This document shows, one piece after another, positions 1-64,000 of a stretch of 64,000 bases of DNA. The notes under the pieces were generated by a model, which saw nothing but the letters and a program-made list of their open reading frames with translations, was not told the origin of the DNA and made no database searches. The stretch covers positions 3,667 to 67,666 of the forward strand of contig JADFLW010000007.1 of NCBI GenBank assembly GCA_022564195.1. The letters run 5' to 3'. A program made the translations under genes and the position numbers. This DNA comes from Patescibacteria group bacterium (GTDB lineage: Bacteria; Patescibacteriota; Microgenomatia; UBA1400; Chisholmbacteraceae). Each line of letters opens with the position of its first letter. The first letter of the stretch is position 1.

Positions 1-30
1 AAAGTTTGGCAAAAAGAAACTTAGTGCCTT

Positions 31-348
31 TCATGACTTTCCGATAGTGGCTTCACACTTGCGGCAGATTCTCGTTTTTACCCCCGATTTATCACTTCTG
101 AATCCTATTCTCGTTTGCTGTTTGCAGGTTGAACACATGATCGCAATGTTTCCCGTAGGAAGGGGTCTTTCAAATTCGATAATGCCACCAGGCTTTCCCT
201 GTCCTTGTGCCTTAACATGTTTCTTGTATACGTTTATCCCTTCAACAAGAACCTTATTCAGGCGTGGGAATGTTTTCGTAATCTTGCCAGTTTTTCCCCC
301 ATCTTTCCCTGCAGTAACGAGTATGGTGTCTCCGATTTTTAGCTTCAT
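31..348 (-). CDS. rplX: 50S ribosomal protein L24
   Basis: 105 aa with a KOW-like motif (GDTILVTAGKDGGKTGKI). It sits after L14 in the S10/spc cluster order. Confidence 0.9.
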   Translation of the reverse strand: MKLKIGDTILVTAGKDGGKTGKITKTFPRLNKVLVEGINVYKKHVKAQGQGKPGGIIEFERPLPTGNIAIMCSTCKQQTRIGFRSDKSGVKTRICRKCEATIGKS

Positions 349-372
349 ATTTCTATGCGTCGCTCTTTGCCT

Positions 373-747
373 TTATATAACCTCTGAGGCGAGCGATGCG
401 ATTTTTGTAAATCCAGCTTCCCTTACCTCCCTTGCTATCGGGCCAAATATACGCGTGCCGCGCGGATTCTTTGTCTTTACTGAGTCGATAATGACGGCGG
501 CGTTGTCATCGAATCTTATGTAGCTTCCATCTGACCTTTGACGTTCTTTCTTTGCACGAACAACGACGGCTTTTACCATCTCTCCCTTCTTTACTTGGCT
601 TTGTGGGTCAGCGGCGATGACCGATGCCGTCACCACATCCCCAAGCGTTCCAAATTTTCTCTTGGATCCACCATGAACGAGGATCACTCGTAGAAGCTTG
701 GCTCCTGTGTTGTCCGTTGCTTTCAAAACTGACCGCAATTGGATCAT
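373..747 (-). CDS. rplN: 50S ribosomal protein L14
   Basis: 124 aa starting [17 protein letters not shown], which is L14-like. It lies between S17 and L24. Confidence 0.93.
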
Positions 748-760
748 ACTGTTGGGCTTT

Positions 761-1009
761 TTACTTTGTTTTTTTTGTTTGTTCTTCTATTTTTTCAACG
801 ATTTTCCATCTCTTTCTTTTGCTTAGAGGTTTCGTCTCATGAATACGTACTTTATCTCCAACGCTCACTGAAAGTTCGTCATGTGCTAAGTATTTCTTAC
901 TTTTCTTGACGATTTTTTTATACAGCGGGTGACGCCAATGACGCTCAACTTCTACACTGGCGGTTTTGTTCATCTTTGTGCTTGTGACTTTCCCGATCAT
1001 TGATTTCAT
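761..1009 (-). CDS. rpsQ: 30S ribosomal protein S17
   Basis: 82 aa ([37 protein letters not shown]), the typical S17 OB fold. Its position follows L29. Confidence 0.9.
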
Positions 1010-1026
1010 AGGTTCCCCCTATTGCT

Positions 1027-1230
1027 CTATTGCTGCAATTGTTTTTCCCGAATTATCGTGAGGATTATGGCGAGCTCTTTGCGTTTCTTCGCATAGGCAT
1101 GGAGGTCTTTGAGCTTTCCTATTTCTTTTTGCATCCTGAGCTCCACCAAATTCTTGCGCTCTTCATCTAGTTTTTTCCTCAGCTGATTACTATTCAGCTC
1201 GCTCAGTTTCTTTTTCTCGTTTTTTTTCAT
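1027..1230 (-). CDS. rpmC: 50S ribosomal protein L29
   Basis: 67-aa coiled-coil protein lying between L16 and S17. Confidence 0.85.
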   Translation of the reverse strand: MKKNEKKKLSELNSNQLRKKLDEERKNLVELRMQKEIGKLKDLHAYAKKRKELAIILTIIREKQLQQ

Positions 1231-1259
1231 TGTCCCTCATCTCTCCTTAACTCTTTTCT

Positions 1260-1667
1260 TTATCGGCGCTTGACAAATTTCGTTTTTACTGGAAGCTTGT
1301 GGCCAGCAATTCGGAAGGCCTCCCTCGCCACTTCCTCGTTTACCCCTGCGAGCTCGAATAGTACACGCCCAGGCTTTACTGTCACGACGTACTCATCGAT
1401 ATCTCCTTTTCCCGAGCCCATTTTGGAACCAGCGGGTTTGCGGGTTATTGGCTTATCTGGAAAAATTCGAATCCATGTCTTTCCTGTACGCTTCGTTTTG
1501 TGGGCAATCGCACGGCGGGCAGCTTCAATTTGGCGAGCGGTCACCCATCCACGACCGAGGCTTTTGATGCCGTATTCCCCAAAATCGACACTGGTGCCTC
1601 TCGATGATTTTCCTCTCATCGAGCCCCGGAAATCCTTGCGGTACTTTCGTTTCTTCGGTTGTAGCAT
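1260..1667 (-). CDS. rplP: 50S ribosomal protein L16
   Basis: 135 aa starting [15 protein letters not shown], with [16 protein letters not shown]; classic L16. Confidence 0.93.
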
Positions 1668-1673
1668 ATTTTT

Positions 1674-1708
1674 TAATGTTTAATGTTTGATGTTCTATGT
1701 TTGATGTT
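1674..1708. repeat. five tandem heptamers (taatgtt taatgtt tgatgtt ctatgtt tgatgtt) directly upstream of the rplP start codon
   Basis: Same AAACATN (coding-strand) heptamer family as upstream of tpiA. No SD is apparent. Confidence 0.65.
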
Positions 1709-1751
1709 TAATTCTTCAATCTTTAATCTTGAATTTTACATGTTCCATGGC

Positions 1752-2411
1752 CTACTTGGTTTGTTTTTCTCCTTTGTAAATCCACACCTTCACTCCTATG
1801 TATCCTGATTTCGTCAAGGCAGGGACCTGTGCATAGTCAATATCTGCACGCAGGGTTTGGGTTGGTACTGACCCTTGCGTGTATTTTTCTGTCCGTGAAA
1901 TTTCCGCACCGGCAATTCTTCCTGCCAGTACAATCTTGACTCCACGGGCTCCTGCGCTCATGACGCGTTCCAGGGTTTGCGAAACGGCGCGCCGATGTGG
2001 ATACCGCTTTTCAAGCTGCTCTGCGATTCTCTGTGCAACAAGCATGGCTTGCAGTTCAGGATCTTTGACTTCAACGATATCGTCAATTACTACCTTCAGA
2101 CTCTTCGGGTCATTGGGATTAATCTTTAGTATATCCATGACTTCTTTTTTGAGCTGCTCGAGTGCACCACCACCTCTTCCAATGACGACTCCAGGCCTTG
2201 AGACATGCAGAATGATCCGAATGGAGTTGATTGATCGTTCAATTTCAACTTTTGTGATTCCGGCTAGTTTCAGCTTGCTCATCAAAAACCGGCGCAGCTT
2301 GGTATCTTCTAAGACTTGCTTGGCGTATTCGCCCTTATCTGCAAACCAACGCGAGCGCCACGTGTAGATATACCCTAGCCTGAATCCGAATGGATTAACT
2401 TTCTGCCCCAT
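1752..2411 (-). CDS. rpsC: 30S ribosomal protein S3
   Basis: 219 aa starting MGQKVNPFGFRLG, with a KH domain (IGRGGGALEQLKKE). An SD-like AAGGTGG lies 9 nt upstream. Confidence 0.95.
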   Translation of the reverse strand: MGQKVNPFGFRLGYIYTWRSRWFADKGEYAKQVLEDTKLRRFLMSKLKLAGITKVEIERSINSIRIILHVSRPGVVIGRGGGALEQLKKEVMDILKINPNDPKSLKVVIDDIVEVKDPELQAMLVAQRIAEQLEKRYPHRRAVSQTLERVMSAGARGVKIVLAGRIAGAEISRTEKYTQGSVPTQTLRADIDYAQVPALTKSGYIGVKVWIYKGEKQTK

Positions 2412-2436
2412 ATTTTAATCCACCTTTTCTTTTCGT

Positions 2437-2832
2437 TTATCTCTTTGCTTTAGATGTTCTTTTTGTCTTTACTCCCTTTTTCTCTTCCCTTATTGGCTCT
2501 TCTTCTGCGCGGAGGAGAACCTTGATGTGTGATGTCCTTTTCAAAATCTGGTGCGCCCGTCCCCTGCTTACGGCTCGCCACCGTTTAAAGGTCGATCCTT
2601 TGCTCACTTGGATGCTTTCAAATCTCAGGCTCTGCTCGTTAAGATTCTGGTTTTTTACCGCATTGGCCATTGCTTGCTTGATCGTCTTTGCTATAGGAAC
2701 CGCGGCAGCTTTGCGCATGAATGTCAGATGCTCAAGCGCCTCTTTCGGCTCAAGGCCACGAATCGCATCGACGACTAGACGCACTTTTCTGGGACTCATT
2801 CGAATGTATTTCTGTTCGGCCTTAATGACCAT
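2437..2832 (-). CDS. rplV: 50S ribosomal protein L22
   Basis: 131 aa (YIRMSPRKVRLVVDAIRG), L22 family, with a K/E-rich C-terminal tail. Confidence 0.9.
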   Translation of the reverse strand: MVIKAEQKYIRMSPRKVRLVVDAIRGLEPKEALEHLTFMRKAAAVPIAKTIKQAMANAVKNQNLNEQSLRFESIQVSKGSTFKRWRAVSRGRAHQILKRTSHIKVLLRAEEEPIREEKKGVKTKRTSKAKR

Positions 2833-2843
2833 AGGATGACTTT

Positions 2844-3128
2844 TTATGTCTTGCTAATCATTCTCTTTACCATTCTCCCGTGGCCATGGAAGGTACGGGT
2901 TGGTGAAAATTCTCCCAGCCTGTGACCCACCATCGCTTCGGTGACGTACACCTCTCTAAAGATCTTCCCGTTGTGAACGAGAAATGTGTGCCCGACAAAC
3001 TCCGGTGGGATTTGGCTGGCTCGTGCCCAAGTTTTGATCGGCTCTTTTTTCCCTTGCGCTTTTTGCTTTTGTATCTTTTTTAAGAGTTTCTCGTCGATGT
3101 ATGGCCCTTTTTTACTTGATCTGCTCAT
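2844..3128 (-). CDS. rpsS: 30S ribosomal protein S19
   Basis: 94 aa with [11 protein letters not shown] and [10 protein letters not shown], the S19 signature. Confidence 0.95.
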
Positions 3129-3150
3129 CTCTTGTTTTCCTTCTCCTTTA

Positions 3151-3987
3151 TTATCTGGCTCTTCGGTCTTTTACAATTCGTTTATCCGAATACTTCTTTA
3201 CTTTCCTGGTCTTTTTTCCTAACGTCGGTTTTCCCCAAGGACTCTTGGGAGATGGCATCCCTATTCCCGAACGGCCCTCTCCACCACCGTGTGGGTGCGC
3301 TGCAGGATGCATGGCAACACCACGTACCGCAGGGCGGAAACCCATGAGACGGCGGCGTCCAGCTTTTCCGAGCTTTATTGTTTTCCACTCAATATTTCCG
3401 ACTTGGCCGATGGTCGCGAAACACCTGATATCTATGAGTCGATGTTCCTTGCTGGGCAGTCTTACCGTGGCGTATTTTCCTTCTTTGGATTGTACTGTCG
3501 CCGCCGTGCCAGCCCCGCGGACGAGCTGACCACCCTTTCCTGGTCTTAATTCTATGTTATGGATGGGTGTTCCAACCGGAATCTTGGCCAGTGGGAGGGC
3601 ATTTCCAACTTTAATCTCGGCATCTTCGGCCGCGATTACCGTGTCGCCTAGCTTAAGGTTTAAAGGGGCAAGCACGTAGCGCTTTTCTCCATCGGTGTAG
3701 TATACAAGAGCAATATTCGCGCGGCGATTGGGATCGTACTCTATTGCCATTACTTTTCCAGGAATCCCGTGTTTATCTCGTTTAAAATCGATGCGGCGAA
3801 GGAGCCTCTTATGCCCGCCACCCCTATGGCGAACGGTGATTTTTCCAGATACGTTTCTTCCACCAGACTTTTTGACCGTACTCTTGATTAGCGTCTTCTC
3901 AGGTTTTGCCTTGGTTATCTCGGCAAAATCAAGATCGCTTCGATGTCTTACTCCAGGACTGGTTGGTCTTCTCTTGCGTACTGCCAT
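3151..3987 (-). CDS. rplB: 50S ribosomal protein L2
   Basis: 278 aa with GGGHKRLLR and HPHGGGEGR motifs. Confidence 0.96.
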
Positions 3988-3989
3988 TG

Positions 3990-4283
3990 TTATGTTTGAG
4001 ACTCGAATATGTCTATTTTCTGTCCAGATTTCACTTCTACTATCGCCTTTTTGCTGTCCGGTTTGGTTATTTCACGGCGGAGCTTCCCAACCCGGCGTCT
4101 TTTGCCAGAGATTTTAGCTGTTCTTACTGCAATGACCTCCACGTCAAACGCGTTCTCAACGGCTTTGCGGATTTGGCCTTTTGAAGCGCTGGCGTCTACT
4201 TCAAAGGTATACTGGTTTTTGGCGGTTTGCGCCATTGATTTTTCGGTAATGATGGGTCGTTTTACAATGTAGGCTAGTTTCAT
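3990..4283 (-). CDS. rplW: 50S ribosomal protein L23
   Basis: 97 aa ([26 protein letters not shown]), lying between L4 and L2. Confidence 0.9.
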
Positions 4284-5035
4284 TTGCGTGTTTTCCTTGC
4301 TGTTTTTGTCCTCGTCTTTTTGGCCTTCCCACTCGGTGCTGGCGCTTTCTTCCTCTCCGGTTTTTTCTTCGTTGCTTGCTTGTGTTCCGTGGTTTTTGGC
4401 TTTTTTTCTAGAAACCTTTCTTCAATAGGCTTCACCGCGCTTTTCATGAGGATGATCATTCCGGCATTTAATACTTCGAAGGCATTTAGTCTCTTGGCAG
4501 ATAGCAGCTTGACTCCTTTGATATTGCGTGCTCCCCGAATGACCGAATCTGTGCCATCCGGAAGAATGATGGACAGTTTCTTCGGAGCTTTACTGGTTAC
4601 TTTTGTTACTGCTCTATACATTACCTTCGTTTTGGGCTCCAGTTTCTCAAGTCCATCCACGATAATCAGCTCTTTTGCTCCAGTCTTTTGGGTGAGAGCC
4701 GCGAACAGCGCTTTTCGCCTCATCACTTTGGACAACTTTAGCTTGTGTCGCTGGCTCCCAGTAGGGCCGTGGGCGATCCCTCCGCCAACGAAAATTGGTG
4801 CATAGCGGTCACCATGGCGCGCTCTTCCTGTACCTTTTTGTCGCCAGATTTTCCTTCCCGAGCCCTTCACTTCTCCGCGCCTTTTCACTTTTACCGTCCC
4901 TTGGCGCTGGTTCGCCAGGTAGACTCGAACCGCTTGTGCCAAAAGCTTCGGACTCGCCTGAGCGGCGAAAATTTTGTCGGGGAGTTTCACTCTCCCTGCC
5001 GATTTTCCGGTGGTATCCATGACTTTCATTTGCAT
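4280..5035 (-). CDS. rplD: 50S ribosomal protein L4 with Lys-rich C-terminal extension
   Basis: 251 aa whose L4 core has the motifs RQGT, KVKRRGEVKGSGRKIWRQKGTGRAR and HG. The last ~45 residues are K/R-rich low complexity. Confidence 0.93.
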   Translation of the reverse strand: MQMKVMDTTGKSAGRVKLPDKIFAAQASPKLLAQAVRVYLANQRQGTVKVKRRGEVKGSGRKIWRQKGTGRARHGDRYAPIFVGGGIAHGPTGSQRHKLKLSKVMRRKALFAALTQKTGAKELIIVDGLEKLEPKTKVMYRAVTKVTSKAPKKLSIILPDGTDSVIRGARNIKGVKLLSAKRLNAFEVLNAGMIILMKSAVKPIEERFLEKKPKTTEHKQATKKKPERKKAPAPSGKAKKTRTKTARKTRK

Positions 5036-5043
5036 ATGCTCTT

Positions 5044-5811
5044 TTACTTTTTTTGCTTTTTATCCTCTTTTTTCTTGCTCTCTTTTTTCTCTTTAGCTTT
5101 CTTCTCCTCTTTCTGTACAGGCTTCTCCTCGTATAGTCCCTCGAACTTTTTTGCCTTCCCAACTTTCTTGATTGTCACGAGGCCGTTGCGTGATCCGGGA
5201 ACTTGTCCTTTCACCCATACCTCTCCTTCTTTTGTCGTTTTTAAAACCAGCAGATTGCGGACTGTGACTTTCAGATTTCCCCCATGACCCGCCATTTTCT
5301 TCCCTTTAAAAACGCGCCCTGGTGTTGTGGTTTGTCCTATTGAACCGGGGGCGCGTGCTCTATCTGACTGTCCGTGGGTTCGAGGTCCTCCTTTAAACCC
5401 CCAGCGCTTCATGACTCCGGTGAATCCCTTCCCATGACTGGTTCCAGTGACATTCACCAGGTCTCCTGCTGCAAGGACTTGGTCGGCGGTAATCACATCC
5501 CCAACGTTGAGGGTTGTATCTTGATCGGACTCAAGCCTCATTTCTCTCAAGACCCTTGGCATTTCCCCTTTGGCTTTTTCTGGTTCTGGCCATGTTGCCC
5601 TTTTCAGGTGTCCAGCGAGCGGTTTGGTCAGCTGTTTCGCTTTTTTTTCTCCTATGCCTAATTGAATAGCCCTATAGCCATCTTTTTCAATGCTTTTCAC
5701 TTGGGTTACCAGACAAGGCCCCGCTTGGATTTTGGTCACCGGAATTCGCCTTCCATCCGCAAGGAACGCTTGAGCCATTCCCTTCTTGGTTCCTACTATT
5801 GCATTGATCAT
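5044..5811 (-). CDS. rplC: 50S ribosomal protein L3 with Lys-rich C-terminal extension
   Basis: 255 aa (GTKKGMAQ..., FTGVMKRWGFKGGPRTHGQS). The C-terminus is KEEKKAKEKKESKKKEDKKQKK. Confidence 0.93.
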   Translation of the reverse strand: MINAIVGTKKGMAQAFLADGRRIPVTKIQAGPCLVTQVKSIEKDGYRAIQLGIGEKKAKQLTKPLAGHLKRATWPEPEKAKGEMPRVLREMRLESDQDTTLNVGDVITADQVLAAGDLVNVTGTSHGKGFTGVMKRWGFKGGPRTHGQSDRARAPGSIGQTTTPGRVFKGKKMAGHGGNLKVTVRNLLVLKTTKEGEVWVKGQVPGSRNGLVTIKKVGKAKKFEGLYEEKPVQKEEKKAKEKKESKKKEDKKQKK

Positions 5812-5987
5812 GGTTTCTTATTCCTTATCCTATGATTCGTTCGCAACAAAAAACGATCCGGAGGGATCGCTTCTTACGTCTACCCAATCCGTCTTCTCTT
5901 GCTCTCTTATTTCGATTTGCGTCGAGTTCCCAACATTACCTCCTCTTTGCAGAAGATCGGGAGTAGACTTATGCTATCGATGGCAGT

Positions 5988-6296
5988 TCACATCTTTATT
6001 TCAATGCCTACACCTGCTGGTAGATCAAGATGCATGAGCGAGTCTATGGTTTTGTTGGTTGGCTCCATAATGTCAATAAGGCGTTTATGTGTCAGCATCT
6101 GGAAATGTTCTCTTGCATCTTTGTCTGTATGCGGACTGGTCGTTACGGTAATGAGTTTCCGGTCCGTCGGTAGCGGAACCGGACCTACGACCTTCGCTCC
6201 GGTTGCAAGAGCCGTTTCCAAGATTTTGGCTGCTGCTTCATCAATTACTCGATGATCGTAGCTTTTTAAACGTACACGTATTCTGCCCTTCGGCAT
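5988..6296 (-). CDS. rpsJ: 30S ribosomal protein S10
   Basis: 102 aa ([28 protein letters not shown]), an S10 signature. Confidence 0.95.
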
Positions 6297-6308
6297 ACTT
6301 TTAAATTA

Positions 6309-6330
6309 AGGCAGCTTTCTCTGGCTGCCT
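6309..6330 (-). terminator. GC-rich hairpin (7-bp stem aGGCAGC/GCTGCCt) between the tuf stop and the rpsJ start, followed on the minus strand by UAAUUUAAAAGU; a possible attenuator or partial terminator
   Basis: The inverted repeat is read directly from the sequence. It sits downstream of tuf and immediately upstream of the S10 ATG. Confidence 0.3.
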
Positions 6331-6350
6331 CCTATCTGTTTTATATTCTG

Positions 6351-7547
6351 TTAAGCTAAAATTTTTGTGATGATACCTGCTCCAATGGTGTGACCACCTT
6401 CCCTGATCGCAAATCGCAGGTTCTGCTCCATGGCGACTGGTTGAATGAGCTCAATGGTCATTTTTGCATTGTCGCCGGGCATCACCATCTCGATTCCTTC
6501 AGGTAGCTTAATTTCTCCTGTGACATCGGTGGTTCGGATGTAAAACTGCGGCTTGTATCCAGAGAAGAAGGGCTTCTTGCGACCGCCTTCTTCTTTTGAG
6601 AGGATGTAGACCTCAGCATCGAACTTTGTGTGGGGGGTCGCGGTTCCCGGCTTTGCCAGGACTTGCCCGCGTTCTACCTCCTCCTTTTCGACGCCCCGGA
6701 GCAATATCCCAACGTTATCGCCGGCCTGGGCTTCATCAAGGATTTTTCTAAACATCTCCACCCCTGTTACCACGGTTTTTTTCGTGTCACGGATGCCGAC
6801 GATTTCGAGCTCATCATTCACCGCAATTTTTCCACGCTCGACTCTTCCGGTGACCACGGTCCCCCGCCCTTTAATGGAAAAGACATCCTCAATTGGCATG
6901 AGGAATGGCTTTTCCATATCCCTTTTTGGAGTGGGGATATACTCGTCCACTGCCTTCACGAGTTCAAGAATTGACTTTTGTGCCTCTTTATCACCTTCAT
7001 AGGCCTTGAGCGCCGATCCCCGAATGACCGGAATTTCGTCTCCAGGAAACTCGTACTTCGTCAAAAGCTCCCTTATTTCGAGTTCCACCAGATCAAGAAG
7101 TTCGGGATCATCCACTGCGTCAATTTTGTTTAAGAACACCACGAGCGCAGGGACGTTGACTTGGCGAGCAAGGAGGACATGCTCCCTGGTCTGTGGCATT
7201 GGACCGTCCGTGGCTGCCACAACCAGAATCGCTCCATCCATTTGGGCGGCTCCTGTGATCATGTTTTTAATGTAGTCCCTGTGTCCAGGTGCATCGATGT
7301 GCGCGTAGTGGCGTTTTTCCGTTTCGTACTCCACGTGTGTGATGTTGATGGTGACACCGCGTTCTTTCTCTTCAGGAGCGTTGTCGATGTCATAGAAATC
7401 CATCGCCTTCGTTGGATTTCCTGATTGGGCAGCGAGCACCTTGGTTATTGCCGCTGTCAAGGTTGTCTTTCCATGGTCGACATGACCAATGGTTCCGACA
7501 TTGATGTGCGGTTTGGTGCGTTTGAATTTTTTCTTTGCTTCGGCCAT
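6351..7547 (-). CDS. tuf: elongation factor Tu
   Basis: 398 aa with [15 protein letters not shown] and NKID G-domain motifs. Confidence 0.98.
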
Positions 7548-7594
7548 GAATGCCTCCGTATTATCTGATAATACCTAACGCCGTTTATTGTTCG

Positions 7595-9724
7595 TCATTT
7601 CTTTTTCTTGGGAGATTTCTGCTCTTTTTCTTTCTCTTCCTTGCCTTTGTTGATCAGGGTCTCGGTAACGTTTGCTGGCACTTCCCCATAATGGCTCGGC
7701 TCCATGTAATGGGATGCCCGCCCCTGGGTCATGCTTCTGAGTATTGTAGCATATCTTGAGAGTTCTGCCAAGGGAACCAGGGCAGTAATGATGCGGATTT
7801 TCCCCCTCTGCGCGGTTCCTAAGATTTGCCCTCTTTTGCTTGAAAGGTCTCCAATCACATCACCCATGAACTCTTCAGGGGCGGTGACTTCCAGCTTCAT
7901 GATCGGTTCAAGGAGCACCGGATCTGCTTGTTTGACCGCCGCCTGGAGTGCTGCTGAACCGGCGATCTTGAAGGCGATTTCTGAGGAGTCTACTTCGTGG
8001 TAGGTTCCGTCGTAGACCGCAACAAGCATATCCACGAGCGGGTGCCCCGCAAGCACACCATTCTCCATCGCTTCTTTGACCCCTTTTTCCACGGCTGGGA
8101 TGTATTCTCTGGGGATTGCACCGCCGGCGACCTCGTTTTTGAATTCGAACCCTTCGCCGCGTGTCTTAGGCTCGATTCGAAGGAAGCAGTGACCATATTG
8201 GCCACGACCTCCGGTTTGCCGGATGTATTTTCCTTCGGCTTTGGCCACCCGTTTAATTGTTTCTTTGTAGGCGACTTGGGGGGTTCCGGTGTTTGCTGCC
8301 ACGCGAAATTCTCGCTTCATCCTGTCGACGATAATTTCAAGGTGAAGCTCCCCCATACCAGAAATGAGTGTCTGGCCAGTATCAGAGTTTACTTTTATTT
8401 TGAATGTTGGGTCTTCTTCAGCAAGGCGCGACAGCGCCACACCCATCCGTTCTTGGTCAAGCCTTGTCTTCGGCTCTATCGCCAATGAAATCACGGGCTC
8501 AGTGAATTCTATTCCTTCAAACAGGATAGGGTGAGTTTCGTCAGTCAATGTGTCTCCCGTTGTTGTATTTTTTGCCCCGACTACCGCAACAATCTCTCCC
8601 GCTTCAGCGTCTGCGATTTCTTCTCTTTGGTTGGCATGCATCAGAAGCAACCTTCCGACTCGTTGTTTTTCCCGTTTGGCCACGTTGGTGATATAGGAGC
8701 CAGACTTCAGCCTTCCTGAGTAAATCCGGATGTAGGTGAGCCTTCCAACATGGGGGTCAGTTTGCACCTTAAATGCCAAGGCTGCGAACGGCCCGTCGGG
8801 ATCAGGTGTTCTTACCTCCTCTTTACCGGTTTTGGGATTCACGCCTTTTGCTGGCTCAACATCGAGTGGACTTGGCAAGTAGTCAATGATCGCATCGAGA
8901 AGCAGCTGGACTCCTTTGTTTCGAAGGGATGAGCCACAAAACACTGGAACCAAATCATTGCGGATGGTTGCGGCTCTCAACGCTTGTTTCAGCAGTATTA
9001 CTGATGGCTCTTCGTCTTTGAGGAACTTTTCTAAAAGATGCTCATCGGTTTCGGATATTTTTTCGATGAGCGCACTGCGCACTTTTTCCACCCTGTCTTT
9101 CAAATCATCCGGCACTTCACTTATCCTGTACTTGGCTCCTGTCTCGTCTCCTTCCCAAATAATTGCTTTGCGTTCTAAAACGAGAACCACACCCTTAAAG
9201 CTGGATTCCACCCCGATTGGCACGACCATCACTGCGGTGCTTGCCCCCAATTTTTCTTCTATTTCTTTTACTGTGTTCTGGAAATCTGCCCCGAGTTTAT
9301 CCATTTTATTGGCGAAGCAAATTCGAGGAACTCTGTATTTGTCTGCCTGGCGCCAGACGGTTTCCGATTGGGATTGAACGCCTTCCTCCGCATCGAGAAT
9401 CGTCACTCCGCCATCAAGAACACGCAACGAGCGCTCGACCTCAGCAGTGAAATCGACGTGCCCTGGGGTGTCAATGATGTTGATTCTGTGTGAACCAGTG
9501 AGTAGCGTGCCTTCTAATTGAGGGTTCCAAAACGTGGTTGTTGCTGCTGAGACTATCGTGATTCCGCGTTCCTTTTCCTGTTCCATCCAGTCCATTTGGG
9601 TTGTGCCTTCATCGATGTCCCCAAGCTTGTATGTCTTTCCCGTGTAATAGAGGATCCGCTCTGTGGTTGTGGTTTTTCCCGCATCAATGTGGGCAATGAT
9701 CCCAATGTTACGGATCTTGTCCAT
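7595..9724 (-). CDS. fusA: elongation factor G
   Basis: The likely true start is the ATG at 9724 ([20 protein letters not shown]). The 781-aa ORF in the track adds a 72-aa upstream extension. The protein has a Lys-rich C-terminal tail ([15 protein letters not shown]). Confidence 0.95.
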
Positions 9725-9845
9725 GGGTGTCTTTCGTTGGGTACTCTGCTTTTGTGTTGCCACGGTCCTTCCTTTCAGGTTTTCGTACAAGAAACGGACT
9801 TCCTTAACGTTGTCGTATGGGAAGTCCGCCACTTTGTATCTGCCT

Positions 9846-10325
9846 TTACCACCGGAAATGGGCAAACGCGCGATTGGCTTCTGCCATCTTGTGCGAGGTG
9901 ATCTTTCTTTGGAATGCCAATCCTTCGCCATTGGCCGCATCCATCAATTCTTTTGCCAACTTTTCGGCAAACGTGTGGTACTCGCTGTTCGGACGGTTTC
10001 TTGCCCCTCGAACTAACCAGCGGATTGCAAGTGATAACGCTCTTCGTCCCTTGATTGGCGTTGGGACCTGGTAGGACGCACCCCCCACTCTGCGGGAACG
10101 AACTTCCATTTGGGGTGTGACGTTGCGCACTGCGGTTTCGAAAAGCTCGATCGGATCTTTCCCCTGTTTTTCCCTGATGATGTCGAATGCAGAGTAGACA
10201 TTGCCTTGAGCCACAGTTTTCTTCCCATGCTTCATCACAGTACTTACTAGCATTGCTACTATCGTGCTCCCATACACGGGATCTGGCTCTACTTCTCTAG
10301 GAGTTATTCTTCCTGTTCTCGGCAT
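9846..10325 (-). CDS. rpsG: 30S ribosomal protein S7
   Basis: 159 aa ([18 protein letters not shown]...) of the S7 family. Confidence 0.95.
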
Positions 10326-10343
10326 CTTGCGTTCTCTCCCTTT

Positions 10344-10814
10344 TTAGGCTTGGGTTGGAGCCTCTTCTGGTTTTTGGTCTTCTTTAGCACCCGGGACTGC
10401 GATTTTGCCTCCCTTTCGGGTTCCGTACTTTGAACGGCCTTTTTTGCGGTCTTCCACCCCTGTCGCGTCGTACACACCCCGAATTATATGGTATTTCACT
10501 CCAGGCAAATCCTTCACCCTTCCGCCGCGGACCAAGACGATTGAGTGCTCGGCAAGTTCATGGCCTTCTCCAGGAATGTAGGCGGTGATCTCTTGTTTGT
10601 TGCTTAACCTGACCCTTGCCACTTTCCGAAGTGCCGAATTGGGTTTTTTTGGTGTCATGGTTTTGACCACGATGCAGACCCCGCGTTTCTGGGGGTTTAC
10701 CGTGTGAACCATCGTGCGACTCTGCGTATTGAACGAGCGTCGCAGGGCGGTGGCTTTGATTTTTTTTCGCACTTTTTTTCGTCCTTTTCGGACAAGTTGG
10801 TTTATCGTTGGCAT
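10344..10814 (-). CDS. rpsL: 30S ribosomal protein S12 (with internal insertion and C-terminal extension)
   Basis: 156 aa with [22 protein letters not shown] and [12 protein letters not shown]. An SD-like AGGGAG lies ~7 nt upstream. Confidence 0.95.
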
Positions 10815-10836
10815 CTTTTTTCTCCCTTTCTTAACG

Positions 10837-10858
10837 AAAAACAGCGGCGCTGCCGCTG
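10837..10858 (-). terminator. intrinsic terminator or attenuator-like hairpin (7-bp stem CAGCGGC/GCCGCTG, 3-nt loop) followed on the minus strand by UUUUU, 20 nt upstream of the rpsL RBS
   Basis: Perfect inverted repeat at 10842-10848/10852-10858 with an A5 run on the plus strand at 10837-10841. It lies downstream of rpoC. Confidence 0.45.
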
Positions 10859-11027
10859 CATGGAAGGGATTTTAAAACGAATTTTTTTTATCCTCCCGTT
10901 TGCAATGGACTCTTGCGCCTCGATCTATAATGTTCCGAGACGAACTTGTATTGCGCAAGTTCTCCTGCCATCTAAGCACATTTTACCACATCTTCTCCTG
11001 ATCTCTCAAGGAAAACGCAGGCTGGTC

Positions 11028-14000
11028 TCACACCCGACGTACTGCCTTGCCTACGGGGATGCGTCTGCCGATGATGACGTTTTCCTTCAACCCCAGTAGC
11101 TTGTCTTCTTTCCCGAGGAGGGCCGCTTCTGTCAGGACGCTTGTTGTTTCCTGGAATGAGGCGGCAGAAAGCCAAGATTCTGTATAGAGTGAGGCTCTGG
11201 TGATGCCTAAGATAACGATCTGGGCTGTTGCCGGTTCGCCTCCTTCGGCGAGTACTGCCTGGTTTTCCTCCTCGAATCGCTCTTTGTCGATTAACTCCCC
11301 CAGGAGCAGATTCGTATCTCCGGTTGATTCCATCTTCACCTTGCCGCTCATTTTTCGAATGATCACTTCAAAGTGGCGATCGTTGATCGGTATTCCTTGA
11401 CTTTCGTACACCGATTGTATCTCATCTAGTAAGTATTCTTGTGTGACCCTCAGCCCTCGAATTCTTAGTACTTCTTTGATGTCAAGGCTTCCCGAAGCCA
11501 GTGGCTCACCGATGCCGATCAAGTCTTTTTCGTGCACCGTAAGCGCGATCGTTATTGGGATGGTGTATCGTTTTTCTTCAATCGGTTTTCCCGTAGTTTT
11601 CACGGTCACTTCATACCTTCCCGCCGTCTCTTTGACTGAGACTCTCCCTGCGATTTCGCTTATGGGAGCGATGATCTTTGCCGTGCGCGCCTCAAACAGC
11701 TCCTCCACTCTTGGCAAACCTTGCGTCACATCAAGTCCAACAATTCCTCCCGTGTGTTTCACGCGCATTGTCAACTGCGTCCCCGGTTCTCCAATCGATT
11801 GGGCGGCGATCACTCCCACTGGTGTTCCGATTTCTACAAGCTTCCAACTTGAGAAATCCCAACCATAGCAGCGTTGACACAACCCGTGTCTGGTCTGGCA
11901 GGTCAGCGCCGAGCGGACATGGACGGAGTTTATCTTGGCCTTCCTTAGTTCCTCTAGTTTTTCCTCGTCGATGATCTCATCTTTTGCGACTAACGTCTTT
12001 CGTGTCTTGGGAATTGCGATTTTCTTTGCTACAGTCCTCCCGAGCACTCGAGTGAAAAATGACTTTTGCCGGGATCCTTCGTTTTTTATGGTGATGTACT
12101 CCGTGGTTTTGCAGTCCTCTTCTCTTGTAATAACATCGTGCGCTACATCGACAAGGCGCCGCGTCAAATACCCTGCATCTGCGGTCTTGAGTGCCGAATC
12201 CGTCAATCCCTTTCTCGATCCACGAGCGGACGTGACATATTCAAACACCGATAAGCCCTCTCGGAAATTGGATTTGGTAGGGAGCTCGACGATTTTCCCC
12301 AGTGGATCCACAACCAAGCCCCGCATTGCGCCAAGCTGTTTTACCTGATCCTTACTTGCTCGAGTTCCCCCAGAATCGATGCTTATCTTTACTGCGTTTG
12401 AATCTTCGAAGCTATCCCAAGTTTTTGTTGCAATCTCGTCTGTTGTTTCCATCCAAATTTCATTCGTCAGTCGCTTCTTTTCTTCTTCAGTGATGAGCCC
12501 CTCTTTGTAATTCTCCTGCACCTCTTCCGCTCTTTGATTCGCTTTGCCGATTAATTCATCCTTTTCAGGAATTATCGTGTTATCCGAAACGGCGATCGAA
12601 AGCCCAGAACGCGTTGCCGCATAGAATCCAATATCTTTGAGGTTATCGATGAGTTTAGCTGTTTCTTCCCCAGACAGTGAAGCGATTGCTTTTTTTATAA
12701 TATCCTTGATTTCGCCTAGGGTAATGGGCTTGTTGATGAACCTGAACTGCGGGGGGAGGAGGCTGTTGAACATCACTCTTCCCACCGTTGTCTCTATCAT
12801 CTTGTGACTGGCCTGCAGACCAATTCGCACCAGTACAGTCTGGCGCAGTTTTAGCTTTCCTGTTTGATAGGCCATCAGCGCTTCATCTTCCGAGCTTAAT
12901 ACCAATGGAGCGAGATCTAGAGTCTTATCAATCATCGTCAGGTAGTAACATCCTAGTGCCATCTCCTTATTGGGTATGGTTATCGGAGATCCGTCAGCGG
13001 GTTTTAAGAGATTCATCTTTGGGCTCATGAGCTTCATGGCTTCTTCTCTGGCAACTTTTCCTAATGGGATGTGCACTGCCATTTGGTCTCCATCGAAGTC
13101 GGCATTGAACCCGGCGCAGATGCAGGGGTGGATTTGGATTGCGTTTCCCTCGACAAGAATTGGGTAGAATGCTTGGATCCCCAATTTGTGCAGGGTTGGC
13201 GCGCGATTGAGTAGCACCGGATGGTTGTGCGTGATGTCTTCGAGAATATCGTATACCTCCGGTGCGCGTCGTTCGAGGATGTGCTTGGCTGATTTGACAT
13301 TCGGTGCGATCCCCTTCGTGATGAGCTCTCGAAGGACGTAGGGCTTGAACATCTCTAGCGCCATTTCTTTCGGGATTCCGCACTGATCAAGCTTGAGGTC
13401 CGGACCGACAATAATGACTGAACGGCCGGAGTAATCGACTCTTTTTCCTAAGAGGTTTTGTCTGAAGCGGCCCTGTTTTCCTCTGAGCATATCTGAAAGG
13501 GATCGCAATTGTCTGGTGGTTCGACGCCTTCTGTATGTTCGTGATTGCGAGGCGTCAATGAGCGCATCAACTGCCTCTTGTAGCATTCGTTTCTCGTTGC
13601 GAAGAATGATTTCCGGTGCTCCGAGATCGATGAGGTGCTTCAGCCTATTGTTCCTGTTGATCACCCTCCTGTAGAGATCATTTAAGTCGCTGGTTGCGAA
13701 TCTGCCTCCCGAAAGCTGCACCATTGGGCGAAGATCTGGCGGAATTACCGCCAAGGCGCGAAGAATCATCCAGGCCGGATCGATGCCTGCTTTCTTCAAT
13801 CCCGTGATCACCCGCAGTCGCTTTGTGGCTTTTACCTGTCGCTGTCCTGTGTACTTGTGGCTTTGTTCCCTGAGCTTGGCTGTTAATTTATCCAAATCCA
13901 TGGAGTTTGTGAGTCTCAAGATCGCCTCAGCGCCCATGCCGACCTCCAAGTGGCTCACCGCTTCGTAGTCTGAGAGTTTGAGATATTCATCTTCACTCAG

Positions 14001-14726
14001 GAGCGACCCCATTTTTGTTCTTTTCACCATGTCTTTGACCGCTTTGAATACTTCTTCGGCGTTTTGTTGCTCGCCAATCAACGCTTCTTTCAGGCTGGCA
14101 ATTTCCTGTTTGGCTTTCAGTCTGCGCTCTTGGATTGTCAAGTCTTTTTGCTCAGGTGATTTGACCTTTTGTCTGATTTCTGCAAGATCCTTTTTTAATT
14201 TCTCTTGACTCTTTTTGATGCTCCCCTGCGTTTCTTTCTCCAACTCGTCTTTCTTTTGCTTGAGTTTGTCATCTAGTCTTTCGAAGATTTTATCCTGCTC
14301 CTTATCATCTATAGCAAGGACAATGTACTGGGCAAAATAGATCACTGATGCAAGATTTCTCGGAGAAATATCAAGAAGAAGAGAGAGTTTTGAAGGCGTC
14401 CCCTTAAAGAACCAGACATGAGCGACGGGTGTCGCGAGGTTGATGTGTCCCATTCGCTCCCTGCGGACTCTGCTCTGTGTTACTTCAACACCGCATTTGT
14501 CGCAGATGATTCCTCTGTAGCGAATGCGCTTATACTTGCCGCAGTAGCACTCCCAATCCTTTGTCGGACCAAAAATCCTCTCGCAAAACAGCCCATCCTT
14601 TTCCGGCTTGAGCGTTCGATAGTTTATCGTTTCTGGTTTGATCACCTCACCATGCGACCAGGATAGAATATTCTCTGGAGAAGCAAGCTTGATTTGGAGT
14701 CCTACGAAATCTACGATGTTTTTCAT
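11028..14726 (-). CDS. rpoC: DNA-directed RNA polymerase subunit beta'
   Basis: 1232 aa with the N-terminal zinc-binding [23 protein letters not shown] and the NADFDGDQM catalytic motif. Confidence 0.98.
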
Positions 14727-17700
14727 GCTTTTTTGCTCTCCTTTTTCTCACCCTGCTGGTCCTCTCGTGCCTGTTGTTTCTTATCTTGAGGCTGGGCTTC
14801 TTTCTCGCCTGCCTCTTGTTGTTTCGGCTCCGCTTGCCCGTCTTCTTCTGTGATTTCGACAACGTCTTCCTCTACCACTCCAGTGGTAATAACCTCCAAC
14901 CCCAGGCTCTGCAGTTCTTTCACAAGCACTTTAAACGATTCCGGGACTGTCGATTCTGGAATCTCAGTACCCTTCACAATCGCTTCGAAGGCTTTGGCTC
15001 GTCCAATCACATCGTCGGATTTGATCGTGAGCATTTCTTGCAGAGTTCTCGCTGCGCTGTGTGCTTCAAGCGCCCAAACCTCCATTTCTCCTAGTCGCTG
15101 GCCGCCCATCTGCGCTTTTCCACCCAGTGGCTGTTGGGTGACGAGTGAATAGGGCCCGGTTGAGCGGGCATGGGTTTTGTCTTCAATCATATGGATCAGT
15201 TTTAAAATATATCCAATCCCAACGACTGTCTCCTCTTCAAATGATTTTCCTGTCCGTCCATCGTACAACTGCACTTTTCCCGAGATGGGGAGGTCTGCCT
15301 TTTTCATTTCGCTGTTGATTGTTGTTTCAAGGATTTTTTCAAATACCGGAGCGGCGATCGTATACCCCAGTTTGCTGGCTGCCCATCCCAAGTGGGCCTC
15401 CAGAAGTTGTCCAAGATTCATTCGTGCAAGAACGGAGAGTGGGGAGATGATGATATCAACCGGTGTTCCGTCTTCAAGATAGGGCATGTCTTCAACTGGC
15501 ACAATCCTTGAAATCACCCCTTTGTTTCCGTGTCGTCCGGCAAGTTTATCTCCGACCGTCACTTTTCTGATTCGGGCAACCCGCACCACGACTTTCCTGT
15601 TCACTCCGGGATCAAGCTCATCCCCTCTATCACGGTCTAAGATCTTGACATTAATGACCGTCCCGCTTTCCCCATGTGGCATGCGCAAGGATGTATCCCG
15701 CACCTCTCGGGCTTTTTCTCCGAAAATGGCTCGGAGCAATCGTTCCTCTGCGGTGAGCTCTGTCTCGCCCTTTGGTGCAATTTTTCCGACCAAGATGTCG
15801 TTTGGTCCCACTTCGGATCCGACGACGACAATGCCATCTTCACCCAAGTTTCTCAATTCAGCTTCACCGACATTTGGAATGTCACGCGTTAACTCTTCTG
15901 GGCCCAGTTTCGTATCCATGACTTGGGCTTCATGCTCACTGATGTGTATTGAGGTGAGGATGTCTTCCCGAACCAATCGCTCTGAGATAATGATGGCGTC
16001 TTCGTAGCCTAATCCATCGAATGACATGTAGGAGATCAATAAATTCTGCCCTAAGGCAAGCTCTCCCTGATCAGAGCATGGTCCATCAATGATTAACTCG
16101 CCCTTTTGTACTTTCTGGCCAGTTACCACTTGTGGTCGTTGTGAGTAACATGTTGATTGTGCGGAGCGCGAAAACTTTTGGATGTGATAGATCTCTTTAT
16201 CTCCGTCAACCTCAAGGTATTCACGGGGATTTTGGTTCGCGTCACGTTGCATCTCCTTGCGTTGGCTTCTATCGACTTTTATTTCGATCCTGGTCGCGTC
16301 GGCGAACACTACACTTCCGCTGTGCCAGGAACGAATTGAGCGCTCCATGGCTTCGACGACGTCTTTCTCCATGCCGGTGCCGACAATGGGTGCTGTTGGT
16401 TTTATGAGCGGCACCGCTTGGCATTGCATGTGGGTTCCCATGAGCGCCCGGTTTGCCTCATCGTGTGAGATGAATGGAATGAGCGAAGCTGATGTTCCCA
16501 CCACTTGCCGCGAGACGACATCAACGAAATCTACTTGCTCAACAGGTGCTTCCAAGAACTTTCCCTTGTAGCGGACCGGCACCCATTCTTCAGTGATAAT
16601 GTTTCTCTTATCGGTTTTAACTTCCGCGTGTGTAATGTAGTAGTCTTCTTCATCATCTGCGGGAAGGTAGATGATTTCATCGCTTATTCGCATCTTTACC
16701 TTCCCATTCTTTCCTATTTTTTCGACCTTTTTATAGGGCGCTTCCAGAAAGCCATATTCGTTTACCCTGGTATACAAGGTCATGTAGTTCACCAGTCCAA
16801 TGTTGGGTCCTTCTGGAGAGCGGATCGGGCAAATACGTGAGTATTGGCTCGAGTTGATGTCGCGCATTGAGAATGATGCCCGTTCTCTCGTGACACCTCC
16901 GGGACCCATCACTGAGAGGCGCCTTAGGTTATCTATTTCGCTTAGTGGGTTGGTTTGATCTAGGATGGTGGAAAGCCTGTTTCTGCGGAAGAATTCGGAG
17001 ATCGTCGCGATAATGGGGCGGGCATTGACGAGGGAGGCGGGAGTGATCTTCTCATCGACCTTCGTGAGGCTCATCTTCTCGCGGATTGAGCGCTCAAGTC
17101 TCAATAGTCCAATTCGGAATGCGATTGTGGCTACCAGTTCGCCAATACGGCGAACGCGGCGGTTCGCAAGGTGGTCGATATCATCAACCTTTCCTTGACT
17201 GTTTTGCAATCCAACAAGATATCGTATTGTGGCAATGATGTCTTCGACGTTGAGCGTGTGATTGGTTTCCTCGTTTGGAATGTTGAGTCCCAACCGCTTG
17301 TTTAGTTTGTAGCGGCCAACTTTTGCCAGATCATAGCGCCGGGGATCGAAAAATAGTTGGTGAAGGAATTGTTGGGCACTTTCAAGTACGGCTGGTTCGC
17401 CGGGACGCATTTTCTCGTAAATTTCTATGATTGCCTCTTCCTTGGTTTTGGATGGATCTTTCTCAAGTGTTGATTGAATGTACGGATGATCTGGGTCGGT
17501 ATCTGTATCGCGGAAATATTCTAGCAGCTGATCATCGTCCAGCGGCTTTATCCCACGCAAAAGCACTGTTACCGGAAATTTCCTGTGGCGGTCGATTTTG
17601 ACCGTAATCACGTCATTGCGCGCTACTTGGAATTCTAACCATGAACCCCGAAGCGGTCTGAGCTCCGCTTTATAGAGCATCCTTCCCGTTGTGAGATCCA

Positions 17701-18136
17701 TCTCTCCTGAGAAAAATACCCCTGGTGAACGTACCAGTTGATTGACAACCGCTCTTTCAATTCCGTTAATAATAAATGTACCCGTCTGTGTCATCTCGGG
17801 GATGTCGCCCAAAAACACCTGTTGCTCTGTCGTTTCTCCAGTTTGTAGGTTCGTTAATTTGGCTTCGACTTTGAGGGGCATCTCGTAGGTTATTCCCTTC
17901 TCCTTTGCATGCGAGGGGGTGTATTTCGGTTCTCCAAAGTGGTGTTTCCCAAATTCAAGCTTCCAGTTTTTTCCAGTGAAATCCTCGATTGGAGAAATAG
18001 CCGCTAGTGCTTCCAGTATTCCTTTTCTTGTGAACCACTCGTATGAATCTTTCTGCACCGCAAGAAGATCCATTGTCGGGAGTTTCTTTTTTTCGGTGCC
18101 CCAATACTGGCGGGTTTTCATGTCTTTTTTAACCAT
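14723..18136 (-). CDS. rpoB: DNA-directed RNA polymerase subunit beta
   Basis: 1137 aa with conserved beta-subunit regions. It overlaps the rpoC start by 4 nt. The acidic C-terminal tail is Q/E/K-rich. Confidence 0.98.
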
Positions 18137-18426
18137 CGTATGAGGTGAATGCTGTCTTTTGCGTGAGGGCCTTCACGCTAATTTCCCGAATGCGAACAGA
18201 ATAACCCGGGTCTTACCCAGGTTATTCATGTCATTTCTTATCTTATTTGTGGATGGTGGTTTTATTGAAAGATGAGACGTGCACTGTTGTGTCGGTGATG
18301 GTCTTTCCTTTTTTAATTCACAAAATAGACGCACAGAAGTACGCCTACTCTATAGACGGTGCAGTCATCCTAGCAGAGGCCTGGATGTTTGTCAATGGTT
18401 TGGATTTGAGCTCGAGCTAATGACCA

Positions 18427-18633
18427 TTACTCAAAGTCATCTGGGCTCATGTTAGAAAGCATGTCCCATTGCTCTTTAAGGCTCATGGTTGCGGCAGCTT
18501 GAGCGCCCACATGTTCTGCAGTTGCAGCTGTGAATTCTTGCTCGATGGATATTTCCGTAGCTGGGCTTTCGCTGACTGGATCTCCTGATGAAGTCGCACT
18601 GGGTGCCTCGTGATTCAGAGCCATACCAGTCAC
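18427..18633 (-). CDS. hypothetical small acidic protein (68 aa); may be non-coding
   Basis: ORF immediately downstream (6 nt) of the RHH-NTase gene, with no recognisable domain. Confidence 0.25.
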   Translation of the reverse strand: MTGMALNHEAPSATSSGDPVSESPATEISIEQEFTAATAEHVGAQAAATMSLKEQWDMLSNMSPDDFE

Positions 18634-18639
18634 CTCCTC

Positions 18640-19458
18640 TCATCGCTTTTCTTTTTTCCAGCGTTTGGCGGCCTGTTGACGGTCTTTTGCCCTTGAAACA
18701 TCAAACCAAATGCCCTGAAAGAGAAATGCACTCAATTCCCCCATCTTCGCCAAACGAGGAAAGACGTCTCGCTCGAGGCTCGACGGCGTTTTTCTGGGTA
18801 TCATATTCAAGACCTCTGGTTCAAACAGATACACCCCAGTATTGACGATGCTAATACCCCGCTCGCCTTCTTGAGCCAGAAAGTCGGTAATTTTATTGCC
18901 CTGAAGCAAAACTTTGCCATATTTTTTCTCGGCAATTCGAGGCTTAACGCCGATGGTGGCCAATGAGTTTTCATCTTGATGCACTCGAACGAAATCATTC
19001 AGGTTAAGATCGGTTAAGACATCTCCGTGTACCACCAGAAAAGGATTGTCTTTCAAATATTCTTTGGCTCTCTTTATGGCTCCCGCAGTGCCCAGCAGCT
19101 GTGTCTCACTGACATAGTTGATGGTCACGCCGATAGTGGACCCGCTGTTGAATTCACGCTTGATACGTTTCTCGAAGGGTCCGGCGCAGATAATCAGCTT
19201 GGTGACGCCAAATTTTTTCAAGTGGTCGATCATCAGTGACAGGAGGTGTCGCTGATGGATTCGGATCAAGGGTGGTGGGGTCTTGGTTTTGGGTTTGCCG
19301 CCAGCCAGAATCACTGCGGTATCCACCATTGGCTCGAGGCTTTTGCGAATCAAGTGTTCGATCGCATGAGAGCGGTTTCTTATGTTTTTGCCATCGATGA
19401 TCCTGTCGACCTTCTTTAAGATTTCTGATGACAAGGTAATGGTTAAACGTGATTTCAT
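18640..19458 (-). CDS. ribbon-helix-helix domain fused to a sugar-phosphate/MobA-like nucleotidyltransferase
   Basis: The N-terminus (RLTITLSSEILKKVDRIIDGKNIRNRSHAIEHLIRKS) is CopG/RHH-like. The remainder (VILAGGKPKT..., LLGTAGAI, VVHGDVL) resembles the NTP_transferase fold. Its ATG directly abuts the upstream stop codon. Confidence 0.6.
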   Translation of the reverse strand: MKSRLTITLSSEILKKVDRIIDGKNIRNRSHAIEHLIRKSLEPMVDTAVILAGGKPKTKTPPPLIRIHQRHLLSLMIDHLKKFGVTKLIICAGPFEKRIKREFNSGSTIGVTINYVSETQLLGTAGAIKRAKEYLKDNPFLVVHGDVLTDLNLNDFVRVHQDENSLATIGVKPRIAEKKYGKVLLQGNKITDFLAQEGERGISIVNTGVYLFEPEVLNMIPRKTPSSLERDVFPRLAKMGELSAFLFQGIWFDVSRAKDRQQAAKRWKKEKR

Positions 19459-20526
19459 TTATAACTTACTCGCCATAACTCTGGCCATACTTAGAGCCCC
19501 AGTTATGGGACCAGGTATATTAGGATACCAAGCACTTATCGTTGCATGTCTTCCTTCGGCTATGGTCTCTGTAGGATCTATAATGCACTGGAGTTTCTGG
19601 CCGACAAACATGGTGCTCACAGCATATTCAGGAGCAATCCCCATGATCCCTTGTAAGGGTCCTTGGGCATGTTCCGTCAGCAAATCCATTAACTTTTCTG
19701 TTGTTAACTGTGTCCCTTGTCTCATGGTGACATCTAAATCTAAAAGTGAAATATTATCCACCGGGACTCTCCTTGACCTTATTTTGACGCTCACTCCTCG
19801 ATCAGCAAGTTGTGGTAATAATCTCAGAACTCCCTCTTGTGCACCGGTGGTTGTGGGAATAATATTCACGGTAGCGGCTCGGCTTCGTCTGGGATCTTCG
19901 TGTCTGTTTGGTCTATCAATTAACTGGTTACTCCCAGTTCTAATATGAGTGCTTACACCAAATATGCGCTCTACACCAAAATGCTCATCCAAGATTTTGA
20001 TTGGGTATACAGCGCAGTTCGTCGTGCACGATTCTGTGGCCACAACGGGGTGCGATGAAGGATCCCATTGATTTTCGTTTATTCCAATACAAAAAGAGGG
20101 AATTTTATCTTTTGCTGGGGAGGCGATAACTACTGCAGCAGCTCCAGCCTGATTGATGTGCATCAGGGCTTCGTCTAAGGAATGCATCGTTCCAGTAGCT
20201 TCCAGAGCAATTGCGACTTGGTTTTCAGTCCAGGCTCTTAGTTCACGTACATTGATCAACTGTTCATTCTCATCTCTTCTATACTCAAATTGCTGGAAAG
20301 GAATTCTTCCTCCATCTATAATAATCTCGCCTTCAGAAGCAGTAACGTTTTTTACAGGTCTTTCGGGGTAATGTGAATTCCATCTTAACGTTTCAATATA
20401 TACCCTGGCTGGCTTTCTACTCGCTAACGCTGCAAGGTCTAATCCTTGTCCATCTTCAAGAAGTTGGTGAATGGCTTCAGTTGCTGTTGCTCCTAAACCG
20501 ATGATTCCAACTCTTTCTGGATGCAT
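19459..20526 (-). CDS. glyceraldehyde-3-phosphate dehydrogenase-like (type I GAPDH/E4PDH family), divergent
   Basis: Catalytic motif ESCTTNC and VSTHIRTGSNQLIDRP. The likely start is the ATG at 20526 (MHPERVGIIGLG...); the track ORF begins at a TTG at 20595. GC of sampled stretches is about 40-45%, below neighbouring genes. Confidence 0.7.
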   Translation of the reverse strand: MHPERVGIIGLGATATEAIHQLLEDGQGLDLAALASRKPARVYIETLRWNSHYPERPVKNVTASEGEIIIDGGRIPFQQFEYRRDENEQLINVRELRAWTENQVAIALEATGTMHSLDEALMHINQAGAAAVVIASPAKDKIPSFCIGINENQWDPSSHPVVATESCTTNCAVYPIKILDEHFGVERIFGVSTHIRTGSNQLIDRPNRHEDPRRSRAATVNIIPTTTGAQEGVLRLLPQLADRGVSVKIRSRRVPVDNISLLDLDVTMRQGTQLTTEKLMDLLTEHAQGPLQGIMGIAPEYAVSTMFVGQKLQCIIDPTETIAEGRHATISAWYPNIPGPITGALSMARVMASKL

Positions 20527-20612
20527 ACTGACAACAACCGGCTCTAAGCGAGAGTCCTTTCTTGCGTTCCTAGGCTCCCGATGGGAGGCCGCCAATTTTC
20601 ATACGTTATCAT

Positions 20613-20640
20613 ATTGTATGATAAATTCATACTTTGTCAA
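20613..20640 (-). promoter_or_regulatory. sigma70-like promoter: TTGACA, 16 nt spacer, TACAAT, reading toward the GAPDH-like operon
   Basis: Reverse complement of plus 20635-20640 is TTGACA and of 20613-20618 is TACAAT, with a 16-nt spacer. Confidence 0.45.
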
Positions 20641-20697
20641 CTAAACACCATTTTTAATGAAGAGCGATCACGAGTGGGAACTTTTTCAATACAGAAG

Positions 20698-21711
20698 TTA
20701 TTTGTTGAGGTATTTTGCGATGTTGGCGTTGTGCTCTTCGATGGTTTCGGCATAGTGGAGCTCTCCTTTTTTATCGGAGATGTAGTACCAGTACTTGGTC
20801 GCTTTCTGGTTAGCGACGGCCTGTATTGAGGCGAGCGAGGGGTTACAGATCGGCGCTGGAGGCAAACCTGCTTGTTTGTAGGTGTTGTAGGGCGAGTTGA
20901 TTTTAAGATCCTCTCTTGTTAAAGATTTCTTCCACCAGGACTGCTCCTGAGCTTGGAAGCCAAGGGCGTATTGGACCGTTGCATCTGCCTGCAGTGGCCA
21001 GCTGGCGCGCAACCTCCTTATGAAAATTCCCGCGACCAGGGGTCGATCTTTGTTGGCTCGCGCTTCCCGCTCGACGACAGAGGCAATAATCAGCGCTTGG
21101 TCCAATGAAAGACCCTGACGCTTAATGGAAGCACGCAAAGTGGCATCCACCTTTTTTTCGAACGTTTCAAGCAGCAGTTCAGCAATCTCTCTCGCTTGCA
21201 TCTTCTTTGGAATGAGATATGTGTCAGGGAAAAGGTACCCCTCTTTTCCCTGGGTGGCTTGCAAAAATTCTTCCCTGTTCAATGAGGCGCCCGCGTTTGT
21301 GAGTTGCTTTTCGAGCTCATCCGCTATCTCTTCCCGTCGCCATCCTTCTATCAGCGTTACTTTTACGTCGGCTCTCCCAACGGTTAAGGCACTGGCTATT
21401 TGCTGCGTTGCCATGGCTTTGCTTAACTCAAACTCCCCAGCCTGGATGCGCTTTGCCAAGCCGCCGGTTATCAGTACGATCCTGAAGGCAGCTTTGGTAC
21501 GAATGATATTTTTATCTTTGAGACGCTTGCTGATGCTATCTATAGATTCACCCCTCCTAATAGAAAAGGCGACCAATTCAGCTGATGCTGAATCGACTGG
21601 GGAAGCCGCCCATTTCCACCAGAACACTGCTCCTGCCAATGCTATGATCACTGTGGTCATAAGAAGCCATTTAGAGTTTGCGAATTTCTTTTTCCTTTTC
21701 ATTTTCCTCAT
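20698..21711 (-). CDS. mltG: endolytic murein transglycosylase MltG (YceG family)
   Basis: N-terminal TM helix followed by a YceG-like domain (KVTLIEGWRREEIADEL, YLFPDTYLIPKK, SVVEREA). The likely ATG is at 21711; the track begins at a TTG at 21717. Confidence 0.8.
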   Translation of the reverse strand: MRKMKRKKKFANSKWLLMTTVIIALAGAVFWWKWAASPVDSASAELVAFSIRRGESIDSISKRLKDKNIIRTKAAFRIVLITGGLAKRIQAGEFELSKAMATQQIASALTVGRADVKVTLIEGWRREEIADELEKQLTNAGASLNREEFLQATQGKEGYLFPDTYLIPKKMQAREIAELLLETFEKKVDATLRASIKRQGLSLDQALIIASVVEREARANKDRPLVAGIFIRRLRASWPLQADATVQYALGFQAQEQSWWKKSLTREDLKINSPYNTYKQAGLPPAPICNPSLASIQAVANQKATKYWYYISDKKGELHYAETIEEHNANIAKYLNK

Positions 21712-21723
21712 TGACAAAATTTA

Positions 21724-21742
21724 GACCAGGATTTCCCTGGTC
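21724..21742 (-). terminator. hairpin (GACCAGG / CCTGGTC, 7-bp stem) followed on the minus strand by UAAAUUUUGUCAA, downstream of the zinc-ribbon gene; a possible terminator
   Basis: Perfect inverted repeat read from the sequence. The U-rich run is weak. Confidence 0.35.
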
Positions 21743-21774
21743 CTCAATTTTTATACACGTCCAATCTCTACTCA

Positions 21775-21975
21775 CTACACTTCTTCAAACAACGCGCGTC
21801 TGTACTTTTCAGTCTTGGGATCGAAAATAAAAATCCTCCCGCATTTGCAGGTAACCTTTTTTGATCCGTCTTTGCGTTTTACTCGTTTCCCTTTCGCGAG
21901 TGGTGTTCCGCAACCAGCGCATTGTCCCTTGGAGAGGAGCCAAGCTTGGACGGGCGCAATGATGTTTTTAAGCAT
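21775..21975 (-). CDS. small zinc-ribbon protein (CxxC...CxC)
   Basis: 66 aa with CAGCG...CKCG cysteine pairs and a basic character. Confidence 0.5.
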   Translation of the reverse strand: MLKNIIAPVQAWLLSKGQCAGCGTPLAKGKRVKRKDGSKKVTCKCGRIFIFDPKTEKYRRALFEEV

Positions 21976-22012
21976 ACTCGTTTACTGAAAATGCCTTGGG
22001 GTCATTATATCA

Positions 22013-22399
22013 CTACTTTTCCTCTTTTTTCCTATCTAAATACTCCTGGAGGATGAGGGTGGCGGCAAATGCATGTTTTGGGCCGCGACGTTTCGCCTTC
22101 TTGCTTGCCTCTGCTAGTTTTTGAATGGCTTGCTGGGTGGTCAATGTCTCATCTTGGAAGGCAATGGTGATGTTTAGCTCTTTGGTGAGTTTTTCTGCAA
22201 ACTTTCGTGTTTGATGAGCCATCTTTCCTTCGGATATTCCTACCACAATCTCTTTTACCTGGAGCTTGAAACAGATTTGACGCAGCTGTTCGTACAGCTT
22301 GGATGAGACCTTTACGTTTGCCAGTGGTTCCGCAAGCGGTCCGGTTGCAATGGCGAGCCCGATGTTTTTGGGGCCAAAGTCAATTCCTAAGACGACCAT
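22013..22399 (-). CDS. ruvX: putative pre-16S rRNA nuclease / Holliday junction resolvase-like YqgF (RuvX)
   Basis: 128 aa; the N-terminus VLGIDFGPKNIGLAIA matches the RuvX/YqgF signature. Confidence 0.8.
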   Translation of the reverse strand: MVVLGIDFGPKNIGLAIATGPLAEPLANVKVSSKLYEQLRQICFKLQVKEIVVGISEGKMAHQTRKFAEKLTKELNITIAFQDETLTTQQAIQKLAEASKKAKRRGPKHAFAATLILQEYLDRKKEEK

Positions 22400-22401
22400 A
22401 A

Positions 22402-23133
22402 TTAATCGACAAGTGCGGCGGTGATAATGCCCCGACGAAGATATGTTCCTGGTGGCGTGCAGGTTATGAGACGAAGATATTCGTTGTCATACGGTTGTTC
22501 TAACACGGAGATGTCGTCCGGTTTAACTTCGACTTTATCTATCACCTGATACGTGTAGGTTATGCCGTCGAATTTGACGATGATCTCATCGCCCATCTCG
22601 AGCGTGGGGATGAGGGAAAAGATTGCCATATAATTGGTTGGGCTGAAGAACTGAGGCAGGATGGAATGGCCGAAAATAACCGGTGCTCCAGTTTCCCCCG
22701 GAAGCGCGGTTCCGGGGTAGTGGATAAGGCTTTTTTTTAGATCCTCTCCATTTATTTCTACAACAGCATCTTTGATGTTGAATTTTGGAATCGAAAGGGT
22801 GTAATGGGTAATTCGGGATTCCGTCTTTCTGGAAAATTTGGCTTTCGGAAACCAATTTTGTGGACGAGTCAAATCCTGGTTGATCGTGCTTTCCAAGCTG
22901 TCCTCTTTTCCTGAAACTGGAACAGGGCTTAAAAATTCATACTGTTTCAGAGTGGGAGCAGTGAAGAGTTCATAGGAGAGAATCGGCCATAGCACATTTG
23001 CAACCAGCACTATTCCGGATATGATCAGGCCTCTAGATAGTACAGACATCAATCTCGAACTGACTCTGACCTTCCGACTTGTCTTCGGGCTTGCTGTTTG
23101 CGGATGGGCTTTGACGTAACGGTACAATGTCAT
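22402..23133 (-). CDS. sortase (transpeptidase)
   Basis: N-terminal membrane anchor, catalytic His (VIFGHS), the TLxTC-type motif LRLITCTPPG, and a downstream Arg (LRRGII). Confidence 0.8.
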   Translation of the reverse strand: MTLYRYVKAHPQTASPKTSRKVRVSSRLMSVLSRGLIISGIVLVANVLWPILSYELFTAPTLKQYEFLSPVPVSGKEDSLESTINQDLTRPQNWFPKAKFSRKTESRITHYTLSIPKFNIKDAVVEINGEDLKKSLIHYPGTALPGETGAPVIFGHSILPQFFSPTNYMAIFSLIPTLEMGDEIIVKFDGITYTYQVIDKVEVKPDDISVLEQPYDNEYLRLITCTPPGTYLRRGIITAALVD

Positions 23134-25475
23134 TCGTCTCTTTCTATCCTGATTTCGATTGTGATGTTCTCAGCTTTTCTGGGGAAAGTTTTTAGTCTTG
23201 CTGGCAGCGCTTCCGGTGTGATCTTGACCTCTGCCTTAGAAAAATTCGGCAACGATCCCAGGTACTTTTCGACAAGCTGTGGATGCTTTCCAGTGAGCTT
23301 GCGTTTTATCTCCTGTTCTTCAATTCTAGGAATCAATACCGCCTTGTAGACAACCGTTATCCTTGCCAATCCATCCTGGAACTCCACTTCTTTCACTTCT
23401 GCGAAACTTTCATCTTCCTGGAGCCTGAAGTCTTGTGGGATCGCCTCGCTTGATGCAAGGCGCAAAATCTGGTTGTAGTCTTCGTCATCATATGCTAGCG
23501 TTGTTATTTTCGCCTTGATTTTCGCTGAGACAGTCTGGGCCTCCTCTCCGACTTCTCCACTTACTTCGCTTGATAGTACTTCTATTTCTACCCCATCAAC
23601 GAGTACTTTTCTTCCAGGTCCTTCTTGACTTTCCAACTCGTTTGCCGCTTTCTGTTTCAGCTCTTGTTTGAGCTGGTTCAGGAGGTCATCGATATCGTTT
23701 TTGGCAATGGCCTGAATCTCTCGACTCGTCCCGCCGCTGATATTGCTCTCGTTTTTGGCATCGTATGAAGCAGTGGAAAACGCCTTCAAGGTAAAGTCCG
23801 TGTCGGCGGGAAGGTTGTATTCTGTTCCGATCGCCGTTGCTGTTATCGATGCTTTGGCCTTCCCGAATGTCGTCGTCACGGCCTCATCTGACTCCTGGGA
23901 ACTGGCCGAAGCCACCGATACCTCGCTATCTAGAGAAAATGCGAGTTTGTTTGGTCCAACGAGCATTGTCCCTGCAGCGAATGTTTTTGCTGCGGATGTC
24001 TTGTTATAGACCGATACTTCCCCTTTGGCTTTTTCTCCGACCAGTTTGCTGCCCGTCGTCTCTTTTTCTTTTTCTCCTTCGAGTTCCATCCCGACGATTT
24101 TTCCAGGTATCCGATTTTCTGCGGCAACAACTTGGTTGCTCTTAGGATCGATGGTGATGATGAGCTCCGTTTCGAGCGTTTTGGGTCTGACGTAGAGCAC
24201 GATTTGGGCTCTTGGTATTGTCCAATATCCGTACATTACCGCTGCTGCGCTGAGCACAAAGAACGCTATCACAATACCAATCGTCATCTTTAGCCTCGAG
24301 TCTAACAGGTCGCTTGGCCGAGGAATCCTTAATCTTGGAAGACGCATCATGCGGGGAATCATGGATGTGAGACTTATCAATTTCGCGCTCCATGCTTCTT
24401 TCCCTTCGGGGGTCTCAACACTTACTTCTTCTTTCGCTTGTTCTTCTGGGCTCGGTGGTGTTCTCGGTTTTGCTTCCTCTTCTTTGGGTTTCTCTTCTTT
24501 GGGTTCCTCTTTCTTCGCAACTTCTTGGGCAACATCGACATCAGTTTTGAATCCTATCTCCTCTGCTGTGGGAATCGTTTCTTCTGGAAGCGCTTCTTTT
24601 CCTTCCACCTCTGGTGGAGCCTCTTCTTTTTCCTCTTTCTCTTTTTCTTCCTCTTCGATTATTTCGAATCCTAACGCCTTGGCAGCCTCCGCCCCTCCCC
24701 CAATTGCCACGGCCTTGATTGTCACCTGCTTCTCCAACACCTCAACTTTTGGAAAATGGAGAAACGGGAGCTTCTCAAGCCAGTCGCAGGAGAGAAGGTT
24801 TTGCTTGAGACTTTCGAGATCAAGCGTGCCATTGAAAAGCAACATTCGTGACGGCATATTCTCCTCTATCTCAAAACGCGCCAGTCCTTCTTCAACATCG
24901 GCACCAATGTCTTCGCTTCGGGATACCGTTTGGCTTCCTAGAATTTTCCCTACGTTTACGAGGGTAACCTGAATCTCTGATTCGGTCACAAGAATCAAGA
25001 TTGCGGTTGGTGGCGTGCCTTCTTGCTGTTTGAGTAAATGAACGATGGCTTCGCTGGTCACAACGAATCCTATTGGTTCGAATTCAAGCTTTTCCGAAAT
25101 CCGTTTGAGGATTTTGGCATAGTCCTTTGTAATGGTCTCTCCCGCCACCCAACTTTCTTGCAGGCCGAAGATGACTTTGTTCGGTTCTGGTTCTGCATCG
25201 GCAAGGGCTTTCTCGAGTGATGCGTCAATTGCCGTGAGCAGCGAGTCAATTGAGTCTTTTTCTGTCTTCCATTCTTCTGTTGCTCCTAACTTTACGATTT
25301 GCGTTTGGCCATCCACAACCTGCCAGACAGCAGTGGTCACGGTTTCTGTCCCGATTTCAATTGCCAAGAATTGCTCTTGCGTTTTTTCTTTCGTGGTGAA
25401 TTTTGATAAGATGTTCGGAAGATTCATATTTTCACCAACACAAATCCACTCTTTAAGCGGTTGTCTATTTTTCAT
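23130..25475 (-). CDS. actin-like ATPase (PilM/FtsA-like) fused via an E/K-rich linker to a PilN-like TM segment and a large extracytoplasmic domain
   Basis: N-terminal LAIEIGTETVTT...VAIGGGAEAAKALGF matches the actin-fold start and C-terminal GGG motif of FtsA/PilM. An acidic/lysine low-complexity region (EEEEKEKEEKEE...) follows. Then RPSDLLDSR plus a TM helix (IGIVIAFFVLSAAAVMY) resembles the PilN N-terminus, and a ~370-aa C-terminal domain follows. Confidence 0.5.
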   Translation of the reverse strand: MKNRQPLKEWICVGENMNLPNILSKFTTKEKTQEQFLAIEIGTETVTTAVWQVVDGQTQIVKLGATEEWKTEKDSIDSLLTAIDASLEKALADAEPEPNKVIFGLQESWVAGETITKDYAKILKRISEKLEFEPIGFVVTSEAIVHLLKQQEGTPPTAILILVTESEIQVTLVNVGKILGSQTVSRSEDIGADVEEGLARFEIEENMPSRMLLFNGTLDLESLKQNLLSCDWLEKLPFLHFPKVEVLEKQVTIKAVAIGGGAEAAKALGFEIIEEEEKEKEEKEEAPPEVEGKEALPEETIPTAEEIGFKTDVDVAQEVAKKEEPKEEKPKEEEAKPRTPPSPEEQAKEEVSVETPEGKEAWSAKLISLTSMIPRMMRLPRLRIPRPSDLLDSRLKMTIGIVIAFFVLSAAAVMYGYWTIPRAQIVLYVRPKTLETELIITIDPKSNQVVAAENRIPGKIVGMELEGEKEKETTGSKLVGEKAKGEVSVYNKTSAAKTFAAGTMLVGPNKLAFSLDSEVSVASASSQESDEAVTTTFGKAKASITATAIGTEYNLPADTDFTLKAFSTASYDAKNESNISGGTSREIQAIAKNDIDDLLNQLKQELKQKAANELESQEGPGRKVLVDGVEIEVLSSEVSGEVGEEAQTVSAKIKAKITTLAYDDEDYNQILRLASSEAIPQDFRLQEDESFAEVKEVEFQDGLARITVVYKAVLIPRIEEQEIKRKLTGKHPQLVEKYLGSLPNFSKAEVKITPEALPARLKTFPRKAENITIEIRIERDE

Positions 25476-25535
25476 TCTAACACCAAGAGGGGAAGTTTTC
25501 GAGCCAGGATCTACGGGTTCTTACAGGCTTGGGAA

Positions 25536-27452
25536 TTACTTTCTGGAGTCCAGTATTGCGTAGATGCGGCGGATGCCGGTACCGATCGATTGCTGTTTGG
25601 TGATTTTTATGCTGCCGATCTCACCGGTTGATTTGAGGTGTGGACCGCCACAGAGCTCTTTGGAAAACCAATTTGTTTTCGGATTCTTTCCTATTGTGTA
25701 GACAGAAACTTTGTCGGGGTAGGTCTCTTTGAAGAATGCCAAGGCTCCGGATTTGAGCGCCTCGTCTTTATCTTCGATGGTTTTGTGAACCGGCAGGTTT
25801 TCTTTGATTTTTTGGTTGATCAGGTTTTCTACCTTCTTTATCTCTGCATCGGTTAATGCTTTGGGGTGGGAGAAATCAAAGCGCAATCTCTCAGCAGTGA
25901 TGTTGCTTCCCTCCTGGCGAACATGGCTGCCCAAGACTTTGCGTAGCGACTGGTGGATGAGGTGGGTGGCGGTGTGGAGCTTGATAGTGGCTTCGGACTG
26001 ATCAGCTAAGCCACCTTTAAACATCCCGGCAGATGCTTTGCGGGAAAGCTGTTGGTGTTTTTTGAATGCTCGATCAAACTCTGCCTTTTCTATTGTTTTG
26101 CCTCTAAGCGCTACAAGTTCCTGGGTGATTTCAAATGGAAAGCCGTAGGTCTGAAAGAGGTCGAAGGCAAATCTTGCATCAATTTTCTCTGGAGGTTGTT
26201 TTTCTATCACCTTCAATCCGCGATCTAGGCTTTTTGCAAATTTATCCATTTCTTGTACGAGAACTCTTCCTACCACTTCTCTTGCTTTTGCTATCTCGAA
26301 ATACACACCCCCATATTGTCGGATCACTTCATAGCAAATTCCCTGAAATCCGGGAACGGGGGTAAGACCGCCTTTGAGCGTGTGCATTTTTACAGCGGCT
26401 CTTCGCAATAAGCGACGCACAACATACCCTTGTATTTTGTTGGACGGTTCTATTCCTTGAGCGATCATAAAGGTGGCAGCTCTTAAGTGGTCGGCAATGA
26501 CTCTCATCGAAACTTTGAATTTTCCCTCATACTTTTTGTCTGATGCCTGTTCAATTGCTTTGATGACTGGGGTAAACAAATCTGTCTGGAAGATATCCTG
26601 TTTGTTTTGACTGGCGGCGGCGATGCGTTCGAGTCCGCCGCCGAAGTCGACGTTTTTCTTAGGAAGTTCTTTGAAATAGCTGCCTTTTTGTTTCTCATAT
26701 TGCATGAAGACTGAGTTGCCTATCTCTAAAAATCGACCGCAGTCGCAGTTAAGATGACATGGTTGGTTTTTGAACGGCGATTTTTCATGGATACCCAGCT
26801 CTGCGCCAAGATCATAAAAGACTTCTGAGTCTGGACCGCCAATTTCTCCAGGCGGCATGTCTTCGGGAACGCCGGCGCGGGACCACCAGTTTTCTTTCGC
26901 GCTATAGGTGTAGATTTTGACTTTGGGGTCAAAGCCTTCTTCTCCGTCTGGAACTGGTATATTGGGATTAAAATTGAGAAGCTCCCTCCAGATGTTTATT
27001 GATTCAACATCTGGACCCAATGCTGGCATCTCACCATTTTTCTTAATAACCTTATGATTTTCATCGCCACTAAAAACAGTCACGTATAACCTGTCGGGTT
27101 GAAGGCCTATACCTTTATCTTTGTCAGTCAGAAATTCGAAAAACCATTTCAGTTGCCTTATCTTAAAATAGTCGCCAAGACTCCAGTTACCGAGCATCTC
27201 AAAGAAGGTCGTGTGGCGATTGTCGCCGATTTCATCAATATCTTCTGCCCGGAAACATGGTTGGGAGTCTACCAAACGTTTCCCCATTGGGTGAGGTTCA
27301 CCTTTGAGGAAGGGGACGAGTTGCTGCATCCCGGAGCTGGTAAAAAGCGTGGTTGGATCTTCAGGCGGCACGATGGGAGCCGGGAGAATTTCTTTGTGCT
27401 TCCTTTTCCTGAAAAAGTCGATGTACTTGGAGCGAATCTCGTTTGCTGTCAT
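25536..27452 (-). CDS. alaS: alanine--tRNA ligase (lacking C-terminal C-Ala domain)
   Basis: N-terminal catalytic motifs (ANEIRSKYIDFF, TTLFTSSGMQQ, DSQPCFR). An editing domain HxxxH (HTATHLIHQSL...CGGPH) is present. The protein ends at 638 aa after the editing domain. Confidence 0.9.
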   Translation of the reverse strand: MTANEIRSKYIDFFRKRKHKEILPAPIVPPEDPTTLFTSSGMQQLVPFLKGEPHPMGKRLVDSQPCFRAEDIDEIGDNRHTTFFEMLGNWSLGDYFKIRQLKWFFEFLTDKDKGIGLQPDRLYVTVFSGDENHKVIKKNGEMPALGPDVESINIWRELLNFNPNIPVPDGEEGFDPKVKIYTYSAKENWWSRAGVPEDMPPGEIGGPDSEVFYDLGAELGIHEKSPFKNQPCHLNCDCGRFLEIGNSVFMQYEKQKGSYFKELPKKNVDFGGGLERIAAASQNKQDIFQTDLFTPVIKAIEQASDKKYEGKFKVSMRVIADHLRAATFMIAQGIEPSNKIQGYVVRRLLRRAAVKMHTLKGGLTPVPGFQGICYEVIRQYGGVYFEIAKAREVVGRVLVQEMDKFAKSLDRGLKVIEKQPPEKIDARFAFDLFQTYGFPFEITQELVALRGKTIEKAEFDRAFKKHQQLSRKASAGMFKGGLADQSEATIKLHTATHLIHQSLRKVLGSHVRQEGSNITAERLRFDFSHPKALTDAEIKKVENLINQKIKENLPVHKTIEDKDEALKSGALAFFKETYPDKVSVYTIGKNPKTNWFSKELCGGPHLKSTGEIGSIKITKQQSIGTGIRRIYAILDSRK

Positions 27453-27505
27453 GTCAGTACTCCAGGTCTGCCCAATTGTATCAAATTCCTTCTCTGGCGA
27501 ACTCT

Positions 27506-28057
27506 CTATCTGAACAGGTTTTTCCTCTTAAAGGGGATAAGTGCGCTCACGACGGCAGGGGTGTAGAGGGCTTTTCTGTCGATGACGCCGCCGGTCAAGA
27601 TGCCAATGGCGCCTTCTTTTTGCTTTGAGTTCGATCTGCCGAAGATCTCATCCATTGCGTCTCCAAGCTCTTTTCCTTGATGGATGAGCTTGGCGACGTT
27701 TTCTGGTAAATAGAATGTCGCAGTCTTGCCTTTTCCCATTCTTTTCTTCGACTTCACGACAGTCCAAGCAAACGTTCCGAGTTCTCCGTTGCGTTCTTCC
27801 ACGCCACCTTCGATGCCGACACAGAAGTCAGCTTCCGGATGTTTCTTCATTGTGAGGCTGGCCCGGTTTTCTGCTCCTTGTCGCGTTTCTTCATCAGTCA
27901 TCGGTTGGTCTTTAACACCGGGGTTCACTGAAATCCCTTTGATTTCAAACTCTTCACTTGGGAACATCTTCTTGAATCCCTCTAAAGTTGCCTGGATTTT
28001 TACTGGATTTTCGGAGGCGACGATGATTTTCTTCATAGGGGGCTTTTTCTTGCTCAA
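27506..28057 (-). CDS. inosine/xanthosine triphosphatase (YjjX-like non-canonical NTPase)
   Basis: 183 aa with IIVASENPVKIQA and FCVGIEGGV motifs of the YjjX/Ham1-like family. Confidence 0.65.
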   Translation of the reverse strand: MSKKKPPMKKIIVASENPVKIQATLEGFKKMFPSEEFEIKGISVNPGVKDQPMTDEETRQGAENRASLTMKKHPEADFCVGIEGGVEERNGELGTFAWTVVKSKKRMGKGKTATFYLPENVAKLIHQGKELGDAMDEIFGRSNSKQKEGAIGILTGGVIDRKALYTPAVVSALIPFKRKNLFR

Positions 28058-28093
28058 TCTGCTCGAGAAGCATTATATCTTAAAAAAAGGAGA

Positions 28094-28453
28094 TTATTTC
28101 TTCAACGACTTTCCGCCGCGGGTGAAGAAGCGGCCGGCTGCTTCTCTACCTCGAAGTTGGAGTTTCTTGATGTGGCTCACATCTTGCTTTTTGGTTCCTT
28201 TCTTGTCTGCTGTTTTCTTTTGTGGCTGAGGCAGTTCTTTTGCTGGCTTTCTTTCCCCTTCTGTCTCTTCATAAATTTCTTCCAGCTCCTCAAGGACTTC
28301 ATGACCATGTTGTCTGAGGTAGTCCCTTACCTTTCTCCCTCTTTTTGTGCCGAAAAGGAACATGCCTGCGGTGCCGAGCGCCGCGCCCCAAAATAGACCG
28401 GATGTAAAGCTTGATTCTTTTCTCTTGTATTCTCTGGGTGAGTCTTTTGCCAT
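28094..28453 (-). CDS. YtxH-domain general stress-like membrane protein
   Basis: GLFWGAALGTAGMFLFGTKRGRKVRDYL matches the YtxH N-terminal motif. The tail is charged and Lys-rich. Confidence 0.6.
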   Translation of the reverse strand: MAKDSPREYKRKESSFTSGLFWGAALGTAGMFLFGTKRGRKVRDYLRQHGHEVLEELEEIYEETEGERKPAKELPQPQKKTADKKGTKKQDVSHIKKLQLRGREAAGRFFTRGGKSLKK

Positions 28454-28458
28454 GTGCT

Positions 28459-28486
28459 GAGAATTGAGAATTAAGATGTGAGATTT
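28459..28486. repeat. tandem heptamers (gagaatt gagaatt aagatgt gagattt) immediately upstream of the ytxH-like start codon
   Basis: Four consecutive 7-bp units of consensus NAGAWTT on the plus strand (AAWTCTN on the coding strand), ending 6 nt from the ATG. Confidence 0.6.
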
Positions 28487-28506
28487 AAAAGTTATGGGTG
28501 CGTCTT

Positions 28507-28818
28507 TTAGGAGCTTTTATTTTCTTCTGCCTCACTGGGTTCTTGCTTTTTACCTTTCTTCTTCCTTGTTAGGAAGTTTCCGATGGTCTCAATGGCTTTC
28601 ACGCCGGTTTTTAAACCGTCTATCATCCCCCCGAGGCCAGAGATTGGGTGAGCGATTGATTCAGTAATCATTCCGGCATCATCAAGCATCTTGTTTACCT
28701 TCTCGATTGTCCTTCGGACCTCGCGAAGGATGTGGACTATTTGTACACCGATGAACGAAAGCAGTATCGTTAGGGTCGTGATGACGATGACGAGAAGAAC
28801 TTGGCTTAAATCTACCAT
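28507..28818 (-). CDS. DUF948-family membrane protein (YtxG-like)
   Basis: N-terminal TM helix followed by a coiled-coil region; it is adjacent to the YtxH gene, as in Firmicutes. Confidence 0.5.
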   Translation of the reverse strand: MVDLSQVLLVIVITTLTILLSFIGVQIVHILREVRRTIEKVNKMLDDAGMITESIAHPISGLGGMIDGLKTGVKAIETIGNFLTRKKKGKKQEPSEAEENKSS

Positions 28819-28958
28819 GGCAGGGTTTTTCCTTGTGTTAGTACCATTTTCTGGAATTCTGCATCCTTTGTCAATTGAAATTCTCTAGTCGGAAAGGACT
28901 CAAAGTACGATTTACGATATACATGTCGGATTAGGGTTGAGCGAGTATGAACTTCTCC

Positions 28959-29594
28959 TCATGGCTCGACTTGGACCGTTCGTTGGACGGTTCGTGATTT
29001 TCCGGACCGACTTGTAGACTCAATGGTTATCGTCCTGGTGCCTTCGGGAAGAATCAGTGATTGACTGAATGATCCGTCTGGGTCAATCGATACCTGCTGA
29101 TTGTTGATTGTCAGTGTCGCCTGAGGATCGGTTCTTCCTGAAACTTCCACCGCTGCTTTCACTCGCTCTTTTTCTTGGGGGCTTTCAATCTTAAGCGGTG
29201 GAGCGGTAGTAAGCAGTCGGTACTGAAAGAAAAAGTAAGAAGCAAATGCTACGGATAAGACTAGTAGTACCCCTACCACTGTTGTTTTCGGCGTCCAGAG
29301 TGATCGAGGCTTTATTGCCTGCTGCGTTAAGCTTCTCGGTATGACCTGCCCTTTCACATCTTGGTCGTAGTCACGACGGAATACTGCAAGCGCTTGCTGA
29401 GGATCTACGCCTATCATTTTGGCGTAGTTTCGGATAAATCCTTTGACAAACGCTGCTTCCGGAAGCTTGTTAAAATCGTTGTCCTCCAGGGCTTTGAGAT
29501 ATTTCGCGTCGATTTTGGTCTTTTCCGCAAGCTCACGCCTCGTGAGTTTTTTCTGGAGGCGTGCGTTTTTCAAAATTTCACCAACGGTTTTCAT
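28959..29594 (-). CDS. RodZ-like HTH (XRE-family) membrane protein
   Basis: N-terminal HTH (TVGEILKNARLQKKLTRRELAEKTKI), then a single TM helix (VVGVLLVLSVAFASYFFF) and an extracytoplasmic domain. Confidence 0.65.
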   Translation of the reverse strand: MKTVGEILKNARLQKKLTRRELAEKTKIDAKYLKALEDNDFNKLPEAAFVKGFIRNYAKMIGVDPQQALAVFRRDYDQDVKGQVIPRSLTQQAIKPRSLWTPKTTVVGVLLVLSVAFASYFFFQYRLLTTAPPLKIESPQEKERVKAAVEVSGRTDPQATLTINNQQVSIDPDGSFSQSLILPEGTRTITIESTSRSGKSRTVQRTVQVEP

Positions 29595-29599
29595 GCTTT

Positions 29600-29620
29600 A
29601 AGAATTGAGATTTAAGAATT
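29600..29620. repeat. tandem heptamers (aagaatt gagattt aagaatt) immediately upstream of the rodZ-like start codon
   Basis: Three 7-bp units of the same NAGAWTT family as at 28459 and 33569. Confidence 0.6.
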
Positions 29621-29633
29621 AGGCATTGATTTT

Positions 29634-31742
29634 TCATGAAGCCTGTTGCTCAGAGGCAGCGCGACGTTGAGCAATGAAGGTGCTTGGACTTTGGATCAGC
29701 ACTTCTCTTGGCTTTGATCCTTCTTGCGGCCCAACAACGCCGGCCAGCTCAAGTTGATCGAGTATTCTTGCCGCGCGGGCGTAGCCTATTTTAAGTCGGC
29801 GCTGGAGTAATGAGGCCGAGGCGCGATCGTACTCACACACCACTCGCACTGATTCGTCAAACAGTTCGTCCACTTCTTGATCTTGGACGCCGGCTCTTGT
29901 GGTGGTTTTACCTTTGTACTTTGTCGTGACTTCTTCGGTGTATTGTGGTTTGACTCCGCTCTTTTTGAGAAACCCGATAAGCTTTTGAATTTCCGATTCT
30001 GCGACAAAGGTTCCCTGGATGCGCGTTGGTTTTGCTTGCTCGGGCGGAATGTAGAGCATATCTCCTCTACCTAACAGTTTCTCGGCGCCAGGCATGTCGA
30101 TGATCACCCTCGAGTCCACCATGCTTGTGACGTTAAATGCAATACGACAAGGAATGTTGGCCTTGATAAGACCCGTGATGACATCCACCGATGGTCTTTG
30201 GGTTGCGATGATCAGATGAATTCCCGTTGCTCTTGCCATCTGCGCTAATCTCGTAATGGTGTCCTCAACATCAGAGGGAGCGAAGAGAATGATATCGGCA
30301 AGTTCATCGATGATGATGATGATGTAGGGAAGCGCTTGGAAGCCGGAGAGCTCGTTATACCCTTCGATGTTTCTTACTCCAACTTCGGAGAACATCTTGT
30401 ACCGCTTTTCCATTTGCGCAATTGTCCACTTGAGGGCCGAGACCACTTTTTCTGGTTCAACAATGACTGGTGTTAACAGGTGGGGAATTCCGTTGTACTG
30501 TGTCAGCTCCACTCGTTTTGGATCTACAAGAATGAATTTCACTTCATTGGGGGTTGCGCGATAGAGGGTCGTTGCCAAAAATGCGTTAATGAAAACCGAT
30601 TTCCCACTTCCTGTTGCTCCGGCAATCAGAATGTGCGGCATGCGTCCGATATCGGCCACGACCGGTGTTCCCGAAACATCGAGTCCTAAGGCAATGGCCA
30701 ATGGAGTTTTTGCTTTCTTTATTTGCTCTGACGTCAGCATTTTTCTTAAGGTGACGAATTCGGGAGTGCGATTGGGAATCTCGATTCCAACGAGAGAGCG
30801 TCCGGGAATTGGGGCCTCGATGCGGATTTGTCCGGTTGGGGCGGCAAGTGCCAATGCCAAGTCATTCTGAAGAGCAGTGAGTTTTGAGAGCTTGGTTCCT
30901 AATGAGATTTCCATTGCATATTGGGTTACCGCCGGTCCGGTGTTTACCTCAACCACTCGAGCCTGAATTCCAAATGACTCTAAGGTTTGCTCGATCATTG
31001 AGGCGTTTGCTTTCAGATCGCCCCTGTCTGCCTTGCCTCCAATGGATTCGACAAGGATATCAAGCGGCGGGTATTCCCAGGCCTGTGCTTGAGGGCCAGG
31101 CACGTTGGTTACTACTTGTGTTCCAAGTTCCATAGGGGCTGCTGGTTCTTTCTTTTCTTTCTTCTTTACTTGTATCTTTGGCCGCTTTTCTTCATCCATT
31201 CCCTTTATTTTTAGTTCTGTTTGCGCAACATAGGCAGCTTTTTTTCTCCGTCTAGTGAGTTTTGAGAATCGTCTGTAGATGTTGGAGAGGTTGAGCAAGA
31301 TTTCATCGAATGGCGTCTCGGTGAAAATCATGAACCCAATGAATGCGTTTCCGAGAAGGACGACTGCCGCTCCTGGTTTTGAAATGAGGGCTGCGATGTT
31401 TCTCCACAGCTCTCCGCCAACTCTTCCGGCGTTCGTGAGGGACATTGCCGAAATGAAAAATAGCAGTGCCCCTAAAAATACGTTTGGTCTTGTCACCTTC
31501 CATTTGAGTTGGGTTAACATCAAACCCGCAGTAACAAAGAGAAACGGCACTAACAGTGCAGTCCAACCGAACTGAACAGTGAGGAAGGTGTTCATCTGTC
31601 CGAGTATTTCTCCCTGTTGAGAGAATGAGATAATCGCCAAGGCCCCAGTGGAGATCAACAGGACACTGGCTATCGAATAGATCGTGTCTTTTCTTAATTT
31701 GAGTTTGAATGGTGCCCGACGGCGACCCTTTTTTCTTCCCAT
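29634..31742 (-). CDS. ftsK: DNA translocase FtsK/SpoIIIE
   Basis: Four or five N-terminal TM helices, Walker A (LIAGATGSGKS), Walker B (IIIIIDELAD), and a C-terminal gamma winged-helix-like domain. Confidence 0.9.
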   Translation of the reverse strand: MGRKKGRRRAPFKLKLRKDTIYSIASVLLISTGALAIISFSQQGEILGQMNTFLTVQFGWTALLVPFLFVTAGLMLTQLKWKVTRPNVFLGALLFFISAMSLTNAGRVGGELWRNIAALISKPGAAVVLLGNAFIGFMIFTETPFDEILLNLSNIYRRFSKLTRRRKKAAYVAQTELKIKGMDEEKRPKIQVKKKEKKEPAAPMELGTQVVTNVPGPQAQAWEYPPLDILVESIGGKADRGDLKANASMIEQTLESFGIQARVVEVNTGPAVTQYAMEISLGTKLSKLTALQNDLALALAAPTGQIRIEAPIPGRSLVGIEIPNRTPEFVTLRKMLTSEQIKKAKTPLAIALGLDVSGTPVVADIGRMPHILIAGATGSGKSVFINAFLATTLYRATPNEVKFILVDPKRVELTQYNGIPHLLTPVIVEPEKVVSALKWTIAQMEKRYKMFSEVGVRNIEGYNELSGFQALPYIIIIIDELADIILFAPSDVEDTITRLAQMARATGIHLIIATQRPSVDVITGLIKANIPCRIAFNVTSMVDSRVIIDMPGAEKLLGRGDMLYIPPEQAKPTRIQGTFVAESEIQKLIGFLKKSGVKPQYTEEVTTKYKGKTTTRAGVQDQEVDELFDESVRVVCEYDRASASLLQRRLKIGYARAARILDQLELAGVVGPQEGSKPREVLIQSPSTFIAQRRAASEQQAS

Positions 31743-31909
31743 TGGATGATCCCTTCAGTTATGCCACTTCATAAACGTGCTGTTCCGTGTCAATCATTAT
31801 ATCGAGTCTAGCTCGATTATATCAGGTGAGACGGCCTGCGTGGAGTTGAGCCCGGAATACTTGTTTCAGAAGAAGCAATTTTGGTTCGAATCTTCGGCGG
31901 CGGGCAATC

Positions 31910-33556
31910 TCAGGTGCGGATGATGATGGGGATGATGAGGGGGAAGCGTTCGAGCTCTTTGGAGAAAAGCCTCTCAAGTCTTTTTCTGATTCCTTCTTTT
32001 ACCGCCCTCCATTCCCTTATTGGGGTTTTTATGCTTTTGATGACCGTGTACACCTCGCCTCTGGCTTTGTCCATCAACTGTTTTGATTCTTTCATGAAAA
32101 CAACCCCGCGTGAAATGATCTCTACATCTCCGGAAATTTTACCGGTTTGCTTCTCTATAGGCACGATGACAACGAGCATTCCCTCTTCCGCCATGAGCTG
32201 CCGGTCCCTCAAGACCACTTTGCCGACATCTCCAATTCCTAAACCGTCCACCATCACGTTCTTTAGGGGAATGGTTTCGCCTATCCGTGCTTCCCCTCTC
32301 ATATTGATCTCTAGGCTCTGCCCCTCTTCCAGTAGAAATACCCTATCTGCGGAGTACCCCATCTTCTCGCCTAGTTTGCGATATTGCACCATGTGACGAT
32401 AGGTTCCACCGATCGGTACGAGATACTTTGGCTTCAACAATTCCATGAGCAGCATTAATTCGCCTGATGATGCATGGCCGGATACGTGGAGCTCGTCGTT
32501 CACATCGTGGTAAATTACTTCGGCTCCTCGATGTGCCAGCGCGTCAATCGTCTCATACACCGCGCGTTCATTTCCTGGAATAGGATCTGCAGAAAAGACC
32601 ACCTTATCTGAAGGTTGAATTTTTATCTCTCTATGCTCTCCTCGGGCGGCTCTCACAAGCGCCGATCCCTCCTGGCCTTGGCTGCCGGCCACGATGAGGC
32701 ACAATTGGTTGTCTGGGATGTTGCGGATGCTCTTTTTCTTGACCATCGCTTGCTTTGGGAGTTTGAGAAAGCCTAATTCTTGGGCGACACGAGCGTTTAC
32801 TTCCACTGAGCGGCCGAAGAGTGCAATCCGCCGCCCGGCTCTTGCCGCTATTTGGGCTGCTTGCTGGATTCTGTGCACGTTGCTTGACATTGTGGTTACA
32901 ATCAGTTTTCCTTTGGTGTCTCTGATTTCAGCTTCCAAGCTCTCATTCAAACTTGACTCAGAGGCTGAAAAGCCCGGTCTTTCACTTCGCAAGCAATCGG
33001 ATAGGAGCACCGTGACTCCGCGTTTTCCAATATCGGCGATCTTTTGAAAATCCGGACGCACTCCGTCAATGGGTGTTAAATCAAACTTGAAGTCTGAGCC
33101 ATGATAGACGCTTACATTGGGTGTCGTGATCACGAAATGCCGGGCATCAGGAACGGAATGGGTTACTCTGATGGATTCGATTGCGAACTTGCCGAGTCTC
33201 ACTCCACGTACATCGTCGATGATATTTATCCTTCGCATAACTGAGAATTCTTTCATTCTTTCCGCGGCAAAGCCCGCAGTAAGACGGGAGGCGAATAGAG
33301 GAAACTCCGGAAGCTTTGGTAAGATGTAGGGAAGCCCCGCGATGTGATCATCATGTCCGTGGGTGAGGAGCATGCCGACGATTTTCTTTTTGGTATTTTG
33401 CAGATATGTCGTATCCGGAATCAAGAGGTCCACACCGAGCATGGTTTCGTCAGGAAATCCAATTCCGCCATCGACCAATAATATCTCTTCGTCGGTTTCG
33501 TAGACGAACAAGTTTTTGGTAACGGCCATTCCGCCGAGGGGTATAATTTTTAGCAT
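31910..33556 (-). CDS. rnj: ribonuclease J
   Basis: Metallo-beta-lactamase motif HGHDDH, followed by beta-CASP and a C-terminal domain; 548 aa. Confidence 0.9.
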   Translation of the reverse strand: MLKIIPLGGMAVTKNLFVYETDEEILLVDGGIGFPDETMLGVDLLIPDTTYLQNTKKKIVGMLLTHGHDDHIAGLPYILPKLPEFPLFASRLTAGFAAERMKEFSVMRRINIIDDVRGVRLGKFAIESIRVTHSVPDARHFVITTPNVSVYHGSDFKFDLTPIDGVRPDFQKIADIGKRGVTVLLSDCLRSERPGFSASESSLNESLEAEIRDTKGKLIVTTMSSNVHRIQQAAQIAARAGRRIALFGRSVEVNARVAQELGFLKLPKQAMVKKKSIRNIPDNQLCLIVAGSQGQEGSALVRAARGEHREIKIQPSDKVVFSADPIPGNERAVYETIDALAHRGAEVIYHDVNDELHVSGHASSGELMLLMELLKPKYLVPIGGTYRHMVQYRKLGEKMGYSADRVFLLEEGQSLEINMRGEARIGETIPLKNVMVDGLGIGDVGKVVLRDRQLMAEEGMLVVIVPIEKQTGKISGDVEIISRGVVFMKESKQLMDKARGEVYTVIKSIKTPIREWRAVKEGIRKRLERLFSKELERFPLIIPIIIRT

Positions 33557-33568
33557 GATTTACTATAT

Positions 33569-33603
33569 CAGAATTAAGATATGAGAATTGAGATTTTAGA
33601 ATT
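33569..33603. repeat. tandem heptamers (cagaatt aagatat gagaatt gagattt tagaatt) upstream of the rnj start codon
   Basis: Five 7-bp units of the NAGAWTT family. A TATAGT lies 6 nt before the ATG on the coding strand. Confidence 0.6.
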
Positions 33604-34276
33604 AATCTTGACGATTCTCGATAAGCGTAAGTTGCTGTGTCTTCTTTGATTCCTGTGTTGTTTCTTTATGTTCTTCTTCCGGTTCTGCGGTTATACTTTG
33701 ATTATTGACATTGCTCATTACTTTCTTGAGTTTGGCAAAATCTTCTTCAAACATGCGCTTCACGTGTCCGTTCCGGAGTGCAGCAGCGGGGTGATACATT
33801 GGAAATACTACGATTTTTTTCCCTTCCCAATCAACCCAACGCGCTAGGCCATGAATTTGACTTATATAGGTATTTGGAATGAATTTTCTCAAACTAAAGC
33901 GGCCAAGAGTAACGATGATCTTGGGATCGATGATGTGTATTTCTTGATCGAGATACGGCTTGTACGCCTCTATTTCCTCTGGAACTGGATCTCTGTTTTG
34001 GGGTGGCCGTACCTTCAGGATATTTGAAATCCAAACTTCACTTCTTTTTACTCCGATCTTACTAAGACTTTTTGTCAACAGCTTTCCGGCTACTCCGACA
34101 AATGGCCTTCTCTGAACATGCTCATGGAATCCTGCTGCCTCGCCGATGAACATAAGCTTTGCATCGGGGTTGCCTTCGGGAGGGACAATATCTGAAGCTT
34201 TTTTTGCAAGCGGCAGATTCTTCGCCTTTTTCTCCAGTTCTTTTATGAGTCTATCTAGCTCTTTTTTTTTGCTCAT
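33602..34276 (-). CDS. uracil-DNA glycosylase, family 4
   Basis: FIGEAAGFHEHVQRRPFVGVAGKLL matches the family 4 UDG motif (GEAPG...PFVG.AG.LL). The acidic C-terminal tail is typical. Confidence 0.8.
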   Translation of the reverse strand: MSKKKELDRLIKELEKKAKNLPLAKKASDIVPPEGNPDAKLMFIGEAAGFHEHVQRRPFVGVAGKLLTKSLSKIGVKRSEVWISNILKVRPPQNRDPVPEEIEAYKPYLDQEIHIIDPKIIVTLGRFSLRKFIPNTYISQIHGLARWVDWEGKKIVVFPMYHPAAALRNGHVKRMFEEDFAKLKKVMSNVNNQSITAEPEEEHKETTQESKKTQQLTLIENRQD

Positions 34277-34335
34277 CTCTTTTAGGATTTTTTCGTAGTC
34301 GTGGCCACCATAGCTTATTGCAACCTCCAGAATCT

Positions 34336-35388
34336 CTATTCCGGAAGATATTCGCTGACATTCTCAGCTGTGATGTGAATGGATTGGGTTTCTCCCTCGA
34401 CCACTTTCTTTGCTACCTTGCGAGTGATGCCTTGTATGGTTCGCTGCAGGGTTCTGATTCCCGCATCGAATCCTAAGGGTCGCACGATCTTCGGCCAGAC
34501 CGTGTCGTCGATCTGAAGATTCTCCTTTGTGAGACCTGCTTCTGCCATTGCATCGAGGAGCAAGTAATCGCGGCCGATGCGCGTTTTTTCCTCGTCGGTG
34601 TATGAGGGCATTGCGATGGGTTCGAGTCGATCCATGACGGCAGTCGCAATATTCGTCGTGTTGTTGGCTGTTGTAATAAAGAGCACTTCCGAAAGATCAA
34701 AAGGATAATCAATGTAATGATCCACAAATGCGAAGTTCTGTTCCGGATCTAGAAGCTCGATGAGTACTCCCATGATGTCGGAACGTGCTTCCTCAGAAAC
34801 CCGATCGATTTCATCAAGGAGCATCACGGGGTTTCTGACTTTAGCCCGTCTCAGCGCCTTGATTATATAGCCCGGCTCAGCCTCGGCGTGTAGACGAGAT
34901 TGCCCTCGCAGATCCCGTGCCGAACCCATTCCACCAAACGGAATGCGGGAAAGCGGTCTTCCTATTGCTTCAGCAATCGAGTAGGCAACGGTTGTTTTTC
35001 CCGTCCCTACCAACCCCACTAAGCAGAGAATTGGGGCGTGTATCGCTTCGCCTTCTTTGTGCTGTTGGGTCTTAAGCTGTAACACTGCAAGATATTCTAC
35101 GATTCGCTCTTTCACCTCTTTGAGACCGTAGTGGCTTTTATCAAGAACCTCCCGTGCTTTGGTGAGCGCTAGGGTTTCGGGGCTCCTGTCGTTCCACGGC
35201 AAGTTTGTTACCCAGTCGATGTAGTGCGCTATACGGTCATACTCCACAGAATATCCTTCCGTACGGGCTATGCGGGTCAGACGATTCAGCTGTTTCTCTA
35301 TCTCTTGGTAAAGCTGCTGAGGAAGTTGGGCGTTTTCGCTTCTTTTCTTTAAATCTTGAATTTCTTGGGATAGTTGATCAGTAGCCAT
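34336..35388 (-). CDS. Lon-derived standalone AAA+ ATPase (no N-terminal substrate domain, no S16 protease domain)
   Basis: The protein aligns to the Lon segment YIDWVTNLPWNDRS...HYGLKEVKERIVEYLAV. It has Walker A (GLVGTGKTT), Walker B (VMLLDEIDRV) and sensor/arginine-finger motifs (ITTANN...AVMDRLEP). It ends where the Lon protease domain would begin. Confidence 0.75.
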   Translation of the reverse strand: MATDQLSQEIQDLKKRSENAQLPQQLYQEIEKQLNRLTRIARTEGYSVEYDRIAHYIDWVTNLPWNDRSPETLALTKAREVLDKSHYGLKEVKERIVEYLAVLQLKTQQHKEGEAIHAPILCLVGLVGTGKTTVAYSIAEAIGRPLSRIPFGGMGSARDLRGQSRLHAEAEPGYIIKALRRAKVRNPVMLLDEIDRVSEEARSDIMGVLIELLDPEQNFAFVDHYIDYPFDLSEVLFITTANNTTNIATAVMDRLEPIAMPSYTDEEKTRIGRDYLLLDAMAEAGLTKENLQIDDTVWPKIVRPLGFDAGIRTLQRTIQGITRKVAKKVVEGETQSIHITAENVSEYLPE

Positions 35389-35449
35389 GAGTGCACAACG
35401 AGCCTGCTAACTACGCAACAGAGTCATTATAACAAAGGTTTTGGAGACT

Positions 35450-37663
35450 TTATCGTTGACGTTGGTGACGCTGTGGTGGTCGATATGGTTTTCTCTCCTT
35501 TTTCGTTTGCCAGCTGGGTCGAGCTGCTGTTTGTACTCCAGGAATACTTAAGTTTATTCGTCCAAGCTCGTCTATTTCGTCGACTTTCACTTTGAGCTTG
35601 TCGCCGAGCGATACGATTTGGTTCGGGTCTTGGACGAATTCTTGTGACAGTTTTGAAACGTGAACTAAGCCATCTTTTCCGGGTAGAATTTCCACAAATG
35701 CTCCGAATGGCTCAATTCTTTTTACTATTCCTTCAAATTCTTCACCTGCCTTAACTTTTCGGGTGATGCTTTTAATCCAATCAACGGCTTTCCGGATGCT
35801 TTCTGGTTCTGTCCCAGATATGGTTACCCTTCCATCGTCTTCCACATCAACCGAGGCACCAGTCTCGGCAATGATTTGGCGAATGATCTTTCCTCCGGGG
35901 CCGATGATTTCACCGATCTGGTCTTTATCAATTTTGATCACTTCAACTTTTGGCGCATATTTTGAGATCTGGGCACGGGAGGCGGGGAGAACCGCTTGCA
36001 TTTTTTCAAGGATGTGCAGCCTTCCTTTATGCGCTTTTTTCAGCGCTTCTTCTAACACCGTCATTGAGACGCCTTTCGCCTTGACATCCATTTGGATTGC
36101 TGTTATTCCATCTCGTGTTCCGGCAACTTTACAATCCATGTCTCCGACATGATCTTCTAGCCCTTGAATATCTGAAAGAATGGCGTGGCCGTTCGTGTTC
36201 CCTTTTTGGGTTTTTTCCATGATCAATCCCATCGCAATACCTGCCACTGGTTTTTTTAACGGCACCCCGGCATCCATAAGAGAAAGTGTCGACCCGCAGA
36301 CCGCAGCCATGCTGGTGGATCCATTGCTTGAAAGGAGTTCGGAAACCACCCTGATTGTGTAGGGGAACTCTTCGTCTGACGGTATCATAGGCTCCAACGC
36401 CCTTTCCGCTAGCGCTCCGTGTCCGATTTCCCTTCTTGAGGGCCAACCGAGTCTTCCCACCTCACCGACGCTGTATGGCGGCATGTAGTAATGATGCATG
36501 TAGCGCTTTGTTCCTTCTCCTTCCATGGATTCAATCCACTGTTCGAGTGAGGGCGTTGCCAGCGTTGTGATTGTCAGCGCTTGGGTTAGTCCTCTTTTAA
36601 ATATTGCCGATCCGTGGGTCCTGGGTAAGATATCCACCTCAATACTAATCGGACGGATCTCGTCTGCCGTTCTTCCATCGGGGCGTTTACCGGTTTTGAG
36701 AATGGAAGTTCCTATCTTCTCCCTAATAAGTTCCGAAAGCACTTCCTTAATCACTACCTTTTTCAAATCGGGCTCCTCTTCTGCGATCGCATCGGCAATG
36801 CCATCAATGCCAATTGTTCGCTTTCCTGGTATTGGTTTCTCAAGGTCTTTGAGTATTTCTTTGGCGTGTTTTTTCACCGTTTTTACGACGTTTGGATCCG
36901 GTGTTGATGGCTTTGCTTCCTGTTTTTTCTTTCCCACTTCCTTGGTTAGCTTCTCAATTGTAGCGATGATTTTGGCGGTCTCACTCTGGGCTACCTTTAG
37001 GGCTCCCATAAATGTCTGTTCGGAGATTTCATTTGCTGCAGCCTCAACCATGAACACCGCTTCGTTTGTCTCAGAAACGACGAGATCGAGATCCGAGTAC
37101 TCTCGCTCAGAATACGTCGGGTTCACAAAGAAGTTCCCATCTTTCGTTGAACGGTGTGGTTGGAGATTGTTCTTCTCTTTTGAGTCGTATCCTAAGCGGA
37201 CGGCGCCGATCGGTCCTTTCCAGGGAATATTTGAGATTGCCAGTGCTGCTGAGGCGGTGTTAATTGCGAGGATATCTGGATCATTCTCGGCGTCAACAGA
37301 AAGAACAGTTAAGATGATTTGCGTCTCGTTTTTGAATGCTTTCGGAAAAAGGGGTCTTATGCTTCGATCAACCAGTCGTGCATTTAAAATTGCTTCATCG
37401 CTTGGTCGTCCTTCTCGTTTTACCCACCGAGAGCCTTTGATTCGGCCTCCAGCATACAACTTCTCCTGATATTCAACGAAAAGCGGAAAGTACCCAAGAT
37501 CCTCGCGCTCCTGGCCTGAAACGACGGTTGCCAAGATCATCGTGTCGCCGTACCGCCCTAAGACCGCGGCAGTCGCTTGTTCGGCTAACCGTCCGACCTC
37601 GAACTGTAGGTTCTTGCCTCCAACTTCAACGCTTAACGTATGAATTTCTTTCTTATCCTTCAT
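35450..37663 (-). CDS. pnp: polyribonucleotide nucleotidyltransferase (PNPase)
   Basis: 737 aa with two RNase PH domains, then KH and S1 (GIVKRIEPFGAFVEI), and a basic C-terminal tail. Confidence 0.97.
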   Translation of the reverse strand: MKDKKEIHTLSVEVGGKNLQFEVGRLAEQATAAVLGRYGDTMILATVVSGQEREDLGYFPLFVEYQEKLYAGGRIKGSRWVKREGRPSDEAILNARLVDRSIRPLFPKAFKNETQIILTVLSVDAENDPDILAINTASAALAISNIPWKGPIGAVRLGYDSKEKNNLQPHRSTKDGNFFVNPTYSEREYSDLDLVVSETNEAVFMVEAAANEISEQTFMGALKVAQSETAKIIATIEKLTKEVGKKKQEAKPSTPDPNVVKTVKKHAKEILKDLEKPIPGKRTIGIDGIADAIAEEEPDLKKVVIKEVLSELIREKIGTSILKTGKRPDGRTADEIRPISIEVDILPRTHGSAIFKRGLTQALTITTLATPSLEQWIESMEGEGTKRYMHHYYMPPYSVGEVGRLGWPSRREIGHGALAERALEPMIPSDEEFPYTIRVVSELLSSNGSTSMAAVCGSTLSLMDAGVPLKKPVAGIAMGLIMEKTQKGNTNGHAILSDIQGLEDHVGDMDCKVAGTRDGITAIQMDVKAKGVSMTVLEEALKKAHKGRLHILEKMQAVLPASRAQISKYAPKVEVIKIDKDQIGEIIGPGGKIIRQIIAETGASVDVEDDGRVTISGTEPESIRKAVDWIKSITRKVKAGEEFEGIVKRIEPFGAFVEILPGKDGLVHVSKLSQEFVQDPNQIVSLGDKLKVKVDEIDELGRINLSIPGVQTAARPSWQTKKERKPYRPPQRHQRQR

Positions 37664-37676
37664 TGCATTTTTTGGG

Positions 37677-37732
37677 GAAGCTCTATAGAAGACCGTTTTC
37701 CAACTTCTTTCTTGTCGCTATTTTGGAGCTTC
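37677..37732 (-). promoter_or_regulatory. rpsO-pnp intercistronic stem-loop (outer stem GAAGCUC/GAGCUUC overlapping the rpsO stop, inner stem AGAAG/CUUCU)
   Basis: Nested inverted repeats read from the sequence; the position is analogous to the RNase III-processed pnp leader of E. coli. Confidence 0.3.
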
Positions 37733-38000
37733 ACTTTGAAAGTTTGAGTTTATCTAAGATCGATTTGTATCGATTCTCGTCTTTTTTCAATAAATAATTG
37801 AGCAGTCTTCGGCGTTTGGAGACCATTTTCAACAGGCCTCGCCGCGAATGGTTATCCTTTGAGTGCTCCTTAAGGTGCTCTGTTAACTGTGTGATGTTCT
37901 CTGTTAACAGTGCCACCTGAACCTCTGGTGAGCCGGTGTCTCCCTTCCCTGTTGCAAATTTCTTAATGATCTTCTTTTTTTTATCTGCGGTTAGTGCCAT
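37731..38000 (-). CDS. rpsO: 30S ribosomal protein S15
   Basis: 89 aa ([39 protein letters not shown]), an S15 signature. Confidence 0.95.
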
Positions 38001-38052
38001 GCCGTGCTGTCGCGTTATTGTACCAAACTTTCAAAGAAACAGACAGCCCTTT

Positions 38053-39171
38053 TTATTTCTTTGTCGAGCCTGTATAGATTTTTGGCCTGTTCCAATCATC
38101 TTGCTGTTGCTGGCTTTGTTGACTTTTTTTCCTTATCGGCTTTTCCCTTCTTTGCTGTCTTCCTTGATCGGGTGGTGGCGCAAGCTGCTGTCTGGGCTGA
38201 TAGCCTCTTTGTTCAGCGGGTTGGACAACGGGAGTCTGTCCCATGGGTTCTTGTCCCTTCTGCAAAGGCTGCATCTTCAGTTCCGGTTCCTGTAATTGTG
38301 TCAGGGCGGGTGGTTGGGGTGGTGGAGCTGTTGGTCGTTCCTGGACAGGCATTGGTCCTCTTTGTGGTGACATTTGCGGTCTGGGTATTGGAGTACCTGG
38401 TGCTCTGCTCGGCCAGCGTCTCTCTTGCGGTTGGGGTGTGGGGCTTCTTTTTGCTCCAGCTCTCATCAACCGCGCTACTGTCTCGAATGTATCTGGACCG
38501 GCGAAAGGGGCTTGCAAGTTTTGCGTTTGCGCTTCGATTCCTTTCAAGAGATTCCCTGTGATATCCACATTCAGTGGCAGGTTCAGCTTCTTTATCACTT
38601 GAAAGACTATTTCGCTCATCGAGGCTGCCCCCTGGTTTATCACATTGATCTGGCCGAAGTTTGTGTTTCCCGTCGCTCTATCGATATTTATGACGGTTGC
38701 TTCACTGAAGGCGTGTCGTTCTTTTTCGTACAATGCCCCAAGGTCTTCCAGCTTCTTTGCTCCGATGATGAATATGAGCTGGGCTTCTACCCCTTCGTAG
38801 GAGAACTTCACTCCTTTGCTATCCAAGGGCGGATGTCCAGATTTGGGTTCAATGACGAGGTTGAATTTTTCCTCTTGGACATTATAGCTTACTTTTTCGA
38901 TGGCGTCTTCCGCGTAATCGAAAGAAACGATGAGGTTCCGGTTGCCGATTTTTTCGGATATCCGATCAATTCCCACGAGGGTGCTGAACTCAACCCGCAT
39001 TTTGCTCGTGCAGCCGATGAACACGTCCTTCCCTGACTCCTTAAGGCTCAAGAACAGCGCGAGCGCGGCTGCTGTTGCATCGAGACTAGGATTGTGTGGG
39101 AGTAAGACAAACGTGCTCTTGGCAGGATCAAGGGCTTTTTTGATTTCCTCAATTTGTGGTTGGTTGTTCAT
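38053..39171 (-). CDS. DHH-like (NrnA-like) domain protein with degenerate catalytic motifs and a Pro/Gln-rich C-terminal tail
   Basis: The N-terminus FVLLPHNPSLDATAAALAL resembles NrnA motif I, but the Asp and Gly residues are replaced and no DHH triad was seen. The last ~140 aa are P/Q-rich low complexity. Its position between infB and rpsO matches the rbfA/nrnA neighbourhood in other bacteria. Confidence 0.4.
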   Translation of the reverse strand: MNNQPQIEEIKKALDPAKSTFVLLPHNPSLDATAAALALFLSLKESGKDVFIGCTSKMRVEFSTLVGIDRISEKIGNRNLIVSFDYAEDAIEKVSYNVQEEKFNLVIEPKSGHPPLDSKGVKFSYEGVEAQLIFIIGAKKLEDLGALYEKERHAFSEATVINIDRATGNTNFGQINVINQGAASMSEIVFQVIKKLNLPLNVDITGNLLKGIEAQTQNLQAPFAGPDTFETVARLMRAGAKRSPTPQPQERRWPSRAPGTPIPRPQMSPQRGPMPVQERPTAPPPQPPALTQLQEPELKMQPLQKGQEPMGQTPVVQPAEQRGYQPRQQLAPPPDQGRQQRREKPIRKKSQQSQQQQDDWNRPKIYTGSTKK

Positions 39172-40736
39172 AGATCTTCAATTTTTCTATAGGATACTAT
39201 CATATCACCTACTTTAAAGTCAATTTTCGGTTTGAAGGCTATTCCGCATTCTGACTTTATCTTTGCGACATCGATGTCCTCTTTACCCCTTCTTAGAGAT
39301 TTTATGTTCGCATCTTTTAGTATCTTATCCCCTCTTTTCAAGTGAATAGGCAAGTTTTTTGCTATCTCTCCTGTCTTTACTCTACAGCCAGCGATTCGCA
39401 CTTTTCGGACCGTGAATTCTTTTTCGATTGTTGCTTCTCCCACCACCTCTTCGTCAATGGTTGGTTCGAGGATTTTTAAGACCCGTCGTTCCAAATCCTC
39501 AAAGAGCTTGTAGATTACATTATAGGTCTTTATCTGAACTTTTTCAAGTTCGGCGAGTTTCTTTGCAGAACTTGAGACCTTCGTGTTAAACGCATAAATT
39601 GTGGCACCAGTGGCGAGGGCCAGTAGCACGTCGGATTCATTCACTTCTCCGACCCCACCGCTGCCAATAATCTCGACTTCTTCGCTTAAGTTGGAGGTTA
39701 TTGCCTCAAGGGTCCCAGTGACGTCAGCTTTGAGGACGATTTTTATGGTTTGCCTCTCTTCCTCTTCTTCTGGTTCTTGGGTAACCTCCTCTTCTGCTTC
39801 TTTTTTCGTGAGCGACGGCTTTGCGGGAGCGATTGGCTCTTTTGCTACTGCTATCTTTGTGGATTTCACCCCAATGACTCGTCCCACCGGAGGAAGGTCT
39901 TTGAATCCTAGCACTTCAACCGGTGTGCTTGGTCCGGCTTCTTTCCGTAAAGTCCCCTTGTCGTCCGTCATTGCCCGTACCCTCATTCGTTGATCGCCGA
40001 TCTTGATTTCAGAAGCTTGGCGGAGTGTGCCGTTTTTTACCAAGAGGCTCACCAACGGACCTTTCCTTCTGTCCGAGTGGGTTTCAATTACCACGGCTTC
40101 CAGCTCCGCTTGCGGATCTGCCGTAAGATCGGTGAGATCTGCGACAAGTTGGACCATTTCCAGCAGCGTACTGATGTTTTTTCCGGTTTTTGCTGAAACT
40201 TCAACGCAAACAACGTCGCCGCCGTAGCTTTCGACGACAACATCCTCTTCTGCTAATTGTCCTTTTACTCTTTCGATGTTTGCCCCAGGAAGGTCTACTT
40301 TGTTTATCGCTACCAGAAAGGGAACCTTGGCGGCACGAATGTGCATCAAGGCTTCACGGGTTTGGGGCTTGACGCCATCATCGGCGGCTACAACCAGAAC
40401 AATAATATCCGTCACCTGAGCGCCGCGGGCTCGCATTCTGGCAAATGCAGCGTGCCCTGGCGTGTCAATGAAGGTTATCTTTTTGCCTTCATGTTCAACT
40501 TGGTAGGCCCCGATGTGCTGGGTGATACCGCCGTGTTCTTTTTTTACCAGCTCGGATTTGCGGATGGTGTCTAAGAGTGTCGTCTTACCGTGGTCAACGT
40601 GACCCATGAGGGTCACCACCGGCGCTCGACGCTGCTTGGAGCTTTTGGAGGCTGATTTTTTCCGCGCGGAAGGCCTTTTGGAAGGCGCCCTTTTGCTTTG
40701 CGATTTGGTAGTAGTTTTCGTCGATTTGCTCTCCAT
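39168..40736 (-). CDS. infB: translation initiation factor IF-2 (short form)
   Basis: K/S-rich N-terminus, G domain ([23 protein letters not shown]), and C-terminal beta-barrels; 522 aa. The ATG at 40736 overlaps ylxR by 143 nt. Confidence 0.93.
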
Positions 40737-40878
40737 TTTTACACAAGTACGCTCCTCTACTTTGCGTTTCTTCTTGCATGTCTATCACTATACCTCGTTG
40801 ATTCCGCAGCAGATGTGCGAGTTCTCTTTTTTCCCTTTTTGCACCACACGCTATACAGGTTCGTGTTGGTGGTGTCAT
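40594..40878 (-). CDS. YlxR/DUF448 family RNA-binding protein (RnpM-like)
   Basis: [18 protein letters not shown] followed by GRGAYLC, the YlxR signature. Its ATG overlaps the nusA stop (ATGA). Confidence 0.75.
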
Positions 40879-42041
40879 TCGGAAAGTTTCTCCTGAATTT
40901 CCGTAATGGCCTTCGTTCCGAGGCCCTTGATCTCTTTGAGGTCGTCTTCGGATTTTTCTTTCAGCTTATCAACCGTTGTGATTTCTGCATTTACAAGCGC
41001 ATTTCGCACACGCTTGGAAAGCGATAGGGAGTCGATTTCATATTCCTCTTCTCCCGTTACCGAGATTGCTTTCTTGCCAGATTCTCCCTTGATGTCTATT
41101 TTGTACCCTGTGAGTTTTGCGGCAAGACGGACATTTTGTCCGCCCCTGCCGATTGCGAGTGAGAGTTGATCGTCAGGGATCGTCACCTTTGCCGTCTTTT
41201 TCTTCTCATCGATGTCGACTTTTATTCCTTCTGCGGGAGCGAGCCCGGCGGAGATAAACATTGATGGATTATCCGAATATTGGATGATGTCAATTTTTTC
41301 GCCTGCCAGCTCGTTAATCACGGCTTGAACGCGGACGCCGCGTTGGCCAACACAAGATCCAACCGGATCGACGCCTTCTTGGGTCGATTTAACGGCGATC
41401 TTGGTTCTGTTTCCCGCCTCGCGCGCGACGGCTTTGATTTCCACAGCACCGGAGGAAACTTCGGGAACCTCACGACGAAAAAGTTCTTCCACGAGCCCTT
41501 GATGGGTACGCGAGACGATGATGGTTTTCCCTTTCATGGTGTCGCGGATGTCGGCAATGTACACCACCAAGCGTTGATTTAATTTGTAGCGTTCGCTACG
41601 CACCTGATCCTGGGGCGGCATGGTTCCCTGGCCGCGGCCAATATCCACAATGATGTTTGGCCCATCGAAACGTAATACCATTCCGCTGACCATGGTATTG
41701 ACTTTTTCTGTGTACTCGGTGATGATGGCGTCTTTTTCGGCTTCTCGAACGCGCTGGAGAATGACTTGCTTGGCCGTTTGGGCAGCGATGCGGCCAAACC
41801 CTGGAGGGGTGATGTCTTCTTTTTTGGAATCGACCTTTTTGAAGATGCGAGCGGCGCCGGTGATGACATCGATCTCGACCTCGTATTCGATCTCTTCCTC
41901 AAGGCCAAAATCCTTTCTGTAGGCAGCCAGCATCGCGGCCTTGATCGTTTCCAGGACGACCTCCGGTTCAATGCCGCGCTCGGCGCAGATTTGGTTTAAG
42001 GCGGCTGCGAATTCGGTTCGGGCTGTTGTTGGTGTAGCCAT
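40875..42041 (-). CDS. nusA: transcription termination/antitermination factor NusA
   Basis: 388 aa with an N-terminal domain, S1, and two KH domains (GRGGQNVRLAAKLTG). Confidence 0.93.
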   Translation of the reverse strand: MATPTTARTEFAAALNQICAERGIEPEVVLETIKAAMLAAYRKDFGLEEEIEYEVEIDVITGAARIFKKVDSKKEDITPPGFGRIAAQTAKQVILQRVREAEKDAIITEYTEKVNTMVSGMVLRFDGPNIIVDIGRGQGTMPPQDQVRSERYKLNQRLVVYIADIRDTMKGKTIIVSRTHQGLVEELFRREVPEVSSGAVEIKAVAREAGNRTKIAVKSTQEGVDPVGSCVGQRGVRVQAVINELAGEKIDIIQYSDNPSMFISAGLAPAEGIKVDIDEKKKTAKVTIPDDQLSLAIGRGGQNVRLAAKLTGYKIDIKGESGKKAISVTGEEEYEIDSLSLSKRVRNALVNAEITTVDKLKEKSEDDLKEIKGLGTKAITEIQEKLSE

Positions 42042-42080
42042 TAAATTAGCGTATAGCGTTTAGGGTTTCGTTTAATTAGT

Positions 42081-42103
42081 AAAAAAGGTGGACCACGCCA
42101 CCT
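42081..42103 (-). terminator. rho-independent terminator downstream of dnaJ (stem aGGTGG/CCACCt, then T6 on the minus strand)
   Basis: Plus 42087-42091 ggtgg and 42098-42102 ccacc, with an A6 run at 42081-42086; on the minus strand this reads as a hairpin followed by UUUUUU. Confidence 0.5.
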
Positions 42104-42169
42104 CCACAAATCCTAAAACCAGGGTATAGTTTATCACGATTTCCTCTTAGGGTCAATTGAACAGGAGGT

Positions 42170-43060
42170 TTAGACTATATTTTCTACAGTGGATTGGAAT
42201 TGCTGGAGGAGTTTTTTCTGCTCGGAGGTGAGTTTCTCGGGGACTTTGACCAGCAGGCGAATGTATTGGTCGCCACGGCCCCGGCCGTGGAGGTGAGGGA
42301 TACCTTTCCCGCGTAGGCGGATCATGCTTCCTGGTTGGGTGCCAGGGCGGATCTTCAGTTTCACGTCTCCATCAACTGTCGGCACTTTTATTTCTCCCCC
42401 CAAAGCGGCGAGGGAAAATGGGATTTCGTGGTTGATGAAGATATCGGTTCCGTCACGGCGAAAAATGTTATGCTGCTTGACATCGATAGTCACATGGAAG
42501 TCCTTGAAGCGGATGTGTGTGCCGACATCCGCGCCGGGGGGAATACTGACCTTGTATTCCTTTCCATCGATGCGCACGGTTTTCTCCGTCCCTTTGATTG
42601 CCTCCATGAAGTCGATGGTTAAGCCGTAGCGCGGCTTTGGCGGCTCGCGTCTGAAGGGTGAGGCGCCGCCAAAGAAGGTTTCGAAGATTTCAAATGGATC
42701 GGAAAAGCCGCCGAAATCGAAGCCTTCGAAGGGGCTGCCTCCTGTTGTATGGTAGGTGTAGGTGAAGGGGCCGGCTCTTTGGGTCCTGCCTTGACCAGCG
42801 CCTGCGAACGGCCCTCCGGCGAAGCCGGATCCTGGATCGAATGCCGCGTGGCCGAACTGGTCATAAGTTTGCTTTTTCTTGGGATCGGAGAGCACCTCGT
42901 AGGCTGCGTTGATTTCTTTGAATTTCTCCTCGGCATCCTTTGCTTTGTTTTTATCGGGATGAAACTCCAGTGCCTTTTTGCGGTAAGCTTTCTTGAGTTC
43001 GTCATTGGAGGCGTCTTTGGAAACGCCTAAGATGTCGTAGTAATCGCGCTTAGTTGGCAT
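42170..43060 (-). CDS. dnaJ: J-domain chaperone DnaJ/CbpA-like (no CxxCxGxG zinc-finger region)
   Basis: J domain with HPD (YYDILGV...HPDKN), a G/F-rich region, and C-terminal substrate-binding domains. Cys repeats are absent. Confidence 0.85.
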
Positions 43061-43112
43061 ATGTTAGGGTGTAGGGTGAAGAAGCGGGTTAGCTAGTGGA
43101 CATCGCACTTTC

Positions 43113-43541
43113 TTAGTTAGGCAAGTCCGCTGAGTGAACTTTGCTCGCATGACTCGCTCCGACCTTGATCACTCCAAACTTTTTCTCTCCCAGTTTTTGT
43201 CCTTTCTCACTCAACGTAACAGTATACTCTCCTGTCATCGATAGTGGCATGTTCACGATGTCGGTAATGATGTTTGAGCGTCCTTGACTTCCAAGCTTGA
43301 TAGCAATCTCTTTCGCTTGAGGTAACACTTCTTTTCCTTGTGGATCTTTGATGCTTAATGCAATTTTGTGTTGACTCTCCGGTTTGCCGGTGAGGACTGC
43401 GACGACAAAAAAGCGGGCAAAGGTTGAGGGGGTCTTTTTGACGAACATGCGGTCGAAGATGCCAATGATGCTTAACTTTCCCTCTTTTGAGGTTAAGGCA
43501 TGATCGCACAATGTTAGGAGCTCAAGTTTTACATCAGCCAC
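43113..43541 (-). CDS. hypothetical protein inserted between dnaK and dnaJ
   Basis: 142 aa with no recognisable motif. It is co-directional with and tightly packed inside the hrcA-grpE-dnaK-dnaJ operon. Confidence 0.5.
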   Translation of the reverse strand: MADVKLELLTLCDHALTSKEGKLSIIGIFDRMFVKKTPSTFARFFVVAVLTGKPESQHKIALSIKDPQGKEVLPQAKEIAIKLGSQGRSNIITDIVNMPLSMTGEYTVTLSEKGQKLGEKKFGVIKVGASHASKVHSADLPN

Positions 43542-43565
43542 GAGTTTCTCACTACTTTCCTTTTC

Positions 43566-45482
43566 TTATTCCTCAACGACCTCGCCCTCTTCCGCCTTGT
43601 CTTTATCCTTTCCTTCTTTGGATTCTCCTTCCGGTTTCTTCTCTTCTCCTTTTTTCTTCCCTTCTTCTTCCTCTTTCTTTACCTGCTCGTACATGGCGGC
43701 GCCGACTTTTTGCAGGGCATCTGACAATTCCTTGGTTGTGTTGTCGATGTCTTCTTTGGTCGCGTCTTCTTTGGCAAGGAGATCTTTGAGTTTTTTAATT
43801 TTTTCCTCAATCTCTTTTTTGTCCTCTTCTTTTACTTTGTCCCCTGCGTCTTTCAGCGTCTTTTCTGCTGTGAAGACTAGGGTGTCTGCTTGATTGCGCG
43901 CCTCGGCGAGCTCTTTCTTCTTCTGGTCTTCCTCGGCGTGTTTTTCGGCGTCCGTCTTCATTTTGTCAACCTCTTCATCCGTTAACTGAGTTGAATTTTG
44001 GATGGTTATCTTCTGTTCCTTCCCGGTAGCTTTGTCTTTGGCGGTGACGTTGAGGATGCCATTGGCGTCGATGTCGAAGGTCACCTCAATTTGGGGAATG
44101 CCGCGTGGTGCGGGTGGTATACCGTCTAACATGAAACGACCTAAAGACTTGTTGTCTGCGGCCATGGGCCGTTCACCCTGGGTCACGTGGACTTCCACTT
44201 GGGTTTGGTTTGCGCCGGCGGTTGAGAAAATTTGGGATTTCTTGGTCGGAATCGTTGTATTGCGTTCAATAAGGGGTGTGGCAACAGCTCCCAGCGTTTC
44301 GATACTCAACGTTAATGGTGTGACATCCAAAAGCAAAACATCTTTGACGTCGCCGGAGAGCACGCCGCCTTGGATCGCGGCGCCGACGGCAACCACTTCA
44401 TCGGGATTGACACCCTTGTGGGGTTCCTTTCCGAACATTTCCTTGACAAGCTCCTGAATCTTGGGCATGCGGGTTTGCCCGCCAACGAGAATCACCTCAT
44501 TGATGTCTTTGGTTTCCATTTTGGCGTCTTTGAGACAGGCTTTCACTGGACCCACGGTTTTTTGGATGAGGTCGTCCACCAATTGCTCCAGCTTGGCTCG
44601 AGTGAGTTTCATGGTGAGGTGTAGGGGATTGCCGTCTTTGGACTGGGTGATGAACGGCTGGTTGATCTCCGTTTCTTGACTTGAGGAGAGCTCAATTTTG
44701 GCTTTCTCAGCAGCATCCCGCAGACGTTGGAGGGCTTGTTTGTCGGCTCTCAGATCGATGCCATGTTCTTTTTTGAACTCGTCGGCCATCCAGTCAACGA
44801 GACGCTTGTCAAAGTCGTCTCCTCCCAAGAAGGTGTCACCGTTGGTGGCCTTCACTTCAAAGACCCCGTCACCAATTTCAAGGATTGAGATGTCGAATGT
44901 CCCTCCACCCAAATCGTAGACGGCAATGGTCTCTCCGGTTTTTTTCTCCAGGCCATAGGCGAGGGCTGCGGCTGTGGGCTCGTTGATGATGCGCTCGACC
45001 TTGAGGCCTGCGATTTCCCCAGCCTGTTTGGTGGCTTGGCGCTGGGAGTCGTCAAAATATGCGGGGACGGTGATGACTGCCTCCTCAACCTTTTCTCCAA
45101 GATAGGCTTCCGCATCGGCCCTGGCTTTCTGAAGGATCTTGGCGGAAATTTCTTGTGGTGTAAAGGTTTTTCCTTCAACTTCAACCACAGCCATGTTCTC
45201 TTTGCCGGCTTTGACTTTGTATGTCACCATCTCTATCGTCTTTTTGACCATCTCCGAACCGAAGCGGCGACCCATCAAGCGTTTGATTGAGTAGATGGTA
45301 TTCCCGGGGTTTAGGATTATCTGCCGCTTTGCGACATCTCCGACAAGACCTTTTATTGGTTCAACTACTGAAGGAATGAGGTTTCTTCCTTCTGCTGTCG
45401 GTATGACCTTGGGCTTTCCTGCCTCCATGACAGCGACAACTGAGTTTGTGGTTCCGAGGTCAATGCCGATGATTTTTGCCAT
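43566..45482 (-). CDS. dnaK: molecular chaperone DnaK (Hsp70)
   Basis: [18 protein letters not shown] and an EEVD-like acidic tail. The likely ATG is at 45482; the track ORF starts at a TTG at 45527. Confidence 0.97.
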
Positions 45483-45530
45483 GTTGCTACTCCTCTTTAT
45501 TTTGTGTGATTGATTGGCTCGCGTCAATTG

Positions 45531-45983
45531 CTATTTTCCTTTTCCAACCTGGACCTTTGCTGGTCGGATGACATGATCGTTTACTGTATACCCTTTCAGT
45601 AGTGTCTTTACTACCTTGTTCTTCGGGCCCTCTACCATCTCTATACAGTCCATTGCCTCCGGATCGAACTCTTTCCCTTCCACCTCTATCTCTCGGACTC
45701 CTTCTGTCTCAAGCACCGCCTTGAATTGATCAAGGACGAGTTTCAACCCGCGATCTTTGATATGAACTGTGGCTCTTTCTAAATCGTCCAATACCCCCAG
45801 CAGTTTGTCAATGAGGCTCAAGTTGGCAAGACGAACGAAGCTTTTCTGCTGCTCACGGACTCGTTTCTCAAGGTTGCGGTAATCCGCAAGGGCTCTCTTC
45901 CAATTTCCTTCAAGCTCACCGACTTTTCCTTGCAGCTTTTCGATTGACAGCTCTTCCTGCTTTTTTGCTCTTCTTTTCATCAT
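45531..45983 (-). CDS. grpE: nucleotide exchange factor GrpE
   Basis: 150 aa with a coiled-coil N-terminus and a C-terminal beta domain (GYTVNDHVIRPAKVQVGKG). Confidence 0.9.
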   Translation of the reverse strand: MMKRRAKKQEELSIEKLQGKVGELEGNWKRALADYRNLEKRVREQQKSFVRLANLSLIDKLLGVLDDLERATVHIKDRGLKLVLDQFKAVLETEGVREIEVEGKEFDPEAMDCIEMVEGPKNKVVKTLLKGYTVNDHVIRPAKVQVGKGK

Positions 45984-46049
45984 AACACTTGGGCTATTTT
46001 CTCTGTTTTATCTTACTTTGAAGAAACCACGCCGCAGGCGTGATCCTTG

Positions 46050-46778
46050 TTACTGCCAGTCTTGGGCAATTTCTTCGATTAAGCTTCCGAAGTAGCGGAC
46101 CATCGGCACAACGTACGGATAATCTAATCTTGCCGGTCCGATGACTCCAAGCGCTCCTCTGCGGGAACCAGCTTTAAAGCTGATGAATACCATCCCGACC
46201 GGCTCGAGGTACTTGTTCCCGAGTTCCTCTCCGATGAGTATCTGTACCGTTTCCTTATCGGTTGCTTTTCCGAGTAGCTCAAGAAGTTCCTGTGTCTCAT
46301 CGAGCATGGACAATACCGTTCGCGTGACATCGATATCGAAGAATTCTGGGATATCAAGGATGTTCGCATAGCCTGCGTGGTAGACGTGTCGGTCGTCTGT
46401 GGCTGCTACCGAAAGGGCTTTGGTGCGCTCGGAAAGACATCTGGTCGCTTCACGGAGGAGTTGCCCGGCTTCAAAGCGATAATCCCACACCTGTTCTTTC
46501 ACCGCCACTTCTTCAGTCACGGAAAGTTCTTTCTCTTTCATGAGCTCACTGATATAGAACTTTATCGCTTGTGGTGTGGGCACTCGGCCGGCTGAGGTGT
46601 GGGGTTGTTTTAAGTATCCGGTCTCGGTCAGTCTCACCATCTCATTGCGGATGGTGGCTGGAGAAATTCCAAGGTTGTGCTTCTTATCCAGTGTTTCTGA
46701 ACCTACTGGTTCTGCGGTTTCGGTGAATTCCTCGATGATGTGCTTAATAATCTGGATTTGGCGGTCTGTGAGATCCAT
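46050..46778 (-). CDS. hrcA: heat-inducible transcription repressor HrcA
   Basis: LTDRQIQIIKHIIEEF, VGSETL and ISPATIRNEM form the winged-helix N-terminus of HrcA. The likely ATG is at 46778; the TTG-initiated 25-codon extension in the track overlaps the operator and promoter. Confidence 0.88.
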   Translation of the reverse strand: MDLTDRQIQIIKHIIEEFTETAEPVGSETLDKKHNLGISPATIRNEMVRLTETGYLKQPHTSAGRVPTPQAIKFYISELMKEKELSVTEEVAVKEQVWDYRFEAGQLLREATRCLSERTKALSVAATDDRHVYHAGYANILDIPEFFDIDVTRTVLSMLDETQELLELLGKATDKETVQILIGEELGNKYLEPVGMVFISFKAGSRRGALGVIGPARLDYPYVVPMVRYFGSLIEEIAQDWQ

Positions 46779-46816
46779 ACGTTCTCCCTTTCTAGGCAGG
46801 GCATGTTTGTGCTTAC

Positions 46817-46853
46817 TTGGCAGCACGATATCATGACTGCTAATTTTTGTCAA
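46817..46853 (-). promoter_or_regulatory. CIRCE-like inverted repeat (TTAGCAGTC-N9-TGCTGCCAA on the minus strand) with an adjacent TTGACA -35 box upstream of hrcA
   Basis: Plus 46817-46843 is ttggcagca-cgatatcat-gactgctaa; the right arm matches 8/9 of the CIRCE half-site GAGTGCTAA and the spacer is 9 nt. The reverse complement of 46848-46853 is TTGACA. Confidence 0.5.
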
Positions 46854-46866
46854 CTTACCAAGGGGG

Positions 46867-48681
46867 TTATACCTTCATCAGCTTCGAAAATGTTTCCGGT
46901 GGAATGGTGACGCGGCCGAGGCGGGCGAGCTTTTTCTTGCCTTTTTTTTGTTTGGCAAGAAGCTTCATTCTTCTGGTGCGATCGCCGCCGTAGAGCTTGG
47001 CAGTGACATCTTTGCGGGCTGCTGGTTTGGTTTCGCGGGCGATGATCTTTCCGCCGATTGCCGCTTGGATGGGAACGGCAAAGAGCTGCCTCGGAAGCAA
47101 TTCCTTTACTCTTGTTACCATCTCTCTTCCTACCGCTTGGGCATTTTGGCGCACCACGATCCGAGCTAGCGGCTCGACTTCTTCATGATTGACTAAGACT
47201 ACCAGTTTCACTGCATCAACTGGTTTGGGTTCGATGTATCTGTAATCTAAAGAGGCAAATCCTTGGCTTACGGATTTTAGCTCATCGACAAATCCACTGA
47301 TGAGCTCGGACAGCGGGAGGTGATAGACAATTTGTGCCTGTTCACCAATATATTTGGTGTCTCTGTACGTTCCTCTTGACTCTTGCAGCAACTGCATGAG
47401 CGCACCTATATGCTCGCGGGGTGTGAGGATTGTTACCTCGGTCATGGGTTCGCGGATCCTCAAGAGTTGCGAAGGATTCGGGAGCTCGGATGGAGTTTGA
47501 ATGTTTCTGGTTTTCCCATCTTTGGTTTCTATCGTGTATTCCACTGTCGGTTTGGTGACGATAGCGTTGATACCGTGCTCCCTACTCAGACGCTCTCTAG
47601 TAATTTCGCTGTGAAAGAGACCCAAGAAACCCAGTCGTAGTCCACTCCCCAGCGCTGGAGCAGAGATTGATTTTGAAGATAGAGAAGCGTCGGTGAGCAT
47701 CAGTTTTTCAACAGCTTCCTTCAATTTATTAAAGTCAGAATCCTGATCTGGATAGAAATCGGCGTATACCACGGGCTTTGGCATTCTAAATCCTGGCAAT
47801 GGAACCGGAGGGGTTTTTGCCTTTTGTGCATTGAGTATTGTTAGCGTGTCACCAACTTGAAACGCACGAATATTTTTTAATCCTGTTGCTACAAATCCAA
47901 CTTCCCCCGCCTTTAACTGCTTCAGTGGAGTACGCTTCGGTGAAAAGACGCCGATTTCTTTTGTTTGGAAGTTCTTTTTTCCCATCATGAGGTGGAGCTT
48001 TTGTCCGCCTTCCAAGCGGCCATCGATAACCCTGACGAAGGCAATGACTCCTAGATGTACGTCGTATATTGAGTTGAATATCAAGGCTCGCAGTGGTCTG
48101 TCCTCTGCGCCTTTTGGATGTGGAAGGTCTTGTATTATTCGCTTGAGAAGCCTATCGACTCCTTCCCCTGTTTTCGCCGAGGTGAGTGAGATTTCTTCCT
48201 TTTTGAACCCAAACACCTCATGCAGCTCGCGTCGCGTCTCATCGACTCTTGCCGATCTCAGATCTACTTTATTTATTACCGGTAACAACGTTAATCCTAG
48301 ATCCGCTGCTTTCGTCGCATGCGCCATCGTTTGGGCTTGTATCCCTTGAGCGGCATCGACGAGCAGCACCGCGCCTTCGCAGGCTGCCAATGAACGAGAT
48401 ACTTCATAGGAGAAATCGATATGGCCGGGAGTATCGATCAGATTCAGCGTATAGCGTATATCGTATAGCGTATAGCGCATGGTTACGGGGGCAAGTTTGA
48501 TGGTGATGCCACGTTCTTTTTCGATCGGATTGCTATCGAGGATGCGCTCACCTTTTTCTCTTTGAGAAATGGTTCCTGTGTGTTTTAGAAGCTGATCGGT
48601 TAACGTCGTCTTGCCGTGATCAATGTGGGCGATGATTGAAAAGTTGCGAATACCCTTCGTCGTTAAGCCTTCCCGTTTCAT
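46867..48681 (-). CDS. lepA: elongation factor 4 (LepA)
   Basis: NFSIIAHIDHGKTTL and DTPGH in the G domain, with a LepA-specific C-terminal domain; 604 aa. Confidence 0.95.
   Translation of the reverse strand: MKREGLTTKGIRNFSIIAHIDHGKTTLTDQLLKHTGTISQREKGERILDSNPIEKERGITIKLAPVTMRYTLYDIRYTLNLIDTPGHIDFSYEVSRSLAACEGAVLLVDAAQGIQAQTMAHATKAADLGLTLLPVINKVDLRSARVDETRRELHEVFGFKKEEISLTSAKTGEGVDRLLKRIIQDLPHPKGAEDRPLRALIFNSIYDVHLGVIAFVRVIDGRLEGGQKLHLMMGKKNFQTKEIGVFSPKRTPLKQLKAGEVGFVATGLKNIRAFQVGDTLTILNAQKAKTPPVPLPGFRMPKPVVYADFYPDQDSDFNKLKEAVEKLMLTDASLSSKSISAPALGSGLRLGFLGLFHSEITRERLSREHGINAIVTKPTVEYTIETKDGKTRNIQTPSELPNPSQLLRIREPMTEVTILTPREHIGALMQLLQESRGTYRDTKYIGEQAQIVYHLPLSELISGFVDELKSVSQGFASLDYRYIEPKPVDAVKLVVLVNHEEVEPLARIVVRQNAQAVGREMVTRVKELLPRQLFAVPIQAAIGGKIIARETKPAARKDVTAKLYGGDRTRRMKLLAKQKKGKKKLARLGRVTIPPETFSKLMKV
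48446..48480. repeat. five tandem 7-bp units (agcgtat agcgtat atcgtat agcgtat agcgcat) inside the lepA coding sequence
   Basis: The units are read directly from the sequence. They encode MRYTLYDIRYTL in the G-domain loop preceding the DTPGH motif. Confidence 0.7.
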
Positions 48682-48687
48682 GGAGTT

Positions 48688-50355
48688 TTACCCAGCGGGT
48701 TTTTCTATGTTCGTTGATTCCAATAGTTCTTCTGACTCTTCAAGAACTTTTCTCCAGTTCCCGACGCGCCTGCCCAACGTCATCAACTCTGCCAGCTGGG
48801 TGATGCGCAAGAGGTTTGAGAGGTTAATATATACCACCATTCCGATGGCAAGGACGCTCACCGTCAGCAACAAGAGGTTTAGGGTTCTCGTGGTATCAAG
48901 GATGAAGCGGTCAATAATGCGCATCGGTATCCAGAGAAAAACTCCAGTCGCTGCGGTTGCGAACACCATTTTCATTATTGGAAGGATGAACTTGGAAGTG
49001 ATGATTTCAACTTTTCGATTTAAAAGCACAATGAGCAAGAAAGCGTGTACCAGTGTTGATGCTGCAAGGGCTAATCCTAGGCCGATGACGCCAAATCCCA
49101 TCGTCTGGGAAAAGAGGATGCTTAATGCAACGGTCAGTGCGGCTGCGATTGTCGCGGTGATCAATGGCGTTTTCGTATCGTGGAGCGCATAAAATGCTCG
49201 GGTTAAGACACCGGTAACGGCTTGGGTTGGAATCGCGAGTGCAAGGAATGCTACGGTTTTGCTCGTCAAGAGTGTTGCTTCCCATGGGAAGTTGCGGGCT
49301 CCAAAGGCGATACGAACGACCGGGAGTCGCAAAACGAGGATGATTGCGGCGGCGGGAAGAGAAAGATACAAGACTTGGTGAAGCGAGGATTGCAGCGTCT
49401 TTTGAAACTCTTCCTTTTTATCCGAGGATATTTCTGAACTCAGGGTCGGAAAGGCTGCTTGGCCGATTGTCGTCCCGAAGAGCGTCACCGGTAGTATGTA
49501 TAACTGTCTTGCAAAATTGAAAATCGTTAATGACCCCGCCGCCAGCGCTGTGGCAATAAAGACTGCAATGAAGCGCTCTACTTGTCCAACCGCCAACGTG
49601 AGTGACCTTAATGGCATGAGCTTTCTTATCTCTCTCACTCCGGGATGACTCCAGTTGAAGCGAAGGCTATAGCGAAACCCCAATCTTCTTGCAAGTGGGA
49701 TTTGGATGAGAAAGTGCAACATTGCCCCAATGACCCCTCCGATTGCAGGACCGAAAATCTCAAAATGTGGGGTGAGGAATATGATGCCGCCGATTATCCC
49801 TAGGTTGTACACAACCGGCGCGAGTGCTGGAACGAGAAACCGTTGGTGCGACTGGATGATTGCCGTGAGGAATCCTGAGATGGCAAAAAATACTTGAGCA
49901 AAAAGCGTGATTCGCATGAGCTTTGTCAACAGCATTATGTTTTCTGGGTCTAGTGATGGTGCGATGATGCTCGATAAAATTCCGCTTGCGAGAAAGACGA
50001 TTACAACGAGAACCAAAAATACGGCTGTGATTCCATTCATTGTGGCGGAGGCGAGCATTGAAGCCTCTTTTTCTCCTTTTTTCAGGTAGTGTGAAAAAAC
50101 TGGGATAAAGGCTGCTGAGAGAGCCCCAATGATTAAAAGTTGAAAGAGGGTATCCGGGATGACGAAGGCGGCAAAATATGCGTCCAATTGTGATTCGCGA
50201 CCGCCAAAAAATGTTGCTGCCAGTAAGCGATTGCGGATTAAACCTAGCAATCCTGAAGTTGCGTATGCGGCCATAATGATAAACGCCGCCGAAAGGATGT
50301 TTGTCTGGCGACGCATCATGAGAAGCCGGCTGTTTCTCAATAAGTTCTTTACCAT
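48688..50355 (-). CDS. murJ: lipid II flippase MurJ (MviN)
   Basis: 555 aa with ~14 TM helices and a MurJ N-terminal pattern (ILSAAFIIMAAY, RLLAATFFGG). Confidence 0.85.
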   Translation of the reverse strand: MVKNLLRNSRLLMMRRQTNILSAAFIIMAAYATSGLLGLIRNRLLAATFFGGRESQLDAYFAAFVIPDTLFQLLIIGALSAAFIPVFSHYLKKGEKEASMLASATMNGITAVFLVLVVIVFLASGILSSIIAPSLDPENIMLLTKLMRITLFAQVFFAISGFLTAIIQSHQRFLVPALAPVVYNLGIIGGIIFLTPHFEIFGPAIGGVIGAMLHFLIQIPLARRLGFRYSLRFNWSHPGVREIRKLMPLRSLTLAVGQVERFIAVFIATALAAGSLTIFNFARQLYILPVTLFGTTIGQAAFPTLSSEISSDKKEEFQKTLQSSLHQVLYLSLPAAAIILVLRLPVVRIAFGARNFPWEATLLTSKTVAFLALAIPTQAVTGVLTRAFYALHDTKTPLITATIAAALTVALSILFSQTMGFGVIGLGLALAASTLVHAFLLIVLLNRKVEIITSKFILPIMKMVFATAATGVFLWIPMRIIDRFILDTTRTLNLLLLTVSVLAIGMVVYINLSNLLRITQLAELMTLGRRVGNWRKVLEESEELLESTNIEKPAG

Positions 50356-50381
50356 CTTTCGGGAAGTATAGCGGTTTGCTC

Positions 50382-50410
50382 TTGAGAATTAAAGGTGGAA
50401 ATGGTAGAAT
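50382..50410 (+). promoter_or_regulatory. sigma70-like promoter for rpsT: TTGAGA, 17 nt spacer, then TGg-TAGAAT (extended -10)
   Basis: Read from the sequence at 50382-50387 and 50402-50410, about 64 nt upstream of the rpsT ATG. Confidence 0.45.
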
Positions 50411-50473
50411 AGTACAACTTTAGTTGGAAATCTGAACCACAAAAATATTGTTCAGGATTTCAAGTTTGTTTTT

Positions 50474-50716
50474 ATGCCTATTACGAAATCGGCAAGAAAA
50501 GCCTTGCGTCGCGACCGTCGACGAACCCAGGTGAATAAACCAATCCGTACGCGGATGATGAGGCTTCTACGTACTGCTTTCGATGAGCCTTCTGGTCAAA
50601 ATATTGCGGCAGCGTTCTCTGGAATTGACCGTGCCACAAAAAAGCGTATTTTCCATCAGAATCGGGCGGCGCGTCTGAAATCTCGTCTCATGAAGGCAAC
50701 ACGGCGGACAAAATAA
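50474..50716 (+). CDS. rpsT: 30S ribosomal protein S20
   Basis: 80 aa starting MPITKSARKALRRDRRRTQVNKPIRTRMMRL, matching the S20 N-terminus pattern. Confidence 0.85.
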   Translation: MPITKSARKALRRDRRRTQVNKPIRTRMMRLLRTAFDEPSGQNIAAAFSGIDRATKKRIFHQNRAARLKSRLMKATRRTK

Positions 50717-50825
50717 TCTCTCCGTTTTCGCTTCCGAACACTTCGGCGGCCTGGTCGGCGGATTTCCGCTCAGAGAGCTTCAATCTTTTGACAACCTTAT
50801 CCCTGGAACCTATACTTAGATTGTC

Positions 50826-51425
50826 ATGGCTGCCCGCAGACCGAATATTGATCTTTTGGCCCGAGAAGACTTCTCTCAACGCGCCCTTGGTCGTTTATTG
50901 CTTTGGGTTCTGACAGTCGGACGCTTCATTGTCATTTTTACGGAGCTTATCGTCATTGCTGGTTTCATTACCAGAGTTTTTCTTGATCGAAACCTTCATT
51001 CCGTCAACGAGGATCTTGTTGAGCAAAAAACGATTCTTGCCTCCTATCAACCTGTGGACCTTCGTTTCCGTCAAGTCCACCAGCAACTTCAATCGTATTC
51101 TCGCATTAATGAAGATCGGTTTGACATTTCAAAACTGTTGGATGATCTGATTACAATCGCGCCTCTTGATATGCGTTTTGAATCTTTGCATATAGATCCG
51201 CAGTCCGTGGATATTGTCGCCATTGCGCTTTCTCCAAGTGGCTTTTCGGCGTTTTTGACCCAACTCCAAGCGTTTCCAGACTTTAGCGATTTGGTTTTGG
51301 AATCTGTCGAAACTGGCAGTGCCCGAGATCCAAGCATCAAGTTTCGACTTACTGCGGACTTTAAGATCGCGGCAGTTCCAACCAGACCCGCGGAGACAAA
51401 TGTTTCTGGAGAAGCTATTGAGTAA
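50826..51425 (+). CDS. pilN: type IV pilus assembly protein PilN-like
   Basis: N-terminal PNIDLLAREDF, which resembles the INLLP motif. A single TM helix is followed by an extracytoplasmic domain; 199 aa. Confidence 0.6.
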   Translation: MAARRPNIDLLAREDFSQRALGRLLLWVLTVGRFIVIFTELIVIAGFITRVFLDRNLHSVNEDLVEQKTILASYQPVDLRFRQVHQQLQSYSRINEDRFDISKLLDDLITIAPLDMRFESLHIDPQSVDIVAIALSPSGFSAFLTQLQAFPDFSDLVLESVETGSARDPSIKFRLTADFKIAAVPTRPAETNVSGEAIE

Positions 51426-51436
51426 GGAGATTTGTT

Positions 51437-52099
51437 ATGGCTGCTGACTATCAGAAAACCTTCCGGCGCTATGGTCGTTTTTACAAAGGCGCGCGTAAGT
51501 ATATGCAGCGGAAGGAGGTTCTTGTTTCGACGAATGTCATGCTCACCCTTTTCGCCATTTCGTTCTTTGCGGTTTTTGCTATTCGGCCTACGGCATTGAC
51601 GATATCCAGGCTTTGGAGAGAAATTAAAGACAAAAAAACCGTTCAAGCAGTGCTTGAGGAGAAGATTGGTGATCTTTTAGAAGCGCAATCAGTACTAGTA
51701 TCGCTAGAGAATGATCTGGTTCTCCTTGATCATGCTATCCCTCCCACTGTGGAATTTTCTCGGCTGGTGCGTCTCGTCGAATACCTTGCTTCTACTCATG
51801 GATTGCAGATGCCTTCCAACCGTTTCAATGACATCGAGCTCTATGTTTCAGAAGAGACCGCGACCGCGTCTGCGGCGCAGATTGAAACACATTTGTTTAC
51901 CCTGGCGCTGAAGGGGTCATTTTCCGAGATACGGTCATTTGTTGCTGATCTTGAACGACTCGATCGCTTAATTTCCATCACCTCTGTTTCTGTCCAGCCC
52001 TCAAGAAAACAGGTGCGTGAAGGTGTCTTTATCTTAGAACTAGGATTGGATGCCGAGGCTTATTCATTTCCTGGAGGATCTCAATTAGACCAACAATAA
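51437..52099 (+). CDS. pilO: type IV pilus assembly protein PilO-like
   Basis: A TM helix, a coiled coil, and a C-terminal domain; its size and position follow pilN. Confidence 0.5.
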   Translation: MAADYQKTFRRYGRFYKGARKYMQRKEVLVSTNVMLTLFAISFFAVFAIRPTALTISRLWREIKDKKTVQAVLEEKIGDLLEAQSVLVSLENDLVLLDHAIPPTVEFSRLVRLVEYLASTHGLQMPSNRFNDIELYVSEETATASAAQIETHLFTLALKGSFSEIRSFVADLERLDRLISITSVSVQPSRKQVREGVFILELGLDAEAYSFPGGSQLDQQ

Positions 52100-52108
52100 T
52101 ACCAGGTT

Positions 52109-52453
52109 ATGCCATCACGCGACCGCCTACAACGCCAGCTCTTGGAACTTTCCATTGTCACGCTTGTGACTATTATCATCTGGACAGGCTATGAGGTTTA
52201 TAATGCACTCACCCAGCCAGTTGAGACGAGGGTGACGAAAGCTGAACTTCAACCCCTTCCTTCTTCATTGGATCTTGAACAGTTCGATCCATTGCGGGAT
52301 CGCCTTGTCATTGATGATGAGGCGATCGCTCGCTTTTCTTTTTCCTCCGATGAATTCCCTGAGGCCCCGGTAGTGCCAACTCCAACACCAACCGCTCCTT
52401 CCCCGGAAGCTACCCCTTCCTCCGAGGCCACACCTTCCGCCTCAACTCCATAA
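52109..52453 (+). CDS. small membrane protein with a Pro/Thr/Ser-rich C-terminal tail (pilus- or glycosylation-associated)
   Basis: An N-terminal TM helix (LELSIVTLVTIIIWTGY); the C-terminus is PTPTPTAPSPEATPSSEATPSASTP. Confidence 0.45.
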   Translation: MPSRDRLQRQLLELSIVTLVTIIIWTGYEVYNALTQPVETRVTKAELQPLPSSLDLEQFDPLRDRLVIDDEAIARFSFSSDEFPEAPVVPTPTPTAPSPEATPSSEATPSASTP

Positions 52454-52490
52454 ATGCCCAGTACCTTTCTCAATTTGCAGTTGAGAAAGG

Positions 52491-53297
52491 TTGAGGTTTA
52501 GTGCTAGGATTATTTCGATGCTGAAGAAACGGATCCCCACCATTCTTGGAATTCTCTTACTTATGGCGGGGATCACTGCTGGTGTTTATCTCGTTGAACT
52601 TGGTCCGCAACCACTCATCACCAAAGCCACTCCGGAAGTTGCTCCATCCCCACTTCCCGTTACCGATATTTCTGATGAGCCTGCCGGATCTGAAAGCCAA
52701 TTCTCCTTGGAATCTTTTCCGCAACCTTCAGTCGAAGAAGGCACAGTTACCATTGACTCACCCGGAGAAGGAGAGGCGATTAATACCCAACTTCCAGAGT
52801 TCTTTGGTGAAGGGCCCCCGGGAACAACGATAGAAATTACCCTTGAATCCCAGCACGAAATCCAAACCACAGTCGCCGTTGATACCACTGGGCAATGGTC
52901 ATGGGTTCCTGATACTGCCGTCGAGCCTGGTGAACACCTCCTGACCCTCAGATGGATCGATACAGGAGGCATTACTCGCACACTCACTCGGCGGTTCGTG
53001 GTTTTTGCGCAAGAAGAGAGCTCTCTGCCCGCCTTTGAAGCAACGCCTTCTGCTGTAACCCCCACTCCCACACCCGTTGAGCTTGCCGCTGTTACCCCAA
53101 CGCCAACCCCAATACCCACGCTGGCACCTGCCGCAACGCCGACTCCCATCCCCCCGACTCTTACACCTACGCCGGTGGCCACTGAGCCCGCACTTCCCGT
53201 TCCGGGAACGGGAATGCTAAGCGTTTGGATTATTTTTGCTGGTATTGGCCTTGCTATTTCGGGGGCTTTCCTTACGCTTCACAACCGAACGTCCTGA
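52491..53297 (+). CDS. surface protein with an Ig-like middle domain, a Pro/Thr-rich stalk and a C-terminal sorting-signal-like segment
   Basis: N-terminal signal/anchor; the PT-rich tract is TPTPTPVELAAVTPTPTPIPTLAPAATPTPIPPTLTPTPV. The C-terminus reads LPVPGTG, then a hydrophobic helix (MLSVWIIFAGIGLAISGAFLTL), then HNRTS. Confidence 0.55.
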   Translation: MRFSARIISMLKKRIPTILGILLLMAGITAGVYLVELGPQPLITKATPEVAPSPLPVTDISDEPAGSESQFSLESFPQPSVEEGTVTIDSPGEGEAINTQLPEFFGEGPPGTTIEITLESQHEIQTTVAVDTTGQWSWVPDTAVEPGEHLLTLRWIDTGGITRTLTRRFVVFAQEESSLPAFEATPSAVTPTPTPVELAAVTPTPTPIPTLAPAATPTPIPPTLTPTPVATEPALPVPGTGMLSVWIIFAGIGLAISGAFLTLHNRTS

Positions 53298-53417
53298 TCC
53301 ACTCGCTCTCCCTTCCTTTTGGCTGTTACAATACCTCTATCCACCTTTTCCCGACAAGCTTGCGCTGTTGGGATTCGGAGGATCTCGCATAATTTGTAGA
53401 ATGATAAGAGGAGCTCG

Positions 53418-54686
53418 ATGCGCGTAGGGATCGTTGGTGCTGGATTTGTCGGCTTGACTTGTGCATATCGGCTGGCACAAGCGGGTGTCGAAGTCGAGCT
53501 CTATGAGGCCGCAAGCCACAGCGGAGGTTTAGCCAGTGGGTTCTCTCTTCCCGGATGGAAGTGGCCACTGGAGCAATTCTACCATCATATCTTTTCCAAT
53601 GATCGCGCAATCATCCGTCTTTCTCGCGAAGTTGGCTGGCCTCCGATTTTTTTCCGACCGACAACCTCCATCTTTTTCAATGGTCGGATGTATCCGTTTG
53701 ACTCGGCTTTCCATCTTCTCCGCTTTCCTCAGCTTCCCCTCCATGCGAAGCTTCGCATGGGTATCGTGCTCGGGTTTCTTAAGCTTTCCCCGTTTTGGAA
53801 GCCCCTTGAGCGTATCCCGGCACATGACTTTTTGATTCAGACAATGGGTGTTCGTGGTTATGAGGCAATTTGGCAGCCCCTTTTGGTTGGCAAGTTCGGT
53901 CCTTGGGCCCGCGACGTTAATGCCGCATGGTTTTGGGCAAGGATTCATAAACGGACTGCGCGGTTAGGATATTTCCGTCGCGGTTTTCAGGGACTGGCTA
54001 ATCGACTCCATGAATCCATCGTAAACAATGGAGGCGGTATTCATCTTCACTCACCCGTTTCAGCCATCCGTAAAGCAGGCGCACATCTTGCCCTTTCCTC
54101 AACGTTGGGAACGGAGCGATTCGATCGAGTCATCGTCACGACGAGTACGCCGCTGTTTTTAAAGATGGTTAAGGGCTTGCCGAGCCGTTATCGATCGCGG
54201 CTTGGGCGGCTGCGGTCTCTGGATGCGTTGGTGGTGATCCTCATTCTTAAAACACCGGTTATGGATGGTGTGTATTGGCTGAATGTTACTGACCAGCGTC
54301 TTCCCTTTGTGGGAGTGATGGAGCACACGAATATGATTGACCCGAAATACTATGGCGGAAATCACATTGTCTATCTTGGCACGTATCTTCCTCCCGACCA
54401 CCGATACTTTCTGCTGTCGAAAGATGCAGTTGTCCGGTTGGCTATACAGCAACTTAAAGCACTCACACGGAATTTTGACGAATCCGATATCGTGGAAACT
54501 CGCGTCCATCGCGGGCGTGGAGCCCAACCTATTATTCCTGTCAACTATTCTCGACTTCGTCCAACGATGGAAACGCCAATTGATCATCTTTTCCTTGCAA
54601 ATATGAGCCTGGTCTATCCATGGGATCGCGGGACGAATTATGCCGTCGAGTTAGGGGAAAGGGCCTACCGGACTCTACTTTCATGA
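53418..54686 (+). CDS. FAD/NAD(P)-binding oxidoreductase of the Glf/amine-oxidase superfamily (UDP-galactopyranose mutase-like)
   Basis: Rossmann N-terminus (RVGIVGAGFVGLTCAYRLAQAG). HHIFSNDRAI resembles the HIFHTNDK motif of Glf. GYEAIWQ resembles GYTEKQW. Confidence 0.5.
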   Translation: MRVGIVGAGFVGLTCAYRLAQAGVEVELYEAASHSGGLASGFSLPGWKWPLEQFYHHIFSNDRAIIRLSREVGWPPIFFRPTTSIFFNGRMYPFDSAFHLLRFPQLPLHAKLRMGIVLGFLKLSPFWKPLERIPAHDFLIQTMGVRGYEAIWQPLLVGKFGPWARDVNAAWFWARIHKRTARLGYFRRGFQGLANRLHESIVNNGGGIHLHSPVSAIRKAGAHLALSSTLGTERFDRVIVTTSTPLFLKMVKGLPSRYRSRLGRLRSLDALVVILILKTPVMDGVYWLNVTDQRLPFVGVMEHTNMIDPKYYGGNHIVYLGTYLPPDHRYFLLSKDAVVRLAIQQLKALTRNFDESDIVETRVHRGRGAQPIIPVNYSRLRPTMETPIDHLFLANMSLVYPWDRGTNYAVELGERAYRTLLS

Positions 54687-56395
54687 AACGTATGGGGCGA
54701 GTGTTTGTTTTTTTTAAGTCTTCTCATTTAAGCCTCTACTCTGCTGGTTTAATTCTCCTCACCGCTTTGGGTGGGTTTTTACGCTTCTATAGCCTTGATT
54801 GGGACTCGGGACTTTTTTTTCATCCAGATGAGCGCAACATTGCCGCTGCTGTCTCGCGGATTCACTTCTTCGATCAACTCGATCCCGGTTTTTTCGCTTA
54901 TGGTGGACTGCTCATCTATACCTATAGAGCTGTGGGTGAGCTTGTCTCCTTCATTACTCAAGATCCCTCTTGGGTCTCTTCATGGGGCAATATCAACATC
55001 ATAGGACGGTTTACATCGGCACTTTTTTCAACCTTGACTATTCCTGCTGTGTACCTGCTCACAAGAACCGTGTTTGAAAAGAAGATTCTTGCTCTTTTTG
55101 CAAGCTTGATCGCGGCTTTTACTGTGAGCTTTATCCAAACCGCCCATTATGCAACGACTGAGAGTCTTTTGACTTTCCTTTCCGTTGTCCTCGCTCTTTT
55201 ATCACTTCGGTTGCTCAGAAGACCCACTCTTCCGTCTTATCTTGTCTGTGGGCTTGTTTATGGACTGGCAGTGGCAACCAAAATGAGCGGTTTGTCAATT
55301 CTTGTCTTTCCACTTACCGCCCATCTTCTTGTCGTTTTTGGTCAAGCGCGCAGCTTGCGAGTGTTTTTTCATAACGGTTTGTTGCTGATTGCTTTTCTTG
55401 CGATCAGCGGTCTTGTTTTTGTTGTTTTTTCTCCCTATACGTTTTTGGACTGGGGTGCTTTTATGGAGTCGATGCGCTATGAATCAAGGGTGGCAACAGG
55501 GAAATACTCCGTCCCTTACACCCTGCAATTCACCCATACACTGCCGTACCTATTCCAGCTAAAAAATCTGTTTTGGCAACTGGGGCCTATTGCTTTCTTC
55601 TCCATCTTTGGATTCGTCCTGCTTCCCTTCGTTTGGGGCCGTAGAAATCCTGCGAAGCTTCTACTCTTTTTTTCCTTTCCGACCATCTATTTTCTTTATG
55701 TCGGTTCCTGGCATGCCAAATTCATCCGTTTCATGGTTCCGATTTTGCCATTCTTGATTATTGCTGCAAGTGTTGTGCTTTTTTCTCTTTACTCAAGACG
55801 GAAGCTTGTTGGAGGTGGGTTCATCGTTTTGCTTTCAGTTTCGACCGTTCTTTGGGCCCTTGCCTTTTTCTCCATCTATAGAAGAGAACAAACACGTATT
55901 GCGGCATCAAGATGGATATACCAACATATTCCTTCTGGCAGCAGGATCTTCGGCGAGCATTGGGATGACGGTCTGCCGGTTTCTTTACCTCACTCGGATC
56001 TCTCTCCCTCTCGATATGATATCGAGCAACTCACCATCTACGAGCCCGATACCGAAGAAAAGCTTGACTACTTTGCAGAAAAATTGTCTCTGGCCGATTA
56101 CCTTGTGATTAACAGCAGAAGGCTTTATGGCACCTTGATTCATCTAGAAGAGCGCTATCCTCTCACGAGTCGGTACTACAGCCTTTTATTCTCCGGGAAG
56201 CTTGGGTACGAGAAAGTGGCGGAATTTACCTCTTACCCGTCTCTCTTTGGGGTGACGATCAATGACGATGCAAGTGAGGAGACGTTCCAAGTCTATGATC
56301 ATCCAAAAGTCATGATCTTTGCCAAAACGAGACTGCAGACCCAAGATCGTTTCGCTGAACTGCTTCGTGATGAGGTGTTCCCGACCCTTCGGTAA
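54683..56395 (+). CDS. GT-C fold glycosyltransferase, PMT_2/ArnT-like (GT39/GT83-type, polyprenyl-phosphate-sugar dependent)
   Basis: Multi-pass membrane protein with an FFHPDERN first-loop acidic motif. Its ATG overlaps the upstream stop codon (ATGA). Confidence 0.6.
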   Translation: MKRMGRVFVFFKSSHLSLYSAGLILLTALGGFLRFYSLDWDSGLFFHPDERNIAAAVSRIHFFDQLDPGFFAYGGLLIYTYRAVGELVSFITQDPSWVSSWGNINIIGRFTSALFSTLTIPAVYLLTRTVFEKKILALFASLIAAFTVSFIQTAHYATTESLLTFLSVVLALLSLRLLRRPTLPSYLVCGLVYGLAVATKMSGLSILVFPLTAHLLVVFGQARSLRVFFHNGLLLIAFLAISGLVFVVFSPYTFLDWGAFMESMRYESRVATGKYSVPYTLQFTHTLPYLFQLKNLFWQLGPIAFFSIFGFVLLPFVWGRRNPAKLLLFFSFPTIYFLYVGSWHAKFIRFMVPILPFLIIAASVVLFSLYSRRKLVGGGFIVLLSVSTVLWALAFFSIYRREQTRIAASRWIYQHIPSGSRIFGEHWDDGLPVSLPHSDLSPSRYDIEQLTIYEPDTEEKLDYFAEKLSLADYLVINSRRLYGTLIHLEERYPLTSRYYSLLFSGKLGYEKVAEFTSYPSLFGVTINDDASEETFQVYDHPKVMIFAKTRLQTQDRFAELLRDEVFPTLR

Positions 56396-56406
56396 CGAGC
56401 GTTTTT

Positions 56407-58554
56407 TTGACCGCTTTGCATCTTTCATCTTCCTCTATACAATATGTGGGCATTCGTATGCATGAGCTGGTGAATACATTTTCCTGGTGGGCTGTTCTTT
56501 CCGGTCTTGGGATTTTGGCCTTTCCTATCACCTATTGGCTGTTTGGTCGATTTTGGGATCGTGGCTGGGCATTTGCAAAGATCTTAGGGCTTGGGCTGCT
56601 CACGTACTGGGTGTGGATTGTGGGAAGTTTGCGAATTCTTGCATTCGAAACATTCACCCTCTGGATTGGTATTGTTCTTATTGGATATCTTTCCTATCTC
56701 GTTTGGTCCAAGCATCAAGAATCTTTATGGAATTTTGTTCAGGATCATTGGCGTTTGATCGTGTTTGAGGAGTTCCTTTTTGGTATCGGTCTCTTGTTCT
56801 GGTCTTGGGTGCGGGCTCATCAGCCGGACATCAATGGCCTTGAAAAATTCATGGATTTCGGATTTGTCAATTCTCTTTTACGTACACGCTTCTTTCCTCC
56901 GCCCGATATGTGGCTAGCGGGGGAGACCATCAACTATTACTACTTCGGACATCTAGTAGTTGGGGTTGTTACCAAACTCTCAGGGATTTCCTCGGCTGTG
57001 ACGTATAACCTTATGATCGCCACTCTTCTGGGACTTGCTTTTACCGGGGCTTTTTCCTTGGGCGGAACATTGGCTCAGCACGTCATTCCGACTTTGACAC
57101 GGAAGCGGCGATTCAGCTTCATGATTCTGGCTGGTTTGACTTCTGGATTGGTGTTCACGTTCGCTGGCAATTTACACACTGTTGTCACCGTCATCTCCAA
57201 GGGAGCTGATTCATACTGGTACCCCGATGCCACTCGCTACATTCCCTACACCATCCACGAGTTCCCGCTCTACAGCTTCGTTGTTTCGGATTTGCATGGC
57301 CATGTTAACAATATTCCCTTTGTCCTTTTGATGCTGGCACTTTTGCTTAGCTTTCTTCTGGAACATGGAAATCGGTGGCGTTTTTCTTTCCGTTCGCCAT
57401 CGGTCTATTGGCGCTTGATTGCCTTGGGTCTGACGTTTGGGATTCTTTACATGACCAACGCCATGGACGCGCCAATTTATCTTTTTCTTGTTGGTATGAG
57501 CTTTCTTGTTTCGATAATTGGCAAGCGTCCATTAAAAAAAGCTGTTTTGGCCTCCGGGCTCGCTTTTGGGATCATTGTGTTCTCTGCTTTCGTCCTTTCT
57601 CTTCCGTTTCATCTTTCTTTTACCCCTTTCACTCAAGGTGTTGCTTTCGTGGAGGCTCGTTCTTCCATCCTGAAGCTTTTGGTTCTGTGGGGTTTCTTTT
57701 TATTTGTCGGTTTGGTGTTTGTTCTTCTTGTTCTCCAACAACGTTTCCAGCGCCATTCTCGCAAGCCTTTTCTCAATGTCTTGCTTCGTCGGTTCATGCT
57801 TGCTGTCTTTGCAACCGCAGTTGTCTTGGTCGTCATTCCAGAATTTGTTTACTTCAAAGACATCTATATTGCTGAATTTCATCGGGCGAATACGATGTTC
57901 AAATTGGTGTATCAGTCTTTCGTTCTGATGTCTTTGATGACAGGGCCAGTGTTTGTTGTGTTGCTCTGGCGTTTTACCACTTCAAGTGGTCGGCTTTTGC
58001 GCTTTGGGCTTTTGGCTTTGGTTTTCGCATTTATTGTTGGCTTGGGGAGTGTGTTGATGTACCCGTATTTTGCGGTGCACTCCTACTACAATCGCCTGCA
58101 AACGCTTCAGGGTCTCGATGGTCTATCTTGGATGGCGCGTCGCTATCCTGATGATTATGCTGCTATTTCTTGGCTGCGTGATGAGGTTTCCGGTCAACCG
58201 GTTATCGCGGAAGCCGTGGGCGAGAGTTATACCGATTTTGCGCGGGTTTCGGCGAATACCGGATTACCCACGGTTCTCGGGTGGCGGGTGCACGAATGGT
58301 TGTGGAGAGGCAGCTTTGATGAGCCGGGCCTTCGCACGGGTGAGGTTGAGAGGCTTTATACCACAGCGGATCTCCACGATGCCTGTGCCATTATTGAAAA
58401 GTATAGGATTGCGTATGTTTTCGTTGGTGCTTTGGAGCGCCAACAATACTCTAGACTCAATGAAGACAAGTTTAGCCGGATTGGAAACGAAGTGTTCTCT
58501 CAAGGAGATACACGGATTTATAGGATGCGCACTCCTTGTGGTGTCTCTTCCTAG
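56407..58554 (+). CDS. DUF2298 (Chlor_Arch_YYY) domain membrane protein, GT-C-like
   Basis: 715 aa, highly hydrophobic, with the hallmark INYYYFGH motif and a C-terminal soluble domain. Confidence 0.6.
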   Translation: MTALHLSSSSIQYVGIRMHELVNTFSWWAVLSGLGILAFPITYWLFGRFWDRGWAFAKILGLGLLTYWVWIVGSLRILAFETFTLWIGIVLIGYLSYLVWSKHQESLWNFVQDHWRLIVFEEFLFGIGLLFWSWVRAHQPDINGLEKFMDFGFVNSLLRTRFFPPPDMWLAGETINYYYFGHLVVGVVTKLSGISSAVTYNLMIATLLGLAFTGAFSLGGTLAQHVIPTLTRKRRFSFMILAGLTSGLVFTFAGNLHTVVTVISKGADSYWYPDATRYIPYTIHEFPLYSFVVSDLHGHVNNIPFVLLMLALLLSFLLEHGNRWRFSFRSPSVYWRLIALGLTFGILYMTNAMDAPIYLFLVGMSFLVSIIGKRPLKKAVLASGLAFGIIVFSAFVLSLPFHLSFTPFTQGVAFVEARSSILKLLVLWGFFLFVGLVFVLLVLQQRFQRHSRKPFLNVLLRRFMLAVFATAVVLVVIPEFVYFKDIYIAEFHRANTMFKLVYQSFVLMSLMTGPVFVVLLWRFTTSSGRLLRFGLLALVFAFIVGLGSVLMYPYFAVHSYYNRLQTLQGLDGLSWMARRYPDDYAAISWLRDEVSGQPVIAEAVGESYTDFARVSANTGLPTVLGWRVHEWLWRGSFDEPGLRTGEVERLYTTADLHDACAIIEKYRIAYVFVGALERQQYSRLNEDKFSRIGNEVFSQGDTRIYRMRTPCGVSS

Positions 58555-59642
58555 TTCGCGTTGCTGGTCATGTTTTCGTAGAATAATGAGTCCACGTAGC
58601 TGTGGACCTCGTCCCAACTCCCGCCTCTACCAATGAGCACCCATTGTCCATCATATTCTGCCGGTGGCGGATTGACGAGTAGGCCCTCTTCTCCAGTTTC
58701 CTGGTCTTGCTCCTTAAGAATACCGTATCGCAGGTTTTCTCTCCGGGGTTGTATGGCAAGTTTGGCAAGGCTTACGTATTCGGCTTCACCAAGATCCGTC
58801 CTTACTGATCCTGTGTATGTTTGGACTAACTCTTTGATTTTTGTCGGAGAGAGTATGGTTTCCAAACTCAGTAGCTTGTTTTTGAATGCCGCGAGTACTT
58901 GCTGTTGGCGTTGAGCGCGGGCAAAGTCTGTTCCCTGAGGTCCCTTAGCGTTGCGGGATCGAACGTACTTTAAGGCTCGCTCTCCACTCATGTTTTGTGA
59001 ACCGCTATCGAAGCGCAGATGTTCGTAGCGAAGCTCCTCGGGCTCTGCGTCTTCCATCCCGGGGATGGGATATTTGTAATCGTCAAAGGTTTCGGGAACA
59101 TTGATTTTTATCCCTCCAACGAGATCGATGGCGTGTTTGAAGCCGTCAAAATCGATGCTGACCGCGTAATGGACGGGTTGGCCAATGATCTCTTCCACCG
59201 CAGCTTTAGCAAGCACCAGTCCCCCGCCTTCTTGTCTCTGCTCGCCGTAGTAGTAGGTCGCGTTTATCTTGGTTTTCAATGAATTGATCCAGATATCCCT
59301 CGGGATTGAGAGAACCAGGCTGTCGGTTGAGGCTAAATCGACTGAGACGACGATGATGCTATCGGTCAACTCTGCTCCTTTGTGATCAACACCGCCCATT
59401 CCCAACAGTACGATATTCGTTCTTGAGCGGGTTGAGCGGAGCACACCTTCCGGATTCTTCACTAGAGAAAAGACAGTTGCCGGTCCGCGGGCAAGCTTTA
59501 CTACCATGGTCAATGCGGGTCGGATCGCCGCATAGACAGCAACGATCACCGCTGCCAGTGTGGTTGTTACGATCAGCGTGCGTACCGCGGTTCGGTGTCT
59601 CGTTAAGCGTCGTTTCAGCTTTCCTACCCAGTACTTTCTCAT
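58551..59642 (-). CDS. LCP family (LytR-CpsA-Psr) glycopolymer phosphotransferase
   Basis: TM anchor followed by NIVLLGMGGVD...SIIVVSVD...LSIPRD...KINATYYYG...VSIDFDGFKHAIDLVGGIKINV, the LCP core. The likely ATG at 59642 forms an ATGA overlap with the tpiA stop. Confidence 0.85.
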   Translation of the reverse strand: MRKYWVGKLKRRLTRHRTAVRTLIVTTTLAAVIVAVYAAIRPALTMVVKLARGPATVFSLVKNPEGVLRSTRSRTNIVLLGMGGVDHKGAELTDSIIVVSVDLASTDSLVLSIPRDIWINSLKTKINATYYYGEQRQEGGGLVLAKAAVEEIIGQPVHYAVSIDFDGFKHAIDLVGGIKINVPETFDDYKYPIPGMEDAEPEELRYEHLRFDSGSQNMSGERALKYVRSRNAKGPQGTDFARAQRQQQVLAAFKNKLLSLETILSPTKIKELVQTYTGSVRTDLGEAEYVSLAKLAIQPRRENLRYGILKEQDQETGEEGLLVNPPPAEYDGQWVLIGRGGSWDEVHSYVDSLFYENMTSNAN

Positions 59643-60361
59643 GGTGTTTCTGTGGTCTTTATTATCGTCTGGTTGGCCATTCTTATCATCTTCAGCCATT
59701 CTGCGGCGTTGAGACTTGCGCTTCCCGGAAGAACGCCGTCAATGAGCGGTTCTTCTAAAAATATGGCAATGTTGTGGCTTTTCACACTGCCTCCGTAGAT
59801 CACGGTTGGGGCCTCCGTCTCTTTTTTTATTTTGACTATAGCTTCTTTCACTTCATCAATTGGCGCTGGCTCTCCTTTCCCGATGGGGCCGATTTGCTTG
59901 CTGATTGCCTCGGGGGGCTCGTACATGAGTATTGACTTATTGATCATCCCCTCATCCAGTGCATTCAGCTGTCGTCTCCAGTTGTCTGCGTCTACGGCAA
60001 TGATGGGGGTAATGCCGTTATCAAGTGCTTGAACGGCTTTCTGCGCTACTTTAATCTCGGTTTCTTGGAAATAGCGGCGGCGTTCCGAATGCCCCAAAAT
60101 TGTGTATTCTACCAAACTCCTCATCATGCGGGCGGTTACTTGGCCGGTGTAGGCTCCATCACCATAGGGTGAAAGATCCTGGCAGCCGAGAGTGAGTTCT
60201 GACATCTGGTCTCTGAAAAGCGTGAGGTGGATGAAGGATGGGCAGAGCACCACTTTCAATCGTTTATCAATTGTGGGTTTCTCCTTCTTCACCTCCTCAA
60301 TCCAGGAACGGGCCTCTTTTAGGGTTTTGTTTGCCTTCCAGTTGCCGATGAGGTATTTCAT
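59639..60361 (-). CDS. tpiA: triosephosphate isomerase
   Basis: GNWKAN, GHSERR and YEPPEAI motifs are present. The likely ATG is at 60361; the track begins at a TTG at 60370. Confidence 0.9.
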   Translation of the reverse strand: MKYLIGNWKANKTLKEARSWIEEVKKEKPTIDKRLKVVLCPSFIHLTLFRDQMSELTLGCQDLSPYGDGAYTGQVTARMMRSLVEYTILGHSERRRYFQETEIKVAQKAVQALDNGITPIIAVDADNWRRQLNALDEGMINKSILMYEPPEAISKQIGPIGKGEPAPIDEVKEAIVKIKKETEAPTVIYGGSVKSHNIAIFLEEPLIDGVLPGSASLNAAEWLKMIRMANQTIIKTTETP

Positions 60362-60368
60362 AAAAGAC

Positions 60369-60396
60369 AATGTTTAATGTTCAATGTTTAATGTTT
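60369..60396. repeat. four tandem heptamers (aatgttt aatgttc aatgttt aatgttt) directly upstream of the tpiA start codon
   Basis: Read from the sequence. The coding strand carries AAACATT repeats ending ~8 nt before the ATG. Confidence 0.65.
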
Positions 60397-60506
60397 GATG
60401 ACTAATAACTCATTCTGAATCTCTCCATCTTTATCTCTGTCTCTTTCTTAGCTTGCGTGATACGATTCTACCATGGCCTCTGGAGTCCTTAAAGATCTTG
60501 TAGAAT

Positions 60507-60785
60507 ATGGCCTCTAAGCGAAGGCAGATTATTCCATTCCCTATGAAGTGGTACCCATCATCTCTTGCAGAAATTGGCAATCAATTTAGAAGACTCTCTC
60601 GGATCATTGTTACGATCCAAAGCACTCTCATCCTCCTCTTGATTTATTATGTGCTACTTACTCCGTTTGGGCTCGTGCTCCAGATAATATACAGGCTGCG
60701 GAATAGAAAGCGGCATACACCTCCATCATATTGGAAGAAACGTGATTTCAAGCAAGACTCGATCAACATCTATCGGCAGTTTTAA
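60507..60785 (+). CDS. SxtJ-like small membrane protein (carbamoyltransferase-associated)
   Basis: 92 aa with one hydrophobic helix, lying immediately upstream of the carbamoyltransferase. The family assignment is from recalled synteny, not an alignment. Confidence 0.4.
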   Translation: MASKRRQIIPFPMKWYPSSLAEIGNQFRRLSRIIVTIQSTLILLLIYYVLLTPFGLVLQIIYRLRNRKRHTPPSYWKKRDFKQDSINIYRQF

Positions 60786-60792
60786 TCCTTGT

Positions 60793-62538
60793 ATGTATAT
60801 CCTCGGGCTTTCTTGCTTCTACCATGACTCGGCTGCTGTATTGGTCCAAGATGGCCGTTTAATCGCTGCGGCACAGGAAGAGCGGTTTACTCGCAGAAAA
60901 CATGATGAACGTTTCCCGCGGAATGCGATTGCTTACTGTCTTGCTGAGGCCGGGGTTGATTCTTCGCAGCTTGATCATGTCGGCTTCTATGAAAAACCTT
61001 TTGTCAAATTCGAAAGGATATTAACTACTTATCTTAACACTGCTCCCAAAGGGCTCCCCTCGTTCTTAACATCCATGCCGTTGTGGCTCAAAGAAAAATT
61101 ATGGATGAAATATCTTATTCAGAAAGAATTGCATTGGGATAACGATATTGTCTTTATTCCACACCACCTGGCTCACGCGGCTAGCGCTTTTTTGGTTTCT
61201 CCGTTCCCGTCAGCGGCAATTCTTACTATCGATGGCGTCGGAGAATGGTCTAGTGCAACGAAGGGTTTTGGCGATGGTCATCGCATTACCCTGACCCATG
61301 AGCTCCGATTCCCCCATTCCTTAGGACTCGTCTACAGCGCTTTCACATACTACTGCGGTTTTAAAGTCAACAGTGGCGAGTACAAATTGATGGGTTTAGC
61401 ACCATATGGCAAACCGAAGTACGTTGGGCTTATTAAGGATCATCTGATTGATATTAAGTCTGATGGGAGTTTTCAACTGAACTTACACTACTTCTCGTAC
61501 GAGTATGGCTTGCGTATGATCAACCGAAAATTTCTTCAGCTTTTCGGCAATCATCCTCCCAGGAAACCTCATGAACCTCTCACCCAGCACCATAAAGATG
61601 TGGCGATGAGTATTCAACAGGTGACAGAAGAGGTTGTTTTAAAAATGGCTACCAGCTTGTATCGAGAGACTGGTAACAGAAACTTGTGTATGGCCGGCGG
61701 TGTGGCGCTTAACTGCGTTGCTAATGGCCGTATCATTCGTGAAACTCACTTTAAAGATTTGTTTATCCAACCAGCAGCAGGTGATGCAGGCGGGGCTTTG
61801 GGAGTTGCTTATTACATCTACAATTGCGTTTTAGAAAACGAAAGAAGTGCTGTTATGGATCACGTTTATTTTGGTCCGGGTTTTAGCAGTCGAGACGTTG
61901 AGCTGTTTCTGAAAAGCAAAAAGGTGAAGTACCGAAAGTTTACTCGTGAAGCTGCGCTGATCAGAGAGGTGGCAAAAAAGATCGCAGCCCAGCGGGTGGT
62001 GGGCTGGTTTCAGGGTCGGATGGAATGGGGACCGCGGGCTTTGGGAAATCGTTCGATATTAGCCGATCCACGGAACCCGGATAACCAGGGTCGTGTCAAT
62101 CGTAAAATCAAATTCAGGGAAGACTTCCGGCCTTTTGCTCCATCTGTGCTTGAGCAGTACAGTGATGTGTATTTTGACCTCGATCGCCCGAGCCCGTTCA
62201 TGCTTTTGGTGGCTCAAGTTCATAAAAACCGCCGGACTATTCCTGCGGTGACGCATGTTGATGGTTCGGCTCGAATCCATACTGTGTCAAAAACACACAA
62301 TTATTTATATTGGCAATTGCTTGAGGAATTTCGTCGCCAAACAGGCTGCCCTGTGCTCATTAATACTTCATTTAATGTTCGCGGTGAACCCATTGTTTGT
62401 ACCCCCGAAGAGGCTTTCAACTGCTTTATGGGTACTGACATGGATGATTTGGCTCTAGGTAATTTTTTGATTCGTAAAGAAGACGTTACGGTAACTCATA
62501 AACACAAGCGCTTCAGGCAGCAATTTGCGCTTGACTGA
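60793..62538 (+). CDS. carbamoyltransferase (NodU/CmcH family)
   Basis: Begins MYILGLSCFYHDSAAVLV...AAQEERFTRRKHD, the N-terminal Kae1/YgjD-like domain of NodU/CmcH O-carbamoyltransferases, and has a C-terminal carbamoyltransferase domain; 581 aa from the ATG at 60793. Confidence 0.8.
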   Translation: MYILGLSCFYHDSAAVLVQDGRLIAAAQEERFTRRKHDERFPRNAIAYCLAEAGVDSSQLDHVGFYEKPFVKFERILTTYLNTAPKGLPSFLTSMPLWLKEKLWMKYLIQKELHWDNDIVFIPHHLAHAASAFLVSPFPSAAILTIDGVGEWSSATKGFGDGHRITLTHELRFPHSLGLVYSAFTYYCGFKVNSGEYKLMGLAPYGKPKYVGLIKDHLIDIKSDGSFQLNLHYFSYEYGLRMINRKFLQLFGNHPPRKPHEPLTQHHKDVAMSIQQVTEEVVLKMATSLYRETGNRNLCMAGGVALNCVANGRIIRETHFKDLFIQPAAGDAGGALGVAYYIYNCVLENERSAVMDHVYFGPGFSSRDVELFLKSKKVKYRKFTREAALIREVAKKIAAQRVVGWFQGRMEWGPRALGNRSILADPRNPDNQGRVNRKIKFREDFRPFAPSVLEQYSDVYFDLDRPSPFMLLVAQVHKNRRTIPAVTHVDGSARIHTVSKTHNYLYWQLLEEFRRQTGCPVLINTSFNVRGEPIVCTPEEAFNCFMGTDMDDLALGNFLIRKEDVTVTHKHKRFRQQFALD

Positions 62539-62565
62539 TGTGTTTTTTGTGACGACAATATTGTT

Positions 62566-62760
62566 GTGAAAGAGAGGATTGAAGAACATCTTACAGCTGC
62601 TCAACGACGTGGTTCCATTATTCAAGAATTGTTTCAGTTTTTATGGGAAGCTAAGCTGTGGTGGTTGATTCCAATGGTGGTGGTTTTATTGCTTTTCGGA
62701 TTGTTGCTTATTTTTGCAGAAAGCTCTGCGGTGGCTCCGTTTATCTATACTCTTTTTTGA
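62566..62760 (+). CDS. DUF5989-like small membrane protein (SxtK-like)
   Basis: 64 aa whose tail KLWWLIPMVVVLLLFGLLLIFAESSAVAPFIYTLF is, as recalled, the characteristic ending of this family. Confidence 0.5.
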   Translation: MKERIEEHLTAAQRRGSIIQELFQFLWEAKLWWLIPMVVVLLLFGLLLIFAESSAVAPFIYTLF

Positions 62761-62797
62761 GTTCTTGTTGACTTTTAGAATCTGTTAGTATGCAAGC

Positions 62798-64000
62798 ATG
62801 GTTGGTACTATGCTCTTGACTGATTTGAATGAGCAGCAAAGAACGGCCGTCACATTTGGTGAGGGGCCGCTTCTTATCTTAGCCGGTGCGGGGAGTGGGA
62901 AAACCCGGGCTATTGTTTATCGAGTGGCTTTCCTTATCAAAGATAAAGGCGTTGATCCTTCTCGGATTCTTTTGACAACATTTACCAACAAGGCCGCTTA
63001 TGAGATGAGAGAGCGTTTGCTGCGTTTGGTCGGAGAAGCTCCACCATTCACCGGTACCTTTCATTCGCTCTGTGCAAAGATCCTACGCAAACACGGTTCG
63101 GCAATAGGTATTTCTCCCTCCTATGCCATCTATGATGTACGGGATCAAGAGGATGTTGTGAAACAGGCGATTTTACATCTTGATCTTTCCCCTCGCGATT
63201 TTAAACCACGTTCGGTGCTGGGAACAATCAGCTCGGCAAAAAATGAGCTCATTGGACCGACTGAGTATCCCCAGTACGCTCGGGGACGCTGGCAGGAAAC
63301 CGTTTCGAGGATTTACCTTGAATATCAAAAGCTTCTTTCCAAATACGAAGCATTGGATTTTGACGACCTTTTAATGAGAGTGGTTCGGCTGTTTGAACGA
63401 GAGTCAAAAGTCCTCCATTCGTTCCAAGACCGTTTTCGCTATGTTTTGGTTGATGAGTATCAGGACACCAACCACGCCCAGTACGTGCTCACGAAGCTTT
63501 TGGCTGGAAGATGGAAGAATCTCACTTGCGTTGGGGATGCGAGTCAATCGATTTACGCATGGCGTGGTGCGGACTTTCGTAATCTCAATAAACTTCAGGC
63601 AGACTTCCCTGACCTCACCGTCGTGAATCTGGAGCGGAACTATCGCTCAACGCAAACCATTTTGGATGCTGCTCATGGCGTGATCTCGCATAACACCACA
63701 CATCCTGTGCTTTCTCTGTGGACAAAACGGGTAGGTGGAGAGAAAATTGGAGTTTATGAAGCAAGGGATGAAAAGGATGAAGCGCAATTCGTCCTTAATC
63801 AAATGGACACCCTCATCAATGCGAACGCTAAACTTTCACTCAAAGATTTTGCGGTGCTTTACCGGACCAATGCCCAGTCGCGGGTTGTGGAAGAGGCGTT
63901 TATCCGTGCCAGCGTTCCCTACATTTTAGTTGGCGGGATGCGATTCTATGAGCGCAAAGAGATCAAGGATTGTCTAGCCTACCTTCGATTACTGTCAAAT
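62798..64000 (+). CDS. uvrD: UvrD/PcrA/Rep-family ATP-dependent DNA helicase (5' partial; runs off the window end)
   Basis: LNEQQRTAV, Walker A (AGAGSGKTRAIVYRV), VDEYQDTN and GDASQSIY helicase motifs. There is no stop codon before base 64000. Confidence 0.85.
   Translation, partial: MVGTMLLTDLNEQQRTAVTFGEGPLLILAGAGSGKTRAIVYRVAFLIKDKGVDPSRILLTTFTNKAAYEMRERLLRLVGEAPPFTGTFHSLCAKILRKHGSAIGISPSYAIYDVRDQEDVVKQAILHLDLSPRDFKPRSVLGTISSAKNELIGPTEYPQYARGRWQETVSRIYLEYQKLLSKYEALDFDDLLMRVVRLFERESKVLHSFQDRFRYVLVDEYQDTNHAQYVLTKLLAGRWKNLTCVGDASQSIYAWRGADFRNLNKLQADFPDLTVVNLERNYRSTQTILDAAHGVISHNTTHPVLSLWTKRVGGEKIGVYEARDEKDEAQFVLNQMDTLINANAKLSLKDFAVLYRTNAQSRVVEEAFIRASVPYILVGGMRFYERKEIKDCLAYLRLLSN

What the first reader, a model, noticed from the sequence alone, without database searches (positions are those of the whole stretch)
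52109..58554. Candidate surface-protein O-glycosylation locus: Pro/Thr-rich substrates next to a PMT/ArnT-like GT-C enzyme, a DUF2298 YYY protein and a Glf-like flavoenzyme
Two consecutive genes encode membrane or surface proteins with long Pro/Thr/Ser tracts (PTPTPTAPSPEATPSSEATPSASTP and TPTPTPVEL...TPTPIPPTLTPTPV). In Actinobacteria such tracts are the acceptors for PMT-family (GT39) protein O-mannosyltransferases. Immediately downstream and translationally coupled (ATGA overlap) are three genes: a Glf-like FAD oxidoreductase (HHIFSNDRAI, which would make a furanose nucleotide sugar such as UDP-Galf), a PMT_2/ArnT-like GT-C transferase (FFHPDERN), and a 715-aa DUF2298 protein carrying the NYYYFGH motif whose function is unknown. 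An LCP ligase and a NodU-type carbamoyltransferase lie within 2 kb. In a CPR-like genome of this kind, a substrate-adjacent GT-C glycosylation cassette is not a described system.
Basis: partly seen in the sequence, partly recalled or inferred. Interest (0 to 1): 0.78.

Follow-up and report, generated by a model that had tools for sequence, protein, structure and literature searches.

The report
Envelope glycosylation gene cassette in Microgenomates
A conserved gene cluster in a tiny uncultured (CPR/Microgenomates) bacterium encodes two membrane sugar-transferases of the GT-C type, one of them the previously uncharacterised DUF2298 family, plus a flavoenzyme that is not the proposed Glf; they sit beside two Pro/Thr-rich surface proteins that may be their targets, but that link is not shown.

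Summary
The two P/T tracts are the densest in the window. The PMT_2 GT-C enzyme, the DUF2298 "YYY" protein, the LCP ligase and the carbamoyltransferase are all confirmed.

Corrections:
- **Flavoenzyme:** it is not Glf. It belongs to the amine-oxidase/PRK07233 family, and its model matches protoporphyrinogen oxidase, phytoene desaturase and MAO.
- **Translational coupling:** only the flavoenzyme/GT-C junction has an ATGA overlap.

New results:
- **Gene order:** PilN-PilO-small protein-Big_13 protein-[flavoenzyme or DPPR-synthase-like UbiA]-GT-C(1-4)-DUF2298 recurs across about 85 Microgenomates loci.
- **P/T tracts:** they are a wall-spanning stalk ahead of a sortase-type signal, and a C-terminal disordered tail.
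- **Outside CPR:** the GT-C+DUF2298 pair persists in Lachnospiraceae without P/T-rich neighbours. There it sits beside polyprenyl-P-sugar-synthase-like GT2 genes, and once beside a genuine Glf.

The acceptor remains open: protein stalks (about 0.4) or a wall glycopolymer (about 0.35). Substrate-adjacent GT-C O-glycosylation is already described (the S. mutans pgf cluster). I rate this a new variant of a known kind, of moderate interest.

The parts
50826..51425 (+). PilN-like bitopic protein; first gene of the co-oriented run
   Evidence: Pfam PilN E 1.7e-08. Present upstream in most Microgenomates loci.
51437..52099 (+). PilO-like protein
   Evidence: Pfam PilO E 6.4e-08. Always paired with PilN and Big_13 in related loci.
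52109..52453 (+). Small bitopic membrane protein with a C-terminal S/T/P-rich disordered tail. It is a candidate glycosylation acceptor.
   Evidence: No Pfam or NCBIfam hit. Has an N-terminal hydrophobic segment. Its P+T density is 14/25, second highest in the window. Most of the 13 distinct homologous loci keep an S/T/P-rich tail (10 have at least 40% S/T/P) while the tail sequence itself differs.
52491..53297 (+). Big_13 surface protein: signal anchor, Ig-like domain, P/T-rich stalk, then a C-terminal LPVPGTG + TM + basic tail (sortase-type sorting signal). The likely true start is the ATG at 52518 (MLKKRIPT).
   Evidence: Pfam Big_13 E 1.1e-07. P+T density 18/25, the highest in the window, and the only ORF with a [LIVM]Px[TSAP]G + hydrophobic C-terminus. 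Most homologues carry an [LIV]Px[TSA]G-like signal such as LPPTGN, IPKTGN, LPATGS or LPDAGS, followed by a TM segment and a basic tail.
53418..54686 (+). FAD-dependent oxidoreductase of the amine-oxidase / PRK07233 family (PPOX / phytoene-desaturase-like fold). It is not Glf. The inferred role is tailoring of the lipid-linked donor or its carrier.
   Evidence: Amino_oxidase 6.2e-27, NAD_binding_8, PRK07233 417.7 bits, no GLF hit. AF2 pLDDT 95. Foldseek top hits are CgoX/PPOX, phytoene desaturase (TMq 0.85) and MAO, with no UGM in the top 50. Homology to a genuine UGM covers only the N-terminal ~230 aa.
54683..56395 (+). GT-C glycosyltransferase, PMT_2 type (about 570 aa). It has a conserved HPDE motif in the first extracytoplasmic loop and a C-terminal soluble domain.
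   Evidence: PMT_2 3.6e-10 and PMT 6.1e-08, no PMT_4TMC. ATGA overlap with the flavoenzyme stop codon. HPDE is >=95% conserved in 60 homologues. hhalign to the paralogues: GTC2 98.4%, GTCx 96.8%.
56458..58554 (+). DUF2298 / Chlor_Arch_YYY protein (698 aa). This is a second GT-C-fold glycosyltransferase with about 14 TM helices and an ArnT/OST-type C-terminal extracytoplasmic domain.
58551..59699 (-). LCP (LytR-CpsA-Psr) phosphotransferase, convergent with DUF2298 and overlapping it by 4 nt
   Evidence: PF03816 3.7e-31 and TIGR00350. Adjacent in 25 of 29 flavoenzyme-type loci and in 0 of 25 UbiA-type loci.
60742..62538 (+). NodU/CmcH-type carbamoyltransferase. It is a lineage-specific neighbour and not part of the conserved cassette.
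   Evidence: Carbam_trans_N 6.9e-97 and Carbam_trans_C 2.2e-72. Found only in the window and the Chisholmbacteria loci L001/L002.
22402..23133 (-). Sortase, about 30 kb away. It is a candidate enzyme for anchoring the Big_13 protein.
   Evidence: Pfam Sortase 2e-23.

Best explanation
The region 53418-58554 is an extracytoplasmic glycosylation cassette.

- **Enzymes:** two GT-C-fold membrane glycosyltransferases, the PMT_2-type enzyme and the DUF2298/YYY enzyme. [quoted passage not shown]
- **Flavoenzyme:** the PPOX/phytoene-desaturase-like flavoenzyme is translationally coupled to the first GT-C. It sits where related clusters carry a donor-supply gene: a DPPR-synthase-like UbiA, an ArnC/PgfS-like GT2, or a true Glf. 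I infer that it tailors the lipid-linked donor or its carrier. Its substrate is unknown.
- **Acceptor I commit to:** the S/T/P-rich extracytoplasmic regions of the two co-oriented upstream proteins. These are the stalk of the sortase-type Big_13 protein and the tail of the small bitopic protein. Other such regions in the proteome are probably modified too. This would be a Pgf/PgtC2-like O-glycosylation of disordered Ser/Thr-rich regions, not a PMT+Glf pathway.

**Shown:** gene content, family and fold assignments, synteny, and the composition of the tracts.

**Inferred:** donor type, flavoenzyme role, acceptor identity, and sortase anchoring.
For: **Fold and family**
- Profile comparison links DUF2298, GTCx, the PMT_2-type GTC1 and the Agl23-like GTC2.
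- Acidic loop motifs are conserved: HPDE in the GT-C; E129/D133 in LEKFMDFGF and the NYYYFGH motif in DUF2298.

**Donor type (comparative)**
- L095 reads GTCx-GT2-DUF2298.
- L096 reads GT2 (PgfS/ArnC-like)-GTCx-UGM-GT2 (PpgS/ArnC/AglJ-like)-DUF2298.
- Microgenomates sister loci carry a UbiA scoring 194 bits to decaprenyl-phosphate phosphoribosyltransferase at the position of the flavoenzyme.

**Acceptor**
- The two densest P/T tracts of the 64-kb window are encoded immediately upstream on the same strand.
- Big_13 lies directly upstream of the first cassette gene in 42 of 67 loci, usually under 100 nt away.
- In L060 and L086 it lies 7 nt from DUF2298 itself.
- The S/T/P-rich stalk or tail is conserved in composition across most homologues.

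**Precedents**
- Streptococcal GT-A + GT-C enzymes glycosylate extracytoplasmic Ser/Thr-rich IDRs, and the pgf cluster encodes its own adhesin substrates (10.1101/2024.05.05.592596).
- TfpW, a GT-C, O-arabinosylates pilin using a DPPR-synthase pathway (10.1101/2020.04.19.049825).
- LcpA glycosylates an LPXTG protein (PMC6381275).
Against: - Adjacency is weak evidence here. The same gene order also includes S20, TIM, UvrD and FemAB.
- In L069, Big_13 moves with PilO while DUF2298 stays with UvrD/FemAB.
- The GT-C+DUF2298 pair is conserved in Lachnospiraceae without any P/T-rich neighbour.
- On a Pseudobutyrivibrio plasmid, DUF2298 lies inside a polysaccharide locus.
- P/T-rich stalks ahead of sorting signals have a purely structural, wall-spanning explanation.
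- No ArnC-like GT2 or flippase lies within 10 kb in 85 Microgenomates loci, so the donor is unknown.
- Arrays of 2-5 GT-C paralogues look more like polymer assembly lines.
- No expression or glycan data exist.
Confidence: 0.4

Rival explanations
1. [quoted passage not shown] The adjacent LCP enzyme then ligates it to peptidoglycan. This is analogous to the mycobacterial Emb/Aft/Mpt lines, or to CsbB-YfhO teichoic-acid glycosylation. Under this reading the P/T-rich proteins are pilus- or wall-associated neighbours with no substrate relationship.
For: - LCP is convergent and overlapping in the window, and adjacent in 25 of 29 flavoenzyme-type loci.
- Neighbours across the loci include MurJ, FemAB, Bac_transf, Wzy_C, GT2, GT4 and Alg13/14-like genes.
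- DUF2298 on the Pseudobutyrivibrio plasmid pNP95 sits among WecB, GT2, DegT, O-antigen-ligase-family and CapD-like genes.
- There are 2-5 GT-C paralogues per locus.
- A DPPR-synthase-like UbiA in sister loci recalls the arabinan donor pathway.
- The Lachnospiraceae pairs have no P/T-rich neighbour.
Against: - UbiA-type loci lack an adjacent LCP in 0 of 25 cases.
- LCP enzymes can also glycosylate a sortase substrate (PMC6381275).
- DUF2298 also occurs in an archaeon, which has no peptidoglycan (Halarchaeum hit).
- The tight same-strand packing with Big_13 is left unexplained.
Confidence: 0.35
2. The gene order is inherited synteny with no shared pathway. PilN-PilO-small-Big_13 is a pilus or envelope module. 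The flavoenzyme is a general lipid or isoprenoid enzyme. The GT-Cs glycosylate something else, such as membrane glycolipids, or act partly as lipid-linked-sugar translocators as proposed for Agl23.
For: - Housekeeping genes (S20, TIM, UvrD) are part of the same conserved order.
- Flavoenzyme homologues at 45-49% identity in Chloroflexi lie in unrelated contexts with no GT-C or DUF2298.
- Agl23, a GT-C-like protein of the TIGR03663 family, translocates lipid-linked glycans in vitro (PMC11182771).
- A paralogue in L007 weakly matches TIGR03663.
Against: - The flavoenzyme and the GT-C are translationally coupled.
- The flavoenzyme or UbiA consistently occupies the slot directly in front of the GT-Cs.
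- The GT-C+DUF2298 pairing is conserved across phyla.
Confidence: 0.15
3. One reading: a PMT (GT39) protein O-mannosyltransferase, plus a Glf that makes UDP-galactofuranose, glycosylates the P/T tracts.
For: - PMT and PMT_2 hits, and a DE motif in loop 1.
- The HIFxND motif resembles UGM, with 25% identity over the N-terminal 207 aa to a genuine UGM.
- A genuine UGM does occur in a distant DUF2298 cluster (L096).
Against: - No GLF/TIGR00031 match, and the fold is PPOX/PDS/MAO-like.
- Homology to UGM stops at about residue 230.
- No PMT_4TMC domain, and the PMT_2 hit is generic to many GT-C families.
Confidence: 0.03

Closest known systems
Streptococcal Pgf and GtrB/PgtC2 systems (GT-A Und-P-sugar synthase plus YfhO-type GT-C; the pgf cluster also encodes the Cnm/CnaB/CbpA adhesins)
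   Same: - A GT-C acts outside the membrane.
- The acceptors are extracytoplasmic Ser/Thr-rich disordered regions of membrane-anchored proteins and LPXTG wall-anchored proteins.
- Enzymes and substrates can be encoded side by side (10.1101/2024.05.05.592596).
   Different: - The GT-C families differ. Here they are PMT_2-type and DUF2298, not YfhO, and no NCBIfam Pgf model was hit.
- No GT-A lipid-P-sugar synthase is present in the cassette.
- A PPOX-like flavoenzyme is present instead.
- The tracts are Pro/Thr-rich rather than Ser/Thr-rich.
- Nothing has been shown experimentally.
Mycobacterial / P. aeruginosa decaprenyl-phospho-arabinose pathway with GT-C transferases (UbiA Rv3806c, DprE1/DprE2, Emb/Aft; TfpW for pilin)
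   Same: - Arrays of GT-C enzymes sit next to donor-supply genes.
- Sister Microgenomates loci carry a DPPR-synthase-like UbiA (194 bits), and two loci read flavoenzyme-UbiA-GT-C.
- TfpW glycosylates a pilus protein on Ser/Thr.
   Different: - The window has no UbiA.
- Its flavoenzyme has the amine-oxidase fold, not the DprE1 (FAD_binding_4) fold.
- No DprE2-like reductase is present.
- Big_13 is not a pilin.
TIGR03662 (Chlor_Arch_YYY) / TIGR03663 (Agl23) gene pair of Chloroflexi and Archaea
   Same: - The DUF2298 protein is a full member of TIGR03662 (535.6 bits).
- It pairs with PMT-like GT-C paralogues, one of which weakly matches TIGR03663.
- Agl23 is implicated in the use of Dol-P-hexose for N- and O-glycans (PMC11182771, citing Lu 2020).
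   Different: - The window's own GT-C does not reach TIGR03663.
- The statement that the two TIGRFAMs were defined as neighbours rests on my memory of the model text, not on a tool result.
Oligosaccharyltransferases STT3/AglB/PglB
   Different: - No sequence similarity.
- There is no WWDYG motif. The conserved C-terminal motifs are EAVGESYT and GWxVHEWLWRG.
- ArnT-type enzymes also have a similar periplasmic domain (my recollection), so the resemblance is not OST-specific.
Actinomyces oris LcpA-GspA
   Same: An LCP enzyme, a sortase-type wall-anchored protein and a glycan pathway occur together (PMC6381275).
   Different: - No evidence here that the LCP touches the Big_13 protein.
- LCP is absent from the UbiA-type variants of the cassette.

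Membership tests
UDP-galactopyranose mutase (Glf) | GLF domain (PF03275) / TIGR00031 equivalog match | tested here: not met
   - No GLF hit at E<=0.01.
- TIGR00031 is not among the 25 best of 45 NCBIfam hits shown.
- The best hits are Amino_oxidase and PRK07233 at 417.7 bits.
- A genuine UGM from L096 scores 382 bits on TIGR00031.
UDP-galactopyranose mutase (Glf) | Overall fold closest to UGM | tested here: not met
   - The Foldseek top 50 are PPOX/CgoX, phytoene desaturase and MAO (TMq 0.76-0.85), with no UGM.
- hhalign to UGM covers only columns 2-233.
UDP-galactopyranose mutase (Glf) | N-terminal FAD-binding Rossmann domain with the GxGxxG and HIFxxND region | tested here: met
   - 25% identity over residues 5-204 with a genuine UGM, E 9e-6.
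- This region is shared by the whole superfamily.
GT39 protein O-mannosyltransferase (PMT) | PMT / PMT_2 N-terminal transmembrane domain above the Pfam threshold, with an acidic DE motif in loop 1 | tested here: met
   - PMT_2 scores 40.7 bits (cutoff 26.1) and PMT 33.0 bits (cutoff 22.7).
- HPDE is >=95% conserved in 60 homologues.
GT39 protein O-mannosyltransferase (PMT) | C-terminal PMT_4TMC domain (and MIR domains in eukaryotes) | tested here: not met
   No PMT_4TMC or MIR hit at E<=0.01. The C-terminus is instead a soluble domain shared with the local GT-C paralogues.
GT39 protein O-mannosyltransferase (PMT) | Uses polyprenyl-P-mannose to mannosylate Ser/Thr | not testable with these tools
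   Needs biochemistry.
DUF2298 / TIGR03662 Chlor_Arch_YYY | HMM match above the curated cutoff, plus the YYYxG motif | tested here: met
   - PF10060 scores 340.8 bits and TIGR03662 535.6 bits against a cutoff of 300.25.
- N159-Y160-Y161-Y162-F163-G164-H165 are invariant in 43 sequences.
GT-C fold glycosyltransferases (assignment of DUF2298) | Multi-pass core superposable on solved GT-C enzymes | tested here: met
- Foldseek significant hits are all GT-C enzymes.
GT-C fold glycosyltransferases (assignment of DUF2298) | Conserved acidic residue(s) in an extracytoplasmic loop next to the conserved module | tested here: inconclusive
   - E129 and D133 (LEKFMDFGF) and D150 are invariant.
- D133 aligns with the D of SDF in GTCx.
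- The extracytoplasmic location rests on my manual topology count from the AF2 secondary structure. It was not superposed on a catalytic Asp.
Oligosaccharyltransferase STT3/AglB/PglB | WWDYG motif in the C-terminal domain | tested here: not met
   - No WWDYG in the window protein or in the family consensus.
- No sequence hit to any OST in the PDB.
Sortase substrate (cell-wall sorting signal) | LPXTG-type motif, hydrophobic segment, basic tail at the C-terminus, and a sortase in the genome | tested here: inconclusive
   - The window protein ends ...LPVPGTG-MLSVWIIFAGIGLAISGAFLTL-HNRTS, which is a variant motif.
- Most homologues carry an [LIV]Px[TSA]G-type motif such as LPPTGN, IPKTGN, LPATGS or LPDAGS.
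- A sortase gene lies at 22402-23133.
- Cleavage was not tested.
Three-component lipid-P-sugar glycosylation systems (GT2 synthase + flippase + GT-C; e.g. ArnC/ArnT, CsbB/YfhO, PgfS/PgfM1) | ArnC/GtrB-like GT2 encoded with the GT-C | tested here: not met
   - None lies in the window cassette or within 10 kb of DUF2298 in 85 Microgenomates loci.
- It is present in the Firmicute relatives L095 and L096.
LCP (LytR-CpsA-Psr) | LCP domain HMM above cutoff | tested here: met
   PF03816 scores 108.8 bits and TIGR00350 95.5 bits against a cutoff of 62.3.

The most novel reading that the evidence does not exclude
DUF2298/YYY proteins, with their GTCx paralogues, are an unrecognised and widely distributed family of GT-C protein glycosyltransferases. 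They occur in CPR and Firmicutes and have at least one archaeal hit, and they have an OST-like C-terminal domain. In Microgenomates they would O-glycosylate the Pro/Thr-rich wall-spanning stalks of sortase-anchored, PilN/PilO-linked surface proteins. The donor would be a lipid-linked sugar tailored by a new PPOX-like flavoenzyme, or a polyprenyl-P-pentose in the UbiA-type variants.
Probability: 0.2. Interest if true: 0.75.

Novelty: new variant of a known kind. Interest (0 to 1): 0.45.

Why it matters
- CPR/Patescibacteria envelopes and the surface molecules they use to attach to hosts are almost unknown. A core, conserved multi-GT-C cassette next to pilus-assembly genes and a wall-anchored stalk protein is a concrete handle on that surface chemistry.
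- Assigning DUF2298, a family with thousands of members and no function, to the GT-C fold gives it a testable role.
- The same GT-C+DUF2298 pair occurs in cultivable Lachnospiraceae: a Blautia and Pseudobutyrivibrio xylanivorans MA3014. This makes the question experimentally tractable outside CPR.
- The flavoenzyme is a lead to a new donor-tailoring step. It is 45-49% identical between CPR and Chloroflexi. In this locus type its slot is filled in other clusters by a DPPR-synthase-like UbiA, and related Firmicute clusters carry GT2 synthases and once a true Glf.

Tried and rejected
- **PDB sequence searches.** Searches with DUF2298 (single sequence and profile) and with the GT-C found nothing useful. 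Only structure comparison worked.
- **Literature.** DUF2298 returned 2 irrelevant papers. A polyprenol-reductase/phytoene-desaturase link returned none. GT-C or OST in CPR returned nothing relevant. Lu 2020 on Agl22/23 is not held.
- **Glf hypothesis.** Rejected by HMM, fold search and profile alignment.
- **WWDYG-like motif.** A possible HWDDG in the GT-C C-terminal domain is not conserved; only E446 and P453 are.
- **Chloroflexi flavoenzyme homologues.** Three loci were uninformative and had no GT-C or DUF2298.
- **Genome-contig scan.** It returned only Microgenomates, because the best 80 hits are kept. Distant DUF2298 contexts had to be reached through a plasmid tblastn hit.
- **Halarchaeum hit.** It lies at the origin of a circular record with no gene annotated under it, so it gave no usable context.
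- **AFDB fold library.** Not available.
- **Promoter/terminator scan.** Counts were near shuffle expectation and do not define operon boundaries.
- **Not used.** The search of protein representatives and the metagenome scan, because both keep only the nearest relatives.

Full report
**1. What is in the sequence**

Between 50.8 and 58.6 kb the plus strand carries a run of co-oriented genes:
- PilN-like (50826-51425) and PilO-like (51437-52099).
- A 114-aa bitopic protein with no family hit (52109-52453).
- A 268-aa Big_13 Ig-like surface protein (52491-53297).
- A 422-aa flavoprotein (53418-54686).
- A PMT_2-type GT-C protein. The listed ORF starts at 54620; the likely start is the ATG at 54683. 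It ends at 56395.
- A DUF2298/TIGR03662 "YYY" protein. The listed ORF starts at 56407. The database homologue P0001 starts at MHELV, position 56458. It ends at 58554.

An LCP gene (58551-59699) converges on DUF2298 with a 4-nt overlap. TIM and a NodU-type carbamoyltransferase follow.

The two P/T tracts are not chance. Their P+T density in 25-residue windows (18/25 and 14/25) ranks first and second among all 419 ORFs of at least 60 aa in the window.

The rest of the window is housekeeping: ribosomal proteins, EF-Tu/G, RNAP, DnaK/J, IF-2 and so on. It also holds one sortase, at 22402-23133. The organism is a Microgenomates-type CPR bacterium; the closest relatives of the cassette are Chisholmbacteria.

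**2. Corrections to the observation**

Only the flavoenzyme/GT-C junction is an ATGA overlap, at 54683-54686. GT-C to DUF2298 is separated by 11-62 nt. Big_13 to the flavoenzyme is separated by 120 nt.

**3. The flavoenzyme is not Glf**

- It matches Amino_oxidase (6e-27) and the NCBIfam model PRK07233 (417.7 bits against a cutoff of 252). It has no GLF domain.
- A high-confidence model (pLDDT 95) is closest to coproporphyrinogen and protoporphyrinogen oxidases, plant phytoene desaturase (TMq 0.85) and monoamine oxidases. No UGM appears in the top 50 of 1178 significant matches.
- A genuine UGM, found by accident in a distant DUF2298 cluster (L096; TIGR00031 382 bits), aligns with it only over the N-terminal ~230 residues. 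BLASTP gives 25% identity, E 9e-6. hhalign gives 87.7% probability.
- The family is 45-49% identical between CPR and Chloroflexi. Three Chloroflexi contexts show no GT-C or DUF2298.
- Its substrate is unknown. The fold family acts largely on hydrophobic tetrapyrrole or isoprenoid substrates, which is compatible with a lipid-linked substrate but does not prove one.

**4. DUF2298 is a GT-C glycosyltransferase**

- *Sequence.* Nothing in the PDB is found by sequence. Profile-profile comparison ties DUF2298 to an unannotated paralogue, which I call GTCx, at 98.5% (E 3.9e-15, 516 columns). GTCx links to the window's PMT_2 enzyme at 96.8%, and that enzyme links to an Agl23-like paralogue at 98.4%.
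- *Motifs.* Invariant residues include E129 and D133 in LEKFMDFGF, PPxDxW, NYYYFGH, WYPDATR, HEFPxYS...DLHGH, and a C-terminal GWxVHEWLWRG. There is no WWDYG motif, so it is not a canonical OST.

**5. Comparative genomics**

*Gene order.* Eighty GTDB loci plus five (after dropping two redundant copies) of seven found by exact-protein look-up show a strongly conserved order:

MurJ - S20 - PilN - PilO - (small protein) - Big_13 - [flavoenzyme or UbiA] - 0 to 4 further GT-C paralogues - (GT4) - DUF2298 - (LCP) - (TIM) - UvrD - FemAB.

*Two variants of the cassette.*
- The flavoenzyme type usually has the LCP (25 of 29 loci).
- The UbiA type never has it (0 of 25).
- The UbiA scores 194 bits against decaprenyl-phosphate phosphoribosyltransferase, just under the 207-bit cutoff.
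- Two loci read flavoenzyme-UbiA-GT-C.

*Link to Big_13.* Big_13 is directly upstream of the first cassette gene in 42 of 67 evaluable loci, usually under 100 nt away. In two loci (L060 and L086) it is 7 nt from DUF2298 itself.

*Outside CPR.*
- DUF2298 (31% identity) lies in a polysaccharide locus on a Pseudobutyrivibrio xylanivorans plasmid.
- In Lachnospiraceae chromosomes it overlaps a ~670-aa, 12-13-TM protein that is a GTCx homologue (E 2.6e-58).
- L095 inserts a small GT2 between the two genes.
- L096 reads GT2 (PgfS/ArnC-like) - GTCx - genuine UGM - GT2 (PpgS/ArnC/AglJ-like) - DUF2298.
- None of these loci has a P/T-rich ORF within 9-12 kb.

**6. The P/T-rich proteins**

The Big_13 family has a fixed architecture:
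- a signal anchor,
- an optional Fn3-like domain,
- the Big_13 domain,
- a P/T-rich stalk,
- a C-terminal [LIV]Px[TSA]G-like motif (LPPTGN, IPKTGN, LPATGS, LPDAGS; LPVPGTG in the window's clade),
- a hydrophobic segment and a basic tail.

This is a sortase-type sorting signal, and the window encodes a sortase. The stalk therefore already has an ordinary explanation as a wall-spanning linker.

The small protein keeps an S/T/P-rich C-terminal tail in most of its 13 distinct homologous loci, while the tail sequence differs between them. That is the class of extracytoplasmic disordered region shown to be O-glycosylated by GT-C enzymes in streptococci (10.1101/2024.05.05.592596).

**7. Mechanism**

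*Shown:*
- Two GT-C enzymes.
- A coupled flavoenzyme in the slot that other variants fill with donor-supply enzymes.
- A conserved upstream pair of proteins with S/T/P-rich extracytoplasmic regions.
- A convergent LCP.

*Inferred:*
- The GT-Cs use polyprenyl-phosphate sugars on the outer face. This rests on the fold, the GT2 partners in Firmicutes and the DPPR-synthase-like UbiA in sister loci.
- The flavoenzyme tailors the donor or carrier.

*The acceptor is open.*
- I put about 0.4 on the S/T/P-rich stalk and tail (Pgf-like protein O-glycosylation).
- I put about 0.35 on a wall glycopolymer ligated by the LCP.
- I put about 0.15 on unrelated functions held together by synteny.
- I put about 0.03 on the PMT+Glf scheme as written.
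- A hybrid is possible: the LCP could transfer a GT-C-decorated glycan to the sortase substrate, as LcpA does for GspA (PMC6381275).

*Why adjacency is weak evidence.* The same conserved order includes S20, TIM, UvrD and FemAB. In L069, Big_13 travels with PilO while DUF2298 stays with UvrD/FemAB.

**8. Comparison with known systems and novelty**

- GT-C glycosylation of a pilus protein with a DPPR-synthase pathway is known from TfpW.
- An association between TIGR03662 and PMT-like TIGR03663 (Agl23) proteins was noted when those models were built. That is my memory, not a tool result.
- Apparently undescribed in the searched literature: the GT-C fold of DUF2298, its paralogy with GTCx and PMT_2 enzymes, the cross-phylum GT-C+DUF2298 module, the Microgenomates-wide cassette coupled to PilN/PilO and a sortase-type stalk protein, and the PPOX-like flavoenzyme in the donor slot. 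Pfam may already file DUF2298 in its GT-C clan; I could not check.

**9. Verdict**

This is a new variant of a known kind. Interest is moderate (0.45). The best route to a decisive test is through cultivable Lachnospiraceae that carry the same GT-C+DUF2298 pair.

Noticed in passing
L096:3921-11292 (JGI metagenome contig Ga0153798_10000287): A distant DUF2298 cluster reads GT2 (PgfS/ArnC-like) - GTCx homologue - genuine UDP-galactopyranose mutase (TIGR00031, 382 bits) - GT2 (PpgS/ArnC/AglJ-like) - DUF2298. That is two synthase/GT-C pairs plus a real Glf, which suggests a galactofuranose-containing product there.
   Followed up: partly
L006:1320-2207 and about 25 other loci (e.g. L022, L026, L043): Many Microgenomates replace the flavoenzyme with a UbiA-family protein whose best match is decaprenyl-phosphate phosphoribosyltransferase (194 bits, cutoff 207). 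Many of them also carry a GT4, and L006 adds a small protein with a very weak acid-phosphatase (HAD) hit (E 0.008). These loci never have the adjacent LCP. This hints at a polyprenyl-P-pentose donor pathway in CPR.
   Followed up: partly
window 22402-25475 (- strand): A sortase gene lies immediately downstream of a 781-aa protein with no Pfam hit. By eye, that protein's N-terminal ~270 aa look actin/FtsA/PilM-like. They are followed by a highly charged E/K/P-rich linker, one TM segment and a large extracytoplasmic domain. PilN at 50826 has an N-terminal NIDLL motif but no adjacent PilM.
   Followed up: no
window 60507-62760: The carbamoyltransferase is flanked by a 92-aa membrane ORF (60507-60785, no family hit) and a 64-aa ORF (62566-62760). 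The latter corresponds in position to the DUF5989 gene called after the carbamoyltransferase in the Chisholmbacteria locus L001. From memory, the trio resembles the SxtI/SxtJ/SxtK arrangement. It is present only in this clade.
   Followed up: partly
window 18640-19458 (- strand): A sugar-nucleotidyltransferase (NTP_transferase, 1.3e-27) carries an N-terminal ribbon-helix-helix (CopG) segment (E 3e-4). This is an unusual fusion, if real.
   Followed up: no
L011, L013, L015 and many others of L011-L090: Many contigs that carry this typical Microgenomates cassette are titled 'uncultured Gammaproteobacteria bacterium'. One is titled 'Candidatus Methanoperedens sp.', one 'Lysobacterales' and one 'Acidiferrales'. 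These public record names look wrong.
   Followed up: no
L008:5158-9353 and L010:6774-10615 (Chloroflexi): In Chloroflexi the flavoenzyme homologue lies about 2 kb from a PpgS/ArnC-like GT2 in L008. In L010 it lies directly between an LPG_synthase_TM protein and a UDP-glucose dehydrogenase. These are weak hints that the family works on glycolipid or lipid-linked sugar metabolism.
   Followed up: partly
L040, L067, L027 (Levybacteria-type loci): Up to four further GT-C paralogues stand in tandem upstream of DUF2298 (for example GTC1-GTC1-GTC2-GTC2-DUF2298). This is an unusually dense GT-C array for genomes of about 1 Mb.
   Followed up: partly

Follow-up and report, generated by a model that had tools for sequence, protein, structure and literature searches.

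The window, a stretch of 64,000 nucleotides from an uncultivated Microgenomates (CPR) bacterium, contains a block of co-directional genes on the plus strand that begins with the conserved rpsT gene for ribosomal protein S20 (50474-50716) and is flanked by the divergently oriented murJ (48688-50388, minus strand). After rpsT follow genes for homologues of PilN (50826-51425) and PilO (51437-52099), gene X (52109-52453) and gene Y (52518-53297), and the gaps between pilN, pilO, X and Y measure 11, 9 and 64 nt. The PilN homologue matches the Pfam PilN model with 34.8 bits (cut-off 22.8), and its N-terminal peptide MAARRPNIDLLARE contains an INLLP-type PilM-binding peptide (NIDLL), with the N-termini of 39 PilN homologues showing [IV]NL[LIV]. 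Similarly, the PilO homologue, named 'type 4a pilus biogenesis protein PilO' by NCBI, reaches 33.3 bits with Pfam PilO (cut-off 22), and its profile matches PilO of M. xanthus (3JC8, E 7e-12) and of P. aeruginosa (2RJZ). Judged from these sequence matches, the PilN and PilO homologues are authentic. The initial annotation did not mention these two genes directly upstream of Y. Gene X, the third gene of the operon and present in 39 loci, encodes a 114-residue bitopic protein with a P/T/S-rich tail for which no homologue is known and no match was obtained in Pfam or PDB. In a complete Microgenomates genome, the main type IV pilus locus includes PilM, and PilN and PilO are not among its listed components (PMC7143001), which fits their being encoded at the separate locus studied here.

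Y is a short form of a Microgenomates-wide envelope protein for which 59 homologues and 42 loci were collected. It is the conserved fourth gene of the cassette, since PilN, PilO, X and Y occur together in 39 of the 42 loci, across phylum-level lineages with varying flanks; each locus has one Y orthologue, at a fixed position, even at about 30% identity. Among the flanking genes, murJ and, beyond the cassette, genes for FAD amine-oxidase-like proteins, PMT_2 glycosyltransferases, DUF2298 proteins and LCP-family proteins are conserved in 19 to 39 loci each, and all of these have wall or glycan functions. No sortase gene was found within 10 kb of Y in any of the 42 loci.

The open reading frame that ends at 53297 had been assigned a TTG start at 52491. 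This start is probably wrong, as the homologues and the NCBI record begin at the ATG at 52518 (MLKKRIPT...), which is preceded by AGGA about 10 nt upstream. The resulting product of 259 residues, followed by a stop codon, is identical to MCH7951713.1, annotated as 'hypothetical protein IH980_03185'. The description of this product as a surface-type protein with an Ig-like domain, a Pro/Thr-rich region and a tripartite C-terminus is confirmed. In an AlphaFold2 model, built from an alignment of 57 sequences, an N-terminal hydrophobic helix (residues 7-27; 52536-52598), which is either a signal peptide or a signal anchor, is followed by a disordered segment (residues 28-77) and an Ig-like beta-sandwich (residues 78-162; 52749-53003) modelled with a pLDDT of 95-98. 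In the 268-residue version of the reading frame, Pfam assigns residues 95-166 to Big_13 (E 1.1e-7, 32.7 bits, cut-off 27). Residues 163-232 are again disordered and comprise a stalk (residues 163-225; 53004-53192; pLDDT 48-63) of which Pro and Thr make up 49%, or 71% together with Ala and Ser, and then the heptapeptide LPVPGTG (residues 226-232; 53193-53213; DNA cttcccgttccgggaacggga), a putative sortase recognition site. The model closes with a helix (residues 233-258), corresponding to a hydrophobic segment of residues 233-254 (hydropathy 2.23) and the tail HNRTS (residues 255-259; together 53214-53294). At least 90% of the family sequences share P7, T8, G11 and A37. The conserved N-terminal helix would also suit a permanent membrane anchor. 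A type IV prepilin N-terminus was considered and dropped because there is no G(F/M)TLxE motif cleavable after its G, and a YSIRK-type signal-peptide motif was dropped because its spacing does not match. Foldseek comparison of the model with PDB returned generic Ig, CopC, SiiE and RbmA-type sandwiches that give no functional lead; PilP was absent among the top 50 matches listed, and neither Y nor X showed sequence similarity to PilP in Pfam or PDB searches.

The C-terminal signal of Y and its family

The C-terminus of Y reads ...ATEPA-LPVPGTG-MLSVWIIFAGIGLAISGAFLTL-HNRTS, and the peptide spanning the candidate recognition site is ATEPALPVPGTGMLS. Y thus has the 22-residue helix and the short tail, here with one Arg, that are expected behind a sorting motif, and its motif Gly lies 27-29 residues from the end. 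LPXTG proteins usually span the wall with such a Pro/Thr stalk, placed ahead of the motif.

Microgenomates-wide, members of the family end in [VIL]-P-x-[A/S/P/T]-G followed by a helix and, in most cases, a basic tail. The pattern [LIVM]Px[TS]G was present in the last 45 residues of 49 of 97 non-identical family C-termini, compared with 2.25% of the internal 45-residue windows of the same 97 proteins, which served as background, and when A and P were also allowed before the Gly (Px[TSAP]G), the numbers were 74 of 97 and 4.25%. The motif Gly was situated 23-40 residues from the C-terminus, and K or R occurred within the last 10 residues in 83 of the 97 cases. The C-terminal signal of Y is no chance feature. 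A profile search of 1.84 billion representative sequences gave 24,431 matches at E ≤0.001, a number that is uninformative on the size of the family because giant adhesins with Big_13 repeats swamp the matches. We examined 42 full-length representatives at 50% identity, drawn from the retrieved single-stretch matches together with three earlier family members. Position 1 was V, I or L and position 2 was P in 38 of the 42 each, position 4 was A (16), S (16), P (6) or T (4), and 32 of the 42 had a basic tail. Pro at position 2 has been lost in some lineages (LEDAG, LTDSG, IEPPG), and about 15-25% of the family members have no basic tail at all. A segment xLTPT directly after the motif Gly is specific to the family, and a Gly inside the C-terminal helix is conserved.

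LPVPGTG had been called non-canonical, but it holds two overlapping pentapeptides: VPGTG fits the canonical [LIV]PxTG, whereas LPVPG, which MAFFT places in the column of the family motif, has Pro directly before Gly, an arrangement that to our knowledge is not known for any characterised sortase. As to which of the two is in register, an ungapped alignment to relatives with PVPVTG and an alignment with a two-residue insertion of TG fit equally well. In the Chisholmbacteria-type clade P227, P229, G230 and G232 are invariant, and family-wide at least 90% of the sequences have G230. The Thr of VPGTG can vary, as close relatives of Y have I or M at this place (LPVPGIG in P0003, VPVPGMG in P0008). 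Before the motif Gly, at the place of the would-be acyl donor, the family tolerates an unusual range of residues, mostly A, S, P or T and in rare cases I, M, V or G.

When C-terminal fragments of 45-50 residues were scanned with NCBIfam, the LPXTG anchor model TIGR01167 gave 12.3 bits for Y and 15.7 and 15.1 bits for homologues, all below its cut-off of 15.9, and Microco_LAVTG matched with 14.2 bits. The sorting-signal models matched were of the sortase type, except for one match of 9.6 bits to an ArtA-dependent S-layer glycoprotein model, and none of the PEP-, PGF-, GlyGly- or VPDSG-CTERM models matched any of ten C-terminal fragments at E values up to 10.

Y is the sole open reading frame of the window with a C-terminal signal of the sorting type. 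Contrary to one of the outcomes that the initial annotation had named as refuting, other proteins of related genomes carry the same kind of signal: unrelated surface proteins, among them DUF11/DUF7619 proteins and proteins with PKD and cohesin domains, end in LPEAG, LPETG, LPDSG, LPKAG, LPATG or LPPTG and a helix. Most of these putative substrates have no basic tail. They resemble Y also at their N-termini (KK-hydrophobic-VYLVQ-polar-[KS]xA).

The sortase and its 765-residue neighbour

The gene at 22402-23133 (minus strand) encodes a protein of 243 residues, listed by NCBI as 'sortase' (MCH7951685.1). It is a genuine sortase, with an E value of 2e-23 and 82.9 bits for Pfam Sortase PF04203 (cut-off 26.6) and 58.5 bits for TIGR01076 (cut-off 39.35), and there is indeed no other sortase in the window. 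The proposed catalytic His in VIFGH(156)S and Cys in LITC(225)TPPG are invariant in 120 homologues, as is the Arg in YLRR(234)G, and in an alignment with 4D7W, H156, C225 and R234 fall on the catalytic residues, so that the triad is intact. The protein has an N-terminal membrane helix and no C-terminal helix; in 110 of the 120 homologues just 8-12 residues follow the catalytic Arg.

That the enzyme belongs to a poorly characterised class was supported by our classification, in which all NCBIfam class A-F cut-offs (140-166) were missed: scores and cut-offs were 56/160 for class C, 51.9/140 for SrtD, 50.3/160 for class E, 48.5/165 for class D, 28.7/166 for class F and 13.9/158 for GN, and no class A or B model was among the matches listed. 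Class C sortases, which polymerise pilins, give it the best scores in PDB (4D7W, E 2.5e-11) and NCBIfam (56 bits). However, this score is about one third of the class cut-off, the C-terminal membrane helix of class C is lacking, no pilin-type substrate adjoins the gene, and a DP[WFY] lid motif was not seen by eye. [quoted passage not shown] No description of substrates, motif or gene partners of the Microgenomates sortase was found in the literature searched.

Directly before the sortase gene lies a gene for a membrane protein of 765 residues (23130-25427, minus strand), the stop codon of which overlaps the sortase start (ATGA). This neighbour was found in 7 of 7 contexts, and the order alaS, 765-residue protein, sortase, ruvX, mltG holds while the identity of the 765-residue protein varies from 28% to 100%; the sortase is thus a core syntenic gene. 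In an AlphaFold2 model (mean pLDDT 86), a cytoplasmic ASKHA domain (residues 19-251; pLDDT about 95) is followed by an acidic disordered linker, a helix (residues 377-403) and a beta-rich ectodomain (residues 406-761). The protein had been read as a PilM/PilN-like fusion, of which only the actin-like fold of the N-terminal domain survives. Its top Foldseek match was PilM of P. aeruginosa (5EOY, E 4e-8, TM 0.45-0.48); however, other ASKHA proteins (EutJ, sugar kinases, PPX) match equally well or better, and FtsA matches too. The ectodomain is weakly baseplate-J-like and unlike PilN. At the sequence level, the Pfam models for PilM, GspL and FtsA did not match the N-terminal domain at E values up to 10, the two halves of the protein gave only weak Pfam matches to Baseplate_J and RH3, and neither a single sequence nor a four-sequence profile found a match in PDB. 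Since these searches returned no PilM or PilN match, we reject the sequence-level assignment. The protein has the topology of GspL, with an actin-like cytoplasmic domain, one membrane helix and an outside domain, and PilM is the best structural match of its N-terminal domain, but it differs from both in lacking a specific Pfam match, in its low TM-scores and in an outside domain that is not PilN-like.

Proposed wall anchoring of Y and a possible role with PilN and PilO

Taken together, the relaxed LPXTG-like signal and the fourth place in the pilN-pilO operon suggest that the unclassified sortase of the lineage itself probably attaches Y to the wall. Pairing with the sortase at 22402-23133 is suggested by co-occurrence in the same lineage and on the same contigs: the two genes are about 30 kb apart in the window, and in a second genome sortase and substrate are likewise about 30 kb apart on one contig (CAVPHZ010000001.1; L004, L008). 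We give about even chances to the reading that Y is a wall-anchored protein of the sortase type that works with PilN and PilO. The N-terminal hydrophobic segment would export Y, which would display one Ig-like domain on a long, perhaps glycosylated, Pro/Thr-rich stalk. The single conserved sortase of the lineage would then process Y at its C-terminal signal, with Cys225 attacking within LPVPGTG, most simply between Thr and Gly of VPGTG or alternatively between the second Pro and Gly of LPVPG. The C-terminal helix and tail would be released and the end of the stalk transferred to the amine of a peptidoglycan precursor. In a cell without outer membrane or secretin, Y would thereby become a wall-fixed partner of the alignment proteins PilN and PilO. 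This is its most likely role because it is the conserved fourth gene of rpsT-pilN-pilO-X-Y, and it is the conservation of this operon in 39 of 42 loci that associates Y with PilN and PilO and makes Y possibly a part of the type IV pilus machine.

Anchoring by the sortase might also serve an ordinary adhesin or wall glycoprotein that has no part in the pilus, its location next to pilN and pilO being only historical within an envelope supercluster. We consider this rather unlikely. It would accord with the wall and glycan functions of the wider neighbourhood, with a generic Ig domain that is not specifically similar to PilP or another pilus component, and with a Pro/Thr stalk near PMT-type and LCP genes that recalls GspA of Actinomyces oris. 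However, the four genes from pilN to Y run in one direction with little space between them and stay joined in 39 of 42 loci while their flanks vary, and Y is syntenic at a fixed position, whereas adhesins are normally variable. Unlikely, too, is that Y remains unprocessed as a membrane hairpin with both terminal helices embedded, Ig domain and stalk outside, and P-x-x-G as a helix cap or turn. Such a hairpin would explain why the would-be scissile residue is so poorly constrained, including Pro, Ile and Met, why the LPXTG-anchor model stays below threshold and why xLTPT immediately behind the motif Gly is family-specific, and the conservation of P7, T8 and G11 (at least 90%) and of the Gly in the C-terminal helix would suggest contacts between helices. 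Yet the whole class has retained [VIL] and P in positions 1 and 2 and Gly in position 5, at the canonical distance from the C-terminus, and the same signal is found on surface proteins that are unrelated to Y and have classic wall-protein domains. A hairpin with both ends in one membrane would also hardly account for a Pro/Thr stalk about 60 residues long, and the sortase that the lineage has preserved is catalytically intact and must have substrates.

We regard it as highly improbable that the signal is read by an enzyme of the exosortase, archaeosortase or rhombosortase type. Exosortase systems are known to have motifs that resemble VPDSG or contain PG in front of a helix, and the basic tail that LPXTG signals typically have is missing from several of the putative substrates. 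However, nearly all model matches were sub-threshold anchors of the sortase type and none was a PEP-, PGF-, GlyGly- or VPDSG-CTERM model, neither the window nor, as far as annotated, 48 related loci encode such an enzyme, and the lineage is monoderm-like and sortase-rich (PMC6744442).

Going further than wall anchoring with PilN and PilO, a speculative scheme that we consider distinctly unlikely would be that in monoderm Microgenomates a lineage-specific sortase with a relaxed acyl-donor position (A, S, T or P before Gly) pins the pilus platform covalently to peptidoglycan through the stalk of Y, the conserved partner of PilN, PilO and the small protein X, replacing the PilP-secretin connection of diderms, and works with its invariable neighbour, a membrane protein of PilM fold, so that sorting and pilus assembly would be physically coupled.

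A large part of bacterial diversity belongs to the CPR (Patescibacteria), whose members live in attachment to other cells and rely on type IV pili. The Y locus bears on how, where an outer membrane is lacking, their pilus machine passes through the wall and is held there, and it offers a conserved candidate substrate for the Microgenomates sortase, a family-level motif [VIL]Px[ASPT]G and two conserved gene modules open to tests with peptides and recombinant enzyme, for which the organism need not be cultivated. If the link to the pilus is true, Y would be the first case of a type IV pilus component that depends on a sortase.

Comparison with known systems

Y resembles wall proteins of the S. 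aureus protein A type in its export signal, folded domain, Pro-rich stalk, pentapeptide, helix and short charged tail, and the enzyme resembles SrtA as a membrane-anchored Cys transpeptidase with a His/Cys/Arg triad. Unlike in that system, the position before Gly is almost free in [VIL]-P-x-[A/S/P/T]-G, the enzyme misses the class A-F cut-offs and the anchor model is narrowly missed, the tails of the family are often uncharged, and Y is a core syntenic gene of a pilN-pilO operon.

In the pilMNOPQ operons of diderms, the position directly after pilN and pilO that Y occupies is taken by genes such as those for PilP and PilQ, or PilW in Thermus. PilP links PilN and PilO to the outer layer of the envelope and, like Y, combines a membrane tether with a long disordered linker and a beta-sandwich. 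In contrast, Y has neither sequence nor specific fold similarity to PilP, there is no secretin, and its outer attachment is proposed to be a covalent sortase link to peptidoglycan and not a protein-protein contact.

In the SrtA-GspA-LcpA pathway of Actinomyces oris, GspA is a glycosylated substrate of the housekeeping sortase. Although GspA has no homology to Y, the glycosylation of which is only putative, both systems combine a Ser/Thr/Pro-rich protein, in our case a candidate substrate, with LCP-family and glycosyltransferase genes, which in the Y loci lie nearby.

Gene Y and its family

The plus-strand open reading frame ending at position 53297 is genuine, and the TTG start at 52491 listed in the initial annotation is probably unused, given that every homologue starts at the equivalent of ATG 52518 (MLKKRIPT...), about 10 nt downstream of an AGGA. 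The gene (52518-53297, +), hereafter Y, encodes a putative surface protein of 259 residues identical to NCBI MCH7951713.1, a record on a 67,953-bp contig. The window has a G+C content of 48%, contains ribosomal, RNA polymerase and chaperone genes, and has its nearest relatives in Candidatus Chisholmbacteria (Microgenomates group, Patescibacteria). AlphaFold2 modeling of Y with an alignment of 57 sequences predicted a helix (residues 7-27), a disordered segment (28-77), a beta-sandwich (78-162; pLDDT 95-98), a second disordered segment (163-232) and a C-terminal helix (233-258). Pfam recognized one Big_13 Ig-like domain (E 1.1e-7, over the gathering score), and a Foldseek search against the PDB returned generic Ig-like sandwiches only and no specific fold relative. 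Pro and Thr make up 49% of the stalk, and the C-terminus reads ...ATEPA LPVPGTG MLSVWIIFAGIGLAISGAFLTL HNRTS.

A word-index search found 59 relatives of Y, and a genome scan located family Y, its Microgenomates homologues, at 39 loci in Chisholm-, Levy-, Collier-, Shapiro- and Woesebacteria and in unnamed Patescibacteria. As diverse representatives we used 42 sequences, namely 39 full-length members from a profile search (50%-identity representatives) and three family members known before. A typical member has about 450 residues with FN3-like, CarboxypepD_reg-like and Big_13 domains; the window protein and several close relatives constitute a short form lacking the first two (about 190 residues). 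This deletion is common to several independent sequences, so the short form is a natural variant and no assembly error. Close relatives with 57-73% identity retain the missing residues (P0002, P0004, P0010-P0012, L007 and L008 compared).

The C-terminal signal

All family members share the same kind of end: after a Pro/Thr-rich stretch come a short motif with a final Gly, a helix of hydrophobic residues and a short tail. Among 97 non-identical family C-termini, 49 contained [LIVM]Px[TS]G and 74 a relaxed form, compared with 2.25 and 4.25%, respectively, of internal windows of the same proteins. The motif Gly lay 23-40 residues before the C-terminal end, and K or R occurred within the final ten residues in 83 of the 97. 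In the diverse representatives, position 1 was V, I or L and position 2 was P in 38 of 42 each, and position 4 was A (16), S (16), P (6) or T (4), giving a family motif of [VIL]-P-x-[A/S/P/T]-G. The register in the window protein is ambiguous: MAFFT pairs LPVPG with VPVTG or VPAPG, and an ungapped alignment to the PVPVTG group pairs VPGTG with VPVTG. The Chisholmbacteria-type clade keeps P227, P229, G230 and G232 in every sequence and has T or S at residue 231, apart from I and M in two sequences. Both overlapping pentapeptides of LPVPGTG, described initially as non-canonical, resemble LPXTG, with VPGTG the more canonical in appearance.

When ten C-terminal fragments were scanned against NCBIfam, the sorting-signal models matched were sortase anchors, each just below cut-off, and one ArtA-dependent S-layer glycoprotein model at 9.6 bits; no PEP-, PGF- or GlyGly-CTERM model was found. 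For TIGR01167 (cut-off 15.9) the query scored 12.3 bits and homologues 15.7 and 15.1, and Microco_LAVTG gave 14.2 against a cut-off of 27.

Other proteins with such ends were found in about 830 kb of related loci, with the motifs LPKAG, LPEAG, LPETG, LPDSG, LPSAG, LPATG, LPPTG, LPPPG and shorter xxPG, in every case ahead of a helix. Among them were surface proteins of the DUF11/DUF7619 and PKD+cohesin kinds. Their N-terminal export segment resembles that of family Y (KK, a hydrophobic stretch, VYLV[QE], a polar run and [KS]xA), which suggests a common signal-peptide type. Unlike classical LPXTG signals, most of these proteins lack a basic tail. Putative sorted proteins with LPxAG, LPxTG or xxPG, a helix, an ...LLAL or ...LFAL end and no charged tail, some of them without a domain match, include L010 54-1196, L018 12783-14336, L033 628-1797, L001 12712-13506 and L003 12792-13343; in Levybacteria the motif has decayed to xxPGP. 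Y-like paralogues at L016 8852-10510 and L025 4176-5573, which have no PilN, PilO or X neighbours, carry VPKAG or VPKSG, a helix and an unusually long charged tail of about 20 residues.

The sortase and its partner

CPR and Microgenomates have been stated to encode sortases (PMC6744442, PMC7143001, PMC8672522), and PMC and bioRxiv searches returned no analysis of their substrates, motif or gene partners; the system proposed here is a sortase sorting system whose motif is relaxed and whose genomic partners are unusual. The open reading frame 22402-23133 (-) encodes a sortase (Pfam 82.9 bits, TIGR01076 58.5 bits) with an N-terminal helix. Its His156, Cys225 and Arg234, which correspond in alignment to the catalytic residues of solved sortases, do not vary among 120 homologues. 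In 110 of these the chain ends 8-12 residues after the catalytic Arg, so a class-C-type C-terminal anchor is missing. Class C enzymes are the closest solved relatives (E ~1e-11), and no NCBIfam class model reached its cut-off (C 56/160, SrtD 51.9/140, E 50.3/160, D 48.5/165, F 28.7/166), so that speaking of a poorly characterised class is fair.

The start codon of the sortase gene overlaps, in an ATGA, with the stop codon of the gene for a 765-residue protein (23130-25427, -). In all seven contexts compared, this pair is flanked by alaS on one side and ruvX/mltG on the other, with partner identity down to 28-36%. Sequence searches of Pfam and the PDB gave no match for the partner. Its AlphaFold2 model (mean pLDDT 86) comprises an actin-like cytoplasmic domain (19-251), a disordered acidic linker, a single membrane helix (377-403) and an outside domain that is rich in beta structure and weakly resembles phage baseplate J proteins. 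P. aeruginosa PilM was the top Foldseek match (E 4e-8, TM 0.45-0.48), and PPX/GppA, FtsA, EutJ and sugar kinases matched about equally well. Of the initial annotation as a PilM/PilN-like fusion, therefore, only an ASKHA fold with GspL-like topology holds, given the missing sequence match and the baseplate-J-like outside domain.

A membrane protein of 700-800 residues without a Pfam family always directly precedes the sortase (further copies: L004 5622-7988, L005 5722-8004, L006 5467-7857, L046 5001-7157, L047 5001-7145, L048 5001-7226), and some copies bear the annotation 'baseplate J/gp47 family protein'. As in the window, a distance of about 30 kb separates the sortase module from the Y cassette on a single contig of a second genome (L004, L008). 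A RodZ-like protein (HTH_25 plus Glucodextran_B Ig-like domain) adjoins ftsK at a conserved position (window 28959-29597 (-), L004 1571-2203, L005 2213-2848, L047 1345-1977), and the iterated family-Y profile picks up its Ig domain (E ~1e-16).

The PilN-PilO-X-Y cassette and the proposed role of Y

Upstream of Y, on the same strand, lie rpsT (50474-50716) and the genes for PilN (50826-51425), PilO (51437-52099) and X (52109-52453). PilN homologues have an N-terminal peptide of the INLLP type, a type known to bind PilM, and the identity of PilO is confirmed by a family profile that matches M. xanthus PilO (3JC8, E 7e-12). X is a 114-residue bitopic protein with its own P/T/S-rich tail; this single-helix protein has a conserved P-[IL]-x-P-x-[FL]-D segment, was found at 39 loci and matches nothing in Pfam or PDB. 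Of 42 loci encoding a Y homologue, 39 had the PilN-PilO-X-Y cassette, within a conserved envelope supercluster (window 48688-59738; L001-L045) of murJ (-), rpsT-pilN-pilO-X-Y, an FAD amine-oxidase-like gene, one to three PMT_2 glycosyltransferases, DUF2298 and an LCP (LytR_cpsA_psr) gene (-), an order recurring in 19-39 loci depending on the gene. Other lineages have one or two extra genes after Y, one coding for a second protein with an LPxAG-type signal.

In the simplest account, Y would be exported, and the lineage's core sortase would then recognize its C-terminal signal and transfer it to the wall, leaving the Ig domain on a Pro/Thr stalk. Given the operon lock with PilN, PilO and X across the whole class, Y most likely acts for the pilus alignment complex; its place in the operon is the one held by PilP and PilQ in diderm bacteria. 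In a complete Microgenomates genome the pilus genes, PilM included, reportedly lie together at a single locus whose listed components do not include PilN and PilO (PMC7143001), which fits their being encoded at the Y-type cassette. PMC and bioRxiv searches returned no type IV pilus machine with a sortase-dependent component. The Pam pili recently described in CPR use donor-strand exchange and are unrelated.

The sortase reading has weak points, as the residue before the Gly is free and may even be Pro, the anchor score is sub-threshold and basic tails are weak or absent. A main rival is that Y is an unprocessed two-helix membrane protein; the export segment shared with other signal-bearing proteins weakens the idea that the N-terminal helix is necessarily a permanent anchor. 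That a different sorting enzyme reads the signal is unlikely, nearly all the sorting-signal models matched being sub-threshold sortase anchors. The other main rival takes Y as a sortase-anchored wall glycoprotein without relation to pili, against which stands the linkage to pilN and pilO. X and Y both contain Pro/Thr/Ser-rich segments, so the neighbouring PMT-type enzymes might O-glycosylate them. Service of Y in the alignment complex is our preferred reading; its stronger version, a type IV pilus platform covalently pinned to the wall, we consider rather improbable.

The Microgenomates-type cassette was also found in MAG records named 'uncultured Gammaproteobacteria' or 'uncultured Pseudomonadales' (L013, L014, L015, L016, L022, L028, L030, L034, L040, L042, L044, L045), whose taxonomic labels are probably wrong.
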